Shown: piece by piece, positions 1 to 64,000 of the stretch
How positions within the stretch are numbered: position 1 is the first letter of the stretch
How the letters are laid out: each line of letters opens with the position of its first letter
Assembly (NCBI GenBank): GCA_964347475.1
Contig: CAYFYY010000015.1
Coordinates: forward strand, 877-64,876
DNA from: an uncultured Flavobacteriales bacterium
GTDB taxonomy: Bacteria; Pseudomonadota; Alphaproteobacteria; UBA8366; JADFVY01
Length of the DNA: 64,000 bases
Reading direction: 5' to 3'
Made by a program: the position numbers and the translations under genes
The notes under the pieces: model-generated
Told to the model about the DNA's origin: nothing
Seen by the model: the letters and a program-made list of their open reading frames with translations, nothing else
Databases searched by the model: none

Positions 1-168
1 AATGCGACCCTTGTGATCACCCATTACCAGCGGCTGTTGGACTATATCGTGCCGGACCGCGTGCACGTACTCGCCAACGGCCGCATCGCGAAGTCCGGCG
101 GCAAGGAGCTGGCGCTCGAACTCGAGGCCAAGGGATACGCGCAGTTCAGCGGCGCCGAGGCGGCCTGA
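1..168 (+). CDS. sufC: SufC Fe-S cluster assembly ATPase, C-terminal fragment (5' end lies outside the window)
   Basis: Frame 1 reads [51 protein letters not shown] then a stop at 166-168. This is a typical SufC C-terminus, and sufD/sufS follow. Confidence 0.8.
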
Positions 169-180
169 GGACGAGGATCT

Positions 181-1527
181 ATGGCGAAGCAGACGATCAG
201 GGAATTCTCGCTGGCCGCCGGTTACGAGGCGGTGGCGTCGCATCTGCCGGGATCGGATATTGCCTGGCTCGACTCGCTGCGGGCGCAGGGCATCTCGGCA
301 TTCCGGGCGAACGGCCTGCCGACCCGTCGCGTCGAAGCCTGGCGCTATACCAATCTGAATGCCCTGGCCAAGACCGGATTCGCACCGGCCCGAGATGACA
401 TCGAACTGGCCGCGGTGCCGGACCACGCCGCGCTAGCCATCGCCGACGCCTGCCGTATCGTACTGGTCAACGGCCGGCTGCGCCGCGATCTGTCCGATCT
501 CGAGCGGCTGCCGGACGGCATGACGGCATCGGCTCTGGCCGATCTGCTGCGCCGTGCGCCGGGCGAAGCCGAGGATCTGATCGTGCCGGCGCCGGCCGGA
601 CGCGAGGGCGTTCTGGCCGCCCTCAACGACGCCTTCATGGAGGACGGTCTGGTGCTGCGGATCGCAGCTGGCGCCAAGGTCGAGACGCCGATCCACCTCA
701 TCTCCGTTGGCGTCCCCGTGGCCGGACAGGCCATCGCCTTCCACCCGCGCAACCGGATCGTCGCGGAGGCGGGCAGCCGCGCCACCGTCGTCGAGTCGCA
801 TTTCGGCGTTGGTCTCGGCGCCTATTTCTCGAATGGGCTCTGCGATGTCACCGTCGGCCGCGGCGCGAGCCTCACCCATGCCAAGCTGCAGGACGAGGGA
901 GAGGCGGCGTTCCACGTGGCTTTGGTCCGTGCGACGATTGGCGACGATGCGGTCTACGACAGCTTCGTTCTGCATCGGGGCGGCGAACTGGCGCGACATG
1001 AAGTGCATGCGGCGATCGAGGGCACCGGCGCGGAATGCCGCCTCAATGGGGCCTATCTCGGCGCCGGCCGGCAGCACATCGACAACACGACGGTGATCGA
1101 CCACAAGGCGCCGGGCAGCCGCTCCAGCGAGGTCTACAAGGGTGTTCTGGCCGGCCGTGCACGCGGCGTGTTTCAGGGCCGCATCGTCGTCCATCGCGAC
1201 GCCCAGCAAACCGACGGCCATCAGCTCAACAAGACACTGCTGCTGTCGCGTGCGGCCGAGATGGATACCAAGCCCGAGCTCGAGATCTATGCGGATGACG
1301 TCAAGTGCAGCCACGGCGCTACCGTCGGCGAGCTCAGCGAGATGGAGCTGTTCTACTTGCGCGCCCGCGGCATCGACGAGGCGACGGCGCGCGACATGCT
1401 GGTCTCGGCGTTCCTGTCGGAGGCGGTCTCGGAGCTGCGCGACGAAGGCTTGGCGGCGGCGTTCGCCGAGCGCATCGCGGGCTGGGTCGACGCGCGGCAC
1501 CAGGAGGACAGGGAGGAGGCGGCATGA
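181..1527 (+). CDS. sufD: SufD Fe-S cluster assembly protein
   Basis: 448 aa ORF between sufC and sufS. The C-terminal part (KPELEIYADDVKCSHGATVGELSEMELFYLRARGI) is typical of SufB/SufD. The stop overlaps the sufS start (ATGA). Confidence 0.85.
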   Translation: MAKQTIREFSLAAGYEAVASHLPGSDIAWLDSLRAQGISAFRANGLPTRRVEAWRYTNLNALAKTGFAPARDDIELAAVPDHAALAIADACRIVLVNGRLRRDLSDLERLPDGMTASALADLLRRAPGEAEDLIVPAPAGREGVLAALNDAFMEDGLVLRIAAGAKVETPIHLISVGVPVAGQAIAFHPRNRIVAEAGSRATVVESHFGVGLGAYFSNGLCDVTVGRGASLTHAKLQDEGEAAFHVALVRATIGDDAVYDSFVLHRGGELARHEVHAAIEGTGAECRLNGAYLGAGRQHIDNTTVIDHKAPGSRSSEVYKGVLAGRARGVFQGRIVVHRDAQQTDGHQLNKTLLLSRAAEMDTKPELEIYADDVKCSHGATVGELSEMELFYLRARGIDEATARDMLVSAFLSEAVSELRDEGLAAAFAERIAGWVDARHQEDREEAA

Positions 1528-2774
1528 GCGCCCAGGCCGATCTCGTCGAACGCGCCGATTTCGACGTCGACGCCGTGCGCCGCGACTTCCCGATACTGTC
1601 GCGCGAGGTTCACGGCAAGCCGCTGGTCTTTCTCGACAGCGCCGCGTCTGCCCAGAAACCGCGCCAGGTCCTGGATGCGGAGCGGCACGTCTACGAGCAC
1701 GAATACGCCAACGTCCATCGCGGCATCCATTACCTCAGCCAGATCTGCACCGACCGCATGGAGGCGGCGCGCGAGACCGTGCGCGGCTTCCTGAACGCCG
1801 CCAGCACGAAGGAGATCGTCTTTACCCGCAACGCGACCGAGTCGATCAACCTCGTCGCCGCGTCCTGGGGCCGCAATTTCCTGAAGGCGGGAGACGAGAT
1901 CGTCATCTCCGAGATGGAGCACCACTCCAACATCATCCCCTGGCAGCTGCTGCGCGCCGAGAAGGACATAGTCCTGCGCGTGGCGCCGGTCAGCGACGAG
2001 GGCGAGCTCGTCATGGACGGCTTCGCCAGGCTGCTGAACGAGCGCACTCGACTGGTCGCCATAACGCACATGTCGAACGTCCTGGGCACGATTGTCCCGG
2101 TCCGAGACATCGTGCGCATGGCGCACGACGCCGGTGCCAAGGTGCTGCTGGACGGTGCGCAGGCGGTCACGCACATCCCCGTCGACATGCGCGCGCTGGA
2201 TTGCGATTTCTATGTGTTCTCGGGCCACAAGCTCTACGGGCCGAGCGGCATCGGCGTGCTGTATGCCAAGGAGGCGCTGCTGGACGCCATGCCGCCCTAT
2301 ATGGGCGGCGGCGAGATGATCCGCAGCGTGACCTTTGAAAAGGCCGAGTGGGCGGACCTGCCATACAAGTTCGAGGCGGGCACGCCGGCGATCGCGCAGT
2401 CCGTCGGGCTTGGCGCCGCGATCGACTACGTTACCGGCCTCGGGCTCGATGCGATCGGCGCACATGAGGCGGAGCTCGTGACCTACGCGAACCAGCGGCT
2501 GTCGTCGATCGACGGGCTGAAGCTGATCGGCACCGCACCGGGCAAGGCGAGCGTGGTGTCGTTCACCATGGACTGCGCCCACCCGCACGACATTGGCACA
2601 CTGGTGGATCGCGCGGGCGTCGCCATCCGGGTCGGCCACCACTGTGCGCAGCCGCTGATGGACCGCCTCGGCGTCGCCGCGACGGCGCGGGCCTCTTTCG
2701 GGCTTTACAACACGCGTGCCGAGGTCGACCGGCTGACCGAGGTGCTCGAAGGGGTACGGGAGTTCTTCGGGTGA
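1524..2774 (+). CDS. sufS: Cysteine desulfurase SufS (PLP-dependent, class V aminotransferase)
   Basis: Internal ATG at 1524 within ORF 1305..2774 gives MSAQADLVERADFDVDAVRRDFPIL. Motifs FSGHKLYGPSGIGVLY (PLP lysine) and RVGHHCAQP (catalytic Cys loop) are present. Confidence 0.9.
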   Translation: MSAQADLVERADFDVDAVRRDFPILSREVHGKPLVFLDSAASAQKPRQVLDAERHVYEHEYANVHRGIHYLSQICTDRMEAARETVRGFLNAASTKEIVFTRNATESINLVAASWGRNFLKAGDEIVISEMEHHSNIIPWQLLRAEKDIVLRVAPVSDEGELVMDGFARLLNERTRLVAITHMSNVLGTIVPVRDIVRMAHDAGAKVLLDGAQAVTHIPVDMRALDCDFYVFSGHKLYGPSGIGVLYAKEALLDAMPPYMGGGEMIRSVTFEKAEWADLPYKFEAGTPAIAQSVGLGAAIDYVTGLGLDAIGAHEAELVTYANQRLSSIDGLKLIGTAPGKASVVSFTMDCAHPHDIGTLVDRAGVAIRVGHHCAQPLMDRLGVAATARASFGLYNTRAEVDRLTEVLEGVREFFG

Positions 2775-3256
2775 TGTTCGACGAGTTGCGAGAACTCTAC
2801 CAGGAAGTGATCCTCGATCACGGCAAGAGCCCGCGGAATTTCCGCGCCATCGAGGGCGCGCGTTTCCATGCCCATGGTCACAACCCGATGTGCGGCGACC
2901 AGTTGGAAGTGTTCGTCACCGCCGACGACGGTGGGCAAATTACCGATGCGAGCTTCGTCGGCAGGGGCTGCGCCATCTCGGTCGCCTCGGCCTCACTGAT
3001 GACCGAGATGCTACGCGGCAAGACGATCGACGAGGCGCGGCGCATGTTCGACGGGTTCCATGAGATGTGCACGACCGGCGGCGACGATCCCCTTGCCGGC
3101 CTGGCCGAAGAGGATGCGGACCGGCTGCAGGTGCTGTCCGGTGTGCGCGAGTTCCCGATGCGGGTGAAGTGCGCGACCCTGGCCTGGCATACGATGAATG
3201 CCGCGACCAGGGGCATAGACGAAGTTTCCACCGATGACGGGCTGGGAGCAGGATGA
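2771..3256 (+). CDS. sufU: SufU/NifU-N-type sulfur-transfer/scaffold protein
   Basis: 161 aa with NPMCGD, GRGCAIS and VKCATLAW motifs. Starts at GTG 2771 or ATG 2774, overlapping the sufS stop. Confidence 0.8.
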   Translation: MMFDELRELYQEVILDHGKSPRNFRAIEGARFHAHGHNPMCGDQLEVFVTADDGGQITDASFVGRGCAISVASASLMTEMLRGKTIDEARRMFDGFHEMCTTGGDDPLAGLAEEDADRLQVLSGVREFPMRVKCATLAWHTMNAATRGIDEVSTDDGLGAG

Positions 3257-3657
3257 TGACACAGCAGGCATCGACGATGCGCGATTTCATGCCGCTTTCG
3301 TCGCCGGCAGACGGCACGGCGCGCGCCGGTGCGCCGCTGGCGCCGGGTGCAACGGCCGCCGCTCGCGAGGCGGTGATCGAGGCGCTGCGGACCGTGCACG
3401 ACCCCGAGATTCCGGTGAACATCTACGATCTCGGGCTGATCTACGAGCTGGAGATCGCGGATGACGGCTCCGTGCGGATCGGCATGACGCTGACCGCGCC
3501 GGCCTGTCCGGTCGCCGGTGAGATGCCGCAGTGGGTGGCCGATTCGGTGGCCGCGGTCGACGGCGTCGGCGAGGTGGAAGTATCGATGGTCTGGGACCCG
3601 CCCTGGACGCCCGAGCGGATGTCCGACGATGCCAAGATGCTACTGGATATCGGCTGA
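3253..3657 (+). CDS. DUF59/SufT-like Fe-S assembly protein
   Basis: 134 aa with the DUF59 core VIEALRTVHDPEIPVNIYDLGLIYELEI...MTLTAPACPV. The start overlaps the sufU stop. Confidence 0.75.
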   Translation: MMTQQASTMRDFMPLSSPADGTARAGAPLAPGATAAAREAVIEALRTVHDPEIPVNIYDLGLIYELEIADDGSVRIGMTLTAPACPVAGEMPQWVADSVAAVDGVGEVEVSMVWDPPWTPERMSDDAKMLLDIG

Positions 3658-3713
3658 CCGCGTAACGACATAATGGATGGCCGGGTGTTGATACACCCGG
3701 GGAGTACGAGAGC

Positions 3714-4052
3714 ATGGAAAAACCCAAGGCGATGACCCTGACGGACGCGGCCGCGGCACGCGTCAAACACCTGATGGCGCAGACCGACAAGGCCGTCATC
3801 GGCGTGCGCGTCGGCGTGACAATGCAGGGTTGCTCGGGCATGAGCTACAAGATGGAATACGCCGAGGAGGAACGGCCGTTCGAAGAGGTCGTCGAGGACA
3901 AGGGCGTGAAGATCTTCATCGATCCCGCGGCGACGATGTTCCTGCTCGGTTCCGAGATGGACTGGGTTGAGGACAAGCTCGCCTCGCGGTTCGTCTTCAA
4001 CAATCCGAACGTGAAGGGGATGTGCGGCTGCGGCGAGTCGTTCCACGTTTGA
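3714..4052 (+). CDS. A-type Fe-S carrier (IscA/SufA/ErpA family)
   Basis: 112 aa with the C-x(n)-CGCGESF signature (GCSGMSY...MCGCGESFHV). Confidence 0.85.
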   Translation: MEKPKAMTLTDAAAARVKHLMAQTDKAVIGVRVGVTMQGCSGMSYKMEYAEEERPFEEVVEDKGVKIFIDPAATMFLLGSEMDWVEDKLASRFVFNNPNVKGMCGCGESFHV

Positions 4053-4124
4053 CCGCGGCGGCAATAACAACAGGTCCGGCCTGCGGGGGTCGCGGCAACT
4101 GAGTGGGCGGGAAGACCGAGGCAT

Positions 4125-4457
4125 ATGCCCAAGATGACGTTCATAGAACCGGACGGCACCCGCAGGGAGGTCGACGCCCCGCTGGGCCTGTCGATCATGG
4201 AGATCGCCCACAAGCACGACATCGACATCGAGGGCGCTTGCGGCGGCTCGCTGTCCTGCTCGACCTGCCATGTCATCGTCGACCCCGCCTGGTTCGGCAA
4301 GCTGCCGGAGCCCGACGAGGAGGAGGAGGACATGCTCGACCTCGCCTTCGGACTGACCCGCACCTCGCGTCTCTGCTGTCAGCTGATCATGACCGAGGAT
4401 CTGGACGGCATTACCGTCACGCTTCCGGAAGAGACGCATAATTTCCTGTTGGATTGA
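4125..4457 (+). CDS. [2Fe-2S] ferredoxin, adrenodoxin/Fdx type
   Basis: 110 aa with the cysteine pattern [12 protein letters not shown] ... CCQ, typical of vertebrate-type 2Fe-2S ferredoxins. Confidence 0.85.
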
Positions 4458-4581
4458 TCCGAGACGACACGGCTCTTTTTGTGGCGACGGGGGTCGTGGC
4501 GCCTGACGCTGTGTTCCGGATCAGCCATGCCGCGCGTCGGCGAACGCCGGCGAATGGAACGTTGACGATAGCTTTGGTCGG

Positions 4582-5733
4582 TCAGTGCGAAGATCCGTCT
4601 GGATGCACCGCGTCGGGTCCGGCCCGCGCAATACGTCCCGCGATATCTGCCGTTTCCGCGGCAATCGCATCAAGCTCGTCAGATGTGAATTCCGGCCGAT
4701 AATATGCCGGTGGCCTCAGCCGCCCCGCGAACCGTGCCAGCGCCGCCTCGTCGGTCTCAAGGCGGCAATGATGCATCATCCGGCTCATCGTTTCCTGCGG
4801 GTGGTCACAAAGGTTCTCGTAACGGAGGATCATCGTAGCCTTGCGCAGCGCCTCATCGCGATCCAGCAACTCGGCCACATATCCGTAAATCATCGCCCAG
4901 TACCGGGCCCAGCCACGGGCATCTTCGCCGGATTCCCAGAGCGCCTGGATTTCCCGGACCCTGTCGACGTCGCCGCAGTTGATCGGCCGCAGGTCAAGCC
5001 CGAACTCGAAGTGGCCGACGCGACGCATGTAGTCGACAGCCCGCGGATTGCCCCGCTCACCCGCGCAGAACAGCTCGTGCTGCTTGATCAGTGATGCGAC
5101 ATGCCACACGGGATCGCGGACGGGGACGATGAACCGTGCGTCGGCAAACAGCTTGTGCAGATAGCCCATGCGCGTGACGTTGTAGTTTCCCTTCGACAGG
5201 TACCGTGGTTTGGCCCGCGCCGCGAGCAGCTTTCGGATATGCTCGCGATAGAATTTCTCGAACGCCGCGTTCTCGGCTGTTCGGTCCAGCACATGCGATC
5301 GGCCGGGATCGTGGGTGTGGCTGAAAAACGCCATCCAGATTGCCTCTTCGCGGGCTTCGGGACTGTCCGCGGTGACCATGAGGCCGTCCTTGTGGGCGCG
5401 CTCCGCCGCGACGAGGGGGCCACGGCGGGTCCTCTCGACGAACCAATTCCACCACCACGGCGTGAAGACCGGGGGAAAGTCGCGATAGAGGTGCGTTGCA
5501 ACGTCGCCATGCGATGCCAGAATTTCGAGCGCGATCGTCGTGCCGGCGCGGGCCAGACCCGTTACGTAAATCGGTGCCGTGATCGGGACGGACGCAACCG
5601 CATCCGCCAGCACGCGTGTTTCGAGGTTGCCAAGCCCGATCCATAAACGGGGAAATCGCTCGATCAGGCCGCCGACGACATGATCGAAGCCGGAAACCCG
5701 GAATGACGCTTCGATATCCTGGCTTGTTGTCAT
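4582..5733 (-). CDS. Sulfotransferase family protein (PAPS-dependent type)
   Basis: 383 aa with a 5'-PSB-like loop (VTGLARAGTTIALE) and a 3'-PB-like motif (IVPVRDPVWHVASL). Confidence 0.7.
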   Translation of the reverse strand: MTTSQDIEASFRVSGFDHVVGGLIERFPRLWIGLGNLETRVLADAVASVPITAPIYVTGLARAGTTIALEILASHGDVATHLYRDFPPVFTPWWWNWFVERTRRGPLVAAERAHKDGLMVTADSPEAREEAIWMAFFSHTHDPGRSHVLDRTAENAAFEKFYREHIRKLLAARAKPRYLSKGNYNVTRMGYLHKLFADARFIVPVRDPVWHVASLIKQHELFCAGERGNPRAVDYMRRVGHFEFGLDLRPINCGDVDRVREIQALWESGEDARGWARYWAMIYGYVAELLDRDEALRKATMILRYENLCDHPQETMSRMMHHCRLETDEAALARFAGRLRPPAYYRPEFTSDELDAIAAETADIAGRIARAGPDAVHPDGSSH

Positions 5734-5757
5734 CAGTCCGCCTGTCCCCGGTCTCGT

Positions 5758-6525
5758 TCAGCGGATTCGGAACAGCAGCTTGACGGCAACCGACGCAACG
5801 AGGACGACGAGGATGAACGGGGCCTCCCAGCCGCGCATCCAACCCGGACCGAATGGAAGGAACTCCTTGGGGTGCAGCTCGACGCCGATCAGGTCGACCG
5901 GCGCATCGTCCGGCAGCGAACCGAGCGGATTGGCAAAGAAGATGTTCCACCATAAGCGCTTGTGGATAACCGGGACGGGTCGTGCCAGCGGCAGGGTCAG
6001 CATCGGCTGACCGGAGTCGTCGGTCACCTCGACCGTTCGGTCCGCAGCGGGCCACAGCAGGGTCCACGGGCCGTCGCCGGAGACGGGCGCGGTGCCCGGC
6101 CACGCCAGCGGACGGCTGGTCGGCTCACCATAGACGCGAACGGGCTCGCCGGTCTGCGGCAACTCGTAGCCGTAGTTTGCGGCGAGCCATCCCATCATCA
6201 CAAGAACGGGCAGCGAGCCAACGAGGGCGGGTCCAAGTGCGAGGCCGAGGTGCCGCACAGAGGTCGACAGTGATCGGCCCATGACCGCCCATATGCCCGC
6301 GAAGGTACCGTCATACGCGGCGAGTGCCTGACGTGCCTCGGCGGCATCGCGCCGGACGGTCTCCAGTTTGCGCTGCGGCGAGGCGAGCCAATAGAGTGCC
6401 ATCGACAGCGTTCCGGAAATCGTGCCCCACAGGACCAGCCGGGCCGAGTCGGGCAGCAGGTGTGCCAGTGCTAGGTCTGCCGAGCTGAGGAGCGGCGCGG
6501 GTATGTCGAAGATGCCGGTTTCCAT
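5758..6525 (-). CDS. Hypothetical membrane protein
   Basis: 255 aa with hydrophobic segments near the N-terminus, middle and C-terminus. No motif recognised. Same strand as, and directly upstream of, the sulfotransferase. Confidence 0.5.
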   Translation of the reverse strand: METGIFDIPAPLLSSADLALAHLLPDSARLVLWGTISGTLSMALYWLASPQRKLETVRRDAAEARQALAAYDGTFAGIWAVMGRSLSTSVRHLGLALGPALVGSLPVLVMMGWLAANYGYELPQTGEPVRVYGEPTSRPLAWPGTAPVSGDGPWTLLWPAADRTVEVTDDSGQPMLTLPLARPVPVIHKRLWWNIFFANPLGSLPDDAPVDLIGVELHPKEFLPFGPGWMRGWEAPFILVVLVASVAVKLLFRIR

Positions 6526-6543
6526 CGGCCCCGCCGGTCGCTC

Positions 6544-6816
6544 CTATTCGGCGGCGCCGGGAGACGTCGTGTGCTGGCTTTCCTCGGCGGTCGCCGTATT
6601 TTCCGTGGCGGACTGCCTGCCGGCCTTGAATTTACGGTACAGAAGCCGTAGCGGCCAGAACAGGACGATGGCCACGGCGGTTGCGATTGCGGCCAGCACC
6701 GCCAAAAGAGATCCGGCAAGGCTTGCACCCGCGCCCGGTCCGATATAGGCCTGCGCCGCCACGGGTGACAGAACGATCCAGGTGGCACCCATGAGCGCGA
6801 CAACACGAATGATCAT
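6544..6816 (-). CDS. Small membrane protein with N-terminal signal-like segment and YIGPGAG motif
   Basis: Internal ATG at 6816 of ORF 6544..7017 gives MIIRVVALMGATWIVLSPVAAQAYIGPGAGASLAGSLLAVLAAIATAVAIVLFWPLRLLYRKFK, followed by a polar tail. 90 aa. Confidence 0.45.
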   Translation of the reverse strand: MIIRVVALMGATWIVLSPVAAQAYIGPGAGASLAGSLLAVLAAIATAVAIVLFWPLRLLYRKFKAGRQSATENTATAEESQHTTSPGAAE

Positions 6817-7117
6817 GGCGATTCGTCCGTTTCCAATATCCGCGGACCGCACCTCCGCGCCGGGACCTCCCGGCGGTGCGGAACAGGGTGCCGATCCCCT
6901 GCGTTGAGGGGAATTCACCGCCGACAGGATTTCATGCCTGCGTAAAGAAAACTTTAAGGGGGACTTTTCGCGGCGCACCCGCGTACCACCGCCCCCCGAA
7001 CTGGCGGCCCCATGCACGGCATAGGACGATGTTAACGTCTGGCGACTACAACACGATCGGTGGTATGCAGATCACGAAGTCGCCGTTCCCCCCAGGGAGC
7101 GGGAATTCTCAGGAAAG

Positions 7118-8191
7118 GTGCCAGCGGTGTCGATTGTTGTAACGGGTGGCGCGGGTTTTATCGGCTCTGCCGTGGTTCGGCAACTGATCGCGGAAACCGA
7201 GGAGACCGTTATCAACGTCGACGCCCTTACCTATGCGGGGAACCTCGATTCGCTGGGTCCGGCGCGCGAAGACGACCGCCATGTCTTCGAGCGGGTGGAC
7301 ATCCGCGACGCGGCGGCGGTGACGCGCGTGTTCGCCCGGCACAGACCACGTGCCGTAATGCACCTGGCTGCCGAATCGCATGTCGACCGTTCGATCGACG
7401 GGCCGGCGGACTTCATACAGACCAATATCGTCGGCACGTATACGCTCCTCGAAGCTGCGCGCACCTATATCGAGACGCTTGATGAGGCGGAGCGCCGGAT
7501 GTTCCGGTTCCATCATGTATCGACCGACGAGGTGTACGGGACGCTGGGTGCCGACGGGCGGTTTACCGAGGAAACGGCGTACCGGCCGAACTCTCCCTAT
7601 TCGGCCAGCAAGGCATCGTCGGACCATCTCGTGCGGGCCTGGGGCGAAACCTTCGGATTGCCGATCGTCATCACCAACTGTTCGAACAACTATGGCCCCT
7701 ATCAGTTCCCCGAAAAGCTGATTCCGGTGCTGATCCTCAAGGCCCTGAACGGCGAGCAGCTGCCGATCTACGGTAAGGGAGAAAACGTGCGCGACTGGCT
7801 TTATGTCGAGGATCACGCCGCGGCACTTCGCCTGGTTCTGGAGCGGGGTGAGCTTGGCGAGACTTACAACATCGGCGGCTCGGCCGAACGCCGGAATATC
7901 GACGTTGCGCGCGCGGTATGTGCGATCCTGGATGAGCTGCTACCGGCGTCGCCGCACCGCCCGCATGAGAACCTCATTACCTTCGTTGCCGATCGGCCGG
8001 GGCACGATCTGCGCTATGCCATCGACAGTTCGAAAATCGAAAGGGAACTGGGATGGACCCCCGTCGAGACATTCGAGACCGGCCTGAGGCGTACCGTCGC
8101 CTGGTATCTCGACAACAGTGAGTGGTGGGAGCGAATTCTTTCCGGCGCATACCGGGTCGAGCGCCTGGGGCTAGGGCGGGGGCGTGCGTGA
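7118..8191 (+). CDS. rfbB: dTDP-glucose 4,6-dehydratase
   Basis: [10 protein letters not shown] Rossmann motif, [10 protein letters not shown] catalytic YxxxK, and full-length RmlB-like architecture. An alternative GTG start at 7127 sits better behind AGGAAAGG. Confidence 0.9.
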
Positions 8192-9084
8192 TGGGTGCGC
8201 AGGCGGTGAAGAAGGGCATCATCCTCGCGGGCGGATCGGGCACGCGCCTGTATCCGATCACCACGTCGGTCAGCAAGCAGCTGCTTCCCGTCTACGACAA
8301 GCCGATGATCTATTATCCGTTGTCAGTGCTGCTGCTGGCCGGTATCCGACAGATCCTGGTGATCACGACGCCGGACGACTCAACGGCGTTCCAGCGGCTG
8401 CTGGGAGACGGATCCCAATGGGGAATAGCGGTTACCTATGCCGTTCAGCCCCGGCCCGAGGGCCTCGCCCAGGCATTCATCATCGGCCGCGATTTTGTCG
8501 GATCAGACCCTGTGTGCCTTATCCTCGGCGACAACATTTTCTACGGCCACGGATTGGCAGGACAGTTGCAGTCCGCCGCGTCCCGAGGCAACGGCGCCAC
8601 GGTTTTCGCCTACTGGGTGCGTGATCCGGAACGATACGGCGTGGTATCGTTCGACAAGGGTGGCCGCGCCATCGATATCGAAGAAAAACCTGCTCAACCG
8701 AAGTCAAATTTTGCGGTGACCGGACTTTATTTCTACGATGCCGACGTCGTGGATATCGCTGCTGGTCTCAAACCGTCGGCACGCGGCGAACTGGAGATCA
8801 GTGATGTCAACCTTGCCTATCTTAAACGCGGTGACTTGCGCGTAGAGATGCTCGGCCGCGGTGCCGCTTGGCTGGACACCGGCACCCACGAGTCGTTGCT
8901 GCAGGCCGCCCAGTTCGTCGAAGTCGTGGAAGCGCGCCAGGGCCTGAAGATCTCGTGTGTCGAGGAGATCGCGTGGCGGATGGGCTTCATCGACAGCAGT
9001 GCCCTGCGTGCCTTGGCGGAACCGCTGGCGAAGAACGGCTATGGGCAATATCTTCTCGATCTCTTGAAACGGCACACCGGATGA
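8191..9084 (+). CDS. rfbA: Glucose-1-phosphate thymidylyltransferase
   Basis: ATG at 8191 overlaps the rfbB stop (GTGATG). [17 protein letters not shown] signature; 297 aa. Confidence 0.9.
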
Positions 9085-9644
9085 AGGTCACGAAGACGGA
9101 ACTGCCCGGCGTCCTGCTTGTCGAGCCGAACCGGTTCGGCGATGACCGCGGTTTCTTTCAGGAAACCTGGCACGCCCGCCGCTATCATGACGCCGGAATC
9201 TCCGGCGCCTTCGTGCAGGACAACATGTCGATGTCGAGCCGCGGCGTGTTGCGTGGTCTGCATTTCCAGCAGCCGAATGGGCAGGGTAAGCTCGTCTTTG
9301 TCCTCGAGGGCGAGGTGTTCGATGTTGCAGTCGACGTTCGGGTCGGATCTCCACATTTCGGCAAATGGACCGGCACGATGCTCTCTGCGGAGAACGGGCT
9401 TCAACTTTTCATCCCGGCCGGCTTTGCCCACGGGTTCTGCGTTACCGGGAAGACGGCATTGTTCGCGTACAAGTGCACCGACTTCTATGACCGCGAGGCG
9501 GAGCGCACGATCCGCTGGGACGATCCCCAGATCGGAATCGAATGGCCGATATCCGCGCCGCGGGTGTCGGACAAGGACGCGGCTGCGCCATCCCTGGCCG
9601 ACATAGCCAGGGAATTCCTGCCGCGCTACGGGGACGGGGAGTGA
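9081..9644 (+). CDS. rfbC: dTDP-4-dehydrorhamnose 3,5-epimerase
   Basis: [30 protein letters not shown] and RGLHFQ motifs; 187 aa. The start overlaps the rfbA stop. Confidence 0.9.
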
Positions 9645-10543
9645 CCGCTCCGATCCTGCTCCTTGGGGGCAACGGCCAGATAGGCTGGGAGCTTCGTCGC
9701 ACGCTTGCGCCATTGGGTCCGGTCACGGCGCTTGAACGCACCGATGTCGATCTCGCCGACGGCAAGGCCTTGCGCAAGGTCGTAAGGGACGCGGCGCCAG
9801 CCCTTATCGTCAACGCGGCCGCATATACGCAGGTCGACCGGGCCGAGAAGGATGCCGCGCTCGCTCAGGCGGTAAACGGCACGGCACCGGGCATTCTTGG
9901 GGAGGAGGCAAACCGCCTCAACGCGGGTCTGGTGCATATTTCCACGGATTACGTCTTCGACGGTGCAGCGGCGCGCCCCTACCGCGAGGAGGACGCCGCC
10001 GCGCCGATCAGCGTTTACGGCAAGAGCAAGCTTGCGGGCGAGGCGGCGGTCGCCGGTTCGGGCTGCGCGCATCTGATCCTGCGCACGAGCTGGGTCTATT
10101 CGATGCGCGGGTCGAACTTCCTGCTCACGATTCGACGCCTGGCCGGCGAACTTGACGAACTCCGGATCGTTGAGGATCAGCGTGGTGCTCCGAGTTGGGC
10201 GCGCATGATCGCCGAGGCGACGGCGGCGATCCTGGTTCGCTGCGGTGCCCCGTCGGATACCGGCCTGTTGACCGAAAAGGGCGGGCTGTACCACCTGACC
10301 GCGTCGGGCCAGACGAGCTGGCACGGCTTCGCTGAGGCGATCGTCGACTGGCTGCGCGCGACGGGCCAGCCGGTCCGCTGCCGCCGTGTCCTTGCGATCC
10401 CGACGGCCCAATATCCGACCCCGGCGAAGCGACCCGCCAACTCCCTGCTGGATTGCACGAAGCTGCGCGATGCCTTCGGGATCGCGCTGCCCGACTGGCG
10501 CGACCAGTTGGCGTTGTGCACCGAGACTGGGTCTTGCGGTTAA
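9641..10543 (+). CDS. rfbD: dTDP-4-dehydrorhamnose reductase
   Basis: GTG at 9641 overlaps the rfbC stop. ILLLGGNGQIGWEL Rossmann motif and YGKSKLAGE catalytic motif; 300 aa. Confidence 0.85.
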   Translation: MTAPILLLGGNGQIGWELRRTLAPLGPVTALERTDVDLADGKALRKVVRDAAPALIVNAAAYTQVDRAEKDAALAQAVNGTAPGILGEEANRLNAGLVHISTDYVFDGAAARPYREEDAAAPISVYGKSKLAGEAAVAGSGCAHLILRTSWVYSMRGSNFLLTIRRLAGELDELRIVEDQRGAPSWARMIAEATAAILVRCGAPSDTGLLTEKGGLYHLTASGQTSWHGFAEAIVDWLRATGQPVRCRRVLAIPTAQYPTPAKRPANSLLDCTKLRDAFGIALPDWRDQLALCTETGSCG

Positions 10544-10602
10544 GGGCGGCGAAACATTGAGCCGCCGGTTGGTCGTTCAGTCGACCTGTTCCGGTCTTTC
10601 CA

Positions 10603-11961
10603 TCACGGGTCCATCTTCAAGAACGGGAGTTCGTCGTACGCGAAACGCATGGCGCTTGGAACCACCGCGACGTAATCGGTGCCATCCTTTTGCCGCCGTC
10701 CGGGAGTCCGGTATTGCCAGACCACTTCTTTGTCCCGGGTCACTTCGATGATACGTCCGTTTTCCGACTCGACGATCAGGATGTTGTCGTTTGGCAGCCG
10801 TTGTTGCACGCCATAACCCAGCGTAAACAGCGGGTCCTCCGGACGGCCTGCGTACAGCCATTCGGTCCGCTGCGTCACCGGGTCGAACTCGATGACACGC
10901 GATCCCAGTTCGGGCCCGATATGGCCCAGGTTGTCGAAGATGAGCATGTTGCCGTTCGGCAGGATTTCCGGCTCATGCTGGCGGAACCACATGCCCCCCA
11001 TGGACCAGACGATCTTCTCCTGTGACGGATCGAGCACGGCGATCATGTTCATCTCACGCATCGAGATGAGAAGCTGGCCTGGACGTGTGAAGGGCAGGCG
11101 ATCCGCTTGACGTTGGTCGATGAGATTTATCGTGTTGGTATGGGTATAATCGCCCAGGAGCGAATCGAAGTGCATGGCCGTCAGGCTGGGCCAGTGCACC
11201 GAATTGTAGAACGCGTCGATGATATAGATCTTCTTCCTGATTTCTCCCGTATCCGAGATGACGGCGACGTAGTCCATGATGTAAGGCGTGTGCAATCGCG
11301 GCAGGCCAAGATAGCTCTTGGTGCTGATCTCGTGGCCGAGCGCGTAAATCGTCCCATCCTCGTTGACCGCAAGGTCGTGATGCAGGGACTCGCTTATCCG
11401 CCAGATCAGGTGCGAATTCCTGTCCAGCTTGACCAGACCCATTCCGTACGGCGTTACGTCCGGCGATTCGACGACGATTATGATATCGCCGTTCGGAAAG
11501 ACGACGGCTCTGCGCGGATATACTGTCGGCGCGTTTTCGGAACCTTGCCCTTGCTGCGCGGTGGTCCAGTCGATCTCGCCCGGCAACGTCCAGCGATGCG
11601 CCATTTCCCCTTCCATGGTCACAAGATCGACGGCCGATTCGTCGCTTCGCAGCACCATGGTCAGGCCATTGAACGCCCGGGTCCGATCATAGCGGCTGAT
11701 GACCGGATCATCGTCGGAAATCGGCGTAACGACAGGTCGCCACAGATTTCCGTACGGCCCGGCATCGGACAGCGGTACGACCAGAGTGCTCAGGACGGCC
11801 GCATCCCGCAGCACGTGGTTGAATGGGCTGTTGCCTCGCAGAGCCACGACGGCACCGGCAACAACCAGGAGAAAGACAAAGGCGATTGCTGCGAGTGCCA
11901 TGGGCACCGCTGCTCGGACGGAAAGGAACGATCTAAGGCGCTGCGGCAAATTCTTCTGCAT
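10603..11961 (-). CDS. Arylsulfotransferase (ASST)-like beta-propeller protein with N-terminal membrane anchor
   Basis: 452 aa. The N-terminal TM is AVPMALAAIAFVFLLVVAGAVVAL. GDYTHTNTINLI and repeated propeller-like blocks resemble the ASST family. Assignment rests on motif memory only. Confidence 0.6.
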   Translation of the reverse strand: MQKNLPQRLRSFLSVRAAVPMALAAIAFVFLLVVAGAVVALRGNSPFNHVLRDAAVLSTLVVPLSDAGPYGNLWRPVVTPISDDDPVISRYDRTRAFNGLTMVLRSDESAVDLVTMEGEMAHRWTLPGEIDWTTAQQGQGSENAPTVYPRRAVVFPNGDIIIVVESPDVTPYGMGLVKLDRNSHLIWRISESLHHDLAVNEDGTIYALGHEISTKSYLGLPRLHTPYIMDYVAVISDTGEIRKKIYIIDAFYNSVHWPSLTAMHFDSLLGDYTHTNTINLIDQRQADRLPFTRPGQLLISMREMNMIAVLDPSQEKIVWSMGGMWFRQHEPEILPNGNMLIFDNLGHIGPELGSRVIEFDPVTQRTEWLYAGRPEDPLFTLGYGVQQRLPNDNILIVESENGRIIEVTRDKEVVWQYRTPGRRQKDGTDYVAVVPSAMRFAYDELPFLKMDP

Positions 11962-12063
11962 TCGATCAGTTGGGGCAGATAGGTGTGGATCCCGTGCAGA
12001 TGGATTCAGAACCGGAGGTTAATCTCTGGTGTGGCGCGTCGATGGATCTACGGACCGGCGGCA

Positions 12064-13407
12064 TTACCGGACTGCGCGCCAACCGTCGATTCGCCAAACG
12101 CTCGGAATTGCGCGAAATTGCGGCCAGTAACGTGAGAGGAAACCAGCAGCCAGGATGAGGAATGCCCAGCCATAGAGAGACGCGAAGAAAAAGTGACTTG
12201 CCCGGGAGTCCTCGGCGCCGATGACCTCCATCAACCGGTACAGCAGCCCCACCAGCGCGAAATGAAACAGTACCGGCATGGCGAGCACAGCGCCTCCCAG
12301 CTTCATCGCCGAGTTCCACCTGAATGAGAGAAAAATCGGCAAGAGGAACAACACATAATGAATCCAGCCGATCGGCGACGCCAGGACTGTCGCCACCAGC
12401 GCGACGGCGCTGGCATCTTCACTGCGCGGTTGGAAACGCCAGGCCCACAATGCGATACCGGCAAGCATCAGGAAGCCGAGAGCAACTCCGATCCATAAGA
12501 CGCCCGCGCGCGCCGACATTGCGGCGAGCGACAAATTGGTTCCAAATAGAATTCGTCCCGGATCGCTTGTCATCCAGGCGTCTAGCCACTGTACATAGAC
12601 CCCCGGTCCGAAGATGACGGCCGGCAGGATGCTCAGGATTGCGGCACCTGCAAGCGCCGCCAGAGCGGTGCGCCTGTATCCGGCAATGAACAGGACCACC
12701 GGCCAGACCAGGAAATTGGGTTTCATGGCGACAAGAATGCCCATCATGAGGCCGGCCGATACGGGGCGCTCCCGCTCCAGCAGAATCCAGGCGGCAACCG
12801 AACAGACCAGCAGCAGGATGTATATTTGACCAAGATCCAGCGTGTCCCAGAAGCCCGGGAAGCAGGCGGCCCACAAGATCATCCATTTGCTCGGGCTCTC
12901 CTGGCGCGTCGAAGACAGCACGATCATCGTGGCGACGAACAGTGACAGGGACAGCCACCAGGTAATCTGGAAGGCCAGTCCAGGTTCGATCATCGACAGT
13001 GGCGCGAAAACCAGGAGGGAGACCGGCGGGTTCAGGTTCGGATTAAACCCGTGGAAAAAGCGCGTCTCGACAAAGAAGCTGAGCTGGTACTCGGCATATG
13101 GATTCAAACCGCGACGCGCCGCAGCGCCGGATTCGTAAAACGTACCGAAATCACGGAGCTGCTTGCGAACCTCGGGCAGTTCGCGCTGCAGCGACGACAG
13201 ATCTTCGTTGAAGGTATCGATATGCGCGGTTAGGACACGAAGACTGTCCTCGGGCTTGGTAACGAAGTATTGGAAGACGATAAAGAACACCAGGAGTAAG
13301 GCGGCTGTTGCACGGGCAGCCGGATGGTTCCAGAAACGAACGGGAATTGACTCCGGGGGTGCCGATTCCGGTGTTCGTTCCGGGTCGAGGGCCTCTGCAT
13401 CGGACAT
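12064..13407 (-). CDS. Polytopic membrane glycosyltransferase-like protein (DUF2029/GT87-like, GT-C fold), paralog 1
   Basis: 447 aa with more than 8 hydrophobic segments. The N-terminal loop QLRDFGTFYESGAAARRGLNPY and the blocks MKPNFLVWPVVLF and SPIGWIHYVLFLLP are shared with 15486..16808. Confidence 0.6.
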   Translation of the reverse strand: MSDAEALDPERTPESAPPESIPVRFWNHPAARATAALLLVFFIVFQYFVTKPEDSLRVLTAHIDTFNEDLSSLQRELPEVRKQLRDFGTFYESGAAARRGLNPYAEYQLSFFVETRFFHGFNPNLNPPVSLLVFAPLSMIEPGLAFQITWWLSLSLFVATMIVLSSTRQESPSKWMILWAACFPGFWDTLDLGQIYILLLVCSVAAWILLERERPVSAGLMMGILVAMKPNFLVWPVVLFIAGYRRTALAALAGAAILSILPAVIFGPGVYVQWLDAWMTSDPGRILFGTNLSLAAMSARAGVLWIGVALGFLMLAGIALWAWRFQPRSEDASAVALVATVLASPIGWIHYVLFLLPIFLSFRWNSAMKLGGAVLAMPVLFHFALVGLLYRLMEVIGAEDSRASHFFFASLYGWAFLILAAGFLSRYWPQFRAIPSVWRIDGWRAVR

Positions 13408-13776
13408 GGATCGGTGGTTCCAGATTCTGACGCGGCGATGCCATCGGCAACACCGAACAACGTGCCTATCGGCGATCTGACGGCCTCCTTCTCACTGCGG
13501 CCGGCAGCCGCTGCGGACGAGAAATACCGCTCCCAACCGCACATATCTCCAACAGCACAATTGTTAGAAGTTCCGTATTAACAATCAGTTAATTAATATC
13601 AAGGAAAGAAAACCAGACAGATATTTGATGTAAAGGCGGGAATATTTCACGTCCCGACTGAATACATATGGCCATTGGTCGCACATGGCACATCGAGGGC
13701 CCAAATCGGTCGTGACATCGGATAAACAGGCGGCAATCGCAAGACAACCTGGAAACGACACTCCTCGTGGAGCGCC

Positions 13777-15381
13777 TCAGTCCCGCTGACGAATGGCGTA
13801 AAGCGTGAAGTACGAGCCTTCGTGCAACGCCGTCAACCGGCCGGGAAGCGGATTTTCAGCGACTCCGAAATGGGTCAGAAGCACGTAATCGAATCGGCTT
13901 GGCCAATCTGTCCAGAAGTCCTGCATTGCAATGAAACCGGCAGGTGGCGTGCCCGCATTTCCATTGCCTGCCGATCGCACCAGCAACGCAACGTCGATCG
14001 GGGCACCAAATGCCGTGTCGATGTCCAGCCGTGCCGCTGCGGCGCGAACGGGCTGCTTGGTCGGATCGGTAAAGAGGGTTGGAACGAAGGCGCCGCGGTC
14101 GATGACTGCAAGCGCTGACAGATGCCAGTACGCGTAGTCGAATCGTGAGTCGCCGGCCACAACCGGCGCGTTGCGCCGCTGAACGGGCAGGATCGCGGCG
14201 CCGCGCTCGATCACCCGTGCGGCCGTTCGGAACTCCGCGAAATCGCGGTCCATGCGGCGCCATTCGAGTGCGACGTCGAATAGGCGGGCGCCGAGCAGCA
14301 CGGCACCGGCAATCAGGACCGCAATGGCGATGCGGGGGCTGACGGTCCGCGGGCGCAGTCCGGCCACGAGAAGCAGCGCCACGACAGTCGGCAGGCGCAG
14401 ATCGGCATACCAGATACTGCCCCAAGTGCCTTGAACCCAGAACGGCATCGCCAGTGCGCCCGCGGTCAGCGCCGCCAGCGGCAGACGGAGCGGGTACGCC
14501 AGGCGAAGCCGGCCGGTGGCGAAGCCGGCAAGCGGCACTGCCGCCGCGAACAGGAACACCGCGGCGTCGACAGGTTTCAGATAGGCCAGGGTCGGTGACC
14601 ATACGGCGCGAACCTTCGCGAGGAACGGACCGTACAGAAAGCCGTGCTCGGTGGCGTCCGGCATTGTGCCGAGAACGAGCAACGCTGCGGGCAGAAACGG
14701 CCAGGCGACGACAAAGGCCTGCCGGGCCGCGATGCGCCGGTCGCGGCGCCCTGTGGCGAGCAGGCGGGGAAACTCGTATCCGGCAACGCAGACGCCGTAC
14801 ACCGCCAGCGCGAACAAATGGGCGAAAAACAGCCCGACCAGTGCTGCCGGGAACAGGGCCCAGCGGATCCAGGGCGGCCCGCGTTCGCTGGCAATCCAGC
14901 CGGCGAACAGGGCCAGTGCGAGGCCGATGGCGAACAGGTAGTTGAGGAATCCCATGATCAGGAGGTGGTTGTACAGCAGCATGAAGACCGCCGTCGGCCA
15001 AAGCCCGATGTCGCCGTGCAGAACCCGGTGCAGGGCAAGCGTGCCTCCGACCAGTGCCAGCATTGTCAACACGACGAATACCCGACCTGCGATCTGAAGG
15101 GGCAAAACAGCCGCGAGCGGTTGCATGACGAGGTCCATCGCAAGATTCGGCATGGCGCCCCAGGCAACCTGGTAATTCTCGGCAAGCGCGGGGTCGGAAT
15201 CGATGGCAGTAAGGACGTGCACGCGCGCGAGATGATTCGGGTAGTCGACGAGGCCCGGAATATCGACGAAGGCCAGCGGGAGGAGGACGGCCAGTCCCAG
15301 CACGACATAGACGAGACCGCGCCGACGGGCGCCGATAACAAGGTCCGATGGCAGTACCGTGGCGGCGGCCGTGCCGTTCAT
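13777..15381 (-). CDS. Polytopic membrane protein with C-terminal soluble domain (function unknown, possibly GT-C-like)
   Basis: Internal ATG at 15381 of ORF 13777..15582 gives MNGTAAATVLPSDL... Many TM segments are followed by a non-hydrophobic tail of about 190 aa. No catalytic motif recognised. Confidence 0.5.
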   Translation of the reverse strand: MNGTAAATVLPSDLVIGARRRGLVYVVLGLAVLLPLAFVDIPGLVDYPNHLARVHVLTAIDSDPALAENYQVAWGAMPNLAMDLVMQPLAAVLPLQIAGRVFVVLTMLALVGGTLALHRVLHGDIGLWPTAVFMLLYNHLLIMGFLNYLFAIGLALALFAGWIASERGPPWIRWALFPAALVGLFFAHLFALAVYGVCVAGYEFPRLLATGRRDRRIAARQAFVVAWPFLPAALLVLGTMPDATEHGFLYGPFLAKVRAVWSPTLAYLKPVDAAVFLFAAAVPLAGFATGRLRLAYPLRLPLAALTAGALAMPFWVQGTWGSIWYADLRLPTVVALLLVAGLRPRTVSPRIAIAVLIAGAVLLGARLFDVALEWRRMDRDFAEFRTAARVIERGAAILPVQRRNAPVVAGDSRFDYAYWHLSALAVIDRGAFVPTLFTDPTKQPVRAAAARLDIDTAFGAPIDVALLVRSAGNGNAGTPPAGFIAMQDFWTDWPSRFDYVLLTHFGVAENPLPGRLTALHEGSYFTLYAIRQRD

Positions 15382-15485
15382 GGCGCCGCTCCTTGCGCAG
15401 GTGTTGCAGGGATTCGCGGTGCCGGGCGGACCCCCGCTGCCTGGCCCTTGTGCCGGATCGTGCCCATGCCTCCGGCCGCCGACCT

Positions 15486-16808
15486 TCAGCGTGAGTCCGC
15501 CGGCGGTACGGCGGCGAACGAGGACGTGTTCGGCGCGGCCAGCTGGCGGGCGACCGGCACGGCCACGAGCAACAGGCCCCATATGTATACCGAGCCGAGC
15601 GTCACCTCGACCCAGGTCGGGCCCTCGAACAGGGAATTAGCGATGATCCGCGGCGTTGCCAGCAACACGGCACCGGCAATCATGGCCCGCGACCAGCGGA
15701 TCGAGAACAGCGGCGGCAGCAGGAACAAGACGTAATGGATCCACGCGATGGGCGAGGCGAGAAGAGCCACGAACATGGCGATGAGGCCGGCGTCGTGCGC
15801 ATCCGGCCGCCGCCGCCAGGCCCACCATGCGGTGGCCAGCAGCAGGGCCAGCGCGGCGCCCCTGCCGAGCCACGGGATGTCCAGGCGGCCGGCGTAGGCG
15901 ATGACCGACATGTTGGTGACCCACAGCGCGCGACCCGGATCGTCGTTGGCCAGCACGGCGTACCATTGCGGATAGACCTGCCAACCGAAGAGCAGGATCG
16001 GCGCCGCCGACAGTGCCGCGAAGGCGAGCAACGCCGGGACCGCGGTTCGCCGGTGCCCGGCGAGCAGCAGGACCACCGGCCAGACCAGGAAATTCGGTTT
16101 GAACGCGGCGACCAGCCCGATCAGCACGCCGGCGGCGGCGAAGCGGCCGCGATCCTGGAGCACCCAGGCGCCGAGCGCTGCGACCATAAGTGGAACGTAA
16201 ATCTGGCCGAGGAACAGCGTGCCCCAGAAGCCCGGCAACGAGAGCGCCCACAGGACGATCCAGCGGCCGCCCTGCGGCTGATAGGTGCGCGCCAGATAGG
16301 CAAGGGCGGCGAGGAAGACAACCAGTGAACTCCACCACAGCAGTCGGAACGTGACGGCCGGGTCGAGCAGCGAGACCGGCGCCATCAGAAGCAGTGAGGC
16401 CGGCGGGTTGAGGTTCGGATTGGCGCCGCTGAAGTGCTTGATCTCGACACGGTAGGACAGGTCGTGGATCTCGTATGGATTGCGCCCTTCCAGCGCCGCA
16501 CGGCCCGACTCGTAGAAGCTGCCGAAATCCCGCAGGCTCTCGTCCGGAAACGAAATCATGAACTGGTACAGGATGTTCAGGACGATGACGAAGGTCGCCA
16601 CCGCCGCCACGAGTCCCGCAATACTGATGCCGGCCCGACGATCGGGCGGCGCGGCAGCAGGGGTCCGCTGAATTTCAAGGGCGCCGGGCCTGGGTCGGTG
16701 CATCGGACGTTCAGTCGCTGTTACGATGGGGTCGCGCCGATCGGTCCGCCTGCAGGCCGCGTCCGACGAGTTGGGGCGGCAAACCGACCGGGAAATCCGG
16801 TCCGTCAA
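15486..16808 (-). CDS. Polytopic membrane glycosyltransferase-like protein (DUF2029/GT87-like), paralog 2
   Basis: 440 aa with SLRDFGSFYESGRAALEGRNPY, FKPNFLVWPVVLLLAGHRR and SPIAWIHYVLFLLPP matching paralog 1. An alternative start at the ATG at 16703 is possible. Confidence 0.6.
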   Translation of the reverse strand: MTDRISRSVCRPNSSDAACRRTDRRDPIVTATERPMHRPRPGALEIQRTPAAAPPDRRAGISIAGLVAAVATFVIVLNILYQFMISFPDESLRDFGSFYESGRAALEGRNPYEIHDLSYRVEIKHFSGANPNLNPPASLLLMAPVSLLDPAVTFRLLWWSSLVVFLAALAYLARTYQPQGGRWIVLWALSLPGFWGTLFLGQIYVPLMVAALGAWVLQDRGRFAAAGVLIGLVAAFKPNFLVWPVVLLLAGHRRTAVPALLAFAALSAAPILLFGWQVYPQWYAVLANDDPGRALWVTNMSVIAYAGRLDIPWLGRGAALALLLATAWWAWRRRPDAHDAGLIAMFVALLASPIAWIHYVLFLLPPLFSIRWSRAMIAGAVLLATPRIIANSLFEGPTWVEVTLGSVYIWGLLLVAVPVARQLAAPNTSSFAAVPPADSR

Positions 16809-16887
16809 ACTGCTACAGTCTGCGTTAACATTGCGTTATCGCTGAAAAATCCGCTGCGTAGCGGCAAAGAATGACCGGAGACAGAGC

Positions 16888-18300
16888 GTGGCAACATTCG
16901 CTTCGAAACCGCCCGACCGGCTACCCCGCGGCCTTGCCCCCGAACGGTTCCTGCGCGGCCGCTTCGGCGACTGGGTGGCGCGGCCCTGGCTGGACCGCGC
17001 GGCCCTCGGCAGCCTGTCCGGGTATTTCCCGTTGAGCCGGCTGTGGGCGGCGGCGTCAGTGGCCCAGGGCGACCGCGACCGGTTTCGCGATGAGGTGCCG
17101 CTGGCCCGCGCCGCCATGCCCGACGACTGGTTGCTGGAGCCCATGCTGGCGGGCGTGCACAGGGCCGTCCGGCGCCACCGGCGGGTCGACCAGGCATGGC
17201 GCCGACGGTTCTTCTCGCCGGTCGCTTCGCCGTCGGCTCGCGTGCTCGTCGAGACGGAACTGGAGCGCCGTGCCGCCGCGCGCGTCTGGATGGCGTCGCG
17301 CGGCCTGCTCATGCCGTTGCTGGCGAAGGCGAAGCCGGCGCCGGTCCGTTGGTCGATCCCGGCCGTGGGCGATCTCGAAGGCCAGCTGGGCACCGCCCTC
17401 GCCGATCCCGCTTCGTATTACGCTGTGCCGGACCCGCTGCCGGAGATCGAGCGATCGCATGCCGTGCCGGGGCCGGACGGCATGGAATGCTGGTTGCGCT
17501 TTGCCTCGCCGGGGCGGGCAACCGGCGACACAGCTTGGGCCAAGATATACGAACCCGAGACGTTGCCGGCGCGGGCGCCGACCCTGATCCTGTGCCACGG
17601 CCTTGCGGTCGAGACCGAGATGTGGGGCACCGGAATCGGCACGCCGCATGCACTGATCCGCTCGGGCGTCCGGCTGGTTGCGCCGGAGGCGCCCTGGCAC
17701 AACCGACGTATGGCCGCCGGCCGCTGGGGCGGCGAGCCGCTGCTGGCGACGGCGCCGCGCGGCGCGCCGGACCTGTTCCAGGCGGCACTCGGCGAGATTG
17801 CGACGCTGATCGGCTGGGCGCGCGGGCAGGGCAGTCCCGTGGTGGCGCTCGGCGGCACCAGCCTCGGCGCGCTGACAAGCCAGCTGGCGGCGGTCCAGGC
17901 CCGATACTGGCCGGAGCCGCTGCGGCCCGATCTGCTTTACCTCGTGGCGACCGGCGGCAGCGTGCAGCAAGTTGCGGTGGGCAGCGAGTTGACGGACGTG
18001 TTCGGGCTGGGCGACCTCTTGGCGGCCGCCGGCTGGGACGATGCGGCACTGGCCAGGTTGGAGCCGCTGACGGATCCGCTGGGCGCGCCGGTCATGCCGG
18101 CGGAGCGCATCGTCATGGTGCTCGGCCGGGCCGACAACGTGACCCGTTTCGACAAGGGCCGCGAACTCGCCGCACGCTGGCAGGTGCCGGATAACAACCT
18201 GTTCATCCGCGAGCAGGGGCATTTCTCGATCCCCCTGGGCCTGCTGCACGATGACGCGCCGCTGCGGCGTCTGCGGGCCTTGATGGGCAAGACGGTCTGA
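16888..18300 (+). CDS. Alpha/beta-hydrolase fold protein with long N-terminal extension
   Basis: 470 aa (GTG start). LILCHGL, a nucleophile elbow GGTSLGA, and C-terminal D...H candidates. Confidence 0.55.
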   Translation: MATFASKPPDRLPRGLAPERFLRGRFGDWVARPWLDRAALGSLSGYFPLSRLWAAASVAQGDRDRFRDEVPLARAAMPDDWLLEPMLAGVHRAVRRHRRVDQAWRRRFFSPVASPSARVLVETELERRAAARVWMASRGLLMPLLAKAKPAPVRWSIPAVGDLEGQLGTALADPASYYAVPDPLPEIERSHAVPGPDGMECWLRFASPGRATGDTAWAKIYEPETLPARAPTLILCHGLAVETEMWGTGIGTPHALIRSGVRLVAPEAPWHNRRMAAGRWGGEPLLATAPRGAPDLFQAALGEIATLIGWARGQGSPVVALGGTSLGALTSQLAAVQARYWPEPLRPDLLYLVATGGSVQQVAVGSELTDVFGLGDLLAAAGWDDAALARLEPLTDPLGAPVMPAERIVMVLGRADNVTRFDKGRELAARWQVPDNNLFIREQGHFSIPLGLLHDDAPLRRLRALMGKTV

Positions 18301-18351
18301 AGGATCGAGCGGCGCTCGGGTGCGGCCGCCGCGATAACGGGCGGCAAGGCG

Positions 18352-19389
18352 TCAGGCGTGCGTCCAGGTGTGGCCCGAGCGCAACAACTCGTTGATGTCG
18401 CCGGTGATCCGGTCGGGTCGACGGCCCCCGCTCAGCGCTGCGACCTGTTGATCGACCAGTGTCTCGTAGCTGTCGGCGGGCGAGCAATAGAGGACGCCGA
18501 GTGCAACGGGCAGATCCGGCGGCTCCATCGCCGCCAGCATCCCCGCCAGCGTCGGGTTCGTCTCGTCGTGGACCAGCAGGTCGGCTTCCGCGGCGCCGTT
18601 CCGGCCGAGCGCGACCGCCTCCAGGGTCAGTGTCCGCGGATCGAGGCGGAGTCCCTTGTCCCGGTTCGCGCCGAAGATCAGCGGCTCGCCGTGCATCAGG
18701 TGGACCTGACGGTCGTCGGCGACCTCGCGGTCGGTGAACGCGCCGAACACATTGTCGTTGTAAACGATGCAGTTCTGCAGGATCTCGACGAAACCGGCAC
18801 CCTTGAAATCATGGGCGCGTCGCAGAATCCCGGGCAGGAGCTTCTGCTGCGTGTCGACGGCGCGGGCCACGAAACGCGCGCCGGCGCCGAGCGCGAAACG
18901 GATCGCCGACACCGGGGTGTCGAGGGAGCCGCCCGGCGTCGACGGGCTGCGCGTCCCGACCCGGCTGGTCGGCGAATACTGGCCCTTCGTCAGGCCATAG
19001 ATCTCGTTGTTGAACAACAGCATCGTCAGGTCCACGTTGCGGCGCAGCGCGTGCATCAGGTGGTTGCCGCCGATCGACAGGAAGTCGCCGTCGCCGCCGA
19101 TCACCCAGACGTCGAGCTCGGGGTTGGCCAGCTTGATGCCGGTCGCGATCGCAGGCGCGCGCCCGTGGATCGTATGGAAGCCATAGGTGTCCATATAGTA
19201 GGGCAGCCGCGCGGCGCAGCCGATGCCGGACACGAAGACGGTTTCGTGGCGCTTCAGCTGCAGCTCGGCGCAGGTCTTCTGCACCGCCTTGATGATGGCG
19301 TAGTCGCCGCAGCCGGGGCACCAGCGCACCTCCTGGTCCGACGCATAGTCCTTGGGCTGCAGGTTCTCGGGACTTTTCTGGTCGCTCAT
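18352..19389 (-). CDS. korB: 2-oxoglutarate:ferredoxin oxidoreductase, beta subunit (TPP-binding)
   Basis: 345 aa with RWCPGCGDYAI and GGDGD TPP motifs. Directly downstream of the alpha subunit. Confidence 0.85.
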   Translation of the reverse strand: MSDQKSPENLQPKDYASDQEVRWCPGCGDYAIIKAVQKTCAELQLKRHETVFVSGIGCAARLPYYMDTYGFHTIHGRAPAIATGIKLANPELDVWVIGGDGDFLSIGGNHLMHALRRNVDLTMLLFNNEIYGLTKGQYSPTSRVGTRSPSTPGGSLDTPVSAIRFALGAGARFVARAVDTQQKLLPGILRRAHDFKGAGFVEILQNCIVYNDNVFGAFTDREVADDRQVHLMHGEPLIFGANRDKGLRLDPRTLTLEAVALGRNGAAEADLLVHDETNPTLAGMLAAMEPPDLPVALGVLYCSPADSYETLVDQQVAALSGGRRPDRITGDINELLRSGHTWTHA

Positions 19390-19393
19390 AGGC

Positions 19394-21256
<1,863 letters not shown>

Positions 21257-21502
21257 CTCTTGTCGCCGCCTTCGGGTGCGCCCGCCGCAGCGTTCCGCAC
21301 CGTATGCTCTTTTCCAATTCTCCGGCCCGCCCAGCCGGCGCCGAGGTGCATAAAAACACCTCTGACAGTGTGGGAATTGAGTCTTTACATTTCGCAAGCG
21401 ATAATTAGCGGTCCGCGGCCGGTTCGCAACCCCTTTTCTCGAAAAATGATCTTACGGCGGGCGGCGTCAATCGGCGCGCCGGCCCGCCAGCGCCGGTGCC
21501 GA

Positions 21503-21537
21503 GCAAACAGGAAAACGGCGGGCTGATTCCCGCCGTT
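21503..21537 (-). terminator. Rho-independent terminator candidate after the cytochrome/Rap1a-like operon
   Basis: On the minus strand: AACGGCGGG-aatcag-CCCGCCGTT followed by TTTCCTGTTTGC. Lies 27 bp downstream of the stop at 21564. Confidence 0.5.
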
Positions 21538-21563
21538 GCCATGCCTGCAGGGTCGCCGAAGCG

Positions 21564-21944
21564 TTATCGGCACATGAAATTGGCCTTCAGGGTGCTGCGC
21601 ACACCCTCGGCGGCCTTGATCTTGTTGCGGTCGCTGAAATGCTCATGCGCCCATTTCATGAACGCCCAGCGCACCTCGTCGTCGCGGTTCTGGTCCGGCA
21701 GGCAGACCTTGTCCGCCTTGGCCGCCCCGCTCTGTATGTAGGCGTCCGTGTAGCCCTTGATGTATTGCTCGCACTCCATCTCCGAGGTTGCGCCCTCGCG
21801 CGAGTCGTTGTCGCCGACGATACACGGGCCGAGCAATTCGCCGACCGTATAGGCCGAGATGTCGGTGGCCGTGGCGGCGGAGGCGAGGAGGAGGGCGGCG
21901 GCCAGCGCCGCCCCGATGCCGCCCGCAAGTCGTGTCGTCATCAT
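21564..21944 (-). CDS. Small periplasmic Rap1a/Tai4-like domain protein
   Basis: ATG at 21944 preceded by GGAGGA. Signal peptide MMTTRLAGGIGAALAAALLLASAATA. The pattern C...ECEQYIKGYTDAY...VCLP...W...H...FMC matches the Rap1a-type four-Cys fold as I recall it. Confidence 0.55.
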   Translation of the reverse strand: MMTTRLAGGIGAALAAALLLASAATATDISAYTVGELLGPCIVGDNDSREGATSEMECEQYIKGYTDAYIQSGAAKADKVCLPDQNRDDEVRWAFMKWAHEHFSDRNKIKAAEGVRSTLKANFMCR

Positions 21945-21963
21945 CGTTCGATCCTCCATTGCA

Positions 21964-24279
21964 CTATTGCTTGGACAGGGCCTGGACGGCACGGTTCATG
22001 ACATCCCGGTGCTGCTCGTTGGTGACCCAGCCCGGCGAATTGACCTTGGCCCAGAATGCCGGGTCCGCCATGTTCTGGTGGCAGCCCATGCACAGCCCCG
22101 TGCGCTCCATCTTCTCGCGCATCTGCTGCGGCAGCGGGCCGGTCAGCGGCCAGTGCGAGCCGATGCTGACGAGCTGTTTGCCGTCGCGGGTGACGATCTG
22201 CGACAAATCGTGGTCGAGGCTCGGGATCGCCGGCGACTGCACCTGGGTCTGGCGCGGGATGGTCTGTCCCTGGGCGGTCTCGAGATCAACCACGAAACCC
22301 TTGTCGTAGCCGTTGAGGAACCGCCCGTCCTCGATGCCGTAGCCCAGCGTCTTCGGGTTGTCGTGGCAGCTCTCGCAGGTGCGGGCCTGGCGGCCGGCCG
22401 TGTGCGGCTGCACCGCGGCATGGTCGAGGCCCTTGCCCTCCGGTGTCTTCCAGGTCTCGTTATGGACCACAGTCTTGCCGTCCTTGTCGATGACCGTGGT
22501 GATGACCTGGCAGCCCGGCATCAGCGGGCTGACGCGCCCCTCGCCGTTGATGCCGAGGATCGGCGTCTCCCAGCGCAAGTAGGACCGGGTCTCCGACACC
22601 TTGCCCGGGCCGGTGAGCCCGTTGGTGCCGAGCGCGTTGTCTGCCGTCAGGCCGTCTTCGCCGCGCGAGTTGGCGTTGAGCAGCCAGTCGACGTCGGTCT
22701 TGCCCTCCGAGTAGTCGACGGTGATGTGGCAGCCATAGCATTGCGGTGCCCAGTCGGCATGGCAGGCATAGCACTCCATCGAGTCCATGTGCTGGGCGAT
22801 GCTGCCCATGGCGACACGGCTGTTGATATTCTTCCAGGCATTGTCGGCAGCCAGCTGTTTGAGCACAGGGACCTCGAATTCGAGACCGGCGGCCGAATGC
22901 AGGATCACCTTGTTGCCCCTCTTGACCACGTTGCCGAAGGGGTTTCCGCGGGCGGTCAGCAAATAGCCGTCCTCGGCCTCATACTGCGTGGCGAACGCCA
23001 TGTAGTCCGGGACGTCTTGCGCCAAGCCGCGCGGCGTTTGGGCGATGGCCTGCTGAAACTCCTCGCCGTAGCCGAGCGGCAGCTCCCACGGGTACTGGGC
23101 GACCGAGCCGTGGCAGTCGGCGCACTCGATCTCGACCTGCGCCAGCGTCGTGCCGGGCAGGTTGCCATCGCCGTGCATGTCGATCGAGGTATGGCAGTCC
23201 TGGCACAGCATGCCGCCTTCCGGGTTGCCCGGCCGGCTTTCCTGCGAATGGTGCAGGTCGTCCTTGATGTACAGGTAATTCTTGGTGTGCAGGGCCGGCT
23301 GCTTGCCGCCGCTCGAGTCGTAGGGACTGCCGTACGGGAACTCCATGATGCCCTGGTAGCTGACGCCGATCCGCTTGCCCCGGTTGTGGCAGGAATTGCA
23401 GCTCTCCGTCGGGATGCCGCTGTAGCTGACGTCGCCCACGGTGACTTGCGACTTTTGCGTCGCCTGCATGCGGTGGACCAGCAGCTTGCCCGGCAGCTCC
23501 TTGTCGATCGTCGGGTCGCCGCCCTCGTACTTGCCTTCGTTGGAGTACGGCACGTGACATGCCGAGCAGCCGGTGCCGCGGTAGTCGCCGCGCTTCTCAC
23601 GCCCGGTCACGCCGACATGGCAGCGCTGGCACTGCTGGCGCGAATAGGTGACTCCGGCCATGTTCGGGTGGTCCGGGATCAGGTTCACGTCGACCTCGGG
23701 CGGTTGTTTCATCTCTGTGGGGAACTGGTCCGGATGGGCCGCCGCCATCGCGGTCATGTAGGCCTTGTAGGCGTCGGTGCCGATCGCCGGCGTCTGGCCG
23801 TCATCGTCGGTGATGTTGTAGTTGCCCCACACCGACTTGTAGTCGTCCTGCAACCCCCACGACCAGAAATTGCCCTGCAACTTGCCGGCCTCCGTATTCA
23901 TCAGGGATTTCTGCAGCCGCTCGGCGTAGCCGTCATGACACTGCCCGCAGGTGTTCTTGGCGATCCAGACGCTGCCCGGATCGGGGTAGAACCGCTGCGG
24001 GCCACCGGCCGCCCGCAGGTCCCGGGGGCTACCGCTGTGTGCCGCCTCCGTGGTCGTCGCGGCGGGGTTGCCGCCATGGCAGACGACGCAACCGGCCGGA
24101 TCCCCAACATCGGCGCCCATCGCCTCGATGGTGTCCATCATCGGGCCGTCGCTGAACTTCTCGATGCCCTGGTGGCACGCAAGGCAACCCGATTGCTGGG
24201 CCGGCGCGCCCGTCGCTGTGAACAATGACAGCGCCACGACGACGGGAAGTATCAGGCTCGGACTGACGAGATATCGCAT
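21964..24279 (-). CDS. Periplasmic multiheme cytochrome c (12 CxxCH motifs)
   Basis: 771 aa with a signal peptide. CxxCH motifs: CLACH, CVVCH, CGQCH, CQRCH, CSACH, CNSCH, CQDCH, CADCH, CYACH, CYGCH, CESCH, CMGCH. Confidence 0.85.
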   Translation of the reverse strand: MRYLVSPSLILPVVVALSLFTATGAPAQQSGCLACHQGIEKFSDGPMMDTIEAMGADVGDPAGCVVCHGGNPAATTTEAAHSGSPRDLRAAGGPQRFYPDPGSVWIAKNTCGQCHDGYAERLQKSLMNTEAGKLQGNFWSWGLQDDYKSVWGNYNITDDDGQTPAIGTDAYKAYMTAMAAAHPDQFPTEMKQPPEVDVNLIPDHPNMAGVTYSRQQCQRCHVGVTGREKRGDYRGTGCSACHVPYSNEGKYEGGDPTIDKELPGKLLVHRMQATQKSQVTVGDVSYSGIPTESCNSCHNRGKRIGVSYQGIMEFPYGSPYDSSGGKQPALHTKNYLYIKDDLHHSQESRPGNPEGGMLCQDCHTSIDMHGDGNLPGTTLAQVEIECADCHGSVAQYPWELPLGYGEEFQQAIAQTPRGLAQDVPDYMAFATQYEAEDGYLLTARGNPFGNVVKRGNKVILHSAAGLEFEVPVLKQLAADNAWKNINSRVAMGSIAQHMDSMECYACHADWAPQCYGCHITVDYSEGKTDVDWLLNANSRGEDGLTADNALGTNGLTGPGKVSETRSYLRWETPILGINGEGRVSPLMPGCQVITTVIDKDGKTVVHNETWKTPEGKGLDHAAVQPHTAGRQARTCESCHDNPKTLGYGIEDGRFLNGYDKGFVVDLETAQGQTIPRQTQVQSPAIPSLDHDLSQIVTRDGKQLVSIGSHWPLTGPLPQQMREKMERTGLCMGCHQNMADPAFWAKVNSPGWVTNEQHRDVMNRAVQALSKQ

Positions 24280-24473
24280 CGGTAGCCCCCTGTTACCGGT
24301 GAGAGATGAGACGTGTGATATCCGTGATATTCAACCTTCACACCCGCCAGTGGCGATTGCAAATGAATTCCAGTCCAAATTGCTTCTTTTCGGCGTGGCT
24401 TAGCCAAAAATGGGTATCCGGCCGGGGACCACGGGCATTGTGTTGCGGCCGCGTGGGCCTATATATCGGGCCC

Positions 24474-25604
24474 ATGATCGAACCGGTCTCCGATATCGCG
24501 CCCGGCGCGCGCATCGTCGTCGCCATGTCGGGCGGCGTCGATTCATCGGTCACCGCGGCGCTGCTGGCGGAGGCCGGCTACGACGTCGTCGGCGTCACGC
24601 TGCAGCTGTACGACCACGGCGTGGCGGTCGGCCGCAAGGGCGCGTGCTGCGCCGGCCAGGACATCTACGACGCGCGCATGGTCGCCGACCGGATCGGCAT
24701 TCCCCACTACGTCCTGGATTACGAAAACCGCTTCCGCGACGACGTGATCGAGGACTTCGCTGACTCCTACCTGCGCGGCGAGACGCCGATCCCCTGCGTG
24801 CGCTGCAATCAGACCGTCAAGTTCCGCGACCTGCTGGCCACGGCGCGCGACCTCGGCGCGGCGGCGCTCGCCACCGGGCACTATGTGCGGCGCGTCGACG
24901 GTCCGGCCGGGCCGGAGATGCATCGCGCCCGCGACCCGGACAAGGACCAGAGCTACTTCCTGTTCGCCACGACCGCCGCGCAGCTCGCCTTTCTGCGCTT
25001 CCCGCTCGGCGGGCTCGACAAGGCGGAAACCCGGGCGCTGGCCGAACGGTTCGCCCTGCCGGTGGCCGCCAAGCCCGACAGCCAGGACATCTGCTTCGTG
25101 CCGGACGGCGGCTATGCGCGGATCGTCGAGAAGCTGCGCCCCGGCGCATGCGAGCCGGGCGAGATCGTCGACCTCAATGGACGCGTTCTGGCGCGCCACG
25201 ACGGCATCGTCAACTACACGATTGGGCAACGGCGTGGCCTTGGCATCGGCGGACGCAGCGAATCGACCGAGCCGCTCTACGTGGTGCGGCTGGAGCCTGC
25301 CGCGCACCGTGTCGTCGTCGGCCCGCGCGCGGCGCTGGCCCGCAGCCGTATCACTCTCGGCGAGGTCAACTGGCTGGGCGACGGCAAGCTGCCGCGCGAC
25401 GGGGCGGGGGTCCGGGTCAAGCTGCGCTCGACGATGGCCCCGGTCGCCGCGACGGTGCGGTCCGGCGAAAGCGGCAAGGCGGAGGTGGTTCTCGATGCGC
25501 CCGAATACGGCGTCTCGCCCGGCCAGGCCTGCGTGTTCTACGACGGCACCCGCATGCTGGGCGGCGGCTGGATCCTGCGCGAAGACGCCGCGGCGGCGGC
25601 CTGA
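24474..25604 (+). CDS. mnmA: tRNA 2-thiouridine(34) synthase
   Basis: ATG at 24474 gives [26 protein letters not shown] (PP-loop SGGxDS). [10 protein letters not shown]; 376 aa. Confidence 0.9.
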
Positions 25605-25951
25605 GACCCTGCCCGGCGGGCCGGGCGGGCGTCTCCATTCGACGGGAAAATCCGGAAGCCGCCGCTGTGCATCTTGCCGAGATGGCGGGAGCGCCGCCGA
25701 GCGTTCGCGGGCGGTTTAAGCTATGCCGTACCCACATCGCCCTGTCCCAGGACGACCCTGACACACCGCACCGGCACTGCGCTCCCGGTCAGGGGGAGAT
25801 CTGACCCGAATCCCAGGCCGGGCCAACGCGGGTGGACGGCGTTGGCCCGGACATATCGATGCGGGGTGGGCAATCCCGAATCCGCGTTCGCTCGGCGGCC
25901 GGTCGGGCGCGACTGGGGTTTGGGTGAGATCGCGCCCGATCGTCCAGTCGC

Positions 25952-26215
25952 TCAGTTGTCGCCGGGCCCCTGGTCGGGCGTGCCGTCATCGTCGCCGGCA
26001 TCCGCAGCGTCGTCGTCGTTGCCGCCGCCCTGATCCGGCGTGCCGTCATCGTCGGCGGCATCCGGAGCGTCGTCGGCGCCGTTCTTGGCGTACGCGGACT
26101 TCTCGACGAGCATACCGGCGTCCAGGGTCACCGGCGCCGCAACCGCGATCGCAAAGACACCGAGTGCCAGCGCTGCAATCACCGCCTTGAGTAAATCTGT
26201 CGTCCTGTTCGTCAT
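25952..26215 (-). CDS. Small secreted/anchored acidic repeat protein
   Basis: ATG at 26215 gives MTNRTTDLLKAVIAALALGVFAIAVAAP, then an Asp-rich tail with DAADDDGTPDQG twice. The underlying DNA is a tandem repeat. Confidence 0.45.
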   Translation of the reverse strand: MTNRTTDLLKAVIAALALGVFAIAVAAPVTLDAGMLVEKSAYAKNGADDAPDAADDDGTPDQGGGNDDDAADAGDDDGTPDQGPGDN

Positions 26216-26490
26216 GGTTTTACCCTCTCTATTGCACGTTCCCGGCATAACCCGGCTCTGAAATCCCGGGACTGCCGACTTGGCTTCAAGCAAAGCCGGG
26301 CTGGATCATGCCCCGTTACAGGGCGGCAGCGTAATGGGCGGAAGACGGAAGTGGTCGATGTTTGAAGTCCCATTGGAACCCGACCCTGGGCGGGGGCCGA
26401 AAGTGCGATTCGCATCGGACCTTGGTCGGACTTGTCATGCACGCTCCGCCGTCGGTACTCTTGCGCATTAACGATTTGGGATTAAATGCA

Positions 26491-27921
26491 ATGACTCTCC
26501 TGCCGGGGAAATTTCATCGGCAGCTCAGTCTGGCCCAGCAATACATGCTGGCGAGCTTCGTGATCCTCATCTGCTGCACGATCGGCATCGGCTGGTGGAT
26601 CGGCCACGAGATCGAGGCCGGCGTCATCAACGAGACGTCAACGACCACCGCCCTCTACATGAACAGCTTCGTCGCGCCCCTGGTGCAGGATCTCGCCGAG
26701 GGCGACGAGATCGCTGAGGACAATGTCGCCCGGCTGGATGCGCTGATCAAGGAGACGCCGCTCGGCCGCTACGTCCTGTCGTTCAAGATCTGGAATAGGG
26801 AGGGGCGTGTCGTCTACAGCAACAACAGGGACGTCATCGGCAAGGTCTTCGACATGGGCGGGAACGCCCAGCGCGCCTGGAACGGCACGGTGGCGACGGA
26901 GGTCTCCAGCCTCGGCGACGACGAACATGCCGGCGAGCAGCAGTACGGCGACCGCCTTCTGGAGACCTACAGCCCGATCTGGCGTGAGGACAGCGACGAG
27001 ATCATTGCGGTCGCGGAATTCTACCAGACCGTCGCGCATCTCGACGCCCGGATCCTGAGGACGCGTTTGTACGGCTGGATAACCCTCGGCGCGGCGGCGC
27101 TCATCGTCTATATCGTCCTCGCCGGCATCGTACGTCGCGGCAGCGACACCATCGTCCGCCAGCAGCGCGAGCTGAGCGAGAAGGTCCGGCAGCTGACGGA
27201 CCTCCTGGCGCAGAACCGGCGGCTCAGCGAACGGGTCCGCCGCGCCGCCAGCGGCACGACGGCCCGCAACGAATATGTCCTGCGACGGATCAGCGCCGAG
27301 CTGCACGACGGTCCGGCGCAGGCGCTGGGGCTGGCGGTGCTGCGCCTGGACGCGGTGATGGAGCACACCTCGGGCTGCGACTGCGACAAGCGCACCCTGC
27401 GCCAGGCGAACGAAGATCTGATCACGATCCAGAGCTCCGTGCACGATGCCCTTTCCGAGATCCGCAAGCTCTCGACGGGGCTGATCCTGCCGGAGCTCGA
27501 CGAACTGACCCTGCACGAGACGCTCGCCCGCGTCATTCGCGGTCACGAGCTGCGGTCCAACACCAAGGTCGCCCTCGAGGTCGCCGGCCTGCCCGACGAT
27601 GCGAGCCTGCCCGTCAAGATCACGATCTATCGGGTCGTGCAGGAGGCGCTGAACAATGCCTACCGGCACGCTGGCGGCAAGGACCAGCGGGTCCAGGTCG
27701 GCCACGCGCTTGGCCGGCTGATCGTCGATGTGGTAGATGACGGCCCCGGCTTCGATCCCGCCAACCCGCTGATCCAGAACGGCCATCTTGGACTTGAGGG
27801 CATGCGCCAGCGGGTCGAGAGCATGGGCGGGACGTTCGAGATCGACGCTGCGCCCGGGCGCGGCACGCGCATTCACGCGGAGTTGCCGGAGCAGCCGGCC
27901 GAGCACGACTATGTCAACTGA
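26491..27921 (+). CDS. Sensor histidine kinase (HisKA_3 / NarX-like class)
   Basis: Two N-terminal TM segments flank a periplasmic domain. H-box ISAELHDGPAQAL; N/G boxes QEALNNAYRHA and DDGPGF. Confidence 0.8.
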   Translation: MTLLPGKFHRQLSLAQQYMLASFVILICCTIGIGWWIGHEIEAGVINETSTTTALYMNSFVAPLVQDLAEGDEIAEDNVARLDALIKETPLGRYVLSFKIWNREGRVVYSNNRDVIGKVFDMGGNAQRAWNGTVATEVSSLGDDEHAGEQQYGDRLLETYSPIWREDSDEIIAVAEFYQTVAHLDARILRTRLYGWITLGAAALIVYIVLAGIVRRGSDTIVRQQRELSEKVRQLTDLLAQNRRLSERVRRAASGTTARNEYVLRRISAELHDGPAQALGLAVLRLDAVMEHTSGCDCDKRTLRQANEDLITIQSSVHDALSEIRKLSTGLILPELDELTLHETLARVIRGHELRSNTKVALEVAGLPDDASLPVKITIYRVVQEALNNAYRHAGGKDQRVQVGHALGRLIVDVVDDGPGFDPANPLIQNGHLGLEGMRQRVESMGGTFEIDAAPGRGTRIHAELPEQPAEHDYVN

Positions 27922-28573
27922 GAAGATCCGCATCGTCGTCGTCGACGACCACCCGCTGTTCCGCGAGGGCGTCGCCACCACCCTGTCCAGCTATCCCGAT
28001 CTCCAGGTGGTAGGTGAGGGGGCCTCGGCCGAGGAGACGCTGCGCCTGGCCCGCGATCTGCTGCCCGACGTGCTGCTGCTCGACGTCAGCATGCCCGGCG
28101 GCGGGGTCGCCGCGGCGCGCGCCGTCGCCGCTGCCTACCCGGTGATCCGCATTATCATGCTGACCGTCTCGGAACATGAGGAGGACGTGCTGCGATCGCT
28201 CAAGGCCGGCGCGCGCGGCTATATCCTGAAAGGCGTGACGGCGCGCGAACTGGTCAATATCGTGCGCGCGGTGCATGCCGGCGAATCCTATGTGACGCCC
28301 AATCTCGCCGCGAGCCTGCTGGCGGACTTCCGGGATGAGGGCAGCGACGCCTCGAGCGAGGACGGGCCACTCGACGAGCTGACGGTGCGCGAGCGGCAAA
28401 TCCTCGAGCTGCTGGCGACCGGCCGCAGCAACAAGGAAATCGCCCGCAGCCTCGAGCTTGCGGAGAAGACCGTAAAGCACTACGTGACCAACATCCTCGA
28501 GAAGCTGCAGGTGCGCAACCGCGTCGAGGCGGCGGTGCTGGCGCAGCGGGTGACCCGGGACCGCACCGGTTGA
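27911..28573 (+). CDS. Response regulator, NarL/FixJ (LuxR HTH) family
   Basis: IRIVVVDDHPLFREG receiver domain, and a C-terminal LTVRERQILELLATGRSNKEIA LuxR-type HTH. Overlaps the kinase stop by 11 nt. Confidence 0.9.
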   Translation: MSTEKIRIVVVDDHPLFREGVATTLSSYPDLQVVGEGASAEETLRLARDLLPDVLLLDVSMPGGGVAAARAVAAAYPVIRIIMLTVSEHEEDVLRSLKAGARGYILKGVTARELVNIVRAVHAGESYVTPNLAASLLADFRDEGSDASSEDGPLDELTVRERQILELLATGRSNKEIARSLELAEKTVKHYVTNILEKLQVRNRVEAAVLAQRVTRDRTG

Positions 28574-28612
28574 TCCGGCGGCCGAACGGTCGCGACACGG
28601 CCGGGCGCGCAC

Positions 28613-28642
28613 TTGACAGGAGCAAGGATCAGGCCGTATAGC
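28613..28642 (+). promoter_or_regulatory. Sigma70-like promoter candidate for tRNA-Met
   Basis: TTGACA (28613-28618), an 18 nt spacer, then TATAGC (28637-28642), 15 nt upstream of the tRNA 5' end. Confidence 0.4.
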
Positions 28643-28656
28643 GTCCCGGCTTCCGC

Positions 28657-28733
28657 GGCGGAGTAGCTCAGCTGGTTAGAGCAGCGGAATCATAATCCGC
28701 GTGTCGGGGGTTCGAGTCCCTCCTCCGCTACCA
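28657..28733 (+). tRNA. tRNA-Met (anticodon CAU), elongator-like, CCA encoded
   Basis: Hand-folded cloverleaf. Acceptor GGCGGAG/CTCCGCT, D-arm GCTC-AGCTGGTTA-GAGC, anticodon stem GCGGA/TCCGC with loop ATCATAA (CAT at 28691-28693), T-arm GGGGG-TTCGAGT-CCCTC, ending ACCA. An Ile2 (lysidine) identity cannot be excluded from sequence alone. Confidence 0.9.
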
Positions 28734-28741
28734 ACAAAAAG

Positions 28742-28780
28742 GCCCGTTATGTCAATGGCATAACGGGCTTTCTCTTTGTG
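28742..28780 (+). terminator. Rho-independent terminator after tRNA-Met
   Basis: GCCCGTTATG-tcaatgg-CATAACGGGC followed by TTTCTCTTTGTG. Confidence 0.6.
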
Positions 28781-29345
28781 TGAAAGACGGCATTTGGACG
28801 GTTTCATGTTGCATTTTGTTGCAATGCCTTTGCGTTGATATCCAACGATTTCCAATCGGGCGCGGCGACTCCGTGCGACAAGGATGCAACAAAAACGCTG
28901 CCGGCGCTGGCGACTCACTGGCGAAATTCGAATCGCCGTTGCATGTGGGCGAAGCGGCACGGGTTACGGAGTTTCCAGAAGTCCCGACCACGGGCTACAC
29001 TAGGGTACAAATGCGCCCGGGCGGATCACCGTTCGTCCAGACATTTCCGCTAAGCGACCTGCCGTTGCCAGCCGCGCACGGGGCTTGACGGCAGTGTACA
29101 TAGGACTCATGCTCTCCCGCTAATCGGAGAAGATGCGCCCGGATGGATCACCCGCCCGGGCGTTTCCATTGCGCGAACGCCGTTTGCCAGAGTCACCGAA
29201 TGTGATGTTTCGCCGCCGCCGGTGGCTTCGCGTCGCAGCTGGCCGCGGTGCCGATCAATGTTGCCGCAGTCTCAAAACGGATCGTCCCCGAAGTCGAAAT
29301 TCCGACTTCGGAGCCGGCCGGCATGCCTTTTGGAAGGGAAATATC

Positions 29346-29555
29346 ATGAAGCTTGCCGACGATGTGTTGTCGGGCGTCGCGGCCATCTCCGAATTCACAG
29401 GGGATCCGATGCGGCGGACGTATCACCTCCTCGAAACTGGCCAGTTGCCGGCGTTCAAATTGGGCGGTCGTTGGATTGCCCGGAAATCGAGCATCCTGAA
29501 GCACTTTGAAAAGCTTGAGGAAGGGCAGGACGCCCGCGGCGCCGGGGCGGACTGA
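29346..29555 (+). CDS. Small helix-turn-helix DNA-binding protein (AlpA/excisionase-like)
   Basis: ATG at 29346 behind GGAAGGGA. 69 aa: MKLADDVLSGVAAISEFTGDPMRRTYHLLETGQLPAFKLGGRWIARKSSILKHFEKLE. This is the typical excisionase/AlpA-type winged HTH pattern (...G.LPA.K.GGRW...). Confidence 0.6.
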   Translation: MKLADDVLSGVAAISEFTGDPMRRTYHLLETGQLPAFKLGGRWIARKSSILKHFEKLEEGQDARGAGAD

Positions 29556-29556
29556 G

Positions 29557-29793
29557 ATGGTGTATCGAACACCGCCGGCGGAGCGGAGTGCGCTCGAGAT
29601 CAGGCGCACCGATTTGGACCTGGACCTGACGCGTCTGGGCAATATCGTGCTGCGCCGGCACCGCGAAGTCCGGCAGTCGCGGGGCCGTATTAAGGTGCAG
29701 CGCGTGGAGGAGACACCGCTGGGCCAATGTCTGCCGTCGCCGCAATGGCCGCCGGCAGGTGAAGGGCCGTTGGCGGGGGAGTTGGGGGCATAA
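29557..29793 (+). CDS. Possible small ORF coupled to the HTH gene (unknown; may be a gene remnant)
   Basis: ATG sits 1 nt after the HTH stop (TGAGATG). 78 aa, and its stop lies 1 nt before the first CTGCTAC repeat. No motif recognised; composition is Arg/Pro-rich. Confidence 0.25.
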   Translation: MVYRTPPAERSALEIRRTDLDLDLTRLGNIVLRRHREVRQSRGRIKVQRVEETPLGQCLPSPQWPPAGEGPLAGELGA

Positions 29794-29794
29794 A

Positions 29795-30061
29795 CTGCTA
29801 CGCTGCTACCGAGCTGCTACGCCGTCTGTAGCAGCCAAGTCACGGAAACTCTTGGGAAATATGTGAACTGCTACGCTGCTACGCGTCAAAACACGACTCA
29901 CACGCGCGCGTGAGTCACTGCGTAGCAGTTGCCGAATCCGTAGCAGTTCATGGTTTTCTTAATAGAATCAGTGAACTGGCTGCTACAAAACCTGCTACAG
30001 GCTGCTACGCGCCGACGCTGGTCGGTGAATTGTCACTCTAAATCAGGGAGATAACTGCTAC
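29795..30061. repeat. Iteron-like array: 12 copies of CTGCTAC (9 direct, 3 inverted)
   Basis: CTGCTAC at 29795, 29803, 29814, 29868, 29876, 29980, 29992, 30002 and 30055. GTAGCAG at 29828, 29922 and 29940. Inverted repeat GACTCAC-N8-GTGAGTC at about 29895-29916. AT-rich stretch TTTTCTTAATAGAATCA at about 29954-29970. Confidence 0.85.
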
Positions 30062-30168
30062 GCCACGGCGAAACGAGGGATGAAGGGGATGCACACGAAC
30101 AGAAACAGGGCGGACGGGGTCAACTGGAATGTGCGGCTGTAACCTGATCAGGGCAGACCTCGAGGACG

Positions 30169-30385
30169 GCGCGGGTCCTTCCCGGCCCATGGTCGTTTGC
30201 GGGTACGGCGCGGCGCGGGATGTCGCCAGTGTAGGGGTTCGAGATTCCGGTTAAAGGTGCGGTTAAACCGGTTAAGTCGCGACGCCGAGCGCCGCGGAAC
30301 ACGGCGACGCACGGGTGGACCGCACGGCATCCCTACTAATCTCGCCGATAGCCTCGATGTTCTGTGTCCGTCACGCGAGGAGAAA
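30169..30385. repeat. Copy A of a roughly 220 bp imperfect direct repeat (partner at 42184-42409)
   Basis: Shared blocks: GCGCGGGTCCTTCCCGGCC, TTGCGGGTACGGCGCGG, TGTCGCCAGTGT, TTCGA.ATTCCGGTTAAAGG..CGGTTAAAC.GGTTAA, and CTCGATGTTCTGT. Three GGTTAA hexamers at 30249, 30261 and 30270. Confidence 0.75.
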
Positions 30386-30439
30386 TCTGACCCTGGTTGG
30401 AGAAATCACGGTGATCGCGCATGCGCTTTTGGTGTGGCG

Positions 30440-30964
30440 TTACACGCGCTCGCCGAGGCGTCGGCGACAGCCGGCGCAGAATGTGGCACGCTTGCGGTCG
30501 GTCTCGTCGAGGCAGTTGCTGAACCACATCACGCAGCGCGGCTCTGCGCAGTGCCCGAGGCCGAGGGTATGGCCGATCTCGTGGATGGCCTCCTTGAGGG
30601 CGCGTTGTCGGAAAACACGCGCATCCGCGCCAACGCCCAGGCGGCTGAGGGAGATGACCGCAGCCCGCCCCGACGGGTCCGCCATGCCGAACACGAAGTT
30701 CAGCCCGTGTGCATAAAGATCGGCATCGGTGACGGCGAGCACATGTCCGCCGGGCCGCCTGCGCGCCCGATCACGGGCCATGTGGAGTAAGGCATCAGCA
30801 CGGAACTGGTGGCGTTCGGAATCGTAGGCCTCGGACGGCAGTTCTTCACCGTCGCTCACTATCGCGTCGAACCCGGCGCTCGCGAGATCGCAGGCCAGCG
30901 CGTCGATATCACGACTGTCCGGATTGCCGACGGGAAACATTGCGATACGGAGCGCCATGGCCAT
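30440..30964 (-). CDS. Archaemetzincin-like zinc metallopeptidase (M54 family)
   Basis: ATG at 30964; 174 aa. HEIGHTLGLGHC metzincin/archaemetzincin signature plus a downstream Cys pair (FCAGC). Confidence 0.75.
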   Translation of the reverse strand: MAMALRIAMFPVGNPDSRDIDALACDLASAGFDAIVSDGEELPSEAYDSERHQFRADALLHMARDRARRRPGGHVLAVTDADLYAHGLNFVFGMADPSGRAAVISLSRLGVGADARVFRQRALKEAIHEIGHTLGLGHCAEPRCVMWFSNCLDETDRKRATFCAGCRRRLGERV

Positions 30965-31001
30965 CACCCCAAATTCTTGGGCCCGGCGATTACCGGCCGC
31001 T

Positions 31002-31712
31002 TCATGCCTGATCCCCGGGAACGCCGTATCGGCCGCGCAGGTTGACATACAGCACGGGGCACACGGACTGTCGGCGAATGCCGGCGTCGGACTTCTCAAA
31101 AACGGTCAGATCCTGTCGCGCGTCCGCGATGACCGGCGCAACGAGCTTGCCCCCGAGGGCGAGCTGTTCCAGCAGCGGCGGCGGTATCTCTGAACAGGCG
31201 GCCGTGATTGCGATCCGGTCGTAGGGCTGCAGCGCGGGATAGCCGAGGCCGCCGTCGGCCTGCACCAGCACGACATCCCGGTAGCCGGCCCTTTGAAGGT
31301 TGCCCCTGGCGTACGCGAAGGTCAAAGGGTCGATTTCGACGGCGACAACCAGGCCCGCATCGCCCACCACCTCGCGCGCGATCGCGGTACCGTAACCGGA
31401 GCCCAGGCCGACTTCGAGAAACCTGTGACCCTCGTCCAGCCCCAGGGGCTCGTAGAACAGCGGGTAGCTGTGCGGACAGGAGATGGTCGCCGAGCGGCCC
31501 GGCAGCGGCAGGGGGACCTCAAGATAAGCGTAATCGCGGTAGGGCTCGGGAATGAAGTCCTCGCGCGGCACCTTCAAAAGGGCCTGCTTGATGCGCTCGG
31601 ACTTAAGCAGGCCCTCCTCACTCAGCCGGGCGACCTTCTCCTGGCGTTCGCGCGCAAGAGCCGCCTTGCTCTTGCTCGGCTTCTTCGGCGGTGGGATGTG
31701 CCAGCCATACAT
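31002..31712 (-). CDS. pcm: Protein-L-isoaspartate O-methyltransferase
   Basis: 236 aa with the SAM motif LEVGLGSGYGTAIAREVVG, the SATISCPHSY region (ISxPH motif), and the C-terminal GGKLVAPV block. Confidence 0.85.
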   Translation of the reverse strand: MYGWHIPPPKKPSKSKAALARERQEKVARLSEEGLLKSERIKQALLKVPREDFIPEPYRDYAYLEVPLPLPGRSATISCPHSYPLFYEPLGLDEGHRFLEVGLGSGYGTAIAREVVGDAGLVVAVEIDPLTFAYARGNLQRAGYRDVVLVQADGGLGYPALQPYDRIAITAACSEIPPPLLEQLALGGKLVAPVIADARQDLTVFEKSDAGIRRQSVCPVLYVNLRGRYGVPGDQA

Positions 31713-31727
31713 GGTCTTCTCCGCGTC

Positions 31728-32249
31728 TTAACGCGACAGGCCCAGAATCTCGAAGATCGCACGCAGGAATGCCGGAATGTCGGCGGGCCGCCGCGACGTG
31801 ACGAGGTTACCGTCCACCACCACCTCACGATCGTGGTAGGTCGCGCCCGCCGCCTCCAGCTCCCGCCGCATGTCGCGATAGCAGGTGGCGCTGCGCCCCG
31901 CCAGCAGGCCGGTGGCGATCAGCACCTGCGGTCCATGGCAGATCGCGGCCAGGGGCTTGCCGGCCTCGAGAAAATGCCGCGCAATGGCCACTGCGTCGGG
32001 GTTATCGCGCAGGCTGGCCGGCGCCCTGCCGCCCGGCAACAGTAACAGGTCATAGTCCGCCGGCCGCACGGCGCCAAGTGCCAGCCCGGCGTTCGCCTTG
32101 TGGCGGTGCTTGCCGGTGATCACTCCCGTCCGCGGCGCGGCCACATCCACCGTCACGCCGTTCGCCTGCAGCTGGCGCAGCGGCTCGGCGAGTTCGCTGT
32201 CTTCAAAACCGTCAGCGCTGATGATCAGGGCGCGCATGTCGATCTGCAT
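31728..32249 (-). CDS. DJ-1/PfpI family protein (class I glutamine amidotransferase-like)
   Basis: MQIDMRALIISADGFEDSEL... with the nucleophile elbow AAICHGPQVL. An alternative start at 32237 is possible. Confidence 0.8.
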   Translation of the reverse strand: MQIDMRALIISADGFEDSELAEPLRQLQANGVTVDVAAPRTGVITGKHRHKANAGLALGAVRPADYDLLLLPGGRAPASLRDNPDAVAIARHFLEAGKPLAAICHGPQVLIATGLLAGRSATCYRDMRRELEAAGATYHDREVVVDGNLVTSRRPADIPAFLRAIFEILGLSR

Positions 32250-32551
32250 TGGAGAGCGGTCCGGTCCGCATGGGACAGCTTGGCAGTCGCGCATCCGGCG
32301 GGGCTGGACGGGGAACGGGACGAACTGGGCCTGCCCGAAAGACGTGGTATCCGGCCCAATTGAAGCGCGGCTGTCGACCGCGTCCTTTCGACTGGTTGGC
32401 TCTGCAAACAGCAGCATTCCCCCATTGCATGGTTTCCGTCTGCCGAACGCGATGCTGTCTCTTTTGATCCGCGTCGCGACATAGCAGGTTGTCGATGAAT
32501 TCTTGGTATTGTTGCGCGCCGGCGCCTACCTTCTCTTCCAGGAGGCGACCC

Positions 32552-32911
32552 ATGCCCGGGCCACAACGAGACCGCGCCGTTACGATCGAGGGCACCCTGG
32601 AACCCTGGGCGCCGGACATCAATGAGCCCCTGCTGTGGACGATCCACGAGGACGGCAGGGCCGGGCCGGAGGGCGTGCACCCGTTGCTGAACGGGGACCT
32701 TCTCATCGTTTATGACGATGCCAATACGCCGGTCTGGATCGGCATGGTCGAGCTCGAGTTCGACAGCGGTCTGCAGCCGGATCCCCTGGATCCAACGCGC
32801 ATGCGTCAGGCGGCCCGAGGGCGCTGGGTGCATGGTCTGCAGAAAGACGAGGATCCCGAGCTGTGGGCCCGCATGTTTTTCGAACGTCGCCGCGCCGTGG
32901 TGAAACGATGA
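32552..32911 (+). CDS. Hypothetical protein
   Basis: ATG at 32552 behind GGAGG; 119 aa. No motif recognised. Convergent with alr. Confidence 0.4.
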   Translation: MPGPQRDRAVTIEGTLEPWAPDINEPLLWTIHEDGRAGPEGVHPLLNGDLLIVYDDANTPVWIGMVELEFDSGLQPDPLDPTRMRQAARGRWVHGLQKDEDPELWARMFFERRRAVVKR

Positions 32912-32932
32912 TCCGGACATCCGATGGTTTCC

Positions 32933-34090
32933 TCAATCTTGAATCCCGCCGACCGCGACCCGATGCACGCGCTGCGCGATCGCCGTGACGATCTCGTAAT
33001 TGATCGTCCCCAGCTTGTTGGCCAGTTCGTCGGCCGTAATCTCCTCCTCGCCCTGCCGACCGATCAGCACCACCTCGTCGCCCGGCCGCATATGGCCGCG
33101 CAGCGTGGTCACGTCGACGAGGCTCTGGTCCATGGTGATGCGGCCGACCTGCGGGCATCGCCGGCCCCTTACCAGGACATCCATATCGTTGGAGAGCCGG
33201 CGCATCAGGCCATCGCCGTAGCCCACGGGAACGGTGGCGATCAGAGAGTCCCGTTCGGCATGGAACGCGTGCCCGTAGCTCAGACCCGTGCCGGCGGGGA
33301 CCTCTTTCAGGAAGGTGATCCGGCTCTTCCATTCGAGGACCGGCTGCAGCTCCCGGACAAGTGGATTCACGATCTCCGCGGAAGGCCTGAGCCCGTAAAT
33401 CGCAATGCCGGGCCGGACGGCGTCGAAATGCGATTCCGGGAGATCGAGGAGGGCCGCGCTGTTCGCCATATGTCGGAATTCGACCCCGTAACCGCTGGTC
33501 GCTTCGGCGACCTGCCGGAAGCGCTCGAGCTGCGCCAGCGAATAAGCCTTGTCGGTCTCGTCCGCCCGCGGGAAGTGGCTCATCAGTCCGCGCAAGCGCA
33601 ACGCCGGCAGGTTGCGGCAACGCTCGAGGAAGGCCGCGACGTCGTCGGGTCGGACGCCGATCCGCCCCATGCCCGTGTCCACCTTCAGGTGGACCGGGAC
33701 GGGCCGTTCCGCCGCTTCCGCAGCACGCGCCAGCGCCTCCGCCATCTCCAGCGTGCAGATGACGGGCTCGCAGTGATGGGCGACGATCGCCTCTGCGTGC
33801 TCCGGCAGCGTCGCGGAAAGGATGACGAAGGTGGCGTCGATGCCGGCTTCCAGCAGGGCGGCGGCCTCGAAGACATGCGCCACGCACAGCGTATCGTAGC
33901 CGAGCCGGACCAGCTGCCGGGCGATGATCTCGGCGCCGTGACCGTAGGCGTTTGCCTTTATCGCCGGCCACAACGGCCGTCCGCCGGCTGCCGCCCGCAG
34001 CAGGCGTATATTGTGCGCCAAGCGGCCGAGATGGATCTGCGCCTTGGTCAGATGCGAATCGCGGGGGCCGCTTGCCAGGGGTTCCTCCAT
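32933..34090 (-). CDS. alr: Alanine racemase (PLP-dependent)
   Basis: ATG at 34090; 385 aa. AIKANAYGHG PLP-lysine motif and the C-terminal YEIVTAI block. Confidence 0.8.
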   Translation of the reverse strand: MEEPLASGPRDSHLTKAQIHLGRLAHNIRLLRAAAGGRPLWPAIKANAYGHGAEIIARQLVRLGYDTLCVAHVFEAAALLEAGIDATFVILSATLPEHAEAIVAHHCEPVICTLEMAEALARAAEAAERPVPVHLKVDTGMGRIGVRPDDVAAFLERCRNLPALRLRGLMSHFPRADETDKAYSLAQLERFRQVAEATSGYGVEFRHMANSAALLDLPESHFDAVRPGIAIYGLRPSAEIVNPLVRELQPVLEWKSRITFLKEVPAGTGLSYGHAFHAERDSLIATVPVGYGDGLMRRLSNDMDVLVRGRRCPQVGRITMDQSLVDVTTLRGHMRPGDEVVLIGRQGEEEITADELANKLGTINYEIVTAIAQRVHRVAVGGIQD

Positions 34091-34094
34091 CGGC

Positions 34095-35192
34095 TCACGC
34101 CCCGGTCTCGCTGCGTGCCGCTTCCGGCATGGTCCGCTTCTCAACGTATTCCGAGGTCATCGCCGCGACGAGGGCGGCGTAATTCGGCGAGAATGCGATC
34201 TCGTCGCCCACATGAATGCTGCCCTTCGCTTGCGTGGCGTCCAGGATCAGGTAGCCGCTGGAGGCGCCCAGTATGGTCAGCCGCCTGTCGAGCGGGGTCA
34301 GGCCCCCGATATCCACGTCCTCGCGGCCGATATTGAGGAGAGCTCGATCGATGTCGCCTCGGTCCGCGAAGCGTGGCGTTGCGCCGAAGGCGTCTTCGCC
34401 GCGCTCTCCGACTGGAACCGACGGCTTGCGTTTCAGTTCCAGGACCTCCGCGTGGAGCAGGAACGCGTCTTGATACGTGCCGGCCCAGGGCCGCCGACGA
34501 ACGGTCTCGCGGCCGAGCAGGATCGCCTCGCCGATCCTCGCGTGGTTGACCCGTTTCGGCATCCGCCCGACGGCGATGAGCTCGAGCGCGCTGGAATTGC
34601 AGCCGGAGATCCATTCGAAATCGAGCCCCAGATCCTCCTCGACCTGCCGGGCGCAAGCGACCAGCCGGCTCATGTTCTCCTCCGACGGCACCACCCCGCC
34701 GAAGCAGGACAGATTCGTGCCCAGCCCGATGATCCGGATGCCCGGCAGCTTGACCGCGTCGGCCATGAAAGGGAGGAGCGCGTCGGGCCAGACGCCCTCG
34801 CGCAGGTCGCCGAGGTCGGTCATGACGATGACGTCGTGTGCTTTGCCGGTGCGCTCTGCCGCCGCCGAGAGACCGGACAGGATCGCAAGCTCGCTGTTGA
34901 GGCTGATCTCAACCGAACCGACGACCTCGTCCACGGCCGACAGCGGAGGCACCCGTATGAGCATCAAGCGCGCAGCCACCCCCGCCTGCCTGAGGCGTCG
35001 GATGTTCCTCATCCGCGAATCCCCGATCGATGAGACGCCGCCCCGCAGCATGGCAATCGCCACCTCCGGATGGCCGCAGACGCCTTTCGTTATGCCCGTC
35101 ACCTCGATCCCGTGCGCCCGGCACAGGTCGACAATCGTTTTCGCATTGTGTTCGATCTTGCCGAGATCGATGGTGAGATAGGGGCCAGCCAT
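34095..35192 (-). CDS. orr: Ornithine racemase-like PLP enzyme (alanine racemase N-domain, COG3457-type)
   Basis: ATG at 35192; 365 aa. GITKGVCGHPEVA (PLP Lys region) and TIM-barrel racemase-like blocks. Sits directly downstream of oraE, as in the described ornithine cluster. Confidence 0.65.
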   Translation of the reverse strand: MAGPYLTIDLGKIEHNAKTIVDLCRAHGIEVTGITKGVCGHPEVAIAMLRGGVSSIGDSRMRNIRRLRQAGVAARLMLIRVPPLSAVDEVVGSVEISLNSELAILSGLSAAAERTGKAHDVIVMTDLGDLREGVWPDALLPFMADAVKLPGIRIIGLGTNLSCFGGVVPSEENMSRLVACARQVEEDLGLDFEWISGCNSSALELIAVGRMPKRVNHARIGEAILLGRETVRRRPWAGTYQDAFLLHAEVLELKRKPSVPVGERGEDAFGATPRFADRGDIDRALLNIGREDVDIGGLTPLDRRLTILGASSGYLILDATQAKGSIHVGDEIAFSPNYAALVAAMTSEYVEKRTMPEAARSETGA

Positions 35193-35214
35193 CGCACTGC
35201 CCTTCCGGTGCGTC

Positions 35215-37410
35215 CTAACTCTGTTCCGATGCGCGCAGCTTTCGCACCAGGAAGCTGGCCACGTCCCGGCCGGTCGTACCGCGTCCGAACCCCGCGTCGA
35301 GGCCGCAGGCGCGTGCCAGGTCATCGGTCACTTGCGTACCACCGGCCACCAGCAAAAGCCGCGGGCGCAAGTTGCGTTCCGTGGCCAATTCATGGAGACG
35401 ACGCATGTTCGCCGTATGGACATCGGCATGGGTGATGATCGTAGAAATAAGCACGGCCCGGGCGCCGGTCTCTGTCGCGGCATCGAGAATTCTCTCCAGC
35501 GGTACGGACGTGCCAAGGTAATGGCAATGGAAGCCGTATTTCTCGATCCCGCCATGCTTGATATCGAGGATTTCGCGCAGGCCCACCGAGTGCTCGTCCT
35601 CGCCGACCGTCGCCGCGACGACGTGGACGCCGCGGGGACGCACCCAGGCCTCGATCTCCGCATCCGGCAGTGGTTGCTCGCGCTCTGCCAGCGAAAGGTC
35701 GTCGATCCTGAGGGCGACTTCGAGAACGCCCTTGATCTCGAAAACGCTGCCCTCCGCCGGGTGCATGATCCGCCGGCTGATAATCTCGGGGTCTCGGAGT
35801 CCCATATGTCGGGCCATTTCAAGCGCCGCGGCCTCGCCCACGCGCGGGCTCTCGGGTACGAACAGGGTGACGCACACAACACCGTCGCCGTGTCGCTCGA
35901 CCTCGGGCCGCAGCAGGCCCTCCGCCCGTTCCGCCAGTGGCGTCTCGAGCCGCCTGTCCACGTTGTCGTCGGGATCCAGCTCGTCGATATAGCGGATCTT
36001 CGAGGGATCGCACAGCGTGCAGCCGCCGTAGTCGTCGCAGGGTTTTCCCGTATCCGTCGCGTAGCTGTTGTCCCCGAAATGGCTGCATACCGGAGCGCCG
36101 TAGCCCGCTTTGCGCGGGACCGTGCTTCCCGCGCCGCTTCCGCCATACTCATCGCGCACGATACCGTCGGCCTTGCGCTCCGGATAGTAACCGGAATCGA
36201 CGAACTGACCGGCCTCGACCGCCGCGTAATAGCCGCCGTTTTCGATAATCTCTTCGAGGAAAAGAACGGCGCGCTCCTTCAGCTCCCGCACTGTGCGGGG
36301 CAACTCGCCGTCTTGGCGGATTTCGATCTGCTCCATCAGCCCGTCGACGCCCATCAGGGTCTGTCGGGCCGCGTTTACCCCCGCCACGTTGTTGTAGTGC
36401 CAGGGAATGTTGCGCCCTTCGTCCGGCGTGATCGTGCTCTGGATATCGGCCGAGGTCAGGCGCGAGATAAGCGTATCGAGCACATGCGTGACGGTGGCCT
36501 CCATCGTGTCGGACTCGACGTAGCGCGTGTTCTGTTGCGCCCGGAACCGGTAGCCCTTGAAGATGTCGCGAAGCGCCACCGCGTAGGGCAGGTCGAGGCG
36601 TAATTTCGGGGCCGGTGGCGCGGTCGGCGGCACGGTAGACAGGCCGATCTGGCCGGGCGCCATGCCCGCCTTCCGCGAGTACGCGGTGTTGATGCCGTGC
36701 TGCACGAACAGCTCGGGCGTGACTTTCCAGGCTTGCTTCGCCGTGGCGTTGGCGTTGTGCGCGCCGTCGATCTGCAAGAGGCCGCCATCCGCCATGATCT
36801 TCTTGGCCTCCGCCGCATCGACGAAGGAGCGGTGCATGTTGATGTTGCGATAGAGCACATTGTACTGCGGGTCCTGGTGGGCCCCGTTGACGCCTTCCTC
36901 GACGAAGAGGACGGCCATTTCCGGCCCGGCGAGGCCGCTGACATAGGAGTGGAAATTGATCGGCCGCCCCACCTCCTCCTCGATCGCGTCCAGCGCCTTG
37001 CGGCTGGCGCGAAGCTGCTTGCGCGTGATCGGAATGCCGCCGACACCTTCCGGCGTACCCTCGATCAGACCGTCGATATGGGACTGGCCGGTGGTCCGGA
37101 TGACCATGATGTGGTCGGCGCCATGCCAGGCCGCCATGCGCATTCGGCGCAGATCGTCCTCGAACCGCCCCGATGCGATCTCGGTGGTGATCACGAAGTC
37201 GCATTGCGGGTCGATATCGCCGACCGCATGCGCCGAGGGGAGCGGGATGGAGCGGTCGAGAGTCTCGGAGGTGTCCTTGTAGACGAAGGGGCCGATTTGC
37301 TGGTCCTCGACTTTGTGGCGCCAGGTCCATCCCTTGCGCTTCGGGCGATATTTGCCGAGGTCCTTCAGGACCTCCCGCAGGTCGAGTTTCCGGTCCGCCG
37401 CGAGCTTCAT
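35215..37410 (-). CDS. oraE: D-ornithine 4,5-aminomutase, large (E/beta) subunit, B12- and PLP-dependent
   Basis: 731 aa. The C-terminal B12-binding domain has the DxHxxG motif (EDEHSVG). Size and partner small subunit match OraE/OraS. Confidence 0.8.
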   Translation of the reverse strand: MKLAADRKLDLREVLKDLGKYRPKRKGWTWRHKVEDQQIGPFVYKDTSETLDRSIPLPSAHAVGDIDPQCDFVITTEIASGRFEDDLRRMRMAAWHGADHIMVIRTTGQSHIDGLIEGTPEGVGGIPITRKQLRASRKALDAIEEEVGRPINFHSYVSGLAGPEMAVLFVEEGVNGAHQDPQYNVLYRNINMHRSFVDAAEAKKIMADGGLLQIDGAHNANATAKQAWKVTPELFVQHGINTAYSRKAGMAPGQIGLSTVPPTAPPAPKLRLDLPYAVALRDIFKGYRFRAQQNTRYVESDTMEATVTHVLDTLISRLTSADIQSTITPDEGRNIPWHYNNVAGVNAARQTLMGVDGLMEQIEIRQDGELPRTVRELKERAVLFLEEIIENGGYYAAVEAGQFVDSGYYPERKADGIVRDEYGGSGAGSTVPRKAGYGAPVCSHFGDNSYATDTGKPCDDYGGCTLCDPSKIRYIDELDPDDNVDRRLETPLAERAEGLLRPEVERHGDGVVCVTLFVPESPRVGEAAALEMARHMGLRDPEIISRRIMHPAEGSVFEIKGVLEVALRIDDLSLAEREQPLPDAEIEAWVRPRGVHVVAATVGEDEHSVGLREILDIKHGGIEKYGFHCHYLGTSVPLERILDAATETGARAVLISTIITHADVHTANMRRLHELATERNLRPRLLLVAGGTQVTDDLARACGLDAGFGRGTTGRDVASFLVRKLRASEQS

Positions 37411-37760
37411 CGGACGAGGTCCTCCCAGAAGCGTCCCGCCAGCAACGCGTCTCCCGCTTCGCGCGGGGCGATCCGCCTGGCCTTCGCCAGTTCGAGGACC
37501 AGGCGTCCCGCGCCATGGCCGAGAAGATTGCGCTCCTGCATCATGGCCACGAGGTTGCCGGCCTCGATGCTGGAAAAGCCCATCCGCAGCAGCACCGAGC
37601 GCTCGATGGATGGCGTCGTACGGGTCCGGGCCTCCGCGACCAGCGGTTCGACGATCTTTTCGACGAGTTGCCAGAAGTAGTTGTGAAGATCCTCGTCCGA
37701 CATGTCCTTGAGCCGGGCACGGCGCTTCGCGAAATCGTCCGGTCGTTCAACGCATGTCAT
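37407..37760 (-). CDS. oraS: D-ornithine 4,5-aminomutase, small (S/alpha) subunit
   Basis: 117 aa, overlapping the oraE start by 4 nt. Size and position match OraS. Confidence 0.75.
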   Translation of the reverse strand: MTCVERPDDFAKRRARLKDMSDEDLHNYFWQLVEKIVEPLVAEARTRTTPSIERSVLLRMGFSSIEAGNLVAMMQERNLLGHGAGRLVLELAKARRIAPREAGDALLAGRFWEDLVR

Positions 37761-39159
37761 CGATCACCTTCCGCACATAGGATTGGTCGGACCGGGTCTC
37801 GTCGGCCAGGAACGCGAAATCGGATTCGGTCAATTGTTCGCCTTCCGCCAGCGAGGCGATGGCATTGCGCAGATAGGAGCGTCGGACGTGATCGAGATCC
37901 AGGTCGACCACGGCGATCTGCGACGGATGCTCGGGAATGACGATGGCCCGGCCGGGCCTGTTGTTTCTCGGATCGCCGCGCACGACCGCAATGCCCAGCC
38001 GCTTGGCGAGGTTCAGCTGCGCGATCGGATGCTTGCCGGCACCGGTGTACTCGGTCTCCTGGACGACGAGGATGCGGTCCTCGTCCATCATGCGCGCGAT
38101 GGCGAACGCGGCGGCGAGCGAGGTGTTGCCGGCCGCGCCCCGGTCCAGCCCCTCGAGTTCCGCCAGCACCTGCGTCATGTAGAACACCTCGCCCTGGGTC
38201 ACGGTGACGAAGCGGTCGATATAGCGCAGCGGGCGGGCGGCGTTTCGCGGCACGTCGGCCCGGTCCGGCCAGGTCGTAAACGGCACCGAGAAGCCGGTAT
38301 GGCCGGTGGTGAAGGACTTCCTGTTGAAGTCATGGTCGGAGGCCATGTGGAGCCCGGCGAGATCGACGCTGACCGCGACGATTTCGGTTTCGGCGGCGCC
38401 GGCTTTCCGCAATCCGCGGGCCGTGCCGGTGACATTGCCGCCGCCGGCATGGGTGACTGCGACGACGTCGGGAAAGCGCCCGGTCCGCTCGCGCACCTGC
38501 TGGGCCAACTCATACCCGAGCGTCTCGATGCCGAGGATCGAGTATGGCGTATACAGCGATGCGTTGAAGTATCCGGTTTCCTCGAGCACTCTCAGAAACA
38601 CGTAGAACAGCTCCGGCCCGACCGAGAGCCGGATGACTTCGGCGCCATAGGCCTCGCAGGCCCGGGTCTTCTCCGCGATCTCGGGCTGGGCGATGCCCTC
38701 GCTGTCGAAAGCCTCCTGCACGACGATGCAGCGCAGGCCCGCCTTGGCGGCCTGCGATGCGACGGCCGCGCCGTAATTGCCGCTGGTCGCGGCGGCGACG
38801 CCGTCGTAGCCGCGCTTCCTGGCCTCGTGGACCGAGAGCGAGGCCCGCCGGTCCTTGAACGAGCCCGACGGGTTCCTGGCCTCGTCCTTGACGAAGATGC
38901 GGGCGCCCTTGCCGGGGTCCGCAACGCAGCGAACGACCTCGGTGATGTTCTCGAGTTCGACGAGCGGCGTCTCGCCGACCGCCGTGCGGCTCTGCACCGC
39001 CCGCGCCGTATCGATGTCGTAGCCGGTGTCGGCCAGCAGGCGCTCGTAATCGAAGGCCAGCGCGCCCGTCGCATATTGCTGGTAATCGAGGCCGATGGCA
39101 TCGCGCACGATCTCGCCTCGCCGGGCCATGATTTCCGCGTAGCCGGGCCTCGGTTTCAT
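37747..39159 (-). CDS. ortB: 2-amino-4-ketopentanoate thiolase, beta subunit (PLP, Trp-synthase-beta fold)
   Basis: 470 aa with the PLP lysine motif NPSGSFKDRRAS and a GGGN glycine loop. Overlaps oraS and ortA. Confidence 0.75.
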   Translation of the reverse strand: MKPRPGYAEIMARRGEIVRDAIGLDYQQYATGALAFDYERLLADTGYDIDTARAVQSRTAVGETPLVELENITEVVRCVADPGKGARIFVKDEARNPSGSFKDRRASLSVHEARKRGYDGVAAATSGNYGAAVASQAAKAGLRCIVVQEAFDSEGIAQPEIAEKTRACEAYGAEVIRLSVGPELFYVFLRVLEETGYFNASLYTPYSILGIETLGYELAQQVRERTGRFPDVVAVTHAGGGNVTGTARGLRKAGAAETEIVAVSVDLAGLHMASDHDFNRKSFTTGHTGFSVPFTTWPDRADVPRNAARPLRYIDRFVTVTQGEVFYMTQVLAELEGLDRGAAGNTSLAAAFAIARMMDEDRILVVQETEYTGAGKHPIAQLNLAKRLGIAVVRGDPRNNRPGRAIVIPEHPSQIAVVDLDLDHVRRSYLRNAIASLAEGEQLTESDFAFLADETRSDQSYVRKVIDDMR

Positions 39160-39470
39160 CGGATGCGTCCCTTGTCCCGCAGCATGGCGCGGACCTCGCC
39201 GCCGATGCCTGTGAGCTCCGCGATCGGCGGGCCGAAGCCATGGGTGTAGGCGGGATTGACAGCGCTGAGCGTGCCGCGAAGGCGGCGTCCGGCCGGGGTC
39301 ACGATCGTAACGTCCTCGCCGAGCACCGCGGGCTCGGCGAGAAATCCCTTCGCGCGCATCTCCAGAGGCAGCTGCCGGGTGTCGTCTGGAACCTGCGGCG
39401 CGCGGCCTCCGGCGGGCAGCACGATACCGTGGATCTCGACCCAGGTCCCCTTGGCGACCGGCTCAGCCAT
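39156..39470 (-). CDS. ortA: 2-amino-4-ketopentanoate thiolase, alpha subunit
   Basis: ATG at 39470; 104 aa. A small protein between ord and ortB, overlapping both. Assignment rests on size and synteny. Confidence 0.65.
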   Translation of the reverse strand: MAEPVAKGTWVEIHGIVLPAGGRAPQVPDDTRQLPLEMRAKGFLAEPAVLGEDVTIVTPAGRRLRGTLSAVNPAYTHGFGPPIAELTGIGGEVRAMLRDKGRIR

Positions 39471-40530
39471 GTCGCCGCTCCCGGAGCCGCTCGTGGACAA
39501 GGCCGCGGGCATCGCCCAGCATCGCCGCCGGGACCGGCAGATCCGCCATCCCGTGCAGGCCGGGATCCGCATTCAGGACTCGCGGGATCATGTTCACGGC
39601 GAGGGCCGCGGTGGCCTCTCCGCCCGGGATTTCCGGGCGTCCCGAAAGGCGCAGGTTCGGGGTTCCCGTGATCTCGATGCTGTCGCCGGTCTCGATACCC
39701 TCGAGTCCCGGATGGATCTGCTGCGGATGGATCAGCGTGATGACGGGCTGGCCGTTGCGGTAGGCGACCGCGGTGTGCAGGCAGCCCGCGACCTGGCCCG
39801 GCTCGACCGTAACGACGGGCGTCTCGCGCCGGACCTGCGTGACGATGGGCTCGCGGCTCTCCTCGATGCGGTCGATCTCCCAGCCGATGGCATCCGCGAT
39901 CATGCGAATCGAGTCCGGGAAGCCGATATGGCCGACGACGCGGCCGTGCTCGAGCCCCTCCCGGAACGCGCGGGGCGTCAGGCCGACGCCCTGGCTCGCC
40001 AGGACCGACGGGCCGTAGGGCGAGAGGTCGTTGCTGCGCTTTGCGGTAATGGACTCGATGGCGGCGCACACGCCGGTGAGGGCGATGACGAGAAGGTCGA
40101 ACACGAAACCGGGATTGACGCCGGTTCCGAGGGCGGACACGCCCTTGGCAACGGCCAGGCGATCGATCTCCGCGGCGATCTCCGGGCCGTGATGCGCGGG
40201 ATAGGCCATCTCTTCGGCGATCGAGATCACATGGACGCCACGATCCAGCAGCGTGACGATCTCATCCCTGGCATCGACCAGCCGCGAGCAGGTCGCATGT
40301 ATCGCGACCTCGGGCCGTGCCGCATCGGTCACGCCGGCCAGGTCGTTGGCGATCGCCAGGCCAAGATCGCGCTCCAGTCCGATTGCCCGGCCGAGATCCG
40401 TGCCGGCGCGCGCCGCCCGCCGGCCGTATGCGCCGACGAGGTCGAGCCCCTTCTTGCACAGAACGAGGCGGGCTATCCTGCTCCCCATCTGGCCCGTCCC
40501 GACCACCAGGATCCGGATCGGATCGCGCAT
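39463..40530 (-). CDS. ord: 2,4-diaminopentanoate dehydrogenase (DapB-like NAD(P) oxidoreductase)
   Basis: 355 aa with the N-terminal Rossmann motif IRILVVGTGQMGSRI. First gene of the ord-ortA-ortB-oraS-oraE-orr string. Confidence 0.7.
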   Translation of the reverse strand: MRDPIRILVVGTGQMGSRIARLVLCKKGLDLVGAYGRRAARAGTDLGRAIGLERDLGLAIANDLAGVTDAARPEVAIHATCSRLVDARDEIVTLLDRGVHVISIAEEMAYPAHHGPEIAAEIDRLAVAKGVSALGTGVNPGFVFDLLVIALTGVCAAIESITAKRSNDLSPYGPSVLASQGVGLTPRAFREGLEHGRVVGHIGFPDSIRMIADAIGWEIDRIEESREPIVTQVRRETPVVTVEPGQVAGCLHTAVAYRNGQPVITLIHPQQIHPGLEGIETGDSIEITGTPNLRLSGRPEIPGGEATAALAVNMIPRVLNADPGLHGMADLPVPAAMLGDARGLVHERLRERRHG

Positions 40531-40596
40531 GCGTGAGCCTTTCTGTCGCTTCCAGCAGGGCGGCGCCGGCCGGCCGCCGCAATGCGTCGCCGCGAG

Positions 40597-41085
40597 TCAC
40601 CCGATGGGAATGCGCCGTCCGGCTGTCGGCTTGCCGGGCGCGGCCTTGGGCAGGACGATCGTCAGCGTCCCCCGGCGATAGGTGGCCTTGATCCCGGCCT
40701 CGGCGATCGCCGGTCCGATGGCGATCGCCCGCTCGAAGCGGCCGAACTCGCGCTCCCGCAACGCATGGTGCTGGTTCTTGGCCTCCGGCGGGATCTCATT
40801 GTCGCCGCAGATGCTGAGGATGCCGCCGCCGAAGGTGACGTCGATTTCGTCTGGCGCCACGCCCGGCAGCTCGACCTGGACGGTGACCGCGTCCGCGTCT
40901 TCGGCGACGTCCATCTGCGGCGACAGGTCGATGCCGGACACCGGGCGCGCCGTCGGCGAGCCGAGGCCGCGCCAGTAGTCCTCGACCGTCTCGGTCATCG
41001 CCTGGCGCAGGTCTTCCAGGGGGCGCGGCACGTGCCGCGGCGCCCATGCCCTCCAGTACCAAATCGGGGGTCCTCGATCAGCCAT
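40597..41085 (-). CDS. Small heat-shock protein (Hsp20/alpha-crystallin)
   Basis: 162 aa from the ATG at 41085. Alpha-crystallin core: DVAEDADAVTVQVELPGVAPDEIDVTF...REREFGRFERAIAI...ATYRRGTLTIVLPK. Confidence 0.8.
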   Translation of the reverse strand: MADRGPPIWYWRAWAPRHVPRPLEDLRQAMTETVEDYWRGLGSPTARPVSGIDLSPQMDVAEDADAVTVQVELPGVAPDEIDVTFGGGILSICGDNEIPPEAKNQHHALREREFGRFERAIAIGPAIAEAGIKATYRRGTLTIVLPKAAPGKPTAGRRIPIG

Positions 41086-41298
41086 GACGAACCTCGTCGA
41101 AGCCGGAGGATCAAATCGCCATATGGTACGACCGGGCCGCCTGCCGGGGCATTGACCCATGTCAACGGCCGGGCCCGCTTTGATCTGCGTCATGGGCGCG
41201 GGCCGCGCCCTGTGGTCCAATGCCGGGTCCGAAGGACTGACCCAGTCCCGATCCGTTCCCGAGGGGCGGCCACGAGCGACCACGGGGCCGAGCACGAG

Positions 41299-41544
41299 AT
41301 GGCTCACACGCACGAGCGCCTGATCGCGCAGTTCCCGCGCTACGAGCGGCAGATCCGCGAGCTCGCCGCATCGGATGCGGAATTCGACGAGCTCGCGGCC
41401 GAGTACGAGACTCTGCGCAGCGAGATCCACGACCTGGAAGCGTCCGGCGACGTCGGGCCCGATTACACGGATCTCTGCGATCGCCGCGACGATCTGCAGG
41501 AAACGCTGGTCATCATGATGCAGGAAGCCGAGAGCGCCGCCTGA
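41299..41544 (+). CDS. DUF465 (YdcH-like) small coiled-coil protein
   Basis: 81 aa. IRELAASDAEFDELAAEYETLRSEIHDLE... is the typical DUF465 pattern. Confidence 0.6.
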   Translation: MAHTHERLIAQFPRYERQIRELAASDAEFDELAAEYETLRSEIHDLEASGDVGPDYTDLCDRRDDLQETLVIMMQEAESAA

Positions 41545-42183
41545 CGCGGGGCTCTCGCGGGGATCATGGCCGGGCTGGCGGGGGCACAGGCCTGGCGGGT
41601 GATCTTTAACGCCTACCCCGGGGCCCGGCAGATAGCGCCGTTGAGCTCTGCACCGAGGCGAGACGGCGGCGCGCCAAGGCGCACGCCTTGTCGACCGCGG
41701 TGGACGGCAAACTCGCCGGCTTCGCCGATGTCGGCACCTGGGCCGAGGTGGCCGTCGAAGACGAAAGCAAGATGGTCGCGCGCGGCAAGCAAGGCAGAGC
41801 CGCAACCAACGCTACGAAGGTCGGCCCCATGACCGAGGACGCAGGACAGCGCTACCTGCGCCTGCCCATGCTGCACGCCGGTGGGTGCGCTTGGCATTCA
41901 TCGCTGGGCATTCGCCGGCTAGCAGCATGGGGTTCGCGATTGTCCGCGACCATTTGCTCGATCTGGGGGAACGGATGTTCCCTTGGCGTTGTCGCCGAAA
42001 TCCAGAAGCATTCGGCAATTTTGGGGCTCCGGGGCAGGCAGCCTGATTCGTTCGCCGCCGTTGGGCATGACAGTGGCTGGTGTACGGGCATATCACGGCC
42101 TCGCCGAATACCCGCCGGCGATCCGCGGAGAAGCGCGCCGCGAAATCCGGGATGCCCGGGCCAGGATCTACGACCATTCGCAA

Positions 42184-42409
42184 GCGCGGGTCCTTCCCGG
42201 CCGGGCGCCAATTGCGGGTACGGCGCGGTGCGGGTTGTCGCCAGTGTCGGTGTTCGAAATTCCGGTTAAAGGCCCGGTTAAACAGGTTAAATCAAGAGGT
42301 TAAGGTCGACGCCGGGAGTCGCAGATCATGGCGGTGTGCCGGGTCGGAGCGCCACCGATTCGATTTCGCCGACATTCTCGATGTTCTGTTTCCGCATTTC
42401 GACGAGAAA
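42184..42409. repeat. Copy B of the roughly 220 bp imperfect direct repeat (partner at 30169-30385)
   Basis: Same conserved blocks as copy A. Four GGTTAA hexamers at 42264, 42276, 42285 and 42298. Confidence 0.75.
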
Positions 42410-42713
42410 GCGCAGCTTGGCTGTAAGAACAGCCCGCCATGCATGATCTATCAAAGACGGAACTTGAACCGAGCAGTCGCAGGTTCAAATCGGGGGCCCG
42501 CAACCACCTATGCCGAACACGTTTGAGGTGGGGCCGACGGTCCGCTCTAGAGCCCGCTACGTACATGAGCGATCCTCGCTCCTAACCGCAGCTTTTAGCG
42601 AGGAGCCGTCGATTCGCGATCCCGGCCATTACCCGTAACGTCGCTTGTAACAGGCTCTGCATATGCCGCTTTTGGGCGCGATCATGATAGATCGGTAACC
42701 GGGTCGGACGACA

Positions 42714-43664
42714 TCAGCCCACGGCCGCAGCGAACACCCGCATGAAATTCCCGCCGCTGATCTTTTCGATGTCGGCCCGTGCCATGCCGCGCGCCCGCAG
42801 CGCATCGGGGATCACGTAAAAGGCGGAATAATCGTCCCAGACCGGCGCGCGGACGGCATCCATATCGGTGCCGATGCCCACATGATCGACACCGACCGCG
42901 TCGGTGAGCCGGACGATATTGTCGATGTAGTCGTCGAAATCATCGACGGCGAGCCGCGTCGCCCAGGCACCGATCATGCCGCCGGTCGAGGCGATCAGCC
43001 GCGCATGGTCTTCATCGATGCAGCGCGGGTGCCGGTCGCCCAGAATGCTGTGCGACAGGATGATCGGTCGATCGGTCGCACGAACGACGCCCTTCACCGT
43101 CTCGAAGGTGGCGTGCGCCACGTCGACGAGGATGCCGAGCCTGGCGCATTCCCCGACGACGTCGCGACCGAACGCCTTCAAGCCGCCATGGCGCGGCAGT
43201 TCGGTCTGGATATCGCCGAGCTCGTTGATCCGGTAGTGGACGAGCTGCATCACACGCACGCCACGGCCATGGAAGTGTGCCACGCGATCGACCCGTCCCT
43301 CGAGGCAGTCGAGACCCTCGATCGCCGCAACGATCGCGCCGCCCGTCTCCCGCAACCCCTCGATATCGGCAACCGTCGCCGCCGGCCACGTGCCGGCGCG
43401 TCGGCATGTCTCCCACAACGCATCGAGATCGCTCTCGGCGCCGTCGAACAGCTCGCCCGGTTGGGGCTCGCGCAACAATCGCAATCCCCGGTCCGTCATG
43501 CCGATGACGCTGCGGTCGCCGATCACCGCCGCAATGCATGCGGTCATGCCGCCCCGGCGCATCTCCTCGATCCGCGCCACGCCGCATGCCGGATCCTCGA
43601 AGAACCGCCCGAGATGGCAGTGACTGTCGATGGCGTAAGCGACGCCGCCCCGGCCGGACGTCAT
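42714..43664 (-). CDS. Membrane (renal-type) dipeptidase family protein, peptidase M19
   Basis: 316 aa. Metal-ligand-like motifs IDSHCHL, VDVAHAT and ILSHS, with M19-like spacing. Confidence 0.7.
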   Translation of the reverse strand: MTSGRGGVAYAIDSHCHLGRFFEDPACGVARIEEMRRGGMTACIAAVIGDRSVIGMTDRGLRLLREPQPGELFDGAESDLDALWETCRRAGTWPAATVADIEGLRETGGAIVAAIEGLDCLEGRVDRVAHFHGRGVRVMQLVHYRINELGDIQTELPRHGGLKAFGRDVVGECARLGILVDVAHATFETVKGVVRATDRPIILSHSILGDRHPRCIDEDHARLIASTGGMIGAWATRLAVDDFDDYIDNIVRLTDAVGVDHVGIGTDMDAVRAPVWDDYSAFYVIPDALRARGMARADIEKISGGNFMRVFAAAVG

Positions 43665-43700
43665 CGCAGCTCCTCCATTATCCGCCCCATATTGGCCGCG

Positions 43701-44573
43701 TCACGGCGTTGCCGCCGACTTGACCGCAAGCGCCGCGGCCCAGTCCGCAATGATCGCGCTGAGCCGGGTCAGGTCCGCCTGCAGGCTTGCGAACCCGGGC
43801 GTCGGTTCGACCCGCGCCTCGTCGAGGTAGAGCGCCCGGTTGATCTCGATCTGCAGGCTGTGGATTCCACCTGCCGGATCCGCATGGCGGCGCAGGACGC
43901 CGCCGCCGGCATACGGCTCGTTCACCGACACCGAGTAGCCGAGCGCGCGCAGGCTTTGGGCGACCAGCGCGGTCAGGCCAGAATCGCAGGCGGTGCCATG
44001 CAGATCACCGATCACGAAATCAGGCCGCCGCACGCCCGGACCATCCGGCGTGTTGGCGTTGCCGACGGATTTCATCGAGTGCCAGTCGACATGACAAACC
44101 GCGCCGAACATGCCGCGCAGGTCCTTCAATCGCGATGCCAGTGCCTCGTGGTAGGGCCGATGATAGCGCGCGACCCTCGCCGTGACCTCGCCATAGCTGA
44201 GCAGCCGGTCGTAGATACGGTGCTCGGGAACCACATCTCGGCGGATGAGGCCGATCCCGCGCCGGCTCTTGTCGCTCTGCCGAAAGGCGTCAGCCGGCGC
44301 ATCCGCGACAAGTGCCGGATCGACATCGTCCTCATCGCGGTTCGGGTCGATATAGCAACGGGGGAACAGGGCCTTGAGCACCGTCACCCCGCTGGCCGGC
44401 GCGCCCGCCAGCAACCGGTCCACATACGCGTCCTCGCCGCGCCGCAAGATCTCCAGCGGCAACGCCGATCCGAAATCCTCGGGGTAATCACGCCCGCTGT
44501 GCGGCAGGTCGAACAACACCGCCCTCGCCGAAGCAGACGGTCGCACGATCTCGAGAACACCGGGGACGATCAC
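43701..44573 (-). CDS. N-formylglutamate amidohydrolase family protein (FGase), copy 1
   Basis: 290 aa. LFDLPHSGRDYPEDF and HVDWHSM motifs. Confidence 0.7.
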   Translation of the reverse strand: MIVPGVLEIVRPSASARAVLFDLPHSGRDYPEDFGSALPLEILRRGEDAYVDRLLAGAPASGVTVLKALFPRCYIDPNRDEDDVDPALVADAPADAFRQSDKSRRGIGLIRRDVVPEHRIYDRLLSYGEVTARVARYHRPYHEALASRLKDLRGMFGAVCHVDWHSMKSVGNANTPDGPGVRRPDFVIGDLHGTACDSGLTALVAQSLRALGYSVSVNEPYAGGGVLRRHADPAGGIHSLQIEINRALYLDEARVEPTPGFASLQADLTRLSAIIADWAAALAVKSAATP

Positions 44574-45433
44574 GGTATCCGCTCCCCCACGTAGTCGGCG
44601 ACAACGGCGATCAGCCGCGTCACATTTGCCTGGAGCGCAGCGAACCCGCCATTCCGCTCCAGGCCCGCCTCATCCATGTACAGGGCCCGGTTGATTTCGA
44701 TCTGCAGGCTGTGCCGCCCGGCCGCCGGGTCCGACCAGGCGCGCACCAGTTCGGCGCCCTTGTACGGGTCGTTGATCGTCACCTCGTAACCGAGATCGGA
44801 GAGAATCTCGCGGACCAGCGCGGTGAACTCCGCCGAGCAGGTCGTTGCATCGATATCGCCCAACGTGATGTCGGGGCGGCGCATGCCGGGGCCTTCCGCC
44901 GCCATAACAGTGCTCACCGACGGCATGGAATGACAGTTGACGTGCCAGACGGCGCCGAAGCCCCGATAAAGCCGATCCAGCGCGCCGGCAACTGCGTCGT
45001 GATAGGGACGATGATAGGTCTCGATTCGCCGGCGCAGCTCGGCGACCGTAAGCTTTCGATCATAGATCGGATCGCCCGGCGGGCAGAGACGCCAGACCAG
45101 TCCGACGCCAAGATCAGATTTCGGCCCGGGAGCACTCTCTTCCGGCCAGTCCTCTTCAAGCAGCGCCGGATCGATATCGAGCGCGGAGCGGTTGGGGTCA
45201 ATGTAGATGCGCGGGAACAAAGCGCCGATCAGCGTCGCGCCGTACGCAGGCGCTGCCGCGTAGAGCTCGTCGACGAAGCTGTCCTCGGATTGTCGCATTT
45301 GCCTGCGCGGCGCGACGTGGTCGAAATCGTCGGGATAGGCCGCGCCGCTATGCGGCGAGTCGAACAGGAGCGGCAGCGCCTCGTCGCGCGGCCCGCGCTC
45401 GAACAGAACACCGGACAACTCCCTGTCGGGCAT
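44570..45433 (-). CDS. N-formylglutamate amidohydrolase family protein (FGase), copy 2
   Basis: 287 aa. LLFDSPHSGAAYPDDF and HVNCHSM. Paralogous to copy 1, with a 4 nt overlap. Confidence 0.7.
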   Translation of the reverse strand: MPDRELSGVLFERGPRDEALPLLFDSPHSGAAYPDDFDHVAPRRQMRQSEDSFVDELYAAAPAYGATLIGALFPRIYIDPNRSALDIDPALLEEDWPEESAPGPKSDLGVGLVWRLCPPGDPIYDRKLTVAELRRRIETYHRPYHDAVAGALDRLYRGFGAVWHVNCHSMPSVSTVMAAEGPGMRRPDITLGDIDATTCSAEFTALVREILSDLGYEVTINDPYKGAELVRAWSDPAAGRHSLQIEINRALYMDEAGLERNGGFAALQANVTRLIAVVADYVGERIP

Positions 45434-45436
45434 GTG

Positions 45437-46453
45437 TCAGGCCGTTCCTTCGTTCAGATGACAGGCCGATTTCCGGCCCGGCGCGATTTCTCTCAAAATC
45501 GGGCGCTCTTCCGCGCAACGCGCGGTCGCGTGCGGGCAGCGCGGATGGAAATGGCAGCCCGTGGGTGGATCCAGCGGCGAGGGAATCTCGCCTCTTATGG
45601 CGGAGAATTTCGCGTGCCGCTGATCAAGGCGGGGAACCTCCTGCAACAGGGCCTGGGTATAGGGATGATTCGGACTGTCGAACAATTCTTCGGTCAGGCT
45701 CGACTCGACGACGCGGCCGAGATACATGATCACTATGCGGTCGCTGATATGCTCGACCACCCCCAAATCATGACTGATGAAAAGGTAGGTGAGGCCGAGT
45801 TCCTCGCGCAGCCGCATGAACAGGTTCAGTATCTGCGCCTGAATCGAGACGTCGAGCGCCGCCACCGCCTCATCGCAGACGATAAGATCGGGGTTGACGG
45901 CCAAAGCCCTGGCGATTCCGATCCGCTGCCGTTGACCACCGGAAAACTGGTGCGGATACCTGCGCTTGAATTCGGGGTCCAGACCGCAGCGCAGCATCAC
46001 GTCTTCGATATAGGCATCGGTGTTGGCGCGACTGACCAGCCCGTGCACCCGCGGGGCCTCGCCGATGATGTCCTTGACCCGCAGCCGAGGGTTGAGCGAG
46101 GCGAACGGATCCTGGAAAATCATCTGGATCCTGAGCGCCATGTCCCTCGTCTGCAGCGCATCCAGCGTACGGATATCGCGGCCCTTGTAGAAATAGGTGC
46201 CTTCGCTGGGCTCCAGGATGCCGGCGACCATCCGGCCGAGCGTGGATTTGCCGCAACCGGACTCGCCCACGAGTCCAACCACCTCTCCCGGCTGGATCGC
46301 AAGGTCCACCTCATCCACCGCATGGACGACCTCCTCGCGTATGCTCGATCCCATATAGCGTGCGATCCTGGCCGCGACATCCAGCGACTTGACGAAGCGC
46401 TTGCCGATTCCGCGCAAATCGATATAGGGTGCTGGGCTCGCGGCGTCGCTCAT
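45437..46453 (-). CDS. Peptide ABC transporter ATP-binding protein (DppF/OppF-like)
   Basis: ATG at 46453. Walker [10 protein letters not shown], signature FSGGQRQR, and the C-terminal oligopeptide domain CHFHPRCP. Confidence 0.9.
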
Positions 46454-47433
46454 ACCGCAGGCTCCAGGAGAGGATGATGACAGCGGACCGCCCGGGCCGG
46501 CATTGGCGCGGTGATGCCGGGTGCGGCATCGCAAGCCGCGTCGGCGTGGCCGCAGCGGGCCCGGAACGCGCAGCCGATCGGCATGTTGAGAAGCGATGGC
46601 GTCATGCCGGGGATCTGTTCAAGCTCCCGGCCGCGCTTGTTGCGGCTGGGCACCGAACCGATCAGCCCGTGCGTATAGGGATGCAGCGGACGGTCGAGCA
46701 CCGCATCGATCTCGCCGGCCTCCGCCACGCGACCTGCGTACATCACGCAGATATGGTCGGCGAGCCCCGCGACGACCGTCAGGTCGTGGGTGATCCAGAT
46801 CAGGGCGGTGCCGGTCTCACGGCACAGCTTCTGCGCCTCGTGCAGGATCTGCGCCTGGATCGTCACGTCGAGCGCCGTCGTCGGTTCGTCGGCGATGACA
46901 AGATCGGGGCGGTTGATGAACGCGGTGGCGATCGCCACGCGCTGGCGCATGCCGCCGGAAAACTGATGCGGATAGGCGCGCAATCGCTCATCCGGCGAAG
47001 GGATGCCGACCTGGCCGAGCGCGTCGCGCGCCCGCTTGCGCGCCTCTTCCCGACCGATATTCTCGTGCGCCAGCACGGCTTCGACCATCTGCGTTTCGAT
47101 GCGCAAAACCGGGTTCAGCGTCATCATCGGATCCTGGAAGATCATCGCGATCTTCGCGCCGCGCAGCTTGCGCCACTCCGCTTCGGGGAGGGCCGCGAGG
47201 TCCCGCCCGTTGAACAGGATGCGACCGTCGACAACGCGGCCGGGCGGGTCGACCAGACCGATGACCGAGAACCCCGTGACCGTCTTGCCCGAACCGGACT
47301 CGCCGACCAGGCCCAGCACCTGCCCCCTGTCCACCGAGAAGCTGACATCGTCGACCGCGCGCACGACGCCTGCGCGGGTGAAGAAATGGGTGCGCAGGTT
47401 TTCGACCGCCAGCGTAGTGCTACCGCCCGTCAT
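46450..47433 (-). CDS. Peptide ABC transporter ATP-binding protein (DppD/OppD-like)
   Basis: Walker A GESGSGKT, signature FSGGMRQR, and C-terminal CAFRARC. Confidence 0.9.
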
Positions 47434-48362
47434 CGCCGGAGCCTCGGGTTGAGGACGTCGCGCAGTTGGTCGCCGACGAGGTTGATGCTGACGATGGTGA
47501 TCAGAAGGGCGATGCCGGGATAGAAGCTGATCCAGTAGTCGCCGCTCAGCATGTAGTCGAAGCCGTTCTTGATCAGCAGGCCGAGCGAGGGCTCGGTGAT
47601 CGGCAGGCCGACGCCGAGGAACGAGAGAGTCGCCTCAAGGGCGATGGCGTGCGCCACCTGTACCGTGCCGACCACGATCAGCGGCGGCGTGCAGTTCGGC
47701 AGAAGATGGCGGAACACGATGCGGCGGTGGCTCAGGCCCAGGCAGGTCGCCGCCTCGATATATTCCTTGCGGCGCTCGACCAGCGCCGTACCGCGAATGG
47801 TGCGCGCGTAGTAGGCCCACTGCACCGCGACGAGCGCTATGACAATCTTCTCCACCCCCTGACCCAGAATGGCGACCAGGATCAAAGCGATCAGGATCGC
47901 CGGGAAGCTGAGCTGAAGGTCGGCGATGCGCATGATCACCGTATCGGTCCGACCGCCGAAATAGGCGGCAAGTAGACCCAGCGCGCCACCGAAAAAGATG
48001 GCGATCAGCGTGCTGCTCGCGCCGACGCTCAGGCTTGTCCGCAAGCCATAGAAGATGGCGCTCAACATGTCGCGACCCTGATCATCGGTACCAAGCCAAA
48101 ACGTCATCCCGTCGAAGGATTGCGATCCCGGCGGCAGGCGACCGTCGAGGATGTTGATCTGCATCAGGTCGTACGGGTTCTGCGGTGTGATCAGCGGCGC
48201 CAAGATCGCGCCGAGGATGATGAGCATGAAGACGGTCAGGCCGCCGACGGCAATGCGGCTTTCCAAGAACTCCGAAACGAAGCGCCGCAGAGGCGTCTCG
48301 ACCGCCTTCCCGCCCGCCGCCTCATCCACAACTTCGTCCGGATATTGCTGCAGCGCGGTCAT
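47430..48362 (-). CDS. Peptide ABC transporter permease (DppC-like)
   Basis: 310 aa polytopic protein with the BPD_transp_1 EAA-loop region (YIEAATCLGLSHRRIVFRHLLPN). Confidence 0.9.
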   Translation of the reverse strand: MTALQQYPDEVVDEAAGGKAVETPLRRFVSEFLESRIAVGGLTVFMLIILGAILAPLITPQNPYDLMQINILDGRLPPGSQSFDGMTFWLGTDDQGRDMLSAIFYGLRTSLSVGASSTLIAIFFGGALGLLAAYFGGRTDTVIMRIADLQLSFPAILIALILVAILGQGVEKIVIALVAVQWAYYARTIRGTALVERRKEYIEAATCLGLSHRRIVFRHLLPNCTPPLIVVGTVQVAHAIALEATLSFLGVGLPITEPSLGLLIKNGFDYMLSGDYWISFYPGIALLITIVSINLVGDQLRDVLNPRLRR

Positions 48363-49336
48363 GACTTGACATCTCCGAGCCGGACGCGCGGATCGAGTAC
48401 CGAGTAGAGCACATCGACGATGAAGTTGATGGTGATGAACAGCAGCACGGTCAGCATCAGGTAGGCGACCACGACGGGCCGGTCGAGCAGCCCGATGCTG
48501 TCGATCAGGAGCTTGCCGATGCCCGGCCAGGCGAAGACCGTTTCGGTCACCACGGCGAACGCGATCACGCTGCCGAGCTCCAGCCCCAGGACGGTCACCA
48601 CCGGGATCAGGATGTTCTTGAGGACATGCACGCCGATCAGGCGCACATCCGATATGCCCTTGGCGCGGGCGAACTTCACGTAATCCGCCAGCATCACCTC
48701 GCGCGTGCCGGCGCGGGCCAGCCGGGCAACCAGCGACATTTTGAACAAGGCGAGATTAAACGCAGGCAGGAGGATATGGCTGAGTCCGTCCAGCGTGAAC
48801 ATGCTGAGCGGCACGCCGAAGACATCGACCGTATCGCCGCGGCCCGAAGCGGGCAGCCAGCCCAGGATCACCGCGAACAGCATGATCAGCATGAGTCCGA
48901 CCCAGAAGGTCGGCAGGCTGAACCCCAGGATTGATCCGGCCATGATCGTCTTGCCGACCCAGCTATCGGGCTTCAGCCCCGCGATCATGCCGAGCGGCAC
49001 GCCGAGCAGAATGGCAATCACCATAGCGCCCAGCGCCAGCTCCATAGTCGCGGGAAAGCGCTCCAGGATCAATCGCAGCGCCGGTTCGTTGTGAACGAAG
49101 GATTTGCCTAGATCGCCGCCCAGCGCATTCGAAAGGAACACGAAATACTGCTCCCACAGCGGCCGGTCGAGACCCATGCGACGGATCGCGGCTTCCATTT
49201 CCGCAATATCGGATTCGGGATTGATCAGGATATCCACCGGATTGCCGATGGCGAAGATCCCGACGAAAACGATCAGTGACATGACGAAGAGCACCACGAT
49301 GCTCTGCATCAGCCGCCGGATAGTGAAGACCAGCAT
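48359..49336 (-). CDS. Peptide ABC transporter permease (DppB-like)
   Basis: 325 aa beginning MLVFTIRRLMQSIVVLFVMSLIVF, the typical DppB N-terminus. EAA-loop region DYVKFARAKG. Confidence 0.9.
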   Translation of the reverse strand: MLVFTIRRLMQSIVVLFVMSLIVFVGIFAIGNPVDILINPESDIAEMEAAIRRMGLDRPLWEQYFVFLSNALGGDLGKSFVHNEPALRLILERFPATMELALGAMVIAILLGVPLGMIAGLKPDSWVGKTIMAGSILGFSLPTFWVGLMLIMLFAVILGWLPASGRGDTVDVFGVPLSMFTLDGLSHILLPAFNLALFKMSLVARLARAGTREVMLADYVKFARAKGISDVRLIGVHVLKNILIPVVTVLGLELGSVIAFAVVTETVFAWPGIGKLLIDSIGLLDRPVVVAYLMLTVLLFITINFIVDVLYSVLDPRVRLGDVKS

Positions 49337-49410
49337 CCCGCTCCAACCGCCTCAAGAGACGCGGGTGGCGGGGCGGCGTTGCCGCCACCCCGCTCCCAAT
49401 CGTCGAGCCA

Positions 49411-51075
49411 TCAGTTCGCCGACTTGATGCCCATGGCGATCGTGTACTGGTCGGCCCGCGCTCCATACGTCAGACCTTTGCGATGTGCCCAGGTCGTGAC
49501 CTCGAAATGCAGCGGCAAGATGGCGTAATCCTCCATCGCCATCTTGCTGGCCTTCTGGAGGATCGCCTCGCGCTTGGCGTCGTCGACAGTGGCCAGTGCC
49601 TGAAGCACGAGATCGTCCATCTCGGGATTGGAGTAACGACCACGGTTTGTGCCGCCCAGCCCACGGGACTTGTCGCGCGTGGCGACCAGCGCCCGCAGCG
49701 GCGACGACATCTCGCCGGTGCCCGATCCCCAGCCCGCCAGGTATAGGCTGAACTCGTACTTGTTGCGCCGGCCGAAGAAGACGCTCTTGGTCATCGCGTC
49801 GACGGACGTCTTGATGCCGACGCGGGTCAGCATCTGCGCGATCGCCTGCGAGATCTTGGCGTCGTTGATGTAGCGGTCGTTCGGCGTGGCCAGCACGAGT
49901 TCGAAACCGTTGTGATAGCCGGCCTCCGCCAGCAGCTTCTTCGCGCCGGCAGGATCGTACGGCTCCGGCTTGGCACCCGGGGTGCTGCCGAAGAATCCCT
50001 GCGGCAGAAGCTCACCCGCGGCGACGGCAACGCCGCCCATGACCTTGGCGACAATGGCCTCGCGATCGATTGCCATCGAGACGGCCTTGCGCACCCGAAC
50101 ATCCTGGAACGGGTTCTTATCGCAGGCGCCTTCTGCGCACGGGCCCTCGCCCTCATACGTGCCGTCCGGCGCGCCCGTCCCCTTCACGCCGACCGTCGAC
50201 GGGCCGTATTGATCCATATGCAGATAGATCACGCGGTTGGACAGGCCCTGGCTGAGGCCGAAATTGGGATCGTTCTTCAGCCGCTCCAGATCCTGGGTCG
50301 GCGGCTTGCTGATGAAATCCACATCGCCGGCAAGGAGGGCCGCTACGCGCGCCGCGTCGTTGGTGATCGGCTTGACGGTGACCTTGCTCCATTCCGGCTT
50401 TTCCCCCCAGTAATCGTCGTTTCGGGCCAGGACCAGCCGGTCGCCCTTGACATATTCGACGAATTTGAACGGGCCGGTGCCGACGGTCAGCTTGCCGTTG
50501 TTGAAATCCTCAGTGGCCGGCCATTCCGATACGCCGGTGCAGCCTTCCGGGCTGTATTCGACCTTGCCGCTCACGCCGTTGGCCTTGGCCGAAAGGACGC
50601 CCCAGGTCGCCAGCTCCACCGGCAGCAGCGGATACGGCTTGGCCGTGTGAACGATCAGCGTGTGATCGTCCGGCGTTTCGATCTTCTGCATGGCCCTCGT
50701 GTAAATCGTAAATGAGGACGGGCTCTCCTTGACATTGGGGATGCGGCACGCCGTGTAGATGAAGTCGTTGGCCGTGAAGTCCGAGCCGTCATGGAATTTC
50801 ACGCCTTTGCGGAGCTTGAACTCCCATGTCGTCTCGCCGGTCGGTTTCCACGAGGTTGCCAGCAGCGGGCTGAGCTTCTGCTGTTCGTCCTGCCAGATCA
50901 GCGATTCGAACATGTGACGCCGAATCTCGTTGTTCGGCCCGAGATTGTGATAATGCGGATCGATCGCGCTCGGCTCCGATGCCATGCCGATCCTGAGCTC
51001 GGTTGCCGCGGCTGCGCCCGACAGCAACATTGTCGCGCCAAGGGCCGCGCCGAGCACGCGTGTGTTCGTACCCAT
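49411..51075 (-). CDS. Peptide/nickel ABC substrate-binding protein (SBP family 5)
   Basis: 554 aa with a signal peptide and family-5 blocks (LATSWKPTGETTWEFKLRKGVKFHDG). Confidence 0.9.
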   Translation of the reverse strand: MGTNTRVLGAALGATMLLSGAAAATELRIGMASEPSAIDPHYHNLGPNNEIRRHMFESLIWQDEQQKLSPLLATSWKPTGETTWEFKLRKGVKFHDGSDFTANDFIYTACRIPNVKESPSSFTIYTRAMQKIETPDDHTLIVHTAKPYPLLPVELATWGVLSAKANGVSGKVEYSPEGCTGVSEWPATEDFNNGKLTVGTGPFKFVEYVKGDRLVLARNDDYWGEKPEWSKVTVKPITNDAARVAALLAGDVDFISKPPTQDLERLKNDPNFGLSQGLSNRVIYLHMDQYGPSTVGVKGTGAPDGTYEGEGPCAEGACDKNPFQDVRVRKAVSMAIDREAIVAKVMGGVAVAAGELLPQGFFGSTPGAKPEPYDPAGAKKLLAEAGYHNGFELVLATPNDRYINDAKISQAIAQMLTRVGIKTSVDAMTKSVFFGRRNKYEFSLYLAGWGSGTGEMSSPLRALVATRDKSRGLGGTNRGRYSNPEMDDLVLQALATVDDAKREAILQKASKMAMEDYAILPLHFEVTTWAHRKGLTYGARADQYTIAMGIKSAN

Positions 51076-51273
51076 ATCGTTGTCTCCCTGTCACGGGTTG
51101 GTCGCGAGATCAGCTCGGCCACCCGGTTCTCTGGTTCGTACTGGATATGTCCCTGATGGTCCCCATGGTGGACCTATCTCGTCATTTGACACCGTTTATT
51201 TCGGCGACACAACCCATTGCGTTCGGAACCCGGCTGCGCGAACATCCGCCCGTCAGACCGCCGGGAGGCGACC

Positions 51274-52761
51274 ATGAAGATCGCGATCGCGGGCCTTGCG
51301 CTGGAGTCTGTCTCGTTCCTGCCGGTCGAGACGGGGCTGGCGGATTTCGAGAGCAACGCGTTGCGCGGGCACGCCCTGATCGAGGGTCTGCGCGGGACGG
51401 CGTCGGTCGGCAGCGGATTCATCGATGTACTGGAGGACGCAGGGGCCGAGATCATGCCTCTCGTCTACACCGATTGCTCGGCCGCGGGTCCGGCCAGCGA
51501 CGACGCGTTCGAGTTCTACCGCGACGAGATCGCGAACGGTCTGCGACGCGAACGCCGGAGCCTCGATGGCGTGCTGCTCTATCTCCACGGCGCCATGACG
51601 ACCCCGACGCGACCGGATCCGGAAACCGAACTGTTGCGGGCGGTGCGCGCGGTGGTCGGTCACGAACTGCCGCTCGTGGTCGCCTTCGACCTGCACGCCA
51701 ACCTTTGCGAAGATAGCGCGGCGCTGTGTACGGCGCTGTGCGGGTTCCACTATTCGCCGCACACCGACATGGACGAAACGGGCCGCCGCGCCGCCCGTAT
51801 GCTGCTGCAGAGTGTTCAGGGCGATGTGCGGCCCCAGCTGACCTTCGTCAAGGTCCCGCTTGTTTTGCCAAGCATCTGCACGGCGACCGCGTTGCCGCCG
51901 CTGTGCGATATCGTCGCGGCCGGTCTCGCCGCGGTGGAGAGCCACGAGGACGTGCTCGACGTCTCGGTATTTTGCGGGTTCGCCTACGCCGATGTGCCGC
52001 CGCTCGGGTTTTCGGTGGCAGTCGTGACTGATGGTGCCCCGGATACCGGGCGCGCAATCGCGGGCGGGCTGGCGGACCAGATCTGGCGCGAGCGCGAAGC
52101 GCTGCTCGGCGCCGTACCTGTCCTTTCTGCGCGCGAAGGGGTTTCCCGTGCGATCGCCATGGCTGCCGGTGGCGACGGCCCGGTCGTGCTGCTGGAGCAC
52201 GCCGATCGCATGAACGACTCGACCTGGGTTCTAAAGGAACTCCTCGATCAGAATGCGCCGTCGGCGGCGTTGCCTTACCTGTGGGACCCGGAGGGCGCAG
52301 AAGCGGCGTTGCGGGCCGGTGTCGGCGCGACGATCTCACTCAGCGTGGGCGGACGTTCGTCGGACAGGGCCGGCGGTCCGGCAGCACTCACGGGGCAGGT
52401 CCTCTATGCCGAGCACAAGACCTATGTCGGAACCGGGCCGATGCGGCGCGGTCGGCGGATCGATCTGGGCCCCGCCGCGCTGATCGATGCCGGGGGCATT
52501 CTCGTTTCGCTGACCAGCCGACAGACCACGGCGATCGATGAGGACCCGTTCACGCAGTTCGGTTTGGCGGCGCGGGATTTCGACATCATCGTGCTGCGCT
52601 CCAAGACGCATTTCCGCGCTGTCTATGAAGAGCTGGCGCGCGAGATCCTGGTTGTCGACACGCCGGATTGGGGTCCCGCAGACCTGACGACGCTGCCCTT
52701 CTGCCGGGTCAGACCCGGCGTGTTCCCGGTCACCGAGCCGATTGGCGTCGGCGCGGAATGA
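51274..52761 (+). CDS. M81 family metallopeptidase (MlrC / microcystinase C-like)
   Basis: ATG at 51274 behind GGGAGG. The N-terminus MKIAIAGLALESVSF is typical of MlrC; 495 aa. Divergent from the ABC operon. Confidence 0.75.
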   Translation: MKIAIAGLALESVSFLPVETGLADFESNALRGHALIEGLRGTASVGSGFIDVLEDAGAEIMPLVYTDCSAAGPASDDAFEFYRDEIANGLRRERRSLDGVLLYLHGAMTTPTRPDPETELLRAVRAVVGHELPLVVAFDLHANLCEDSAALCTALCGFHYSPHTDMDETGRRAARMLLQSVQGDVRPQLTFVKVPLVLPSICTATALPPLCDIVAAGLAAVESHEDVLDVSVFCGFAYADVPPLGFSVAVVTDGAPDTGRAIAGGLADQIWREREALLGAVPVLSAREGVSRAIAMAAGGDGPVVLLEHADRMNDSTWVLKELLDQNAPSAALPYLWDPEGAEAALRAGVGATISLSVGGRSSDRAGGPAALTGQVLYAEHKTYVGTGPMRRGRRIDLGPAALIDAGGILVSLTSRQTTAIDEDPFTQFGLAARDFDIIVLRSKTHFRAVYEELAREILVVDTPDWGPADLTTLPFCRVRPGVFPVTEPIGVGAE

Positions 52762-52806
52762 CATTACAGTGCCGCTCCCGCACCGCGTTACAGGGAAGCA
52801 CAACAA

Positions 52807-53772
52807 ATGCCCGAGGCCCCGATCAACGACTACCCCGTCGAGCTGACTCCTCCGGATATCTCGTCCTTCAGGGCGGGGAACACGAACATCGACTATTTCA
52901 CGACCTTCGACTCGGGAGCGCCGGGGCCACACGTCATGATCACGGCCGTGGTCCACGGCAACGAGCTGTGCGGCGCTATGGCACTGGATCATCTGTTCCG
53001 TGCCGGGACACGGCCCGCTCGCGGCAGGCTGACCTTGGGCTTCGCGAACGTCGCGGCCTATCACAGCTTCGATCCGACAGATCCGACCGCCTCGCGCTTC
53101 GTCGACGAGGATTTCAACCGGCTGTGGGATCCGGCGACCCTCGACGGCGATCGCGACAGCGCCGAACTCCGGCGCGCGCGGGAAATTCGGCCGCTGGTGG
53201 CCGACGCGGATTATTTGCTGGACATCCATTCGATGCAGCATGCGACCGCACCGTTGATGATGGCGGGTCCGTTGCCCAAGGGGCGGGCGCTGGCGCGCAG
53301 TGTCGGCGTCCCAGAGACCGTCGTCACCGACGCGGGACACGCGGCCGGGCGCCGCATGCGCGACTATCTGGGATTCGCCGAGGAATCGAGCCCTCGCAAT
53401 GCGCTGTTGGTGGAGTGCGGCCAGCATTGGGCGGCGAGCAGCCGCGACGTCGCGATCGAGACCGCGTATCGGTTCCTGCGCCATCTGGAGGCCATCCCGG
53501 CGGAAGTCGCCGAGCCGCATATTCACGACGGCGTCCCAACCCAGAAGTTCATCGAGGTCGCCGGCCCCCTGACCATCGAGACCGACGAATTCCGCTTCGC
53601 CGCCGATTACCGGGGTCTGGAGGTGATTCCGAAGGCCGGCACTGTGATCGGTTACGACGGCGACAAGGACGTGTCGACCCCGTTCGACGATTGCGTCCTC
53701 GTCATGCCGTCGCGACGCCTGAACAAGGGCGAATCCGCGGTCCGGTTCGGGCGCTTCGTGGCAGCATCTTAG
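52807..53772 (+). CDS. Succinylglutamate desuccinylase/aspartoacylase family (M14-like zinc deacylase)
   Basis: 321 aa with the AVVHGNELCG zinc motif and a downstream DIHS. Confidence 0.75.
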   Translation: MPEAPINDYPVELTPPDISSFRAGNTNIDYFTTFDSGAPGPHVMITAVVHGNELCGAMALDHLFRAGTRPARGRLTLGFANVAAYHSFDPTDPTASRFVDEDFNRLWDPATLDGDRDSAELRRAREIRPLVADADYLLDIHSMQHATAPLMMAGPLPKGRALARSVGVPETVVTDAGHAAGRRMRDYLGFAEESSPRNALLVECGQHWAASSRDVAIETAYRFLRHLEAIPAEVAEPHIHDGVPTQKFIEVAGPLTIETDEFRFAADYRGLEVIPKAGTVIGYDGDKDVSTPFDDCVLVMPSRRLNKGESAVRFGRFVAAS

Positions 53773-54033
53773 CGGGATCTCTTGCCAACTTTCTCCCGAT
53801 CGCCACCGGGACGGGGCGCAGCACATGGTCAATTGAAGGGTTGCGGCGACCGAACCGTTGGGATGTCCTCGATTCGATTGACATGCGGACGCATAGATCA
53901 ATGGCGGATTTCGTCGCCAATGGTCCGGCACAGCAATTACGGGGCAACGTTTCCCGAAGTCGTTGCGCATCACCAGACGACGTCGGATCGCCATAATGGG
54001 TTCCTGGTGGTTTGGTTGCGCGGTGATTTGAAC

Positions 54034-54266
54034 CTGTCGCCGCAACCTATTGATTTCATTGGGCTGGGATTTTTCAACAAAATGAAAGCCCCGCAACTCA
54101 TTGAGTTTAAGGGGCTTTTCCTGTCGAAGTGGTTGCGGGGGCCCGCAACCACCGAGAATTGACTCTGTGCGTGCCGGTCTAGTCACGGGCCCGCAATCAC
54201 CTATCCCTAACATATTTCAGATGCCCCAATATACGGGATAAGGCCAGGTTCCGGGCCGCAACCGCC
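54034..54266. repeat. Cluster of GC-rich palindromic/REP-like units (core GGGCCCGCAACCACC)
   Basis: GGTTGCG...CGCAACC at 54034-54067. Perfect-arm hairpin GTGGTTGCGGG-GG-CCCGCAACCAC at 54129-54152. GGGCCCGCAATCACCTAT at 54187-54204. CGGGCCGCAACCGCC at 54252-54266. A related unit lies at 42492-42508. Confidence 0.6.
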
Positions 54267-54603
54267 GTGGTTCGTTGCTCGCCACAAGAGTTGCAGCACC
54301 CTGATTTCGGTGACGTCTTGACTCGGCTGGCGCGCGAGCGCGAATTCAATGGAACTCTCCCCGCGTGATTGCCGCTTGGAGCGTCACAATCGCTGGACTT
54401 TGGCCCCCTCCAACATCTCCGCCGGCGATGGAAAAGTGCGGCCGGGCTCGTCGCTGGGACATCGCCCGGCCGCCGAGATGCGCGGCCTAGCGGGGAGCGC
54501 CGCGCTAAATGGGATTATTTGATCGGACGAACCCAACCATTGTGCCGGTCGAACGCCAGTTTCTGAACCAGCGAACCCTCAACGGGGTGCCACGGCTACC
54601 TCG

Positions 54604-54972
54604 TCACTGCGTCGGCGGCAGCATCTGGCCCCTTGGCATCTGAATGCCGCCGCCGCCCGGCGATCCGCATGGCGTACTGGCGCTGTTGCCACCGCACGGC
54701 GCCGGTCCGGTATTCCCGGTCTGTCCGGTCATCCCGCCAGGCGTCATCATATCGGGGCGCTGCGTGCCCGGACCGATCATGCCGCCCTGCCCCATGCCCG
54801 GCATCTGGCCGGTCGCAGGTGCGGTAACCCCACCCGGCCCGGTCGCGCCACCCGAGCCGTGCCAGCTGCTGGAGGCTCCGCCCATTCCGTGCGCCGCGGC
54901 GACCGCCGTCAAGAGGGCGATGCCCGCCAAGGCGGCAACCGCTGCCGTCAGTGTTCTTTCCACTTCTCTCAT
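54604..54972 (-). CDS. Small secreted Met/Gly/Pro-rich protein (metal-binding suspected)
   Basis: ATG at 54972 behind AAGGAGAA; 122 aa. Signal peptide, then low-complexity GQMPGMGQGGMIGPG...DMMTPGGMTGQTG with two Cys. Confidence 0.5.
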   Translation of the reverse strand: MREVERTLTAAVAALAGIALLTAVAAAHGMGGASSSWHGSGGATGPGGVTAPATGQMPGMGQGGMIGPGTQRPDMMTPGGMTGQTGNTGPAPCGGNSASTPCGSPGGGGIQMPRGQMLPPTQ

Positions 54973-55187
54973 CGCAATTCTCCTTTTCGGCCATCGAGTG
55001 TGCGCGATTTTGCGGTGAAATGTGCCCGTTTTCCGTAACGCCAGTTTGTCGTCCCCGGCGCCTTTTGGTAACCCGTTGTAACGAGGGGCACCGTTGGTAC
55101 GTTCCGTTACAAATCTCCGCCCCACGCGGCTCTCTGAGGCGTTACCTTGGGAGCGGCGGGTACGATGAAAGGGAAGGAGAATCCGAG

Positions 55188-55748
55188 ATGAATTTGGCAC
55201 GTTTTACGAGTCCTGGCTTGGCGACGCTCAATGTAGGAGCCGTCGTCCTTCTTTTGGCGCTCACGGCCACGGCCGTACGTGCCGAACACGTCCCGGCAAG
55301 CGACGAAATCGAAGCGGACCAGGGCGCGCGCCTGGTGATCCCGATGATGAGCCCGGACCGGGGCAAGACGTTGTTCATCGACAAGGGCTGTGTTGCGTGC
55401 CACGCCATCAACGGCGTCGGAGGCCATGACGCACCAGCGATGGACGCCCACAGGCAGATGGGGTTGGTCAATCCATTCGACTTCGCCGCCAAGATGTGGA
55501 ACCACGCACCGGGCATGATCGCAGCACAGGAGGATGCGCTCGGCGAACAGATCTTCATCACTGGCGATGAACTCGCGGATATGATCGCGTTCCTGCATGA
55601 CGACGACGCGCAGCACGGGTTTGGCGAAGGCGATCTCACAACCGCGGCCGAGAAAATGATGCAACATGAGCACGGTGGGATGGACGCGCCGGGGGCGCAC
55701 GCCGAGGAAGTCGGACATGGCCACCATGGTGCTGACGCAGAACATTAA
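55188..55748 (+). CDS. Periplasmic mono-heme cytochrome c with His-rich C-terminal tail
   Basis: ATG at 55188 behind GGAAGGAGAA. Signal peptide, a single CVACH motif, and the tail MMQHEHGGMDAPGAHAEEVGHGHHGADAEH. Confidence 0.7.
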   Translation: MNLARFTSPGLATLNVGAVVLLLALTATAVRAEHVPASDEIEADQGARLVIPMMSPDRGKTLFIDKGCVACHAINGVGGHDAPAMDAHRQMGLVNPFDFAAKMWNHAPGMIAAQEDALGEQIFITGDELADMIAFLHDDDAQHGFGEGDLTTAAEKMMQHEHGGMDAPGAHAEEVGHGHHGADAEH

Positions 55749-56365
55749 TGCCGGATTTTGATCGGGTCGATCTGCGGCGCGGGCGGCGTGCCGCCCATAC
55801 CTGCCCGAGCAGCCCGCCGATCCGTCGGAACGAGCCCATGCGTTAGGGTTTTTCGCGGGTCTCGGCGGGGATGGAATGGACAACCCGCGATGCGGCAGAG
55901 CGCGGCGAACACCCCTGCAGCCGACGCATGGCGCCGGTCATGCGGCGCGGGCGTCGGCGGGGGTAGGGCCGGTCATCGGCAGCGCGGCATCGACGTTCTC
56001 CTGCCGGCCGCCGGCGGAGGCGTAATGGGCGCCAAGCAGTTCTTTCGGCGGCATATCGGGCCAGGCCCGCGGCTCGACCGGCCGGAACAACAGGACCGTC
56101 TTCAGATGCTCGTGCATACGGATCTTGCCGATCGCCGCAAGGCGCCGCGACACGCGCTCGGCTTCGGCTTGACCCTCCAGCGAGTGGAAACCCTATATTG
56201 ATGAGCAAGGTCGGCAACGAAGAAAGTTGCCAGGATCGGCGGACGTGCGACAACGTTGACAGCACATGTTGCCGGTCCGGGACACGTCACCGTCCCGTCC
56301 TTTGAAGGAAGGTTGCCGGCAACGCCCTGCAACGGGCCACATCGCAGATCTGAAGGCGTGATGCC

Positions 56366-56737
56366 ATGCACATCGGCGAAGCGGAGCGGCATTCCGGAGT
56401 TCCGGCCAAGACAATCCGTTATTACGAGGAGGTCGGCCTGGTCCAGCCGCACCGGCTGGCCAACCGCTATCGAAGCTTCAGCGAGAAGGACATCCACAGG
56501 CTCGGATTCCTGCACCGGGCCCGCTGCAGCGGATTCTCGCTTGGCGACTGCCGGCTGCTCCTGTCCCTTTACGAAGATCGGAACCGCACCGCCGCCGACG
56601 TGAAATCGGTCGTCCTGGAACACGTGAATCGCATCGATCGCAAGATCGACGACCTGTTAATGCTGCGGCACGCACTTGCTGTCTTGATCGATGCCCGCCA
56701 CGGCGACAATCGGCCCGATTATCCGATCCTGCTGTGA
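56366..56737 (+). CDS. MerR-family transcriptional regulator, CueR/HmrR-like but lacking the metal-binding cysteines
   Basis: N-terminal HTH MHIGEAERHSGVPAKTIRYYEEVGLV. The C-terminal loop ARHGDNRPDYPI aligns with CueR ACPGDDSADCPI, with both Cys replaced. Confidence 0.85.
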   Translation: MHIGEAERHSGVPAKTIRYYEEVGLVQPHRLANRYRSFSEKDIHRLGFLHRARCSGFSLGDCRLLLSLYEDRNRTAADVKSVVLEHVNRIDRKIDDLLMLRHALAVLIDARHGDNRPDYPILL

Positions 56738-56951
56738 CGAAACGGCAGGGGCTTCGTGAGGACGTGTCGATGGCCGAAAGTGACCGGATGCATTCTCCCG
56801 TCGGTTTTCGGCCGAGGCTGACCCGGCCATTTGACCGACCTGCGGCCGGCGACGATCTCCCGTAATGGCGGGAGCGACGTGCCGGCGTGGAGGCAGCGGC
56901 CGGACGTCCGCCCGACAACCGTGAACGATAGAGGACGCTGGAACCCGATCA

Positions 56952-58310
56952 ATGCGCATTTCATTCCTCGGCGGGGTCGGCACCGTAACGGGATCAAAGT
57001 ACCTCCTTGATACCGCGGGTCTCCGGATCCTCGTCGATTGCGGGTTGTATCAGGGCTTCAAGAACCTCCGGCTGCGCAACCGGGCGCCCCTGCCCGTCGA
57101 GCCGGCGAGCATAGACGTGGTGATCCTGACACACGCCCATATCGATCATTCGGGATACCTGCCGCTCCTGGTCCGCAACGGCTTCCATGGGCCCGTGCTG
57201 AGCACGCCGGGAACCCGGGAGCTCTGCGGCGTCCTTTTGCCCGACAGCGGGTTTCTGCAGGAAAAGGAGGCGGAGTTCGCCAATCGGCATGGCTTCTCGA
57301 AGCATCATCCGGCCTTGCCGCTCTACACCCGGCGGGATGCGGAACTTGCGCTGGAACGCATTCGGCCGGTCGAGTTCGATCGGGATCACCGGCTCGACGA
57401 CGCACTCACGGTCCGCTTCTCGCCGGCTGGACACATCCTGGGCGCGGCGCTGGTCCGCGTTACCGTCGGCGATATCAGCCTGCAGTTTTCAGGAGATCTG
57501 GGTCGACCGAACAGCCCGACGATGGTCGCCCCGGCAATCGTTCACGGCGCGGACTACCTGGTAGTCGAATCGACCTACGGCGACCGACGCCATGAGCCGC
57601 AGGACACCGAGGAACTACTGGCCGAGGTCATCCAAAGAACCGCGTCACGCGGCGGCACGGTTGTGATCCCGGCATTCGCGGTCGGGCGCACGCAGACCAT
57701 CCTCTACCACCTCGCGCGTCTGAAGCAGGCGCGACAGATCCCCGACGTCCCGGTGTATCTGGACAGCCCCATGGCCATCAACGCCAGCGAGCTGTACTGC
57801 AAGTATGTCGGCGAGCACCGGCTGACGCCGGAGGAATGCCGCGCCGCTTGCGGCGTAGCCACCTACGTGCGCACGGCGGAGGAGTCGAAGGCCCTGGATC
57901 ACGGCAATATGCCGATGGTCCTGATTGCCGCCAGCGGCATGGCAACGGGCGGACGCGTCGTGCACCATCTGAAGCGCTTTGCGCCGGATCGACGCAGCAC
58001 GATCCTGTTCGTGGGATTCCAGGCTGGCGGAACCCGCGGGGCTGCCATGGTAGCCGGCGCCGATGCGGTGAAGATCCATGGAGCCTACGTTCCGGTCAGA
58101 GCGGAGGTTCGAAACCTTCACATGCTGTCGGCACACGCGGACGTCGACGAGATCATGGGCTGGCTGGGCGGCTTCAGGCACCCTCCGAAGATGACGTTCG
58201 TCACGCACGGAGAGCCCGCCGCATCGGATGCCCTCCGCCATCGCATCGAAGAGGAACTCGGATGGGAGTGCCAGGTTCCCGGATATCGCGACCAGGCGGA
58301 CCTGAACTGA
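56952..58310 (+). CDS. MBL-fold beta-CASP family hydrolase (RNA-metabolising type)
   Basis: 452 aa with the HAHIDHSG motif, beta-CASP blocks (VVESTYGDR, IPAFAVGRTQ) and a C-terminal SAHAD motif. Confidence 0.85.
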   Translation: MRISFLGGVGTVTGSKYLLDTAGLRILVDCGLYQGFKNLRLRNRAPLPVEPASIDVVILTHAHIDHSGYLPLLVRNGFHGPVLSTPGTRELCGVLLPDSGFLQEKEAEFANRHGFSKHHPALPLYTRRDAELALERIRPVEFDRDHRLDDALTVRFSPAGHILGAALVRVTVGDISLQFSGDLGRPNSPTMVAPAIVHGADYLVVESTYGDRRHEPQDTEELLAEVIQRTASRGGTVVIPAFAVGRTQTILYHLARLKQARQIPDVPVYLDSPMAINASELYCKYVGEHRLTPEECRAACGVATYVRTAEESKALDHGNMPMVLIAASGMATGGRVVHHLKRFAPDRRSTILFVGFQAGGTRGAAMVAGADAVKIHGAYVPVRAEVRNLHMLSAHADVDEIMGWLGGFRHPPKMTFVTHGEPAASDALRHRIEEELGWECQVPGYRDQADLN

Positions 58311-58332
58311 CGTCAGGAGCGGGGACTGAAAG

Positions 58333-59853
58333 ATGCCGGCGGGAACGACTCTGAAAGCCAACGTCTTGCGGCTCAGGCGGCTTGGCATCGACACGCAGCA
58401 GGAGAACGTCGCCTATATGCGGCATGACTGTCACATCTGCCGTGCCGAGGGTTTCTTCGCACATGCGCGGATAAGGGCCGCTCACGGGTCGAAATCGATC
58501 ATCGTGACGCTGCACCATTTGCAGAACGATCTCCTGTCGGAGGGCGAGGCCAGCCTGTCGGAGGCGGCCTGGAAGCTGCTCGATGTCGAAGAGGGCGACG
58601 AGGTCAGCTTCAGCCACATGGACCCCCTCGAATCCCTCGGCTCGGTGCGGGCGAAGATCTATGGCCATCGGCTCGCCGAGCCGCAATTCGGCGAGATCAT
58701 CGACGACATTCTCGCCGGCCGCTATTCCGACATCCACATCGCAGCCTTCGTCACCGCCTGCGCGGGCGGCCGTCTGGATGGCGAAGAAATCGTCGCTCTC
58801 ACCAGGGCCATGGTCGATGCCGGCGATCGTCTGCAATGGCCTGCGACCAAGGTAGTGGACAAGCACTGCGTGGGGGGCCTTCCGGGCAACCGGACGACGC
58901 CGATCGTGGTCGCCATTGCGAGCGCCTGCGGCCTTACCATGCCCAAGACCTCTTCGCGCGCCATCACCTCTCCGGCGGGAACCGCCGATGCGATGGAGAC
59001 GCTGGCGCCGGTCGATCTCGACCTTGCGACCATGCGGAGAGTCGTCGAGCGCGAGGGCGGCTGCATCGTCTGGGGCGGCGCCGTCTGCCTCAGCCCGGCC
59101 GACGACGTGCTGATCCGGGTCGAGCGCGCCATCGACCTCGACAGCGAAGAGCAACTCGTCGCGTCCGTCCTTTCCAAGAAGGCGGCCGCCGGTTCGACCC
59201 ACCTCGTTCTCGACCTGCCGGTCGGGCCGACCGCAAAGGTTCGGAGCCTGGCCGAGGCGGATTCGGTCACCGCACATTTGCGGAGAACGACGGAGGCGCT
59301 TGGTATCGAGGTCTCGATCGTCGTGACCGACGGTTCGCAGCCGGTAGGCCGGGGAATCGGCCCCGCTCTCGAGGCGCGCGATGTGTTGGCTGTCCTGAAC
59401 GACGCACCGGACGCGCCCGAGGATTTGCGGCGACGATCCATCGCGCTCGCGGGCGCCCTCCTCGAACTCGCGGCCGCAGCTCCGGCAGGAGGCGGGCAAG
59501 AGCTTGCCACGACCGTTCTCGACGATGGCCGGGCCAGGGACAAGTTCGAGCGGATCTGCGAGGCGCAAGGGGGGATGCGCACGCCGCCCACGGCCGACCA
59601 TCGCGCGCCACTGACCTCCCCCCTGTCCGGAAGAGTCATCGCGATCGACAACCGCCGCCTCGCGCGCGTGGCAAAGCTGGCAGGGGCGCCGGATGCCAAG
59701 GCTGCCGGTCTGGCTCTCCAGGTCCGAGTCGGGGATCGTGTCGATGCCGAGCAGCCGCTGTTTACCGTGCATTCCGAAACGGCGGGCGAGCTTTCCTACG
59801 CGATGGATTACGCCCGGGCGCATATGGACATGATTTCGATCGAGGCGGCATGA
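58333..59853 (+). CDS. Thymidine phosphorylase family protein, long 'type II'/AMP-phosphorylase-like form
   Basis: 506 aa with an N-terminal extension of about 85 aa, a helical-bundle domain (IIDDILAGRYSDIHIAAFVTA), and the phosphate/ribose site VDKHCVGGLPGNRTTP...TSSRAITSPAGTAD. Confidence 0.8.
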   Translation: MPAGTTLKANVLRLRRLGIDTQQENVAYMRHDCHICRAEGFFAHARIRAAHGSKSIIVTLHHLQNDLLSEGEASLSEAAWKLLDVEEGDEVSFSHMDPLESLGSVRAKIYGHRLAEPQFGEIIDDILAGRYSDIHIAAFVTACAGGRLDGEEIVALTRAMVDAGDRLQWPATKVVDKHCVGGLPGNRTTPIVVAIASACGLTMPKTSSRAITSPAGTADAMETLAPVDLDLATMRRVVEREGGCIVWGGAVCLSPADDVLIRVERAIDLDSEEQLVASVLSKKAAAGSTHLVLDLPVGPTAKVRSLAEADSVTAHLRRTTEALGIEVSIVVTDGSQPVGRGIGPALEARDVLAVLNDAPDAPEDLRRRSIALAGALLELAAAAPAGGGQELATTVLDDGRARDKFERICEAQGGMRTPPTADHRAPLTSPLSGRVIAIDNRRLARVAKLAGAPDAKAAGLALQVRVGDRVDAEQPLFTVHSETAGELSYAMDYARAHMDMISIEAA

Positions 59854-60743
59854 CCAGACCCCTGATCTTTGCTCTCCCCGGCAACGAGACGCTGGCCGAA
59901 ACGCTTGCACGCGGCGCGGACATGGAGATCGGCGACCTAGCGGTGCACCGGTTCCCGGATGGCGAGACCCACGTTCGCCTCGATACGGCCGTCGAGGGAC
60001 GTTCCGTGGTGATCGTCTGCACACTCGATCGACCCGACGAGAAGCTGATGCCGCTGATCTTTAGCGCCGCCGCCGCTCGGGACCTTGGCGCCGCACGCAT
60101 CGGGCTGGTCGCCCCGTACCTCGCCTACATGCGCCAGGACCGGCGCTTCCAGCCCGGCGAGGCCATTACTTCTATCCATTTTGCAGGGATGCTCGGCTCC
60201 TGGATCGACTGGCTGGTGACCGTCGATCCGCATCTTCACCGGCGCCATGCGCTCTCGGAGATCTATCCGGTCCCTGCCGCGGTCGTCCATGCAGCCCAGG
60301 CAATCGCCCGTTGGATCGGGCATGAGGTGCAGAAACCTCTGCTTTTCGGACCCGATGAGGAAAGCGAACAGTGGGTCTCCGAGATCGCACGCGGCGCGAA
60401 CGCGCCGCACGTCATCTCGCAGAAGGTTCGCCATGGAGACCGGCACGTCGAAATACACATTCCGGAGATCACGCATTGGCGGGAGCATACACCGGTCCTG
60501 GTCGACGACATCATTTCGACGGGTCACACCATGATCGAAACCATCTCGCACCTGAAGAAGGCGGGGCTTGGGGCGCCCGTTTGCATCGGGGTCCACGGCG
60601 TCTTCGCCGGCACGTCCTATATTGACCTGCAGAACGCGGGGGCGCGCTCGATCGTGACTTGCAACACGATTCCGCATGTCTCCAACGCGATAGATATTTC
60701 CGGACTGCTGAGTGGTCCCGTCACCCGGCTGGCCACGTCGTAA
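59850..60743 (+). CDS. Ribose-phosphate pyrophosphokinase (Prs)-like phosphoribosyltransferase-fold protein
   Basis: ATG at 59850 overlaps the upstream stop (ATGA); 297 aa. RFPDGETHVRL N-domain and the PRPP loop VLVDDIISTGHTM. Confidence 0.8.
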   Translation: MTRPLIFALPGNETLAETLARGADMEIGDLAVHRFPDGETHVRLDTAVEGRSVVIVCTLDRPDEKLMPLIFSAAAARDLGAARIGLVAPYLAYMRQDRRFQPGEAITSIHFAGMLGSWIDWLVTVDPHLHRRHALSEIYPVPAAVVHAAQAIARWIGHEVQKPLLFGPDEESEQWVSEIARGANAPHVISQKVRHGDRHVEIHIPEITHWREHTPVLVDDIISTGHTMIETISHLKKAGLGAPVCIGVHGVFAGTSYIDLQNAGARSIVTCNTIPHVSNAIDISGLLSGPVTRLATS

Positions 60744-60831
60744 CGGCGTGGTATCGTCGTACATCGCAGCTCTATCGCCCGAAGGAGCCTGACTCCTGTT
60801 CTCGACTCGGCCGCGATATCGAGGGCGAGCC

Positions 60832-61410
60832 TTACTCCGCGTGCTCGACGCTTTCGAGAAAAGAAATCCAGTGCGCGGGAAGACCATGGGCCCGCGCACC
60901 CTCTCTGAGCAGCGAGATATAGCGCAGCGAGGGGTTTCCGTCCTTGTCCTTGCCGTCGGCGATATAGGTGACCGCGCTTACGGGGTTGCCGCCGATGTCC
61001 TCTGCGGAGAGCCAGAGTGGGCGGTAGCGCCAGCCGGGGATGCCCTCGCTCGCGTTCAGCCGGACGAGCTCGCGCCGGCGGAGCCGGTAAAGCACGCCCC
61101 ACACCTCTGCGTCCCCGTCCGGGCATATATTCGCCGGCGCCGCCCGTCCCCGGGGGCGGCCTTCGAGATTGAACCTCAGGCGGTAGCCGATGATCCGACC
61201 GGCCCGCCATTCCTCGGGCCGCATGCCGCGCCGTTCGCGGAAGGCGCTGTCATGCATGTTGGCGCCGTAGGCAAAATACCAGACCTCGTCCGCGGGATGG
61301 CCGTCGAGCGTCAGCCCCCAGGCACGATACCAGAGCCGGGCGAGCGGCCAGACCCGGAGGATCACGGGAGTCCAGGCCCGCTTCAGGCCACGCCGCGCGT
61401 TACGCCACAT
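60832..61410 (-). CDS. Gamma-glutamylcyclotransferase-like (AIG2/GGCT fold) protein
   Basis: 192 aa with the YFAYGANM signature and a downstream E (WGVLYRL...). The start overlaps the MFS stop (TGATG). Confidence 0.75.
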   Translation of the reverse strand: MWRNARRGLKRAWTPVILRVWPLARLWYRAWGLTLDGHPADEVWYFAYGANMHDSAFRERRGMRPEEWRAGRIIGYRLRFNLEGRPRGRAAPANICPDGDAEVWGVLYRLRRRELVRLNASEGIPGWRYRPLWLSAEDIGGNPVSAVTYIADGKDKDGNPSLRYISLLREGARAHGLPAHWISFLESVEHAE

Positions 61411-62705
61411 CAGCCTTTCTCCAGTCCCGACAGTCGCGCGTAGAGCGCGAGCTGCACACCCGCCGCCGCCGCCGCGACAGCGAATATGCCGGAAAGCGAC
61501 ACCGCATCGGCGATAGCTGCGCCGAGCAGCGGCAGAAGTGCGGCGGGAGAGGCGAGCGCGTTGAAGTAGGCGGAATAGGCGGGGCGCCGGTCATTCGGCG
61601 AGATTTCCATCAGATAGCCGAGATAGGCGATGGTCATGCCGTTCACCAGCGCGCCGACGGCGATGAACAGCACCGCGAAGGCGGCAAGCAAGGCCGGCGG
61701 CGTGAACCCATCCGCTCCGGCGATGACGGCGAGCGCGCCGAGCGGCGGCCCCAGCCGGAGACCGCCGACCGCCCGCAACAGGGCGAGTTTCCCGAACCGG
61801 TCGCCAATGCGGCCCCACAGCGCGTTCGACGACAGCGAGCCCGCGGTCTGGACGCCCAGCAGGATGCCGACCGCCGCCACGCCAAGCCCGGTGTCGGCCG
61901 CGGCGACGATATAGAACGGCAGGGCCATGAGCGTCGCCCCGCCCAGCCACTGTGTATACAGAAACAGCCGAAACCGCGCGTCCGATCGCAGCACATCCAG
62001 GCCGCCCCTGACGAACTGCCCGAAATCCCCTGTGCTCGTGTCCTTTGTGGGCGGGGTCGGCGGCTCGCCCGCGGAAACGAAGCTGAGGGAGGAGACGAAC
62101 ATCAGCACCGCCGCCATTGCGAAGATCAGCGCGTAGGCCGTCAGCAATGTCTGGGTTGCGAGCAGCCTGTGTATGATGGCGGCGACCCCGAGGGCCAGCA
62201 CCCCGCCGCCGAAGAAGCGCCAGGCCAGCATTCGGCTTCGCGTTCCCGATGGGATCGAGCGGCCGACGATGTCGTTGTACGGTACCGCGACGATCCCGCT
62301 GATGAAGGCGTACAGCGTCCACAGCGCGAGGAACCCGCCCGCGACCCAGCCGCCCACGGACTCGCCGGCGGCCGCCAGTAGCAGCGCAATGAGGGCAAGG
62401 CAGCTCGCCCGGCCGAAGGCGCCGGCGACATAGAACGGCATGCGGCGTTCGGCGCGCTGCGCGAGGAAGCCGACGACCAGCTGCGGCAGCAGCCAGCCGA
62501 GACGCAGAACCGCGCTCGCCGCGCCCACTGCGTAGACGTTGCCGGTCAGGTAATAGACGAGGCTGGCGACGATCGTGGCCGAATCGACCGCCGAGGATCC
62601 GGCCTGGAACGCGGCGCCGGCGGCGGTGATTTTCCAGAATACGGATCCGCCCTCCTTTTCTTCGGGCTTCCGCGCGGGCCCCAGAAAGGCGTCAGGGGGT
62701 GGCAT
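61410..62705 (-). CDS. MFS transporter
   Basis: 431 aa with about 12 hydrophobic segments and an MFS-like loop GFLAQRAERRMP between TM2 and TM3. Confidence 0.75.
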   Translation of the reverse strand: MPPPDAFLGPARKPEEKEGGSVFWKITAAGAAFQAGSSAVDSATIVASLVYYLTGNVYAVGAASAVLRLGWLLPQLVVGFLAQRAERRMPFYVAGAFGRASCLALIALLLAAAGESVGGWVAGGFLALWTLYAFISGIVAVPYNDIVGRSIPSGTRSRMLAWRFFGGGVLALGVAAIIHRLLATQTLLTAYALIFAMAAVLMFVSSLSFVSAGEPPTPPTKDTSTGDFGQFVRGGLDVLRSDARFRLFLYTQWLGGATLMALPFYIVAAADTGLGVAAVGILLGVQTAGSLSSNALWGRIGDRFGKLALLRAVGGLRLGPPLGALAVIAGADGFTPPALLAAFAVLFIAVGALVNGMTIAYLGYLMEISPNDRRPAYSAYFNALASPAALLPLLGAAIADAVSLSGIFAVAAAAAGVQLALYARLSGLEKG

Positions 62706-63750
62706 CGGCCTTCACCTCCGCAAGGCGCGCTTCGCGGATGTCGACGCCGCTCCACCACAGGTATGGCAGGCCGAGCCCCACCATAAGCCCGATGGTGAAA
62801 ACATGGCTGAACAAAATCATCGCCAGCGCCTGTTCGTCGGCGACGCCGAGCAGTCTCAGCGCAAAACCGGCCCCAATGACGAAGCCGCCGGGCACGCGGG
62901 TAAAACGGGCGAGCACCATGGCGAAACCCGCGAAAACCATGAGAAACAGATAGTCGAATGGCGCGAGTACGACGCCGAGGGCGAGACCCGCCCAGAGGAA
63001 ATGCGTGGCGGCGACGATCTTCATCGCGACACTCGCCAGTATTGCGCCGATCTGGCGGCGGCGGTCGCGCGGCCAGATGATACCCTCCCGGACCGCCGCC
63101 CGCAGCCCGTCGAGGCGCGCGCCTCCCTTCGCGGCCAGCCAGTCGAGCCCCCGGCTTATCCACGCGTCCTCCCGTCCCAGCGGCGAGCGGCCGGCGAACA
63201 GCAAGTAGAGCAGCATGGAAAACAGCAGCAGGTTCAGACCGCCCGCGACCGCAAGGCCGGTCCGCACGTCGCCCTCGACGTCCGGGATGTGGCCGGCGGT
63301 CACGACAAGCGCGGCGAACAGGGCGAACACGATGCCGTCGAGGAAGCGCTCGATCGCCGTCGTCATCAGAACGCTGGCCCAGCGCAAACCTTCCAGGCGC
63401 GCGATCAGCCACGACCGCACCAGCGGGCTCACGCCAAGCGGAATCAGGATCGCGACACCATAGCCCGCGAGCGTCGCGCCCAAGAGCCGTGTACTGGAAA
63501 CCGGCTTCACATCGAACAGGATCTGCCGCCACTTCCAGCTGCGGGTCAGCTGCTCGAGAAGGATGGCGCCGGCAAGAACAAGAAGCCAGGCCGGTTTGGC
63601 GTCCACGATCGCCGACCCGAACCGCGCAAGGTCGAGGTCCCGGTAAAGCCAGGACAACGCGGCAATCGCCAGCGCGGCGCCGATTGCCGGCAAGAGCCAG
63701 CGGATCAAAAACCCGCGGCCGCCTTTGGCCGATTTCGAATTCGGTTCCAA
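62692..63750 (-). CDS. UPF0104 / lysylphosphatidylglycerol-synthase transmembrane (flippase-like) domain protein
   Basis: 352 aa polytopic protein. N-terminus RWLLPAIGAALAIAALSWLYRDLDLARFGSAI...QLTRSWKWRQIL is typical of this family. Overlaps the MFS start by 14 nt. Confidence 0.7.
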   Translation of the reverse strand: MEPNSKSAKGGRGFLIRWLLPAIGAALAIAALSWLYRDLDLARFGSAIVDAKPAWLLVLAGAILLEQLTRSWKWRQILFDVKPVSSTRLLGATLAGYGVAILIPLGVSPLVRSWLIARLEGLRWASVLMTTAIERFLDGIVFALFAALVVTAGHIPDVEGDVRTGLAVAGGLNLLLFSMLLYLLFAGRSPLGREDAWISRGLDWLAAKGGARLDGLRAAVREGIIWPRDRRRQIGAILASVAMKIVAATHFLWAGLALGVVLAPFDYLFLMVFAGFAMVLARFTRVPGGFVIGAGFALRLLGVADEQALAMILFSHVFTIGLMVGLGLPYLWWSGVDIREARLAEVKADATP

Positions 63751-64000
63751 CGTCCCGCCATCGTAGCGTCTGTGCGTTCAGTGTGGCGCACCTGATCCGC
63801 GATCGGAAGCGTTCGACACGAGAAGGTGATTGCGGCGTGCCGATTGCCCCTCAACGGGGGAAGGTTGCGGCACCCTTCGGGGCCTCGTTCTGGCAAATGG
63901 CCATATGAGCGCCCGTTCTGCCGGATATTTTGTGTCGCATGCTCTGTAACGTCGAGCAGACCTTCCCGCCCCGAGCTTCGGCTTTACGCCCTGAAGCGGA

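Follow-up and report, generated by a model that had tools for sequence, protein, structure and literature searches.

Within the 64-kb stretch of DNA that we analysed (hereafter the window), all four open reading frames of positions 10603-16808 were present on the minus strand. They converge with the rfbB-rfbA-rfbC-rfbD genes for dTDP-L-rhamnose synthesis (7127-10543, plus strand; Pfam and TIGRFAM assignments), whose gene calls were also found in a 94%-identical relative (L001). Both the gene positions and the convergent arrangement agreed with a first-pass annotation of the same DNA. The four genes do not form a single tight operon but two pairs, split by an unstranded intergenic region of 369 bp (13408-13776, 52% GC) for which an Rfam search returned no match and in which no promoter or terminator signals rose above chance. 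The claim that 10.6-13.8 kb is poorer in GC than its flanks was borne out: the GC of 10603-13776 is 0.58 versus a window mean of 0.6525 (sd 0.03 for 1-kb windows), this is the lowest-GC stretch of the window, and 10.5-13.25 kb contains all 12 lowest-GC windows (n = 253 1-kb windows). A weaker drop (0.60-0.63) covers rfbB/A and a sulfotransferase gene at 4582-5733. Since 10.6-13.8 kb is lowest in GC and relatives hold other genes at that position (a 650-707-aa protein and a GT2 instead), the two genes it contains, encoding GT87b and an arylsulfotransferase (ASST)-like protein, look like a recently exchanged cassette, with 13408-13776 as its probable boundary.

Three of the four genes encode polytopic membrane proteins. 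GT87b (12064-13407, minus strand), a glycosyltransferase-like (DUF2029) protein with ~10 hydrophobic segments, and GT87a (15486-16808, minus strand) matched PF09594 (GT87) at four times the Pfam gathering threshold (E 2.7e-29, 103 bits and E 4.3e-28, 99 bits, respectively; cut-off 25). They are 43% identical over 380 aa, and the blocks RDFG.FYESG, KPNFLVWPVVL and SPI.WIHYVLFLLP, on which their pairing as paralogs had been based, are visible in the BLASTP alignment. Their composition differs as had been supposed, with a GC3 of 0.705 for GT87b (z = -2.5) and a host-like 0.848 for GT87a. The TTG start of GT87a is uncertain; starting from an ATG at 16703 would give 405 aa, in line with the 406-aa homolog that occupies this place in the relative L007. 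The unrelated third protein, mem534 (534 aa; 13777-15381, minus strand), had no family in Pfam or NCBIfam searches, and every one of its 271 homologs is labelled 'hypothetical'. An AlphaFold (AF2) model (pLDDT 91.8, pTM 0.92) supports the GT-C fold first proposed for it, as the top ten Foldseek matches in the PDB were all GT-C proteins (AftD, ArnT, ALG12, ALG9, STT3, PglB, Pmt4; probability 0.97-1.0, TM-score 0.38-0.47). D46 and H50 are invariant and lie in the stretch just after TM1; the soluble C-terminal domain spans ~140-170 aa, not the ~190 aa originally estimated. Homologs of mem534 elsewhere adjoin GT2, GtrA and rfb genes. Divergent from the cluster, p470 (16888-18300, plus strand) encodes a conserved 470-aa protein with no family in a Pfam search and a G-x-S-x-G-like GGTSLGA stretch. 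It recurs as a neighbour of mem534 homologs: L002 has a homolog of 64% identity next to its mem534 paralogs, and others adjoin mem534 in L008 and L013.

The fourth gene (10603-11961, minus strand) encodes a putative ASST-like periplasmic propeller protein anchored by one N-terminal transmembrane (TM) segment (residues 23-41), in keeping with its original description. It matched PF14269 (Arylsulfotran_2; E 2.9e-25, 89.7 bits versus a cut-off of 27), a family annotated by homology only, and also PF05935 (32.1 bits versus 24.2). Across the family H194, H195, H274, N276 and H329 are invariant and R302 is nearly so. The motifs HxN, SxR, QHD, FDN and LPNGN align with PDB 9KF6/9KF4 ('Sulfotransferase'), and the first three are common to this crystallised sulfotransferase of the same family. 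Like E. coli AssT (PDB 3ELQ; PF05935), the protein is predicted to be periplasmic and matches Pfam ASST families, and its HxN...R...H pattern resembles the AssT active-site set His356/Asn358/Arg374/His436 (PMC13426309). The match to AssT itself is weak, with very low sequence similarity (profile E 0.9); the protein is nearer PF14269 and 9KF6/9KF4. Unlike AssT, it is held by a TM helix, is shorter (452 aa versus 571 aa for the 3ELQ chain), shows no counterpart of the N-terminal beta-sandwich domain and has different gene partners, with no dsbL/dsbI seen beside it.

Synteny across genomes placed the conserved partners of the ASST gene outside the interval first annotated, on the far side of rfbBACD (4582-6816, minus strand). 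The small protein (~90 aa; 6544-6816) opens with a signal peptide ending in A-x-A, followed by the invariant motif Y-[IV]-G-P-G-[AS]-G, a single TM segment, a cluster of basic residues and a polar tail; it matched nothing in a family search and is 42% identical to its L003/L004 ortholog. The next gene encodes p255 (255 aa, three TM segments; 5758-6525), which had no family in Pfam or NCBIfam. Its homologs form 81 clusters at 90% identity, every one of them 'hypothetical', and at E<=1e-30 there were 362 representatives. A PDB fold search with its AF2 model (pLDDT 88) detected no structural relative. We infer that p255 serves as a scaffold spanning the membrane and that its periplasmic part is a beta domain, in which an H-K-R-x-W-W-N motif is invariant. 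The last gene, ST3 (4582-5733), encodes a predicted cytoplasmic PAPS-type sulfotransferase (Sulfotransfer_3; PF13469, E 6.7e-16), whose GLARAGTT (5'-PSB-like) and VRDP..S (3'-PB-like) stretches align weakly with tyrosylprotein sulfotransferases (E 0.013). Topology prediction returned p255 and the small protein as membrane proteins, the ASST-like protein as anchored and ST3 as lacking TM segments.

We found an ASST gene in 26/43 genomes with a p255 homolog (Alpha- and Gammaproteobacteria, Desulfobacterota and others), and in 25 of the 26 the order ASST-small-p255-ST3 is contiguous on one strand with ASST first. The small-protein motif adjoins p255 in 40/43 loci, and in most loci ST3 is the next gene after p255. 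Packing is tight in Pelagibius litoralis and Thiohalobacter thiocyanaticus, where stop codons overlap the start codons that follow and the flanking genes are unrelated housekeeping genes; in the window, the inverted rfbBACD operon parts ASST from the other three. Viewed from the ASST side, the module was present in 10/20 evaluable loci (from the 30 closest metagenomic hits), and in three further metagenomic loci ASST is followed directly by ST3. A PAPS-type enzyme is co-inherited with ASST, which the 'PAPS-independent' sulfation first proposed leaves out of account. Four close relatives (L007, L013, L014 and L016) keep small-p255-ST3 with no adjacent ASST, which is either dispensable or encoded elsewhere in these genomes. 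Elsewhere, in other lineages, the place of ASST is taken by alkaline-phosphatase-superfamily proteins (Phosphodiest, Sulfatase), themselves other phosphoryl/sulfuryl-transfer folds, and in protein P0359 a periplasmic Phosphodiest-type enzyme is fused to the p255 N-terminus. The module contains no donor-synthesis gene (e.g. a type III polyketide synthase) or recognisable transporter, and no conserved neighbour points to its acceptor. We found no description of it in the literature.

The glycan genes are distributed differently. GT87, mem534-family, p470 and rml genes occurred near 0/80 metagenomic ASST loci and, among the 43 p255 loci, only in near relatives of the window, plus a lone rfbB-like match in L052; GT87b was confined to the window and L001/L012. 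Likewise, rfb genes lie beside small-p255-ST3 only in the window's lineage (L001/L012, L007/L015, L013, L014, L016), where GT87, mem534, GT2, Wzx, RgpF and a second sulfotransferase occur around this same core. Independently, in a Thiotrichaceae-type lineage, three ASST paralogs are preceded by genes for GT2-GtrA and for a GT-C protein of the PMT_2 type. The general idea of extracytoplasmic glycan elaboration and sulfation in the first-pass annotation is reasonable, but ASST, GT87 and dTDP-rhamnose synthesis are not a conserved set: the glycosyltransferases are local neighbours of the module, not conserved partners. The donors of GT-C enzymes are lipid-linked, which dTDP-rhamnose is not, and neither a polyprenyl-phosphate-sugar synthase nor GtrA is encoded in the window; the link from rhamnose to GT87 is therefore putative. 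Seen in two lineages only, the association of GT-C and rhamnose genes with the module may reflect chance clustering within a polysaccharide island.

Both GT87 paralogs resemble actinobacterial GT87/DUF2029 polyprenol-phosphate-mannose-dependent mannosyltransferases (e.g. PimE) in being polytopic with a conserved Asp-containing RDFG loop after TM1. Unlike these, they have a proteobacterial host and no lipid-sugar synthase nearby, and the mycobacterial mannosyltransferase equivalog NF009915 matched very weakly (19 bits versus a cut-off of 413). The closest counterparts of mem534 are the GT-C fold enzymes ArnT, AftD, PglB/STT3 and ALG9/12 and the serotype-converting GtrC-type glucosyltransferases: its model matches the fold, it has an invariant Asp just after TM1, and one distant homolog has GtrA and a GT2 gene in its vicinity. 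It differs in its uncatalogued family and its own C-terminal domain, and the window lacks both GtrA and GtrB.

The closest parallel to the module comes from caprazamycin biosynthesis (Tang et al. 2013, cited in PMC4257720 and PMC13426309). In the account given in PMC4257720, PAPS-dependent Cpz8 supplies phenolic sulfate esters as donors for ASST-type Cpz4: a phenolic carrier charged by one enzyme becomes the donor for the other, which sulfates a sugar hydroxyl. As in that account, the module co-encodes a PAPS-dependent and an ASST-type PAPS-independent sulfotransferase. Unlike the Cpz system, it has no carrier-synthesis gene, its two enzymes are predicted to be separated by the inner membrane, it includes two conserved membrane proteins of uncatalogued family, its hosts are Gram-negative, and it is not a secondary-metabolite cluster.

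By analogy with Cpz8/Cpz4, we infer a two-step sulfation across the membrane. ST3 would use PAPS in the cytoplasm to form a sulfate-ester donor, probably phenolic; p255 and the small protein would carry this donor to the periplasmic face or show it there; and the ASST-like protein would transfer the sulfuryl group to an acceptor in the periplasm by way of a histidine intermediate. The locus as a whole would be an envelope-glycan locus that varies between strains, with a conserved, self-contained module for sulfation woven into it and with GT87b and ASST swapped as a cassette; we give this complete reading an even chance. In its favour, besides the synteny, the predicted topology, the variant modules and the Cpz precedent, are the P0359 fusion and the retention of PAPS-loop-like motifs in ST3 and of HxN, SxR and QHD in ASST. 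Against it stand the lack of a detectable structural relative of p255, the weak AssT match and the close relatives without an adjacent ASST.

The first-pass annotation had instead suggested one dedicated pathway in which ASST, the three GT-C proteins and rfbBACD build and sulfate a rhamnose-containing periplasmic glycan, with the PAPS-independent sulfotransferase only. The genes adjoin on one strand with synteny kept in L001, an ASST of 47% identity in L002 has a mem534 paralog immediately before it, and the periplasmic face is the predicted site of action of every enzyme. We consider it improbable given the 0/80 ASST loci, the restriction of such genes among p255 loci to near relatives of the window (apart from the match in L052), the PAPS-type enzyme among ASST's conserved partners, near relatives with GT-C and rfb genes but no ASST, and a dTDP-rhamnose that GT-C enzymes could not use directly in a window without a lipid-sugar synthase.

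Alternatively, the module may modify its own small protein, with ST3 and/or ASST acting on the invariant post-cleavage N-terminal tyrosine (A-x-A|Y-(I/V)-G-P-G-A-G, invariant in the 40/43 loci); the sulfated membrane peptide would be an end product or a sulfuryl carrier, and the glycan genes unrelated neighbours. Tyrosylprotein sulfotransferases are the nearest solved relatives of ST3, and tyrosine-containing peptides can act as acceptors for ASST enzymes, whose donors are phenolic sulfates (PMC13426309). Yet the ST3 similarity is weak, the acidic surroundings usual at such sites are missing around the tyrosine, signal-peptide cleavage is predicted from sequence pattern only, a single-use protein carrier is costly, and sulfation would have to precede export, since the cleaved tyrosine is periplasmic and ST3 cytoplasmic; we regard this as unlikely. 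Equally doubtful is a coincidental mosaic of independent genes, in which the GT-C proteins serve ordinary LPS/EPS assembly and the ASST-like protein either is no sulfotransferase or scavenges or detoxifies environmental phenolic sulfates, a role proposed for E. coli AssT. The foreign composition of 10.6-13.8 kb, its variability among relatives, the many ASST-like genes in unrelated contexts and the homology-based annotation of the ASST subfamily are consistent with a mosaic, whereas the four-gene order strictly conserved across phyla with overlapping genes, the invariant catalytic-type motifs and the p255-enzyme fusion argue for a physical and functional unit.

Returning to the woven-in sulfation module, we conclude that the ASST-like protein belongs to a widespread, undescribed four-gene module with ST3 and two membrane proteins of uncatalogued family, which probably carries sulfate across the inner membrane. 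In the window's lineage, the acceptor would plausibly be a rhamnose-containing envelope glycan that the three GT-C enzymes build or decorate.

The minus-strand gene at 10603–11961 encodes a 452-aa protein (hereafter ASST) that the first-pass annotation had described as membrane-anchored and arylsulfotransferase-like. Profile HMM searches bore this out, as both PF14269 (Arylsulfotran_2; 89.7 bits, threshold 27, E = 2.9e-25) and PF05935 (32.1 bits, threshold 24.2) scored above their curated thresholds. Because ASST has one N-terminal hydrophobic segment (residues 23–41) preceded by basic residues, it is predicted to be a membrane-anchored periplasmic protein. H194, H195, H274, N276 and H329 are invariant and R302 nearly invariant among 30 homologs. 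Single-sequence PDB searches returned nothing useful; profiles alone reached PDB 9KF6/9KF4 (E = 3e-7 and 5e-6; both deposited under the name ‘Sulfotransferase’), with which the HxN, SxR, QHD, FDN and LPNGN motifs align, and, very weakly, E. coli AssT (3ELQ, a marginal match at E = 0.9). A literature search under the two 9KF codes gave nothing relevant. The AssT active-site set comprises His252, His356, Asn358, Arg374 and the catalytic His436 (PMC13426309). The H...HxN...R...H pattern of ASST resembles this set, with residue-by-residue equivalence presumed from the pattern rather than aligned, since the 3ELQ match was too marginal to align. A six-bladed beta-propeller fold is the probable architecture, from the Pfam and PDB profile matches only.

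The real partners of ASST lie outside the interval covered by the first-pass annotation, since three minus-strand genes across the dTDP-L-rhamnose synthesis operon (rfbB, rfbA, rfbC and rfbD; 7127–10543, plus strand) form a conserved string with it: a small protein (6544–6816), p255 (5758–6525) and the sulfotransferase ST3 (4582–5733). A scan with the p255 alignment over one genome per species (GTDB) yielded 43 loci. An ASST gene is present in 26 of them, and in 25 of these 26 the order ASST-small-p255-ST3 is contiguous on one strand. Module-bearing p255 loci span Alpha- and Gammaproteobacteria, Desulfobacterota and others, and among the cultured carriers are Pelagibius litoralis DSM 21314, Thiohalobacter thiocyanaticus, three Chelativorans species, Nitratireductor luteus and two Mesorhizobium strains. 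Two loci (L041 and L043) have the four genes end to end or overlapping, between unrelated housekeeping genes. In a Thiotrichaceae-type MAG (L003) three tandem ASST paralogs are immediately followed by homologs of the small protein, p255 and ST3 (42–49% identity). The window preserves this ancestral order on its minus strand, with the rfb operon inserted between genes one and two in the opposite orientation. A metagenome scan from the ASST side gave 80 loci. Among the 30 closest matches, 20 had at least 600 bp downstream, and 10 of these evaluable loci carried the small-protein motif and/or p255, as did only 3 of the 50 more distant matches; ST3 lies directly after ASST in three further metagenomic loci (L066, L076 and L120). 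We are confident that the four genes constitute one functional unit.

ST3 belongs to Sulfotransfer_3 (PF13469, E = 6.7e-16) and is without a transmembrane (TM) segment; its nearest solved relatives are tyrosylprotein sulfotransferases, with whose PAPS loops its GLARAGTT and VRDP..S stretches align (a weak match, E = 0.013). Neither the small protein nor p255 returned anything meaningful from Pfam or NCBIfam at E ≤ 10. The small protein (~90 aa) consists of a signal peptide ending in A-x-A, an invariant Y-(I/V)-G-P-G-(A/S)-G motif found in 40 of the 43 p255 loci, a single TM segment, a basic cluster (W-P-x-R) and a polar tail that varies. Cleavage by signal peptidase at the site this pattern suggests would leave a mature protein beginning with the invariant tyrosine, at the periplasmic membrane surface. 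The other membrane protein, p255 (255 aa, three TM segments), has 362 representatives at 50% identity (E ≤ 1e-30) and a confident structural model (pLDDT 88) with no fold match in the PDB. Hydropathy and the positive-inside rule, taken together with the model, suggest an N-out layout of TM1, a cytoplasmic helical hairpin (~51–92), TM2, a periplasmic beta domain and TM3; the predicted beta domain bears an invariant H188-K-R-x-W-W-N194 motif.

Across p255 loci the periplasmic component is exchangeable for other phosphoryl- or sulfuryl-transfer folds. In ASST-less loci of Lysobacterales, Wenzhouxiangella and Chromatiales (L019–L021, L029, L039, L045–L046, L050–L051), the small protein, p255 and usually ST3 stand beside alkaline-phosphatase-superfamily proteins of PF01663 (Phosphodiest; 632–666 aa with a lipoprotein-like N-terminus) and PF00884 (Sulfatase; ~500 aa). 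One 967-aa protein, P0359, has a PF01663-type enzyme fused to the N-terminus of p255. The fusion fits the N-out topology and speaks for a physical partnership between p255 and the periplasmic enzyme.

By prediction, ST3 is cytoplasmic and ASST periplasmic, and p255 and the small protein belong to the membrane that separates the two. PAPS is unavailable outside the cytoplasm. ST3 could use PAPS to form a sulfate-ester donor, which p255 and the small protein would present or move, and ASST would pass the sulfuryl group to a periplasmic acceptor. We give slightly less than even chances to the module working as such a trans-membrane sulfation relay. An elaborated version, which we think improbable as a whole, is that the four-gene machine relays activated sulfate across the inner membrane with ST3 loading a membrane-borne aryl group, a p255 scaffold holding the loaded carrier under ASST, and ASST sulfating envelope molecules outside the cytoplasm, the last step falling to alkaline-phosphatase-fold enzymes in the variants. 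The loaded aryl group may, in this elaborated version, be the N-terminal tyrosine that signal-peptide cleavage would expose on the small protein.

A two-step precedent exists in caprazamycin biosynthesis, where the PAPS-dependent Cpz8 supplies the ASST-type Cpz4 with its donors, phenolic sulfate esters (PMC4257720). Cpz4 in turn places the sulfate on a sugar hydroxyl (PMC13426309). The module likewise co-encodes PAPS-type and ASST-type sulfotransferases (25 genomes, with the two also adjacent in L066, L076 and L120). It differs in that the type III PKS carrier synthase is absent from both the four genes and the window, and the flanks of L041 and L043 are unrelated; in that its enzymes are predicted to be split across the membrane; and in that it includes two dedicated membrane proteins.

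The four minus-strand ORFs of the first-pass annotation exist as described, and its two GT87-like paralogs were recovered with their shared blocks in the alignment. GT87a (15486–16808, minus strand; 99.1 bits) and GT87b (12064–13407, minus strand; 103 bits) both match PF09594 at ~4x the Pfam cut-off of 25, share 43% identity over 380 aa and are polytopic with 9–10 hydrophobic segments. The RDFG.FYESG block follows TM1 in both and gives them a conserved acidic residue in the predicted first extracytoplasmic loop, a candidate counterpart of the PimE catalytic Asp; a single-sequence search with GT87a gave no useful PDB match. The low GC noted by eye at 10.6–13.8 kb was reproduced by computation: 10603–13776 has a GC of 0.58 against a window mean of 0.6525 (sd 0.03, 1-kb windows), and of 253 such windows the 12 with the lowest GC lie within 10.5–13.25 kb. 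GC3 is 0.705 for GT87b (z = -2.5), 0.74 for ASST and 0.848 for GT87a, and a 369-bp intergenic gap of 52% GC (13408–13776) separates GT87a-mem534 from GT87b-ASST. Rfam gave no RNA family within 4–19 kb, and promoter-like and terminator-like sites did not exceed their frequency in shuffled sequence. No mobile-element ends emerged from a repeat search, whose sole candidate is a weak 25-nt inverted pair (76% complementary; 10561–10585 and 12038–12062) that flanks the ASST gene almost exactly and may be fortuitous or left over from cassette exchange.

Between the paralogs lies mem534 (534 aa; 13777–15381, minus strand), which matches no Pfam or NCBIfam family; its 271 homologs, mostly alphaproteobacterial where a taxon is named, are all ‘hypothetical’ and none carries a Pfam domain. 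The AlphaFold (AF2) model (pLDDT 91.8, pTM 0.92) agrees with the earlier GT-C-like call, since its ten best Foldseek matches in the PDB are all GT-C glycosyltransferases (probability 0.97–1.0, TM-score 0.38–0.47), among them AftD, ArnT, ALG12, ALG9, STT3, PglB and Pmt4. An alignment of 38 homologs has D46 and H50 invariant just after TM1. The model thus supports mem534 as a predicted GT-C-fold family named in no database. Homologs occur beside rfb genes, a GT2 and a GT87 (L007), as three paralogs beside rfbD and a p470 homolog (L008), and, in the case of one distant homolog, near GtrA, a GT2 and methyltransferases (L010). An equally long 534-aa protein of L003 was rejected as a homolog after tblastn found no similarity. 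The plus-strand gene p470 (470 aa; 16888–18300) has no Pfam family, nothing meaningful in Pfam or NCBIfam at E ≤ 10, and a GGTSLGA stretch resembling the G-x-S-x-G hydrolase motif. It recurs as a divergent neighbor of mem534 homologs in L001, L002 (64% identical), L008 and L013, and may be a dedicated partner of the mem534 GT-C family.

In the window’s lineage the module core sits within a variable glycan island, between the genes for SUF Fe-S assembly and ferredoxin and those for 2-oxoacid:ferredoxin oxidoreductase. The relative L007 carries a GT87, a 652-aa unknown protein, mem534, a GT2, rfbDCAB, the small protein, p255, ST3, a Wzx-type flippase, a second sulfotransferase and RgpF; L013 and L014 resemble it, and none of the three has an adjacent ASST. 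Where the window and its 94%-identical relative L001 have the low-GC GT87b and ASST, these three have a 650–707-aa protein and a GT2, which we read as cassette exchange. After small-p255-ST3 in L007 (18599–21494) and L014 (11556–14905) come the flippase and the second, shorter sulfotransferase (Sulfotransfer_1/3), followed by RgpF in L007 and a methyltransferase in L014. All of these are absent from the window, which points to differing sulfated or methylated rhamnan-like products in sister strains. Beyond the island, the 2-oxoacid:ferredoxin oxidoreductase genes and mnmA flank a minus-strand gene (21964–24279) for a 771-aa multihaem cytochrome, which matches MtrC/MtrF domain II/IV, cytochrome c7/c3 and, weakly, magnetochrome (MCR); a similar cytochrome begins L008. 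Further along (32933–40530, minus strand) is a gene run typical of anaerobic ornithine/lysine fermentation, in a seemingly alphaproteobacterial genome: two alanine-racemase-like proteins, a B12-dependent D-ornithine/D-lysine aminomutase, a PLP enzyme and 2,4-diaminopentanoate dehydrogenase.

The first-pass annotation had suggested that ASST, the GT87 proteins and dTDP-rhamnose synthesis make up one glycan elaboration and sulfation pathway. GT87, mem534, p470 and rml genes occur in none of the 80 metagenomic ASST loci, and GT87, mem534 and p470 are absent from the 43 p255 loci beyond the window’s near relatives, where one locus (L052) has a lone rfbB-like match. With the small protein, p255 and ST3 as the conserved partners of ASST, we regard that pathway as unlikely. 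A narrower proposal, that a glycan is the acceptor in the window’s lineage, is plausible because the module core sits in a glycan island there. In L003 (3512–14258) the sulfation module again lies beside periplasmic glycosylation genes, in an independent lineage; upstream of its ASST paralogs are a GT2-GtrA fusion, a PMT_2 GT-C protein and a 534-aa unknown protein, along with a GMC oxidoreductase C-terminal domain (PF05199) protein and a 156-aa unknown protein. Most module-bearing genomes are without glycosylation-type neighbors, and the window holds no GT2, GtrA or Wzx genes able to supply lipid-linked donors. On balance we consider a glycan acceptor doubtful. A Gtr-type GtrA/GtrB/GtrC system was rejected for the window, as GtrA and GtrB (the GT2 bactoprenol-sugar synthase) are both absent; GtrA and GT2 genes are present near the distant mem534 homolog of L010 and upstream of the L003 ASST genes.

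Sulfated polymers are found in the envelopes of marine and halophilic bacteria, and bacterial sulfation has been described as a cytoplasmic, PAPS-dependent step; we know of no established route for installing sulfate esters on the outer side of the inner membrane. Each enzyme type is already known, as is two-step sulfation in one antibiotic pathway. Literature searches found no published description of this gene combination, and both the ASST-small-p255-ST3 unit and the variant with alkaline-phosphatase-fold enzymes appear to be undescribed, as do the families of p255, the small protein and mem534. The module offers a concrete hypothesis for sulfation outside the inner membrane, one that is genetically testable since cultured carriers exist. 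Three unannotated families gain a context: p255 (no fewer than 362 representatives at 50% identity), the small protein with its AYxGPGAG motif, and the mem534 GT-C proteins. PAPS-independent ASST-type enzymes, which are sought as biocatalysts, gain a candidate physiological role. If true, the relay would give bacteria a general means of sulfation outside the cytoplasm, comparable to polyprenol-phosphate sugars for periplasmic glycosylation.

Follow-up and report, generated by a model that had tools for sequence, protein, structure and literature searches.

The two genes described here lie side by side on the reverse strand of the window, i.e., the whole stretch of 64,000 nucleotides that was analyzed. 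The first gene (21964..24279) encodes a c-type cytochrome of 771 amino acids with exactly 12 CxxCH motifs, according to the list of open reading frames and a motif count, and ends with a TAG stop codon (21966-21964). After a gap of 19 bp follows a gene for a protein of 126 amino acids (21564..21944, ATG at 21944), with a GGAGGA ribosome-binding site inside the gap (21952..21957), 7 nt before the ATG. A terminator-like hairpin of nine pairs, seven of them G-C, is located at 21537-21514 on the same strand, at the 3' end of the two-gene unit, 27 nt past the stop codon of the small gene and before korA; the scan found 3 such sites against a shuffle mean of 2.3, and the pattern match alone is weak as evidence. 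The upstream region of the putative operon (24280..24367) contains a perfect direct repeat, ATATCAC-GG-ATATCAC (24315-24330), and the sequence TTCATTTGCAATCG (24354-24367). Neighboring genes are korA and korB, for subunits of a POR/TPP-type 2-oxoacid:ferredoxin oxidoreductase, and mnmA. An earlier sequence-only reading of this DNA had reported a 771-residue product with a signal peptide and 12 heme motifs, a secreted 126-residue protein 19 bp downstream, a terminator behind it, and korAB and mnmA as neighbors; reading of the frames and motifs, hydrophobicity, annotation and, with the reservation just made, the terminator scan agree with this description. The same reading saw no cytochrome maturation gene or catalytic partner adjacent to the cytochrome gene, which is correct for the window and incorrect for most relatives, where ccmF/H/I and an FNR-type regulator adjoin the pair.

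The small protein carries a signal peptide, MMTTRLAGGIGAALAAALLLASAATA, and its mature form has 100 amino acids, 11.2 kDa and a pI of 5.1. The four cysteines of the mature part (C41, C58, C81 and C125) are all invariant; in an alignment of 24 sequences (A1), 33 columns of approximately 100 mature residues are invariant, many of them charged. The protein matches the Pfam family Rap1a (PF18602) over model positions 1-90 of 90 with an E-value of 5.8e-13 and 49.6 bits, for a gathering cut-off of 27.7 bits, and its orthologs are likewise annotated as PF18602. An AlphaFold2 model reached a pLDDT of about 93 in the mature part. When this model was compared with the PDB in Foldseek, the top seven matches were Rap1a or Tai4 (TM 0.68-0.73) and the next match had a probability of 0.15; the entries 4bi8, 3zfi, 6ijf and 6ije were matched with TM 0.70-0.73 and probability 1.0. 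Sequence identity to the Rap1a/Tai4 crystal structures is 12-21%. Neither a sequence search nor a profile search with the small protein gave a match in the PDB; its link to Rap1a comes only from the Pfam model and from the comparison of folds. The disulfide that defines the Rap1a fold, Cys78-Cys122, joins the alpha2-alpha3 loop to the C-terminus (PMC3852654); from alignment and model, C81, located in the loop that precedes helix 87-101, and the C-terminal C125 appear to take these places. The likeness to Rap1a/Tai4 proposed in the earlier reading is thus upheld by the Pfam score and the fold match, and by profile and model the small protein has the five-helix Rap1a fold. With Rap1a/Tai4a it shares secretion, this fold and, apparently, cysteines at the disulfide position, and by analogy tight binding of a protein may be expected of it. 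It differs from Rap1a/Tai4a in an additional conserved pair of cysteines (C41, C58), in an invariant charged surface specific to the subfamily (DNDSR.G, ECEQY, NRxDEVRWAF), and in the constant neighbor of its gene, which is a multiheme cytochrome and not a Tae4/Ssp1 effector or a type VI secretion system (T6SS) gene.

The N-terminus of the cytochrome, MRYLVSPSLILPVVVALSLFTATGAPA, resembles a signal peptide. The predicted signal peptide (residues 1-27, 24199..24279, reverse strand), assigned from sequence and hydrophobicity, ends in TATGAPA; it has no lipobox, and the only strongly hydrophobic 19-residue window of the protein is the N-terminal one, with no second hydrophobic segment. The mature protein has a mass of about 81 kDa in the apo form, about 88 kDa when the hemes are included, and a pI of 5.5. 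The motifs start at residues 32, 64, 111, 217, 238, 294, 359, 386, 503, 514, 635 and 730. Motifs 9 and 10 are closely paired at residues 503-518 (22726..22773, reverse strand), CYACHADWAPQCYGCH (CYACH-ADWAPQ-CYGCH). Only one of the 25 cysteines, C590 in MPGCQV (codon 22510..22512, reverse strand), lies outside the heme motifs. Pfam matches are to the MtrC/MtrF domain II/IV at residues 213-393 (E 1.8e-14) and to Cytochrome_C7 at residues 28-115.

The size and heme count of the cytochrome were said in the sequence-only reading to fit no class that it could name. This does not hold, as ExtM (GSU2935), a 12-heme cytochrome of 68 kDa (PMC5877670) encoded in the Geobacter extHIJKLMNOPQS cluster, is a remote homolog in which 12 of 12 heme sites are kept. 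The window cytochrome aligns end to end with a true Geobacter-type ExtM (P0283; E 4e-64, 25% identity), and all 12 CxxCH motifs and Cys590 are aligned. The NCBIfam model of ExtM (NF040943) is matched with an E-value of 2.3e-73 and 247.5 bits, far under the curated equivalog cut-off of 800 bits, whereas P0283, used as control, scores 826 bits. The cytochrome does not fall cleanly into a characterized family, and on this point the earlier reading stands. Both proteins have 12 CxxCH motifs, a lone PGCQ cysteine and a secretion signal, and neither has a solved structure. In contrast to ExtM, the window cytochrome is longer by about 150 residues, distributed over four insertions, and the pair is not accompanied by genes for ExtN, a Rieske protein, cytochrome b, a porin, a rhodanese or TusA/DsrE. 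Compared with an ExtM locus (L090), the surroundings of the pair show no ext-type operon (ExtN decaheme, Rieske protein ExtO, cytochrome b ExtP, porin-like ExtI, rhodanese ExtH); the neighbors are korAB and mnmA in the window and ccmFHI or fnr genes in the relatives. ExtM loci, for their part, have no Rap1a-like gene. Small ExtJ-like proteins at an ExtM locus were considered as counterparts of the small protein and were rejected, as they are not Rap1a-like. Judged by these alignments, the cytochrome is a distinct subfamily, large and unusually constrained, of the ExtM superfamily.

Residues 213-393 (hemes 4-8) fit the pentaheme domain II/IV model of MtrC/OmcA/MtrF, and as in those proteins heme-poor, beta-rich stretches separate the heme clusters. 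A terminal reductase of the MtrC/OmcA kind at the cell surface, passing electrons to extracellular minerals or electrodes, might be read from this match, from a weak match to TIGR03507 (OmcA/MtrC; 31 bits, cut-off 209) and from the Geobacter gene cluster of ExtM, which also encodes a porin-like protein. Such a role is most improbable: the cytochrome has 12 hemes rather than ten in two pentaheme domains, a signal peptide that is not of the lipoprotein type and a probable location in the periplasm, and its partner is a soluble protein of periplasmic type. An MtrAB-type partner is missing as well; MtrA/MtrB-like or other porin-cytochrome genes were found neither in the window nor in the Pfam-annotated loci of relatives.

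In total 2730 homologs of the cytochrome were found. The subfamily is kept at about 75% identity, and in an alignment of 53 close homologs several hundred columns are invariant, including 11 histidines outside the motifs and Cys590. Cytochrome sequences are on average 0.20 apart in pairwise distance, and those of the neighboring CcmF 0.30. The AlphaFold2 model of the cytochrome reached a pLDDT of only 42 (53 homologs, an alignment too shallow in diversity), and a Foldseek search with this low-confidence model gave zero matches. No solved homolog was found in the PDB, where sequence and profile searches yielded local heme-motif matches only, for example to NrfA (2.7e-6 over 70 residues).

The cytochrome could be an electron wire or store only, i.e., a periplasmic shuttle or capacitor between membrane quinol oxidoreductases and terminal reductases or oxidases under fluctuating oxygen, with all hemes bis-ligated and no catalysis, and the Rap1a-like protein could serve assembly, stability or docking. 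Every one of the 12 motifs is of the canonical CxxCH type, the 11 invariant histidines and Cys590 suffice for 12 axial ligands, and the similarities to the MtrC pentaheme domain and the c7 triheme fold point to electron-transfer modules; that the pair often lies next to ccmFHI and FNR/fix regulon genes, and that hosts come from permeable sediments with fluctuating oxygen, also agrees with such a role. This explanation is nevertheless rather doubtful. With only one heme for about every 64 residues, and with large insertions that bind no heme, the protein would be poor value as a wire; a constraint tighter than that of CcmF and an invariant lone cysteine tied to one heme are more typical of an enzyme; and a chaperone role does not call for a secreted partner as strongly conserved, and as charged in its invariant columns, as the small protein.

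An enzyme, possibly with one special heme, is the preferred reading of the cytochrome. Motif 10 is the sole heme motif that was lost repeatedly among distant relatives, and the presence of Cys590, which is also kept in true ExtM, tracks the presence of motif 10 (counts 49/9/5/15, phi 0.56, rank first of 513 alignment columns, an association confounded by phylogeny). This co-variation suggests a His/Cys-ligated heme, and marks Cys590 as a candidate for the axial ligand of heme 10 or for a reactive residue there. With Cys590 as its sixth ligand, heme 10 would be the reactive, low-potential site of an enzyme for which the other 11 hemes serve as wire; this assignment is put forward tentatively, with slightly less than even confidence. 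The catalytic sites of TsdA and SoxA are Cys-ligated hemes (PMC4423706, PMC9562282), and these enzymes serve as a working analogy only: in the window cytochrome one conserved cysteine outside the motifs is coupled to a single heme, and sulfur oxidizers are well represented among the hosts. TsdA and SoxA carry just two or three hemes and share no sequence homology with the window cytochrome, whose Cys ligation is read from co-variation.

The small gene accompanies the cytochrome gene in many genomes. In a tblastn survey, a Rap1a-like gene was present at 76 of the 80 best species-level cytochrome loci; at 75 of these it follows the cytochrome gene immediately and in the same orientation, with a median gap of about 20 nt. 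The hosts span Alpha- and Gammaproteobacteria and include Beggiatoa-type bacteria, Acidiferrobacter, Woeseia, Chromatiales and Rhodobacteraceae. The cytochrome family itself occurs in at least 263 species-level genomes, among them members of groups that are abundant in sediments (Rhodobacteraceae, Woeseia, Kiloniellales, Beggiatoa-type) and several cultured strains, such as Roseibium aggregatum SY-2-12, Tropicimonas isoalkanivorans DSM 19548, Shimia abyssi DSM 100673 and Aliiruegeria spp. Four close homologs have no adjacent Rap1a gene, namely three Beggiatoa-type loci and L067; the neighborhoods of the more distant relatives P0147, P0148, P0150, P0152 and P0162 show neither a shared partner nor a Rap1a gene. 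Because both genes are strongly conserved in other genomes, the two-gene arrangement is more than chance. The co-transcription claimed in the earlier reading is in line with the spacing and with the repeated arrangement. By gene order, the pairing is real, and it belongs to one highly conserved proteobacterial clade only, the rest of the superfamily, ExtM included, being without a Rap1a gene; as a unit, the two genes have stayed together in at least 76 species of marine bacteria.

No fusion of the two genes was found among the homologs; a 911-residue homolog (P0022) that might have been taken for one was ruled out as a frameshift read-through. In a mirror-tree comparison the distance matrices of the cytochrome, the small protein, FNR and CcmF all correlate (0.43-0.80), with nothing specific to the pair. 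The residues that mark cytochromes without a Rap1a neighbor occupy 14 positions, all of which follow the Beggiatoa lineage, L067 differing at one only, and they therefore give no clue to an interface. Literature searches for Rap1a, Tai4 or PF18602 together with a cytochrome or multiheme protein, and for a dodecaheme cytochrome in Alphaproteobacteria, gave nothing relevant, and no published report of a pairing of a cytochrome with a Rap1a-fold protein was found.

Orphan immunity genes are common. The small gene might be such a gene, a type VI amidase immunity gene (Tai4a) directed against the Tae4-type effectors of competitors, with no functional link to the cytochrome. It belongs to the Pfam family, has the fold and, apparently, the disulfide position of Rap1a, and the A1 profile gives no direct match to Rap1a/Tai4 sequences, so that its specificity is not readable from sequence. 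The synteny speaks against this origin, as the small gene stays with the cytochrome gene across two proteobacterial classes while all other neighbors change, and so do the tight gap and the own ribosome-binding site inside one transcription unit. All recovered members of the small-protein subfamily on long contigs share the contig with a cytochrome of this family. Furthermore, no Tae4/Ssp1 or T6SS family was detected among the genes scanned at 10.6-28.6 kb of the window (three of them without a Pfam match) or, at two further loci (L088, L089), among genes that carry a Pfam annotation and lie no more than 10 kb away. An unlinked immunity gene is accordingly very unlikely.

The loci of relatives connect the pair with oxygen limitation. 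A divergent Crp/Fnr gene, always in that orientation, is found in 53 of 80 loci and encodes a conserved CxxCxxxxC cluster plus further Cys. The FNR box TTGAT-N4-ATCAA occurs with at most one mismatch in 33 of 74 upstream regions (0.7 expected) and with at most two mismatches in 54 of 74 (6.2 expected), and is located in the intergenic region shared by the pair and the FNR-type gene. The pair is often adjoined by ccmFHI or fixGHIS/hemN genes, and a gammaproteobacterial locus is embedded in fixGH, hemN, fixIS and FixLJ-like genes. In the box, the divergent regulator gene and the fixGHIS/hemN neighbors, these loci resemble the microaerobic gene sets under FNR/FixK control (ccoNOQP-ccoGHIS, hemN), although the pair is not a known member of such a regulon and the lineage of the window lacks box and regulator. 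No FNR box with two or fewer mismatches lies upstream of the window cytochrome gene; the element at 24354-24367 is at most half-site-like (TTCAT) and not a full FNR box, and the relatives L001-L003 read TTGAT there. In this lineage neither an FNR gene nor ccmFHI or fixGHIS/hemN genes lie near the pair, and a good box is missing. Judging from these promoters and neighbors, the module is likely to be made when oxygen falls in the family at large, and with less assurance in the window, where low-oxygen control is an extrapolation to which only the adjacent O2-sensitive korAB lends support.

The best explanation of the locus, held with about even confidence as a whole, is a bicistronic operon for a soluble, periplasmic, 12-heme c-type cytochrome and a small, presumably disulfide-stabilized protein of the Rap1a/Tai4a immunity fold that appears to have been recruited as its dedicated binding partner, with a low-oxygen periplasmic redox enzyme as the function. 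The module would be switched on as oxygen falls. By analogy, and with somewhat better than even confidence, the Rap1a-like protein would form a tight complex with the cytochrome, like that of Rap1a with Ssp1, in which it may be a dimer that bridges two cytochromes, and would cover or shape one site.

Among possible substrates, an inorganic sulfur compound or a related oxyanion (thiosulfate/tetrathionate, polysulfide, sulfite, selenite) would be the most plausible, a doubtful assignment at present. The lead comes from one true ExtM locus, which carries TusA, DsrE-like, Rieske and TauE genes, and from the Geobacter ext cluster, which holds a rhodanese and a selenoenzyme needed for S0 respiration (PMC5877670; bioRxiv 10.1101/2025.11.18.688581), as well as from the analogy to TsdA and SoxA and from the range of hosts given above; no sulfur-metabolism genes adjoin the pair in any proteobacterial locus examined. 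In its most specific form, which is unlikely to be right in every part, the proposal is of a respiratory or detoxifying multiheme enzyme for sulfur-type substrates, with a reactive, Cys-ligated heme site capped or tuned by an endogenous immunity-fold protein, i.e., effector-immunity-style steric control transferred from warfare between bacteria to the own periplasmic redox metabolism of marine sediment bacteria and switched on by FNR upon loss of oxygen.

The anaerobic cycling of sulfur, nitrogen and metals is in large part the work of multiheme cytochromes, and most of their large families have no known reaction. The family described here is a concrete target for a missing low-oxygen reaction, as it is widespread, highly conserved, more tightly so than the adjacent heme lyase gene, and probably part of an oxygen-limitation regulon. 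Through it, ExtM of Geobacter is also connected with a far broader superfamily whose common core is 12 hemes plus one cysteine. A Rap1a-fold partner of the cytochrome, if true, would be the first case found in which the Rap1a/Tai4a immunity fold serves a partner other than a peptidoglycan amidase, and would bear on the origin or re-use of immunity-protein folds. Taken together, the conserved gene order and the oxygen-sensing regulator found beside most of the loci point to the pair as an undescribed low-oxygen redox module.

The cytochrome gene (771 aa; ORF and motif count) lies at 21964-24279 (-). Between residues 32 and 734 its product has exactly 12 CxxCH motifs, and C590 is its single extra cysteine. 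The stop codon TAG (21966-21964, -) is followed by a 19-bp intergenic gap with GGAGGA inside it (21957-21952, -) and then by the gene of a 126-aa small protein (21564-21944, -; ATG at 21944), which has its own signal peptide and a mature part of 100 aa with four Cys. A terminator-like hairpin of 9 pairs (21537-21514, -) stands between the small gene and korA. This anatomy had been given in a sequence-only reading, which was accurate in all details checked (ORFs, 12 motifs, 19-bp gap, terminator-like hairpin); annotation also confirmed the flanking genes it had named, mnmA and korA and korB, the latter two encoding subunits of a POR/TPP-type 2-oxoacid:ferredoxin oxidoreductase. Elsewhere in the window, an envelope-type gene run (10603-16808, -) encodes an arylsulfotransferase-like protein, two paralogous GT87 glycosyltransferases and a 601-aa ORF. 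Pfam searches gave no match for this ORF, for a 470-aa ORF with strong coding signal (16888-18300, +; conserved, at 84-92%, only in L001 and L002, the two closest relatives), or for a 113-aa ORF (25952-26293, -) that has a hydrophobic segment near its N-terminus and is rich in Asp and Gly at the C-terminus, where DDDGTPDQG occurs twice as a near-repeat.

In the cytochrome, Pfam identified a c7-like triheme region at residues 28-115; residues 213-393 match an MtrC/MtrF pentaheme domain. One rival reading takes the protein for an MtrC-like reductase of the cell surface; the cytochrome begins with a typical cleavable signal peptide that has no lipobox, and hydrophobicity along the sequence revealed no second hydrophobic segment. 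No NCBIfam model names the protein. The best model, ExtM (E 2.3e-73), scored 247 bits and did not reach its cut-off of 800 bits. ExtM (GSU2935), a 68-kDa cytochrome with 12 hemes, is encoded in the extHIJKLMNOPQS cluster of Geobacter (PMC5877670). P0283, a true ExtM that clears the cut-off (826 bits), aligns with the window cytochrome end to end (25% identity, E 4e-64). The two share the PGCQ cysteine and every one of the 12 heme motifs; four insertions account for the greater length of the window protein. In heme count and architecture it thus fits a named family, and the earlier reading, which had size and heme count fitting none of the classes it could name, is corrected on this point. The cytochrome represents a new, separate and larger subfamily of the known but uncharacterised ExtM superfamily. 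PDB sequence and profile searches found no related solved structure beyond single heme motifs; the structure prediction had a pLDDT of 42, and Foldseek returned no matches with that low-confidence model. Homologues are labeled "hypothetical" or simply "cytochrome C" in the source databases, and no published description of the family was found.

A word-indexed search gave 2730 cytochrome homologues, the best 120 of which are all 770-800 aa long and 71-97% identical to the window protein. An exhaustive search of 50%-identity representatives gave 1349 clusters (241 below 1e-30), among which the close family is essentially one cluster. One homologue, P0022 (911 aa), was rejected as a cytochrome fusion: its extra length is a frameshift read-through tail, Arg/Gly-rich and out of frame, over the position of the Rap1a-like gene. 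In one-genome-per-species data a relative is encoded in 263 species, and loci were compared for the best 80 of these (68-97% identity). These belong to marine Alphaproteobacteria (Roseibium, Tropicimonas, Aliiruegeria, Shimia, Seohaeicola, Oricola, Filomicrobium, Kiloniellales, Rhodospirillales, Thalassospiraceae) and Gammaproteobacteria (Woeseia, Acidiferrobacter, Competibacteraceae, Chromatiales, Beggiatoa-type Thiotrichaceae). The nearest relative, an uncultured alphaproteobacterium from sand sediment, is 97% identical and also shares korAB and mnmA. Over the 42 loci with ccmF, the cytochrome has a mean pairwise distance of 0.20, CcmF 0.30, the small protein 0.45 and the regulator described below 0.54; constraint on the cytochrome is unusually tight for a multiheme cytochrome.

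The proposed Rap1a assignment of the small protein was confirmed by a full-length match to the Pfam model (E 5.8e-13; 49.6 bits, cut-off 27.7) and by fold. AlphaFold2, run with 24 orthologues, gave an all-helical model with a confident mature domain (block pLDDT 82-96), and the top seven PDB matches of this model are crystal structures of Rap1a (4bi8, 3zfi) and Agrobacterium Tai4 (6ijf, 6ije), with TM 0.68-0.73 and probability 0.99-1.0; only noise was found beyond these. Rap1a is a five-helix dimer in which a Cys78-Cys122 disulfide joins the alpha2-alpha3 loop to the C-terminus, and it neutralises the amidase Ssp1 sterically, the two forming a 2:2 complex (PMC3852654). In the small protein, the invariant C81 and C125 are placed like Cys78 and Cys122, whereas the invariant pair C41 and C58 is additional. 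The orthologue alignment has 33 invariant columns, including a markedly polar set (DNDSR.G, ECEQY, NRxDEVRWAF..W). None is His or Met, so the small protein does not bind heme itself. Since direct sequence and profile searches did not reach the crystallised proteins, it is best placed as a remote Rap1a subfamily.

The small protein was detected by tblastn at 76 of the best 80 loci, and at 75 its gene is immediately downstream of the cytochrome on the same strand, with a median gap of about 20 nt, an arrangement that supports the co-transcription suggested earlier. All other window neighbours are common only to the three closest relatives. At one locus (L072) the small gene is upstream, and the cytochrome is followed by a tandem pair of paralogous secreted proteins (7191-8290), each about 100 aa long and with conserved Cys (VTCEDI...CE(K/Q)YP). 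The four loci lacking an adjacent small gene are L067 and three low-GC Beggiatoa-type loci, L073, L074 and L076 (7980-10298). In these three, nearly invariant His residues are replaced (H204N, H620M, H690W), and in L076 heme motif 3 is CGQSGCH (CX4CH) where CGQCH is found elsewhere. No Rap1a-like ORF was found beside relatives at 40-61% identity, whose genomic contexts are unrelated, or beside true ExtM, and no fusion of the two proteins was found among the homologues. P0147 (61% identical; L081, 4097-14697) carries a coiled-coil-like extension at its C-terminus, with a hydrophobic anchor at the end; downstream of its gene come those of a TPR protein, a COX1-family oxidase and a set resembling alternative complex III (multiheme cytochrome, Fe-S protein, NrfD). 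The small gene might be a hitch-hiking orphan immunity gene, as its fold would allow. No T6SS or amidase family was found among Pfam-annotated genes within 10 kb at one Roseibium and one gammaproteobacterial locus, or among the window genes scanned (10.6-28.6 kb, three of them without a Pfam match), and a conserved, clade-specific pairing without such genes nearby is hard to square with hitch-hiking. The pairing therefore argues for a functional, probably physical, partnership.

Clustering of flanking ORFs identified two recurrent neighbours. The first, a gene of about 268 aa in 53 of the 80 loci, always divergent and directly upstream of the cytochrome, encodes a Crp/Fnr-family regulator; a CxxCxxxxC cluster near its N-terminus is conserved, as are another two Cys, a pattern that marks iron-sulfur oxygen sensors of the FNR type. 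The second, found in about 44 loci, is ccmF-ccmH-ccmI. In Roseibium (L088, 6975-9781) the regulator stop overlaps the ccmF start by 4 nt, with ccmH and ccmI following, so that the four genes seem to form a single unit that faces the cytochrome operon; an oxygen-sensor gene thus appears to be co-transcribed with heme-lyase genes, divergent from a 12-heme cytochrome. The same arrangement was observed in L016, L033, L037 and others. The pair sits between ccm genes in L012 (4997-15734; Rhodospirillales) and L062 (10462-13574; Thalassospiraceae), inserted between putative ccmABC and ccm(D)EFGHI (ccmA, B, C, E and G as read from the sequences alone), the regulator being included in L012. In the gammaproteobacterial L089 it lies among fixG, fixH, POR alpha/beta, rubrerythrin, hemN, crp/fnr, fixS, fixI and a FixLJ-like system. 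An FNR box (TTGAT-N4-ATCAA), located 160-360 nt before the first heme codon, occurs with at most one mismatch in 33 of 74 loci (0.7 expected) and with at most two in 54 (6.2 expected); from this enrichment, the family is very probably induced by oxygen limitation.

This induction cannot be extended cleanly to the window, where no crp/fnr or ccmF homologue was found within the 64 kb and no FNR box near the cytochrome gene. The absence of an adjacent maturation gene, as reported earlier, is thus correct for the window but not for its relatives. Positions 24354-24367 read TTCATTTGCAATCG, where the closest relatives have TTGAT and then a TTGCAATCG-like sequence; the site resembles one FNR half-site, not the full box. 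A perfect direct repeat, ATATCAC-GG-ATATCAC (24315-24330, -), lies 36-51 nt upstream of the start codon, is partly conserved in L001 and L002, and could be a binding site for a regulator other than FNR in the window's lineage. The sole local hint of a low-oxygen link is the oxygen-sensitive korAB beside the operon. A 2-oxoacid:ferredoxin oxidoreductase alpha/beta pair adjoins the operon in the window (18352-21397, -) and in L005 (5-2509), and one of the same type lies about 5 kb away in the unrelated L089 (2008-4575), where rubrerythrin, hemN and fixGHIS are also present. Membership of a common low-oxygen regulon may explain this proximity.

In 20 relatives (30-75% identity) heme motifs 1-9 and 11 do not vary; motif 10 (C514-x-x-C517-H518) is replaced in several lineages. 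Of 78 representatives covering both sites, 49 have motif 10 and Cys590, 15 neither, nine motif 10 alone and five Cys590 alone. Among 513 testable columns Cys590 has the strongest association with motif 10 (phi 0.56), and no histidine column associates likewise. The close family has 11 invariant non-motif His; together with Cys590 they would suffice to give each of the 12 hemes a sixth ligand. In the thiosulfate enzymes TsdA and SoxA, catalysis takes place at Cys/His hemes (PMC4423706, PMC9562282). A role for Cys590 as a ligand of heme 10, or a position at that heme, is put forward as a hypothesis, since the co-variation is confounded by common ancestry and the geometry is unseen. The cytochrome is probably an enzyme, in which eleven hemes would relay electrons to or from a Cys-linked heme 10; the rival is a pure electron wire or store, with the small protein as an assembly factor. 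In the enzyme reading, the Rap1a-fold protein would be a dedicated binding subunit and, by analogy with its relatives, might cover, shape or bridge a site through tight surface binding. The module would be a periplasmic redox unit, made in most carriers as oxygen falls.

The best lead for the substrate is sulfur or a related oxyanion species, from the sulfur-relay context of ExtM, the Geobacter data and the host range; no sulfur genes adjoin the pair in the proteobacterial loci. ExtKL (MccSep), a neighbour of ExtM, is required for elemental sulfur respiration (bioRxiv 10.1101/2025.11.18.688581). In L090 (1266-5631) TusA and three small genes (putatively DsrE/F/H-like, one with a faint DsrE match) stand ahead of the true ExtM gene, an ExtN-like cytochrome and a Rieske protein come after it, and a TauE-family exporter is close by; the accessible portions of the ExtM literature hold no mention of this context.

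A literature search found no link of Rap1a, Tai4 or PF18602 with cytochromes, in agreement with the earlier suggestion that the pair is undescribed. What is new is the conserved partnership of a cytochrome with an immunity-fold protein under FNR control. The system, whose function is inferential, is widespread, tightly constrained and found in cultured strains.

Follow-up and report, generated by a model that had tools for sequence, protein, structure and literature searches.

The question raised by this locus is what two similar sequences of about 230 bp, found on both sides of a 12-kb gene block downstream of a tRNA-Met gene, represent. They lie in a stretch of 64,000 nucleotides, called the window. 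According to the original prediction, they could be degraded attachment-site (att) duplications from serial integration at the tRNA or, alternatively, two members of a regulatory or small-RNA repeat family.

Repeat pair around a 12-kb gene block

The two copies are designated as U_A and U_B. Their positions were determined with MAFFT, repeat search, and nhmmer:

30169..30400, + strand, repeat copy U_A
42184..42425, + strand, repeat copy U_B

They are imperfect copies in direct orientation with a unit length of ~230 bp (MAFFT and repeat search). The similarity between them was detected by BLASTN with the E-value 1e-30, and U_A and U_B were recognized by nhmmer with E-values of 1e-73 and 1e-79. 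The direct repeat pair predicted at 30169-30385 and 42184-42409 is real, with 3' ends slightly further out, and the five long identical blocks listed for it were all found in the MAFFT alignment. The identity is 74% over the whole length. It is 85% over the first 115 nt (30169-30283), falls to 56% over 30284-30340, and recovers to 76% over 30341-30385. Aligned with U_A, U_B shows an insertion of 12 nt and a deletion of 3 nt, and the longest exact blocks common to both are at most 19 nt.

The hexamer GGTTAA occurs nine times in the window, and seven of these occurrences are inside U_A and U_B, all on the + strand. They start at 30249, 30261, and 30270 in U_A (n = 3) and at 42264, 42276, 42285, and 42298 in U_B (n = 4). 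The spacings of 12, 9, and, in U_B only, 13 confirm the three to four hexamers per copy at 9-13 bp described previously. The fourth hexamer of U_B sits in the 12-nt insertion, and thus the number of hexamers differs between the copies through an indel. In extended form, the hexamers are phased (C/G)NGGTTAA sites, and the segment of the array is locally AT-rich, with a GC content of 0.43-0.50 versus 65% for the genome. U_B also includes a match to the IHF consensus, AATCAAGAGGTTA, at 42290-42302, while U_A has no match. Two matches to this consensus are present in the window against 0.24 expected, and 3 of 100 shuffles reach two. Both matches sit in junction elements, one in U_B and the other at 54043-54055.

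The genes flanking each U copy converge on it; both copies face the 3' ends of genes, and neither is upstream of a gene. Between U_A and the archaemetzincin stop codon there are 39 bp (30401-30439), and archaemetzincin is the first gene of the block:

30440-30958, - strand, archaemetzincin (M54) (Pfam; NCBIfam, 164.8 bits)
31002-31712, - strand, PIMT (PCMT) (Pfam; gene calls in L017)
31728-32249, - strand, DJ-1/PfpI (Pfam; gene calls in L017)
32552..41085, - strand with ORF119 on the + strand, ornithine core and hsp20 (Pfam)
41299..41544, + strand, 81-aa coiled-coil protein (DUF465, 14.2 bits, below the cut-off of 25)
41545..42183, no strand, 639-bp spacer with no convincing gene (ORF, Pfam, and PHROG searches)

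Archaemetzincin, PIMT, and DJ-1/PfpI (30440..32249, - strand) are a protein-repair trio. The ornithine-degradation core at 32552..41085 contains ORF119, two genes with the Ala-racemase fold, OraE, OraS, OrtB, OrtA, 2,4-diaminopentanoate dehydrogenase, and hsp20. The gene content described in the original prediction therefore holds for archaemetzincin, PIMT, DJ-1, the ornithine genes, and HSP20, and fails for DUF465, whose score does not reach the cut-off. The 81-aa coiled-coil gene has a homolog with 80% nucleotide identity in the relative L178. The core cassette is also kept in L178 at 75.6% nucleotide identity; there, the hsp20-ornithine core is found without U and without M54, PIMT, and DJ-1. 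The same arrangement of the U-flanked block is observed in one other strain (99.6% identity). No protein of CP070634, the closest complete genome, is among the 120 matches listed for OraE. The composition profile proposed as a check on the island did not support it: neither GC nor GC3 sets the 12-kb block apart from the rest of the window.

The tRNA-Met locus and adjoining elements

The features on the left of U_A and on the right of U_B are as follows:

28657..28733, + strand, tRNA-Met (CAU) (ARAGORN; Rfam, 65.1 bits)
28739..28771, + strand, terminator-like hairpin GGCCCGTTATG...CATAACGGGC (hairpin search, alignment)
29346..29555, + strand, phage-type HTH protein, 69 aa (HTH_17, 21.7 bits; phrog_18541, E = 1.6e-8)
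29557..29793, + strand, 78-aa ORF, translationally adjacent to the HTH gene (ORF list)
29789..30069, both strands, iteron-like array (repeat search)
42491..42508, + strand, 18-nt direct repeat, left copy CGGGGGCCCGCAACCACC (repeat search, BLASTN)
54136..54153, + strand, 18-nt direct repeat, right copy (repeat search)

A hairpin follows the tRNA-Met, as was predicted. The proposed synteny comparison was informative with two relatives, in which homology to the window stops at 28746 (CP070634.1) and 28745 (JGI Ga0259480_10000399) by BLASTN and alignment, ~12 nt past the tRNA-Met 3' end. Both relatives continue with a common hairpin, GCCCCGCGC...GCGCGGGGC, other than that of the window, followed by a hemerythrin/ThiS/AFOR cluster which the window lacks. 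Since the hairpin at 28739-28771 differs from that of the relatives, it belongs to the non-syntenic DNA. The site at the tRNA-Met 3' end is unoccupied in the relatives, as is the case for a tRNA-targeting element. A mosaic structure without synteny to these relatives is supported for the DNA that follows tRNA-Met.

The relation of the repeats to the tRNA did not hold. The resemblance of a 20-nt stretch in each repeat to the T-arm is at chance level: the local alignment of U with the tRNA scores 20 for U_A and 19 for U_B (shuffle p ~0.09 and 0.13), and a score of 21 is reached by 10 of 434 slices of 290 nt cut arbitrarily from the window. Probes of 25 nt and 17 nt from the tRNA 3' end, allowing up to 3 mismatches, revealed no second copy in the window beyond the tRNA itself. 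Both results speak against the repeats being tRNA-derived att duplications.

The decayed element suggested at 28.7-30.2 kb is represented by the phage-type HTH gene and the iteron-like array. The HTH_17 score of the 69-aa protein is under the cut-off of 27, and phrog_18541 has no known function. The protein is likely to belong to the xis/AlpA-like fold class and is at most a candidate excisionase. Its homologs, with 35-43% identity, are found on alphaproteobacterial plasmids, and one homolog is an early gene of an Azospirillum prophage with an integrase and a terminase. The 78-aa ORF has no match in Pfam, PHROG, or NCBIfam. The array consists of at least 10 CTGCTAC(G) motifs around a perfect palindrome with 11-bp arms (29895-29916) and an AT-rich stretch; judged by its sequence, it looks like an ori- or operator-like remnant of a phage-type element. 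No integrase or recombinase domain was found in the ORFs of 28.7-30.4, 41.5-42.7, and 54-64 kb or in the cassette genes, consistent with the integrase-less structure already reported.

On the right side, the left copy of the 18-nt repeat starts 66 bp from U_B. The two exact direct copies bracket an 11.6-kb block encoding M19, FGase, ABC, MlrC, and AstE genes. Homology to CP070634 resumes exactly at the left copy, and a Logan contig ends at the same point. In CP070634, both flanks of the 11.6-kb cassette are contiguous through one 18-nt copy, and this single-copy join would be the junction expected of a circular form of the cassette. Nucleotide comparison with CP070634 gives 91% identity for the M19-ABC cassette, versus 78% for the HK/RR/tRNA flank. 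A REP-like family with CCGCAAC palindromes is observed at 42.49 kb and 54.0-54.27 kb.

Character of the repeat unit

No codon periodicity was detected in U (22/15/22 substitutions over the three codon positions). The sole match with phmmer against 1.84 billion representatives was a spurious tandem-repeat protein, and neither Pfam nor PHROG gave a match. A protein-coding gene or pseudogene was therefore rejected, as there is no codon-position bias and no genuine protein homolog. With Rfam 15, nothing matched U even at E <= 5, and the tRNA alone was recognized. The folds are weaker than those of shuffles (z = +1.99 and +0.87), and compensatory pairs number 4 versus a null of 5.1 +/- 1.9, a comparison of low power with two sequences only. 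A structured RNA was rejected on these three grounds, and the small-RNA repeat family of the original prediction found no support. Neither copy has a sigma-70-like promoter or an intrinsic terminator inside or beside it. No terminal inverted repeats, target-site duplication, or stable palindromic hairpin were seen in U; a MITE was rejected, with two copies in the window and neither terminal inverted repeats nor a hairpin. U_A and U_B are diverged copies of a single non-coding, DNA-level module at the cassette boundaries.

Such a module could be a host cis-regulatory or protein-binding site, or an unstructured small-RNA gene, in two paralogous copies. In that case, a response regulator or a nucleoid-associated protein would use the GGTTAA array as its operator and might, for example, control or silence the neighboring stress genes. 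The strongly kept blocks, the phased hexamers on one strand, the AT-rich hexamer segment in a GC-rich genome, and the stress-related hsp20, DJ-1, and PIMT genes nearby fit this explanation. It nevertheless appears improbable, given the position of both copies away from gene upstream regions, the lack of promoter and terminator, the results on Rfam, folding, and compensatory changes, and the same hsp20-ornithine core without U in L178.

A third copy of U was found neither in the window (repeat search and nhmmer) nor in ~100 kb of related-genome DNA (L018-L025 and L178) by BLASTN or nhmmer --max. No relatives were found in plasmids or in 50,697 phage records, and no family member was found in a pattern scan of GTDB representatives or in metagenome and viral scans, of which the metagenome scan was noise-limited. 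None of the exact matches of four U blocks in IMG/VR proved homologous. The searches thus provided no intact element from which the role of the module could be read.

Spacers between convergent genes are the classic location of REP-type repeats, and REP, BIME, and RIME elements are non-coding and present in imperfect copies. U shares all these characters. It could accordingly be an intergenic repeat dispersed at low copy number in this lineage (REP/BIME/RIME-like, or else a small non-autonomous element), which landed twice independently in gene-poor spacers between convergent genes with no causal link to the cassette. The CCGCAAC-palindrome family nearby fits this origin, and the count of two U copies covers the 64-kb window of the source genome. 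This origin keeps some weight but is made unlikely by the low copy number in the window and the absence of U from the DNA of relatives, the lack of terminal inverted repeats, target-site duplication, and a palindromic hairpin, folds weaker than shuffled sequence, and the fall of both copies on cassette boundaries.

Recombination junctions as a possible origin

The best explanation, put forward tentatively, is that U_A and U_B are decayed recombination-junction (att-like) modules with protein-binding arrays, at the ends of an acquired 12-kb cassette. The locus is read as a patchwork of cassettes built up at tRNA-Met, with the 12-kb block horizontally acquired. A circular DNA with the cassette and one module copy would have recombined with a resident module copy that bordered a phage-type element integrated earlier at tRNA-Met. 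One crossover between two such sites would leave the inserted DNA flanked by a directly repeated module. Accessory proteins for DNA bending or directionality may have bound to the phased (C/G)NGGTTAA array; the adjacent 69-aa HTH protein and IHF are candidates, the latter because of the consensus site in U_B. Recombinase contact or crossover would once have taken place in the conserved blocks on the left and right, and the recombinase gene would have been lost since. We infer the past role of U as a recombination substrate and the identity of the proteins that would bind it. With 74% identity and exact blocks of 19 nt at most, the copies should be poor substrates for homologous loop-out, and thus the cassette is effectively fixed.

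This junction origin is favored by the location of U_A between the phage-type remnant (the HTH gene and CTGCTAC array) and the cassette, and by the short distance between U_B and the second junction at the 18-nt repeat. The synteny break with its different terminator, the OraE listing with no CP070634 protein, the L178 core without U, and the 91% versus 78% identity are signs of acquired or rearranged DNA. The restriction of the repeat to two direct copies in the window, the one-strand hexamer array, the two IHF matches in junction elements, and the non-coding, non-RNA character of U also favor this origin. On the other side are the lack of a recombinase gene and a tRNA-derived core, the IHF match in one copy only, the composition of the cassette, and the lack of a third family member, which leaves the junction origin unconfirmed. 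Usual att duplications are 15-60 bp, and the ~230-bp similarity far exceeds this length. The similarity also drops midway through the unit before it resumes, which does not match a clean arm-core-flank pattern.

U_A comes directly after the iteron-like array and the phage HTH gene, and U could therefore have served the phage-type element with its remnant at 28.7-30.2 kb in replication, partition, or packaging (as a short-iteron ori, a centromere-like site, or pac/cos), with U_B as the rest of a second related element. Short direct repeats of variable copy number together with an IHF site, as seen in U, are typical of such sites. However, neither copy has a Rep, Par, or terminase gene in its vicinity. 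The DNA left of U_B (41545..42183) has no detectable similarity to that left of U_A and no phage-like ORFs, and neither the phage records nor the exact matches to four U blocks in IMG/VR yielded a relative. This origin is also improbable.

The recombination-junction explanation is comparable to tandem or mosaic genomic islands at tRNA genes with attL/attR direct repeats. Examples are reported for the Asn tDNAs of Klebsiella (PMC4891358), for tRNA hot spots of Sinorhizobium meliloti with phage-related sequences (PMC11476347), and for tandem SGI1 arrays (PMC2297512). As in tRNA islands, the non-syntenic DNA here starts exactly at the tRNA 3' end, a phage-type remnant adjoins the tRNA, directly repeated junction sequences separate successive cassettes, and the neighboring cassette has an 18-bp direct repeat with a joined form in a relative. 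In contrast, this locus has no integrase, the tRNA 3' end is not repeated distally within the window, and the U repeats are far longer and more diverged than usual att repeats and lack a tRNA-derived core. Lambda-type attP arms combine direct repeats of Int-arm and Xis sites with IHF sites in one array. U is similar to them in its length of ~230-240 bp, its three or four direct short motifs at about one helical turn, the IHF-consensus match in one copy, and the small HTH gene nearby. U differs in having no core of inverted recombinase sites and no recombinase gene, its protein binding is a prediction, and each of its copies resembles an entire site and not one of two complementary halves.

It is highly unlikely, although conceivable, that U is a new type of boundary site for multi-gene cassettes, a protein-binding GGTTAA-array module of ~230 bp recognized in trans by a recombinase encoded elsewhere. 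If so, integrase-less metabolic and stress cassettes could be stacked and exchanged at a tRNA-linked hot spot. The adjacent 18-bp-repeat cassette, which is circularly permuted among relatives, would form another module of this system. The logic would be like that of integron attC sites, with unrelated sequence and structure. In integrons and CALIN arrays, attC sites are direct repeats between cassettes, which are single promoterless ORFs. Unlike these, U has no inverse core and no attC-type hairpin, no IntI is present, and the cassettes are 12-kb multi-operon blocks. The U copies are likewise directly oriented and separate gene cassettes, and several of their GGTTAA sites can be read as GTTRRRY (GTTAAAC, GTTAAGT, and GTTAAAT).

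Two Copies of the Repeat Unit U

The repeat unit U, which carries GGTTAA hexamers, is present as two copies in direct orientation, U_A (30169-30400) and U_B (42184-42425). The imperfect direct repeats of the original prediction were borne out by several methods: the two copies align with MAFFT, the same pair was obtained from the repeat search (families D2 and D6) and by BLASTN (E = 1e-30), and a two-sequence nhmmer profile of U found only two places in the window (E = 1e-73 and 1e-79). The identity between U_A and U_B is 85% in the first 115 nt, 56% in the next 54 nt and 76% in the next 45 nt (74% overall), and compared with U_A, 12 nt are inserted and 3 nt deleted in U_B. The arrangement of both copies is identical in a metagenome contig from the same species (99.6% identity).

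The hexamer clusters expected in both copies were also confirmed. Of the nine GGTTAA hexamers in the window, seven are inside U_A and U_B, all on the + strand. The start-to-start spacing is 12 and 9 nt in both copies, with an extra 13 nt in U_B, whose fourth hexamer lies within the 12-nt insertion. The GGTTAA segment is locally AT-rich (GC 0.43-0.50 vs. 65% GC of the genome). The IHF consensus WATCAANNNNTTR is matched twice in the window against 0.24 matches expected, and two matches were reached in 3 of 100 shuffles. These matches are as follows:

42290-42302, within U_B, match to the IHF consensus WATCAANNNNTTR
54043-54055, - strand, in the 54.0-kb junction element, match to the IHF consensus WATCAANNNNTTR

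Phased short direct repeats, variable copy number and an IHF site characterize the accessory-protein arms of recombination sites, as they do short-iteron ori/partition sites. With its phased repeats, variable copy number, IHF-consensus match and length of ~230 bp, U appears similar to the accessory arms of recombination sites, and in the same features to short-iteron ori/partition sites.

Candidate Identities and Relatives of U

One + frame is open across both copies of U, and it would require three or four rare TTA codons. The substitutions between U_A and U_B are distributed 22/15/22 over the three codon positions. No match to U was found in Pfam and PHROGs, and phmmer with the U ORF against 1.84 billion representative proteins returned one match, P0361, a protein of six 70-aa tandem repeats, which was rejected as a homolog since weak partial matches of its repeats sum up. 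Lacking codon periodicity and protein homologs, U was rejected as a coding gene or pseudogene.

Rfam gave nothing over U even at E <= 5, and at the gathering threshold it gave the tRNA alone. The folds of U_A and U_B are less stable than those of dinucleotide shuffles (z = +1.99 and +0.87). RNAalifold proposed 57 pairs for the two copies with 4 compensatory changes, against 5.1 +/- 1.9 in a null in which the same number of substitutions was re-placed at random positions. A known or demonstrably structured RNA was rejected on the basis of Rfam, the single-sequence folds and RNAalifold with this custom null, which leaves the sRNA alternative of the original prediction without support. Neither a sigma-70-like promoter nor an intrinsic terminator was found within or adjoining U_A or U_B. 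The CtrA box is TTAA-N7-TTAA and the alphaproteobacterial LexA box is GTTC-N7-GTTC; both were rejected by eye for the hexamers of U, the spacings of which (N8 and N5) misfit. A literature search on GGTTAA direct repeats found nothing relevant. It is unlikely that U, despite its clustered hexamers, is a host cis-regulatory or sRNA module.

Neither terminal inverted repeats nor a target-site duplication accompany U, which was rejected as a MITE. An integron attC was likewise rejected: GTTRRRY-like hexamers are present without an inverse core, hairpin or IntI. The original prediction had further proposed att-type duplications derived from the tRNA. The best local alignments of the tRNA and its flank score 20 with U_A and 19 with U_B (shuffle p ~0.09 and ~0.13), and of 434 slices of 290 nt taken arbitrarily from the window, 10 reached a score of 21. 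No second copy of the tRNA 3' end was found in the window with up to 3 mismatches allowed. A tRNA-derived att core was therefore rejected, the alignment being at chance level and the tRNA 3' end single-copy in the window.

Blastn revealed no U homologs in PLSDB plasmids and INPHARED phages, and none was found in IMG/VR with four U patterns or in ~100 kb of DNA from relatives. GTDB representative genomes scanned with the exact 19-base pattern CCGGTTAAAGGNNCGGTTAAA gave 14 matches; three were inspected and are 12-nt tandem repeats, none of which aligns to U outside the pattern. In JGI metagenomes, the pattern GGTTAA-N6-GGTTAA-N3-GGTTAA, which is too permissive, gave no locus homologous to U among the 119 listed. 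Chance matches of the hexamer pattern arise because of 12-nt tandem repeats GG(C/G)CCGGTTAAA, which are not homologous to U; they are seen in the unrelated genomes L006 (7270-7330), L005 (1420-1480) and L013 (6040-6070). Exact-protein matches of the HTH protein, the 81-aa protein, PIMT and the MFS gene are from the same species or short contigs only. For all its likeness to short-iteron sites, U is decidedly unlikely to be an ori, partition or pac site of a decayed element, and these searches brought up no plasmid or phage relative. A low-copy dispersed intergenic repeat is unlikely too, though less so; the ~100 kb from relatives contributed no further copy.

The tRNA-Met Junction and the Two Gene Cassettes

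The window comes from an uncultured Rhodospirillales lineage. Among complete genomes, the nearest is CP070634.1, a 3.86-Mb Rhodospirillales MAG. In CP070634.1 and a JGI contig, synteny with the window covers the genes for the histidine kinase, the response regulator and tRNA-Met, at 78-79% identity. Homology to the window ends ~12 nt past tRNA-Met, at 28746 (CP070634.1) and 28745 (JGI contig). Beyond the break, both relatives have a common GC-rich terminator and a hemerythrin/ThiS/AFOR cluster absent from the window, and the hairpin after tRNA-Met in the window differs from this terminator. The pattern is that expected for integration into a tRNA 3' end. The tRNA-Met gene (28657-28733) was confirmed, and the predicted mosaic anchored there is supported, synteny being lost after the tRNA in two relatives.

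The 1.4 kb after the tRNA contains a phage-type remnant, in which no integrase was found. A 69-aa HTH protein encoded here matches phrog_18541 (E = 1.6e-8). Homologs with 35-43% identity are on alphaproteobacterial plasmids, and an Azospirillum prophage with integrase and terminase has one homolog among its early genes. The HTH gene is followed by a 78-aa ORF and a CTGCTAC(G) array, and directly then by U_A. The array (29789-30069) includes at least 10 motifs on both strands, which surround an AT-rich stretch and the perfect palindrome GACTCACACGC/GCGCGTGAGTC (29895-29916); in appearance it resembles the ori or operator of a phage-type element. An apparent indel between strains in this iteron array was rejected as an N-run scaffold gap.

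The gene content predicted between U_A and U_B was confirmed except for the label DUF465: PF04325 scores 14.2 bits where the cut-off is 25, and the gene at 41299-41544 is better described as encoding a small coiled-coil protein. The 12-kb block equals the rest of the window in GC content and GC3, and therefore any acquisition is old or the donor was compositionally similar. Across several phyla OraE keeps ~80% identity, a pattern consistent with frequent transfer; none of the 120 OraE matches listed is from CP070634. The JGI contig L178 (OraE 84%) shares a core of hsp20, diaminopentanoate dehydrogenase, OrtA/B, OraS/E, racemases and ORF119 at 75.6% nucleotide identity, as well as the 81-aa gene. 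It is without archaemetzincin, PIMT and DJ-1, and without U; therefore, U is not intrinsic to the ornithine cassette. In L178, the 81-aa gene is inverted relative to hsp20, with a dodecin gene between them.

An 18-nt sequence CGGGGGCCCGCAACCACC at 42491-42508, 66 bp right of U_B, is repeated exactly and directly at 54136-54153. The pair brackets an 11.6-kb cassette (42509-54135) with M19 dipeptidase, FGase, ABC-peptide transporter, MlrC and AstE genes. Both outer flanks are joined through a single CGGGGGCCCGCAACCACC copy in CP070634 (10952-11312 of its stretch L023): window 42491-42713 corresponds in reverse complement to 10952-11174, and window 53998-54153 to 11157-11312. In relatives at ~80% identity, M19 adjoins AstE convergently; therefore, the gene order of the M19-AstE cassette in the window is a circular permutation. 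Identity to CP070634 is 91% in the M19-ABC part vs. 78% in the tRNA flank, a difference suggestive of recent cassette transfer. Two Logan contigs of run ERR2564002 end in this region, L002 exactly at 42491, the start of the 18-nt repeat, and L027 at 28702, inside tRNA-Met. The end at the 18-nt repeat hints at strain-level heterogeneity at that junction, because 18 nt would seem short for breaking assembly alone, depending on the assembler k-mer size. The comparisons provide good evidence that cassettes here move or recombine at short repeats, and the 18-nt junction places U_B at a cassette boundary.

The element at 54000-54270 is rich in CCGCAAC motifs (~6 copies) and contains the palindrome GGTTGCGGGGGCCCGCAACC and a terminator-like hairpin AAAGCCCC...GGGGCTTTT (~54085-54120). 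The 18-nt repeat and its right flank have a diverged second copy at 54187-54225, and 54025-54037 recurs in inverted orientation at 42479-42491. Candidate identities of this element are a REP-like family, an att-like site and a small RNA.

A Possible Recombination Origin and Other Features of the Window

The most likely explanation, though a tentative one, takes U_A and U_B to be recombination-junction modules that have diverged. A circular cassette with one U copy would have recombined with another copy already resident where the phage-type element ends, and the GGTTAA array would have been a platform for accessory proteins. The recombinase would since have been lost, and the two copies are now too diverged for efficient loop-out. 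If this junction reading is true, the locus records patchwork assembly at one tRNA gene in an uncultured soil/sediment Rhodospirillales lineage, the contents being a protein-repair trio, a B12-dependent ornithine degradation pathway with hsp20, and a peptide-uptake/degradation cassette; U would then be a marker for finding more such cassettes. U matters chiefly for annotation and for the understanding of cassette turnover in this lineage. So far, the findings require no new kind of system and point to no new biochemical mechanism; U is a real repeat in an informative mosaic.

Three other features were recognized in the window. A 142-nt direct repeat (45824-45965 and 46840-46981; 72% identity) corresponds to two adjacent paralogous ABC ATPase genes (ABC_tran and oligo_HPY) and is ordinary. 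A tandem duplication of a 60-nt unit with 85% identity is located at 25955-26074, either in the region where the histidine kinase gene starts or upstream of it, and the CP070634 locus likewise aligns twice to it. The GC content dips to 0.555-0.595 at 11000-14000 against the window mean of 0.65; this polysaccharide/glycosyltransferase region is 70-74% identical to CP070634 and rearranged relative to it, and possibly represents a further segment that is variable or acquired.

Follow-up and report, generated by a model that had tools for sequence, protein, structure and literature searches.

An orphan CTGCTAC iteron array beside a tRNA-Met gene is probably a Rep-type replication origin of the kind carried by uncultured high-GC phages

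The 64-kb stretch of DNA analyzed here, which we refer to as the window, carries a tRNA-Met gene followed by a conserved non-coding block, a small winged-HTH gene, a short ORF and a dense array of the heptamer CTGCTAC. A LuxR-type response regulator lies on the left side together with a probable sensor kinase and mnmA, the latter two read from ORF translations only. On the right side are an archaemetzincin gene (30440-30964, - strand), then PCMT and a DJ-1/PfpI gene, and farther right alanine-racemase-family and lysine/ornithine-aminomutase genes, for which we relied on the annotation in other assemblies of the same strain. The same locus is present at about 90% identity in two metagenome contigs, L001 and L002. 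The features of the locus are as follows:

28657-28733, + strand: tRNA-Met (CAT), the integration landmark (ARAGORN; Rfam tRNA 65 bits)
28734-28930: conserved non-coding block, putative tRNA-proximal element end, 93% identical in L001
29346-29555, + strand: 69-aa winged-HTH gene with a predicted Xis/BldC/Cox-like fold and a weak HTH_17 match
29557-29793, + strand: 78-aa ORF (ATG 29557, TAA 29791-29793), probably a decaying spacer or deletion scar
29795-29834, mixed strands: iteron cluster 1, CTGCTAC in the order + + + -, spacing 8, 11 and 14 nt
29868-29882, + strand: two iterons at 8-nt spacing, ACTGCTACGCTGCTACG, to the left of the palindrome
29894-29915: central palindrome with halves GACTCACaCGC and GCGcGTGAGTC and a (CG)n core
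29922-29946, - strand: two inverted iterons CGTAGCAGT, opposing the left pair across the palindrome
29946-29975: AT-rich stretch, candidate unwinding element, GC 0.30 over 30 bp
29980-30008, + strand: iteron cluster 3, three direct copies, spacing 12 and 10 nt
30055-30061, + strand: solitary twelfth iteron ACTGCTACG, intact in L001
30169-30370, + strand: copy of a dispersed host non-coding repeat, outside the origin, 74% identical to 42184-42394 (E 4e-31)

An earlier note on this DNA, made from the sequence alone, had reported nine direct and three inverted copies of CTGCTAC between 29795 and 30061, and the match positions bear this out: within 267 bp, nine copies start on the + strand (29795, 29803, 29814, 29868, 29876, 29980, 29992, 30002 and 30055) and three on the - strand (29828, 29922 and 29940). 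The remaining 63.7 kb of the window holds three further copies (7937, 16810 and 62378), and dinucleotide-preserving shuffles of the whole window gave an expected count of 2.49 +/- 1.73. When all canonical 7-mers were counted in a sliding fashion across the 64 kb, the CTGCTAC array was the sole case of at least six copies per 300 bp. Together, the shuffles and the sliding count rule out chance or a generic dispersed repeat within the 64-kb window. The note had added that most copies extend to a longer unit, which fails for the full ACTGCTACG, present in only 5 of the 12 copies; CTGCTACG is present in 8 of 12.

The three clusters, the inverted repeat GACTCAC-N8-GTGAGTC and the AT-rich stretch that the note described were all found. 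The inverted repeat forms a 22-nt near-perfect palindrome flanked by iterons in opposed orientation, 29868(+) and 29876(+) against 29922(-) and 29940(-), and cluster 3 in turn opposes the inverted pair 29922/29940 across the AT-rich stretch, which ranks among the four most AT-rich 30-mers of the window (only 0.08% are equally or more AT-rich). Apart from a 50-aa ORF at 30038-30190 (- strand) that clips the last 24 nt, no ORF of at least 50 aa overlies the array. Rfam returned no RNA family over the region besides the tRNA and none matching the array, and a sigma-70 promoter scan gave no match. There were no DnaA-box-like sites in 29700-30150, which fits a self-loading initiator. Plasmid iteron origins are built from 17-22-bp direct iterons in one orientation together with DnaA boxes; an origin of this type (RepA/pi/TrfA) was rejected on the basis of 7-9-bp units in both orientations, the lack of a DnaA-box-like site and the lack of PLSDB similarity.

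The small HTH gene had been described as AlpA/excisionase-like. Its fold agrees with that description, as the AlphaFold model (pLDDT 84.8) finds its best PDB matches in BldC, mycobacteriophage Pukovnik Xis and P2 Cox, with probabilities up to 0.98 and TM scores of 0.5-0.65 but weak E-values. Its sequence lends weaker support, with 21.7 bits to Pfam HTH_17 against a threshold of 27 and an E-value of 1.6e-8 to phrog_18541; a homolog in the contig L003, 64% identical, scores 29.8 bits and thus lies above the HTH_17 threshold. The 69-aa protein is like the Xis, BldC and P2 Cox proteins in fold and in adjoining the att arm of an integrated element, whereas its sequence similarity to them is marginal. 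Compared with L001, the gene shows 15 synonymous and 4 non-synonymous codon differences, three of the latter in the C-terminal tail, a pattern that points to a gene that is under purifying selection. It is, as far as the comparison with relatives indicates, the sole conserved gene of the element remnant, and its product is most simply read as the element's leftover Xis/AlpA-type factor.

The 78-aa ORF that follows had been proposed as a translationally coupled gene. The array does start 1 nt past its stop, as the note had it (first heptamer at 29795), but in L001, the closest relative, the stretch aligns with 117 gapped columns, 75% identity elsewhere and a different reading frame. Since it is not conserved there, the ORF is probably no gene, and it had no Pfam or PHROG match. 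Neither tblastn nor a profile HMM of the Rep C-terminus detected a Rep remnant, whether inside the 78-aa ORF or in the DNA right of the array.

The non-coding block at 28734-28930 contains a terminator-like hairpin and the motifs TTTCATGTTGC..GTTGCAA..GCGGCGACTCCGTGCGACA.GGATGCAACA, and copies of it occur in three further contigs, immediately behind the tRNA-Met 3' end (L003), behind a tRNA 3' fragment (L004) and behind tRNA-Gln (L005, from an alphaproteobacterial MAG). This block, common to the three contigs and the window, presents itself as the real att arm of the element family. In such tRNA-integrated elements, distant homologs of the HTH gene open the early/replication module. In L003 the tRNA-Met 3' end is followed by a MerR-like gene, HTH_17, an 89-aa gene and then a large protein that matches phrog_29234, a phage family of unknown function (E 7e-103), and more weakly phrog_19930, annotated as DNA polymerase/primase (E 1e-9). 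In L004 the HTH gene follows the tRNA 3' fragment. In L005 the tRNA-Gln is followed by MerR-like, HTH_17 and sigma-like proteins, a RuvC-like resolvase and an AAA_25 helicase, and an array of GGCAAC/GTTGCC and GTGGAAACGCC repeats comes directly after the helicase gene. HTH homologs were found at one distant locus each in GTDB genomes (L005) and IMG/VR (L230), and none of L003, L004, L005 and L230 has a CTGCTAC array beside the homolog. The window retains the block and the HTH gene without the replication genes of the L003/L005-type elements.

On the right, the dispersed repeat copies at 30169-30370 and 42184-42394 share equally spaced GGTTAA triplets, and because the former is a host repeat, element-derived DNA extends at most from 28734 to ~30168 (~1.4 kb). 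The relatives L144 and L145, whose archaemetzincin is 77-83% identical, carry a Y-family polymerase gene convergent with archaemetzincin at that place. No trace of this gene was found in the window, so the right junction is not mappable from L144/L145; a more extensive rearrangement or deletion appears to have created it. The tRNA 3' end has no second copy in the window, and a 10-mer at 30234, GGGGTTCGAG, was rejected as attR since it is at chance level and lies within the unrelated dispersed repeat. The earlier suggestion of a decayed mobile element at the tRNA fits these observations, with the array lying in what looks like the stripped-down remains of an element integrated at a tRNA.

Scanning IMG/VR and metagenome contigs for CTGCTAC clusters uncovered such arrays in uncultured high-GC viral contigs, and two more, L147 and L149, were reached through homologs of the Rep C-terminus. 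In seven contigs (L007, L009 and L128, which represent one phage type, and L146, L147, L149 and L151) the array begins 0-40 nt past the stop of a Prim-Pol/PriCT/VapE-like primase-helicase gene and shares the grammar of the window, in which copies pair at 8 nt, clusters oppose each other, and a (CG)n palindrome occupies the center alongside an AT-rich stretch. L007 encodes a 690-aa Prim-Pol+PriCT_1+VapE-like protein (gene 188-2260), and its array starts at 2261 with three CTGCTAC/CCGCTAC copies, a (CG)n tract, an AT-rich run and six inverted copies. The 706-aa protein of L146 (gene 3664-5784) has an L007-like architecture, and its array at 5790-6045 has the same layout. In L147 (68% identity for the Rep C-terminus) the array, nine copies of CTGCTACACC, starts 22 nt past the stop; in L149 (57% identical) the iterons are CCGCTACAC/CTGCTACACC and begin 3 nt past the stop; and in L151 (92% identical) the array follows the stop directly with the same layout. 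Centers that are (CG)n or palindromic occur in the phage arrays of L007, L147, L151, L162 and L188. The left 95 nt of the window array are collinear with L009, spacer included, at a score of 47 compared to 17 +/- 2.5 (maximum 32) for shuffled controls, and the window cluster at 29795-29834 aligns with the distal iteron cluster of L009. In the phage contigs the array separates the replication module from the packaging module, and terS lies at a distance of 50 bp to 1.9 kb; in L008, a 13.9-kb contig without a Rep, the array adjoins terL.

The metagenome scan contributed one further phage copy, L128, along with 12 matches judged unrelated by GC content and repeat spacing, three of which (L130, L132 and L133) were read in sequence. 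A loose three-heptamer pattern in IMG/VR returned mostly coding tandem repeats of giant viruses. Annotated phages and plasmids, PLSDB among the plasmid sets, showed no similarity to the region.

The VapE-like part of the L007 protein matches PDB 7PDS, the SaPI1 Rep1-DNA complex, at E 2.3e-39. Modeling of its C-terminal 186 residues yielded a confident helix-helix-helix-hairpin winged helix whose best structural match was again 7PDS, followed by winged-helix regulators. SaPI origins consist of 6-12 iterons directly 3' of the rep ORF, with an AT-rich region near the center and at least two oppositely oriented iterons per side; Rep recognizes these iterons through its C-terminal winged helix, and in SaPI5 pri and rep are fused (PMC9371898). 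The phage arrays show every one of these origin features and the window array all but adjacency to rep: its 12 iterons fall within the six-to-twelve range, and its AT-rich stretch lies between the opposed iterons 29922(-), 29940(-) and 29980(+), 29992(+), 30002(+). The earlier proposal of an iteron-type origin of the phage-satellite/PICI kind is thus supported by the occurrence of the same arrays 3' of SaPI-Rep-like genes in phage contigs.

To follow the heptamer across Rep lineages, we extended the matches at 80 IMG/VR Rep loci as far as the stop and tallied 7-mers over the 350 nt beyond. Arrays lie downstream of the Rep stop at at least 14 of these loci, and in about half of those the first copy is within 10 nt of the stop (range -6 to 103 nt). 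CTGCTAC/CCGCTAC(AC) occurs at 57% or more Rep C-terminal identity to L007, while below about 50% identity the same place is taken by CATCACA, CGGGACA, CGTGACA, GGGAACA (x12), GTGGACA (x11), TGCCACA (x9), CCGTGAC or TGACCA, which indicates that initiator and iteron co-vary. The grammar in L162 and L188 is that of the window: copies are paired at 8-9 nt, the clusters alternate in orientation, and a GC-rich palindrome occupies the center. No array follows the gene in a large Rep cluster that shares 43% identity and has an extended C-terminus, so the positional rule is limited to a subfamily of the VapE proteins.

Neither tblastn with the phage Reps nor a profile HMM of the Rep C-terminus run over all six frames detected a Rep in the window, making the window array an orphan. 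This agrees with the earlier observation that no Rep or integrase lies nearby, the nearest 6 kb or so being free of integrase genes. PICIs comprise an integrase, an AlpA-type regulator, pri-rep, an ori and flanking att repeats over about 10-15 kb; of a whole PICI, only the HTH gene and the ori are present in the window, and int, rep and a second att are absent. The note's other reading, a site for a factor encoded elsewhere, also fits, as no binding factor was found in the window, and it is compatible with the decayed-element reading. Collectively, these data lead us to favor, with somewhat more confidence than doubt, the interpretation that the array is an orphaned Rep-type origin within a decayed element at tRNA-Met and that a phage supplies the initiator in trans.

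The comparison with L001 bears on whether such an origin would still be in use. Between the window and L001, 0 of 84 heptamer positions changed, compared to 17 of 183 spacer positions within the array (Fisher p = 0.002); at the spacer rate, about 8 heptamer changes would be expected. The palindrome is 2 nt longer in L001 (spacer of 10 nt, against 8 nt in the window) and still palindromic. Retention of the heptamers while the spacers drift suggests that the site is probably still used, and in this one pairwise comparison the heptamers appear constrained and the array still looks protected by selection. The exact-match contigs L141-L143 represent the same strain and add nothing to the comparison.

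These substitution patterns also argue against the possibility that the array is a dead relic, an inactive derivative of a Rep-type origin that decay has yet to reach after the remainder of the element was deleted. Such a relic would be in keeping with a window that lacks Rep, integrase and a second att copy and with the visible decay of the adjoining 78-aa ORF region, and the comparison covers only two diverged lineages; however, unchanged heptamers at about 10% divergence next to drifting spacers, and purifying selection on the adjacent HTH gene (15 synonymous versus 4 non-synonymous differences), make it unlikely. We also considered whether the array could serve the 69-aa HTH protein itself, as an operator or recombination-directionality platform. 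BldC, Xis and Cox, the best matches of the 69-aa model, are known to bind arrays of short direct repeats head to tail, and the HTH gene and the array adjoin and are both conserved. Against this, the phage contigs with the same arrays encode no detectable HTH homolog, the homologs in L003, L004, L005 and L230 have no such array alongside, the heptamer varies with the Rep lineage rather than with the HTH, and the 8-nt spacing and mixed orientations differ from the one-turn, same-orientation filaments of the Xis type. An HTH-binding array is therefore improbable.

The paired short repeats flanking a 7-N8-7 inverted repeat resemble an attP layout, and the earlier note had mentioned arm-type recombinase sites, with the palindrome then acting as the core. 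A tyrosine-recombinase attP has a core identical to attB (here a tRNA 3' end), a fixed 6-8-bp overlap and an adjacent integrase. The array instead shows no sequence identity to the tRNA 3' end, the window has no second att copy, no integrase was found within about 6 kb, the palindrome spacer differs by 2 nt between relatives (8 versus 10 nt), which a crossover region would not tolerate, and the element family appears to have its real att arm in the conserved tRNA-adjacent block, so that we regard this suggestion as highly improbable. A packaging (pac/cos-like) or ParB-type site would be bound by a phage small terminase or by the ParB-like protein that some of the phages encode close by, and its chromosomal copy would direct packaging of host DNA. 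This reading draws on the position of the array just upstream of the packaging module in L007, L146, L147 and L149, on ParB-like genes after the array in L007 and L147, and on the array directly after terL in L008, a contig without Rep. Yet terS lies anywhere from about 50 bp to 1.9 kb from the array, a forty-fold range, while the Rep stop is always 0-40 nt away, and no ParB lies beside the arrays of L146 and L149. Opposed iterons, an AT-rich or palindromic center and a lineage-specific heptamer are moreover the published grammar of Rep origins (PMC9371898), and we consider a packaging or ParB site quite improbable.

The favored reading of an orphan Rep-type origin places the array closest to SaPI/PICI origins, which resemble the window in having 6-12 short iterons, an AT-rich center and at least two opposed iterons per side, and resemble its phage relatives in having the array directly 3' of the rep ORF. 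The SaPI/PICI Rep is also homologous to the phage initiator in its VapE-like ATPase (as compared with 7PDS) and its C-terminal winged helix. Unlike the SaPI/PICI penta-/hexamers, the iterons here are heptamers, accompanied by an extra central (CG)n palindrome and found in high-GC, Gram-negative-type hosts, and the window origin occurs by itself, with no pri, rep, int or second att site. The P4 ori/crr likewise consists of short direct and inverted repeats, read by the C-terminal domain of the fused primase-helicase alpha, and P4 integrates at a tRNA and carries a small HTH of the AlpA/Vis type; P4 keeps its initiator and integrase, however, the primase domain of alpha differs from that of the phage Reps described here, and the iteron sequence is unrelated. 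The Vibrio cholerae PLE encodes its own initiator and excises, whereas the window element encodes neither initiator nor integrase. PLE is reported to be an island of the chromosome that replicates once the lytic phage ICP1 has infected the cell (PMC7145576). A further parallel is phage-encoded resistance (PER), in which a phage is hampered by a cloned phage origin that is provided in trans (PMC8965321). In both settings a phage origin resides in the host without its phage and is, or here would be, recognized by the replication proteins of an incoming phage; PER itself was demonstrated in lactococci, where the cloned origins were carried on multicopy plasmids (PMC8965321), whereas the window presents a single natural chromosomal copy.

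Our interpretation would assign the array to the origin class of self-loading Rep (VapE-family) primase-helicases, as found in many phages and in SaPI/PICI satellites. Rep would be expected to read the heptamers through its C-terminal winged helix, Rep hexamers may load on both sides of the center, and the AT-rich or (CG)n core would then be melted. The remnant of ~1.4 kb would derive from an element integrated at tRNA-Met that kept its tRNA-proximal arm and the Xis/AlpA-like HTH gene. With the origin orphaned, the initiator must come in trans, and we speculate that a CTGCTAC-specific Rep from an infecting or resident phage, or one encoded elsewhere in the genome, acts on it. The outcome could be in-situ firing when the phage is present, sequestration of the phage initiator, or both.

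A stronger version, in which selection keeps the orphan origin as a working, gene-less cis-element, either a decoy or a most reduced satellite, is possible but for now doubtful. If it is a decoy, the array would titrate the primase-helicase of CTGCTAC-specific phages and represent a natural counterpart of the engineered PER phenotype. If it is a reduced satellite, a helper Rep would amplify an int-less, rep-less site in situ and thereby raise the transduction of flanking genes.

The Rep-type iteron origin is a known class; what is new is the heptamer, the (CG)n palindrome and the phage group, and what is unusual is the orphan, apparently selected state. These findings would connect a site in the chromosome with one particular partner, the Prim-Pol/VapE Rep of an uncultured high-GC phage group, and they define a candidate origin for those phages from sequence alone in terms of heptamer, palindrome and AT-rich core. 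Within the SaPI-Rep family, the association of heptamers with Rep lineages offers ready-made pairs of initiator and iteron specificity. Should heptamer conservation reflect use, the locus, acting perhaps as a decoy or a hitch-hiker, would represent a natural, gene-less phage origin maintained in a bacterial chromosome.

The non-coding block that directly follows tRNA-Met is conserved, and is common to related elements sitting at different tRNAs: the one in the window and those on L003, L004 and L005, three contigs with HTH gene homologs. Its motifs run in the order TTTCATGTTGC..GTTGCAA..TTTCCA..GCGGCGACTCCGTGCGACA.GGATGCAACA, and in this family of elements the block is probably the att arm or a region of early control. 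Further repeats lie beyond it in the window.

Conserved non-coding block directly 3' of the tRNA: window 28734-28930; L003 30-200; L004 330-490; L005 9100-9250
20-nt direct repeat ATGCGCCCGGnnGGATCACC, upstream of the HTH gene: window 29011-29030 and 29133-29152
Dispersed non-coding repeat of ~200 nt, both copies on the same strand: window 30169-30370 and 42184-42394

The 20-nt direct repeat is accompanied by the palindromic CGCCCGGGCGG, and a short ORF begins at each of its copies, with similar N-termini (MRPGGSP and MRPDGSP). On the other side of the tRNA, the window carries a small secreted-protein gene and a histidine-kinase/LuxR response-regulator pair between mnmA and tRNA-Met (25605-28656), whereas the corresponding interval of L001 (906-1010), a metagenome contig that carries the same locus from a close relative, lacks all three genes. 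The two copies of the dispersed repeat are 74% identical and contain GGTTAA three and four times, with a 12/9-nt spacing in both; together they hold seven of the nine GGTTAA occurrences of the window. A search of Rfam returned no match for this repeat, and RNAalifold, given two sequences only, proposed a long-range fold in which 5 of 59 pairs are compensated.

We also observed that the CTGCTAC array is a place of contig ends or N-runs in independent assemblies. Two contigs of the window's own strain are affected within the array, L141 beginning at window position 29918 and L142 carrying Ns across ~29911-29962, and the L001 contig stops at 30103. The palindrome could cause these breaks, or the samples concerned could contain another replicon that carries the array as well.

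Comparable arrays were found on other contigs, as follows.

L005 13303-13480: iteron-like array that differs from that of the window (GGCAAC/GTTGCC x6, GTGGAAACGCC x2)
L008 1293-1718: CTGCTAC copies on a podovirus-like contig of 62% GC
L162 3590-3840, L188 3540-3800 and further Rep loci: Rep-lineage arrays

The L005 array lies directly 3' of an AAA_25 helicase gene in a tRNA-Gln-integrated element, and is followed by a gene that we take, from its sequence, to be a putative IS transposase. On L008, CTGCTAC copies border an extremely AT-rich spacer of ~150 bp, located between terL and a 544-aa gene without assigned function, the latter followed by a P22-like portal gene. The 13.9-kb contig contains no Rep, and L008 is the single exception to the rule that CTGCTAC arrays lie 3' of Rep. 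Among the Rep-lineage arrays the heptamer is particular to each lineage (GGGAACA x12, GTGGACA x11, TGCCACA x9 and others), and the grammar of pairs, clusters and palindrome is the same. These lineage heptamers provide a ready table of initiator/iteron specificity pairs for the SaPI-Rep/VapE family.
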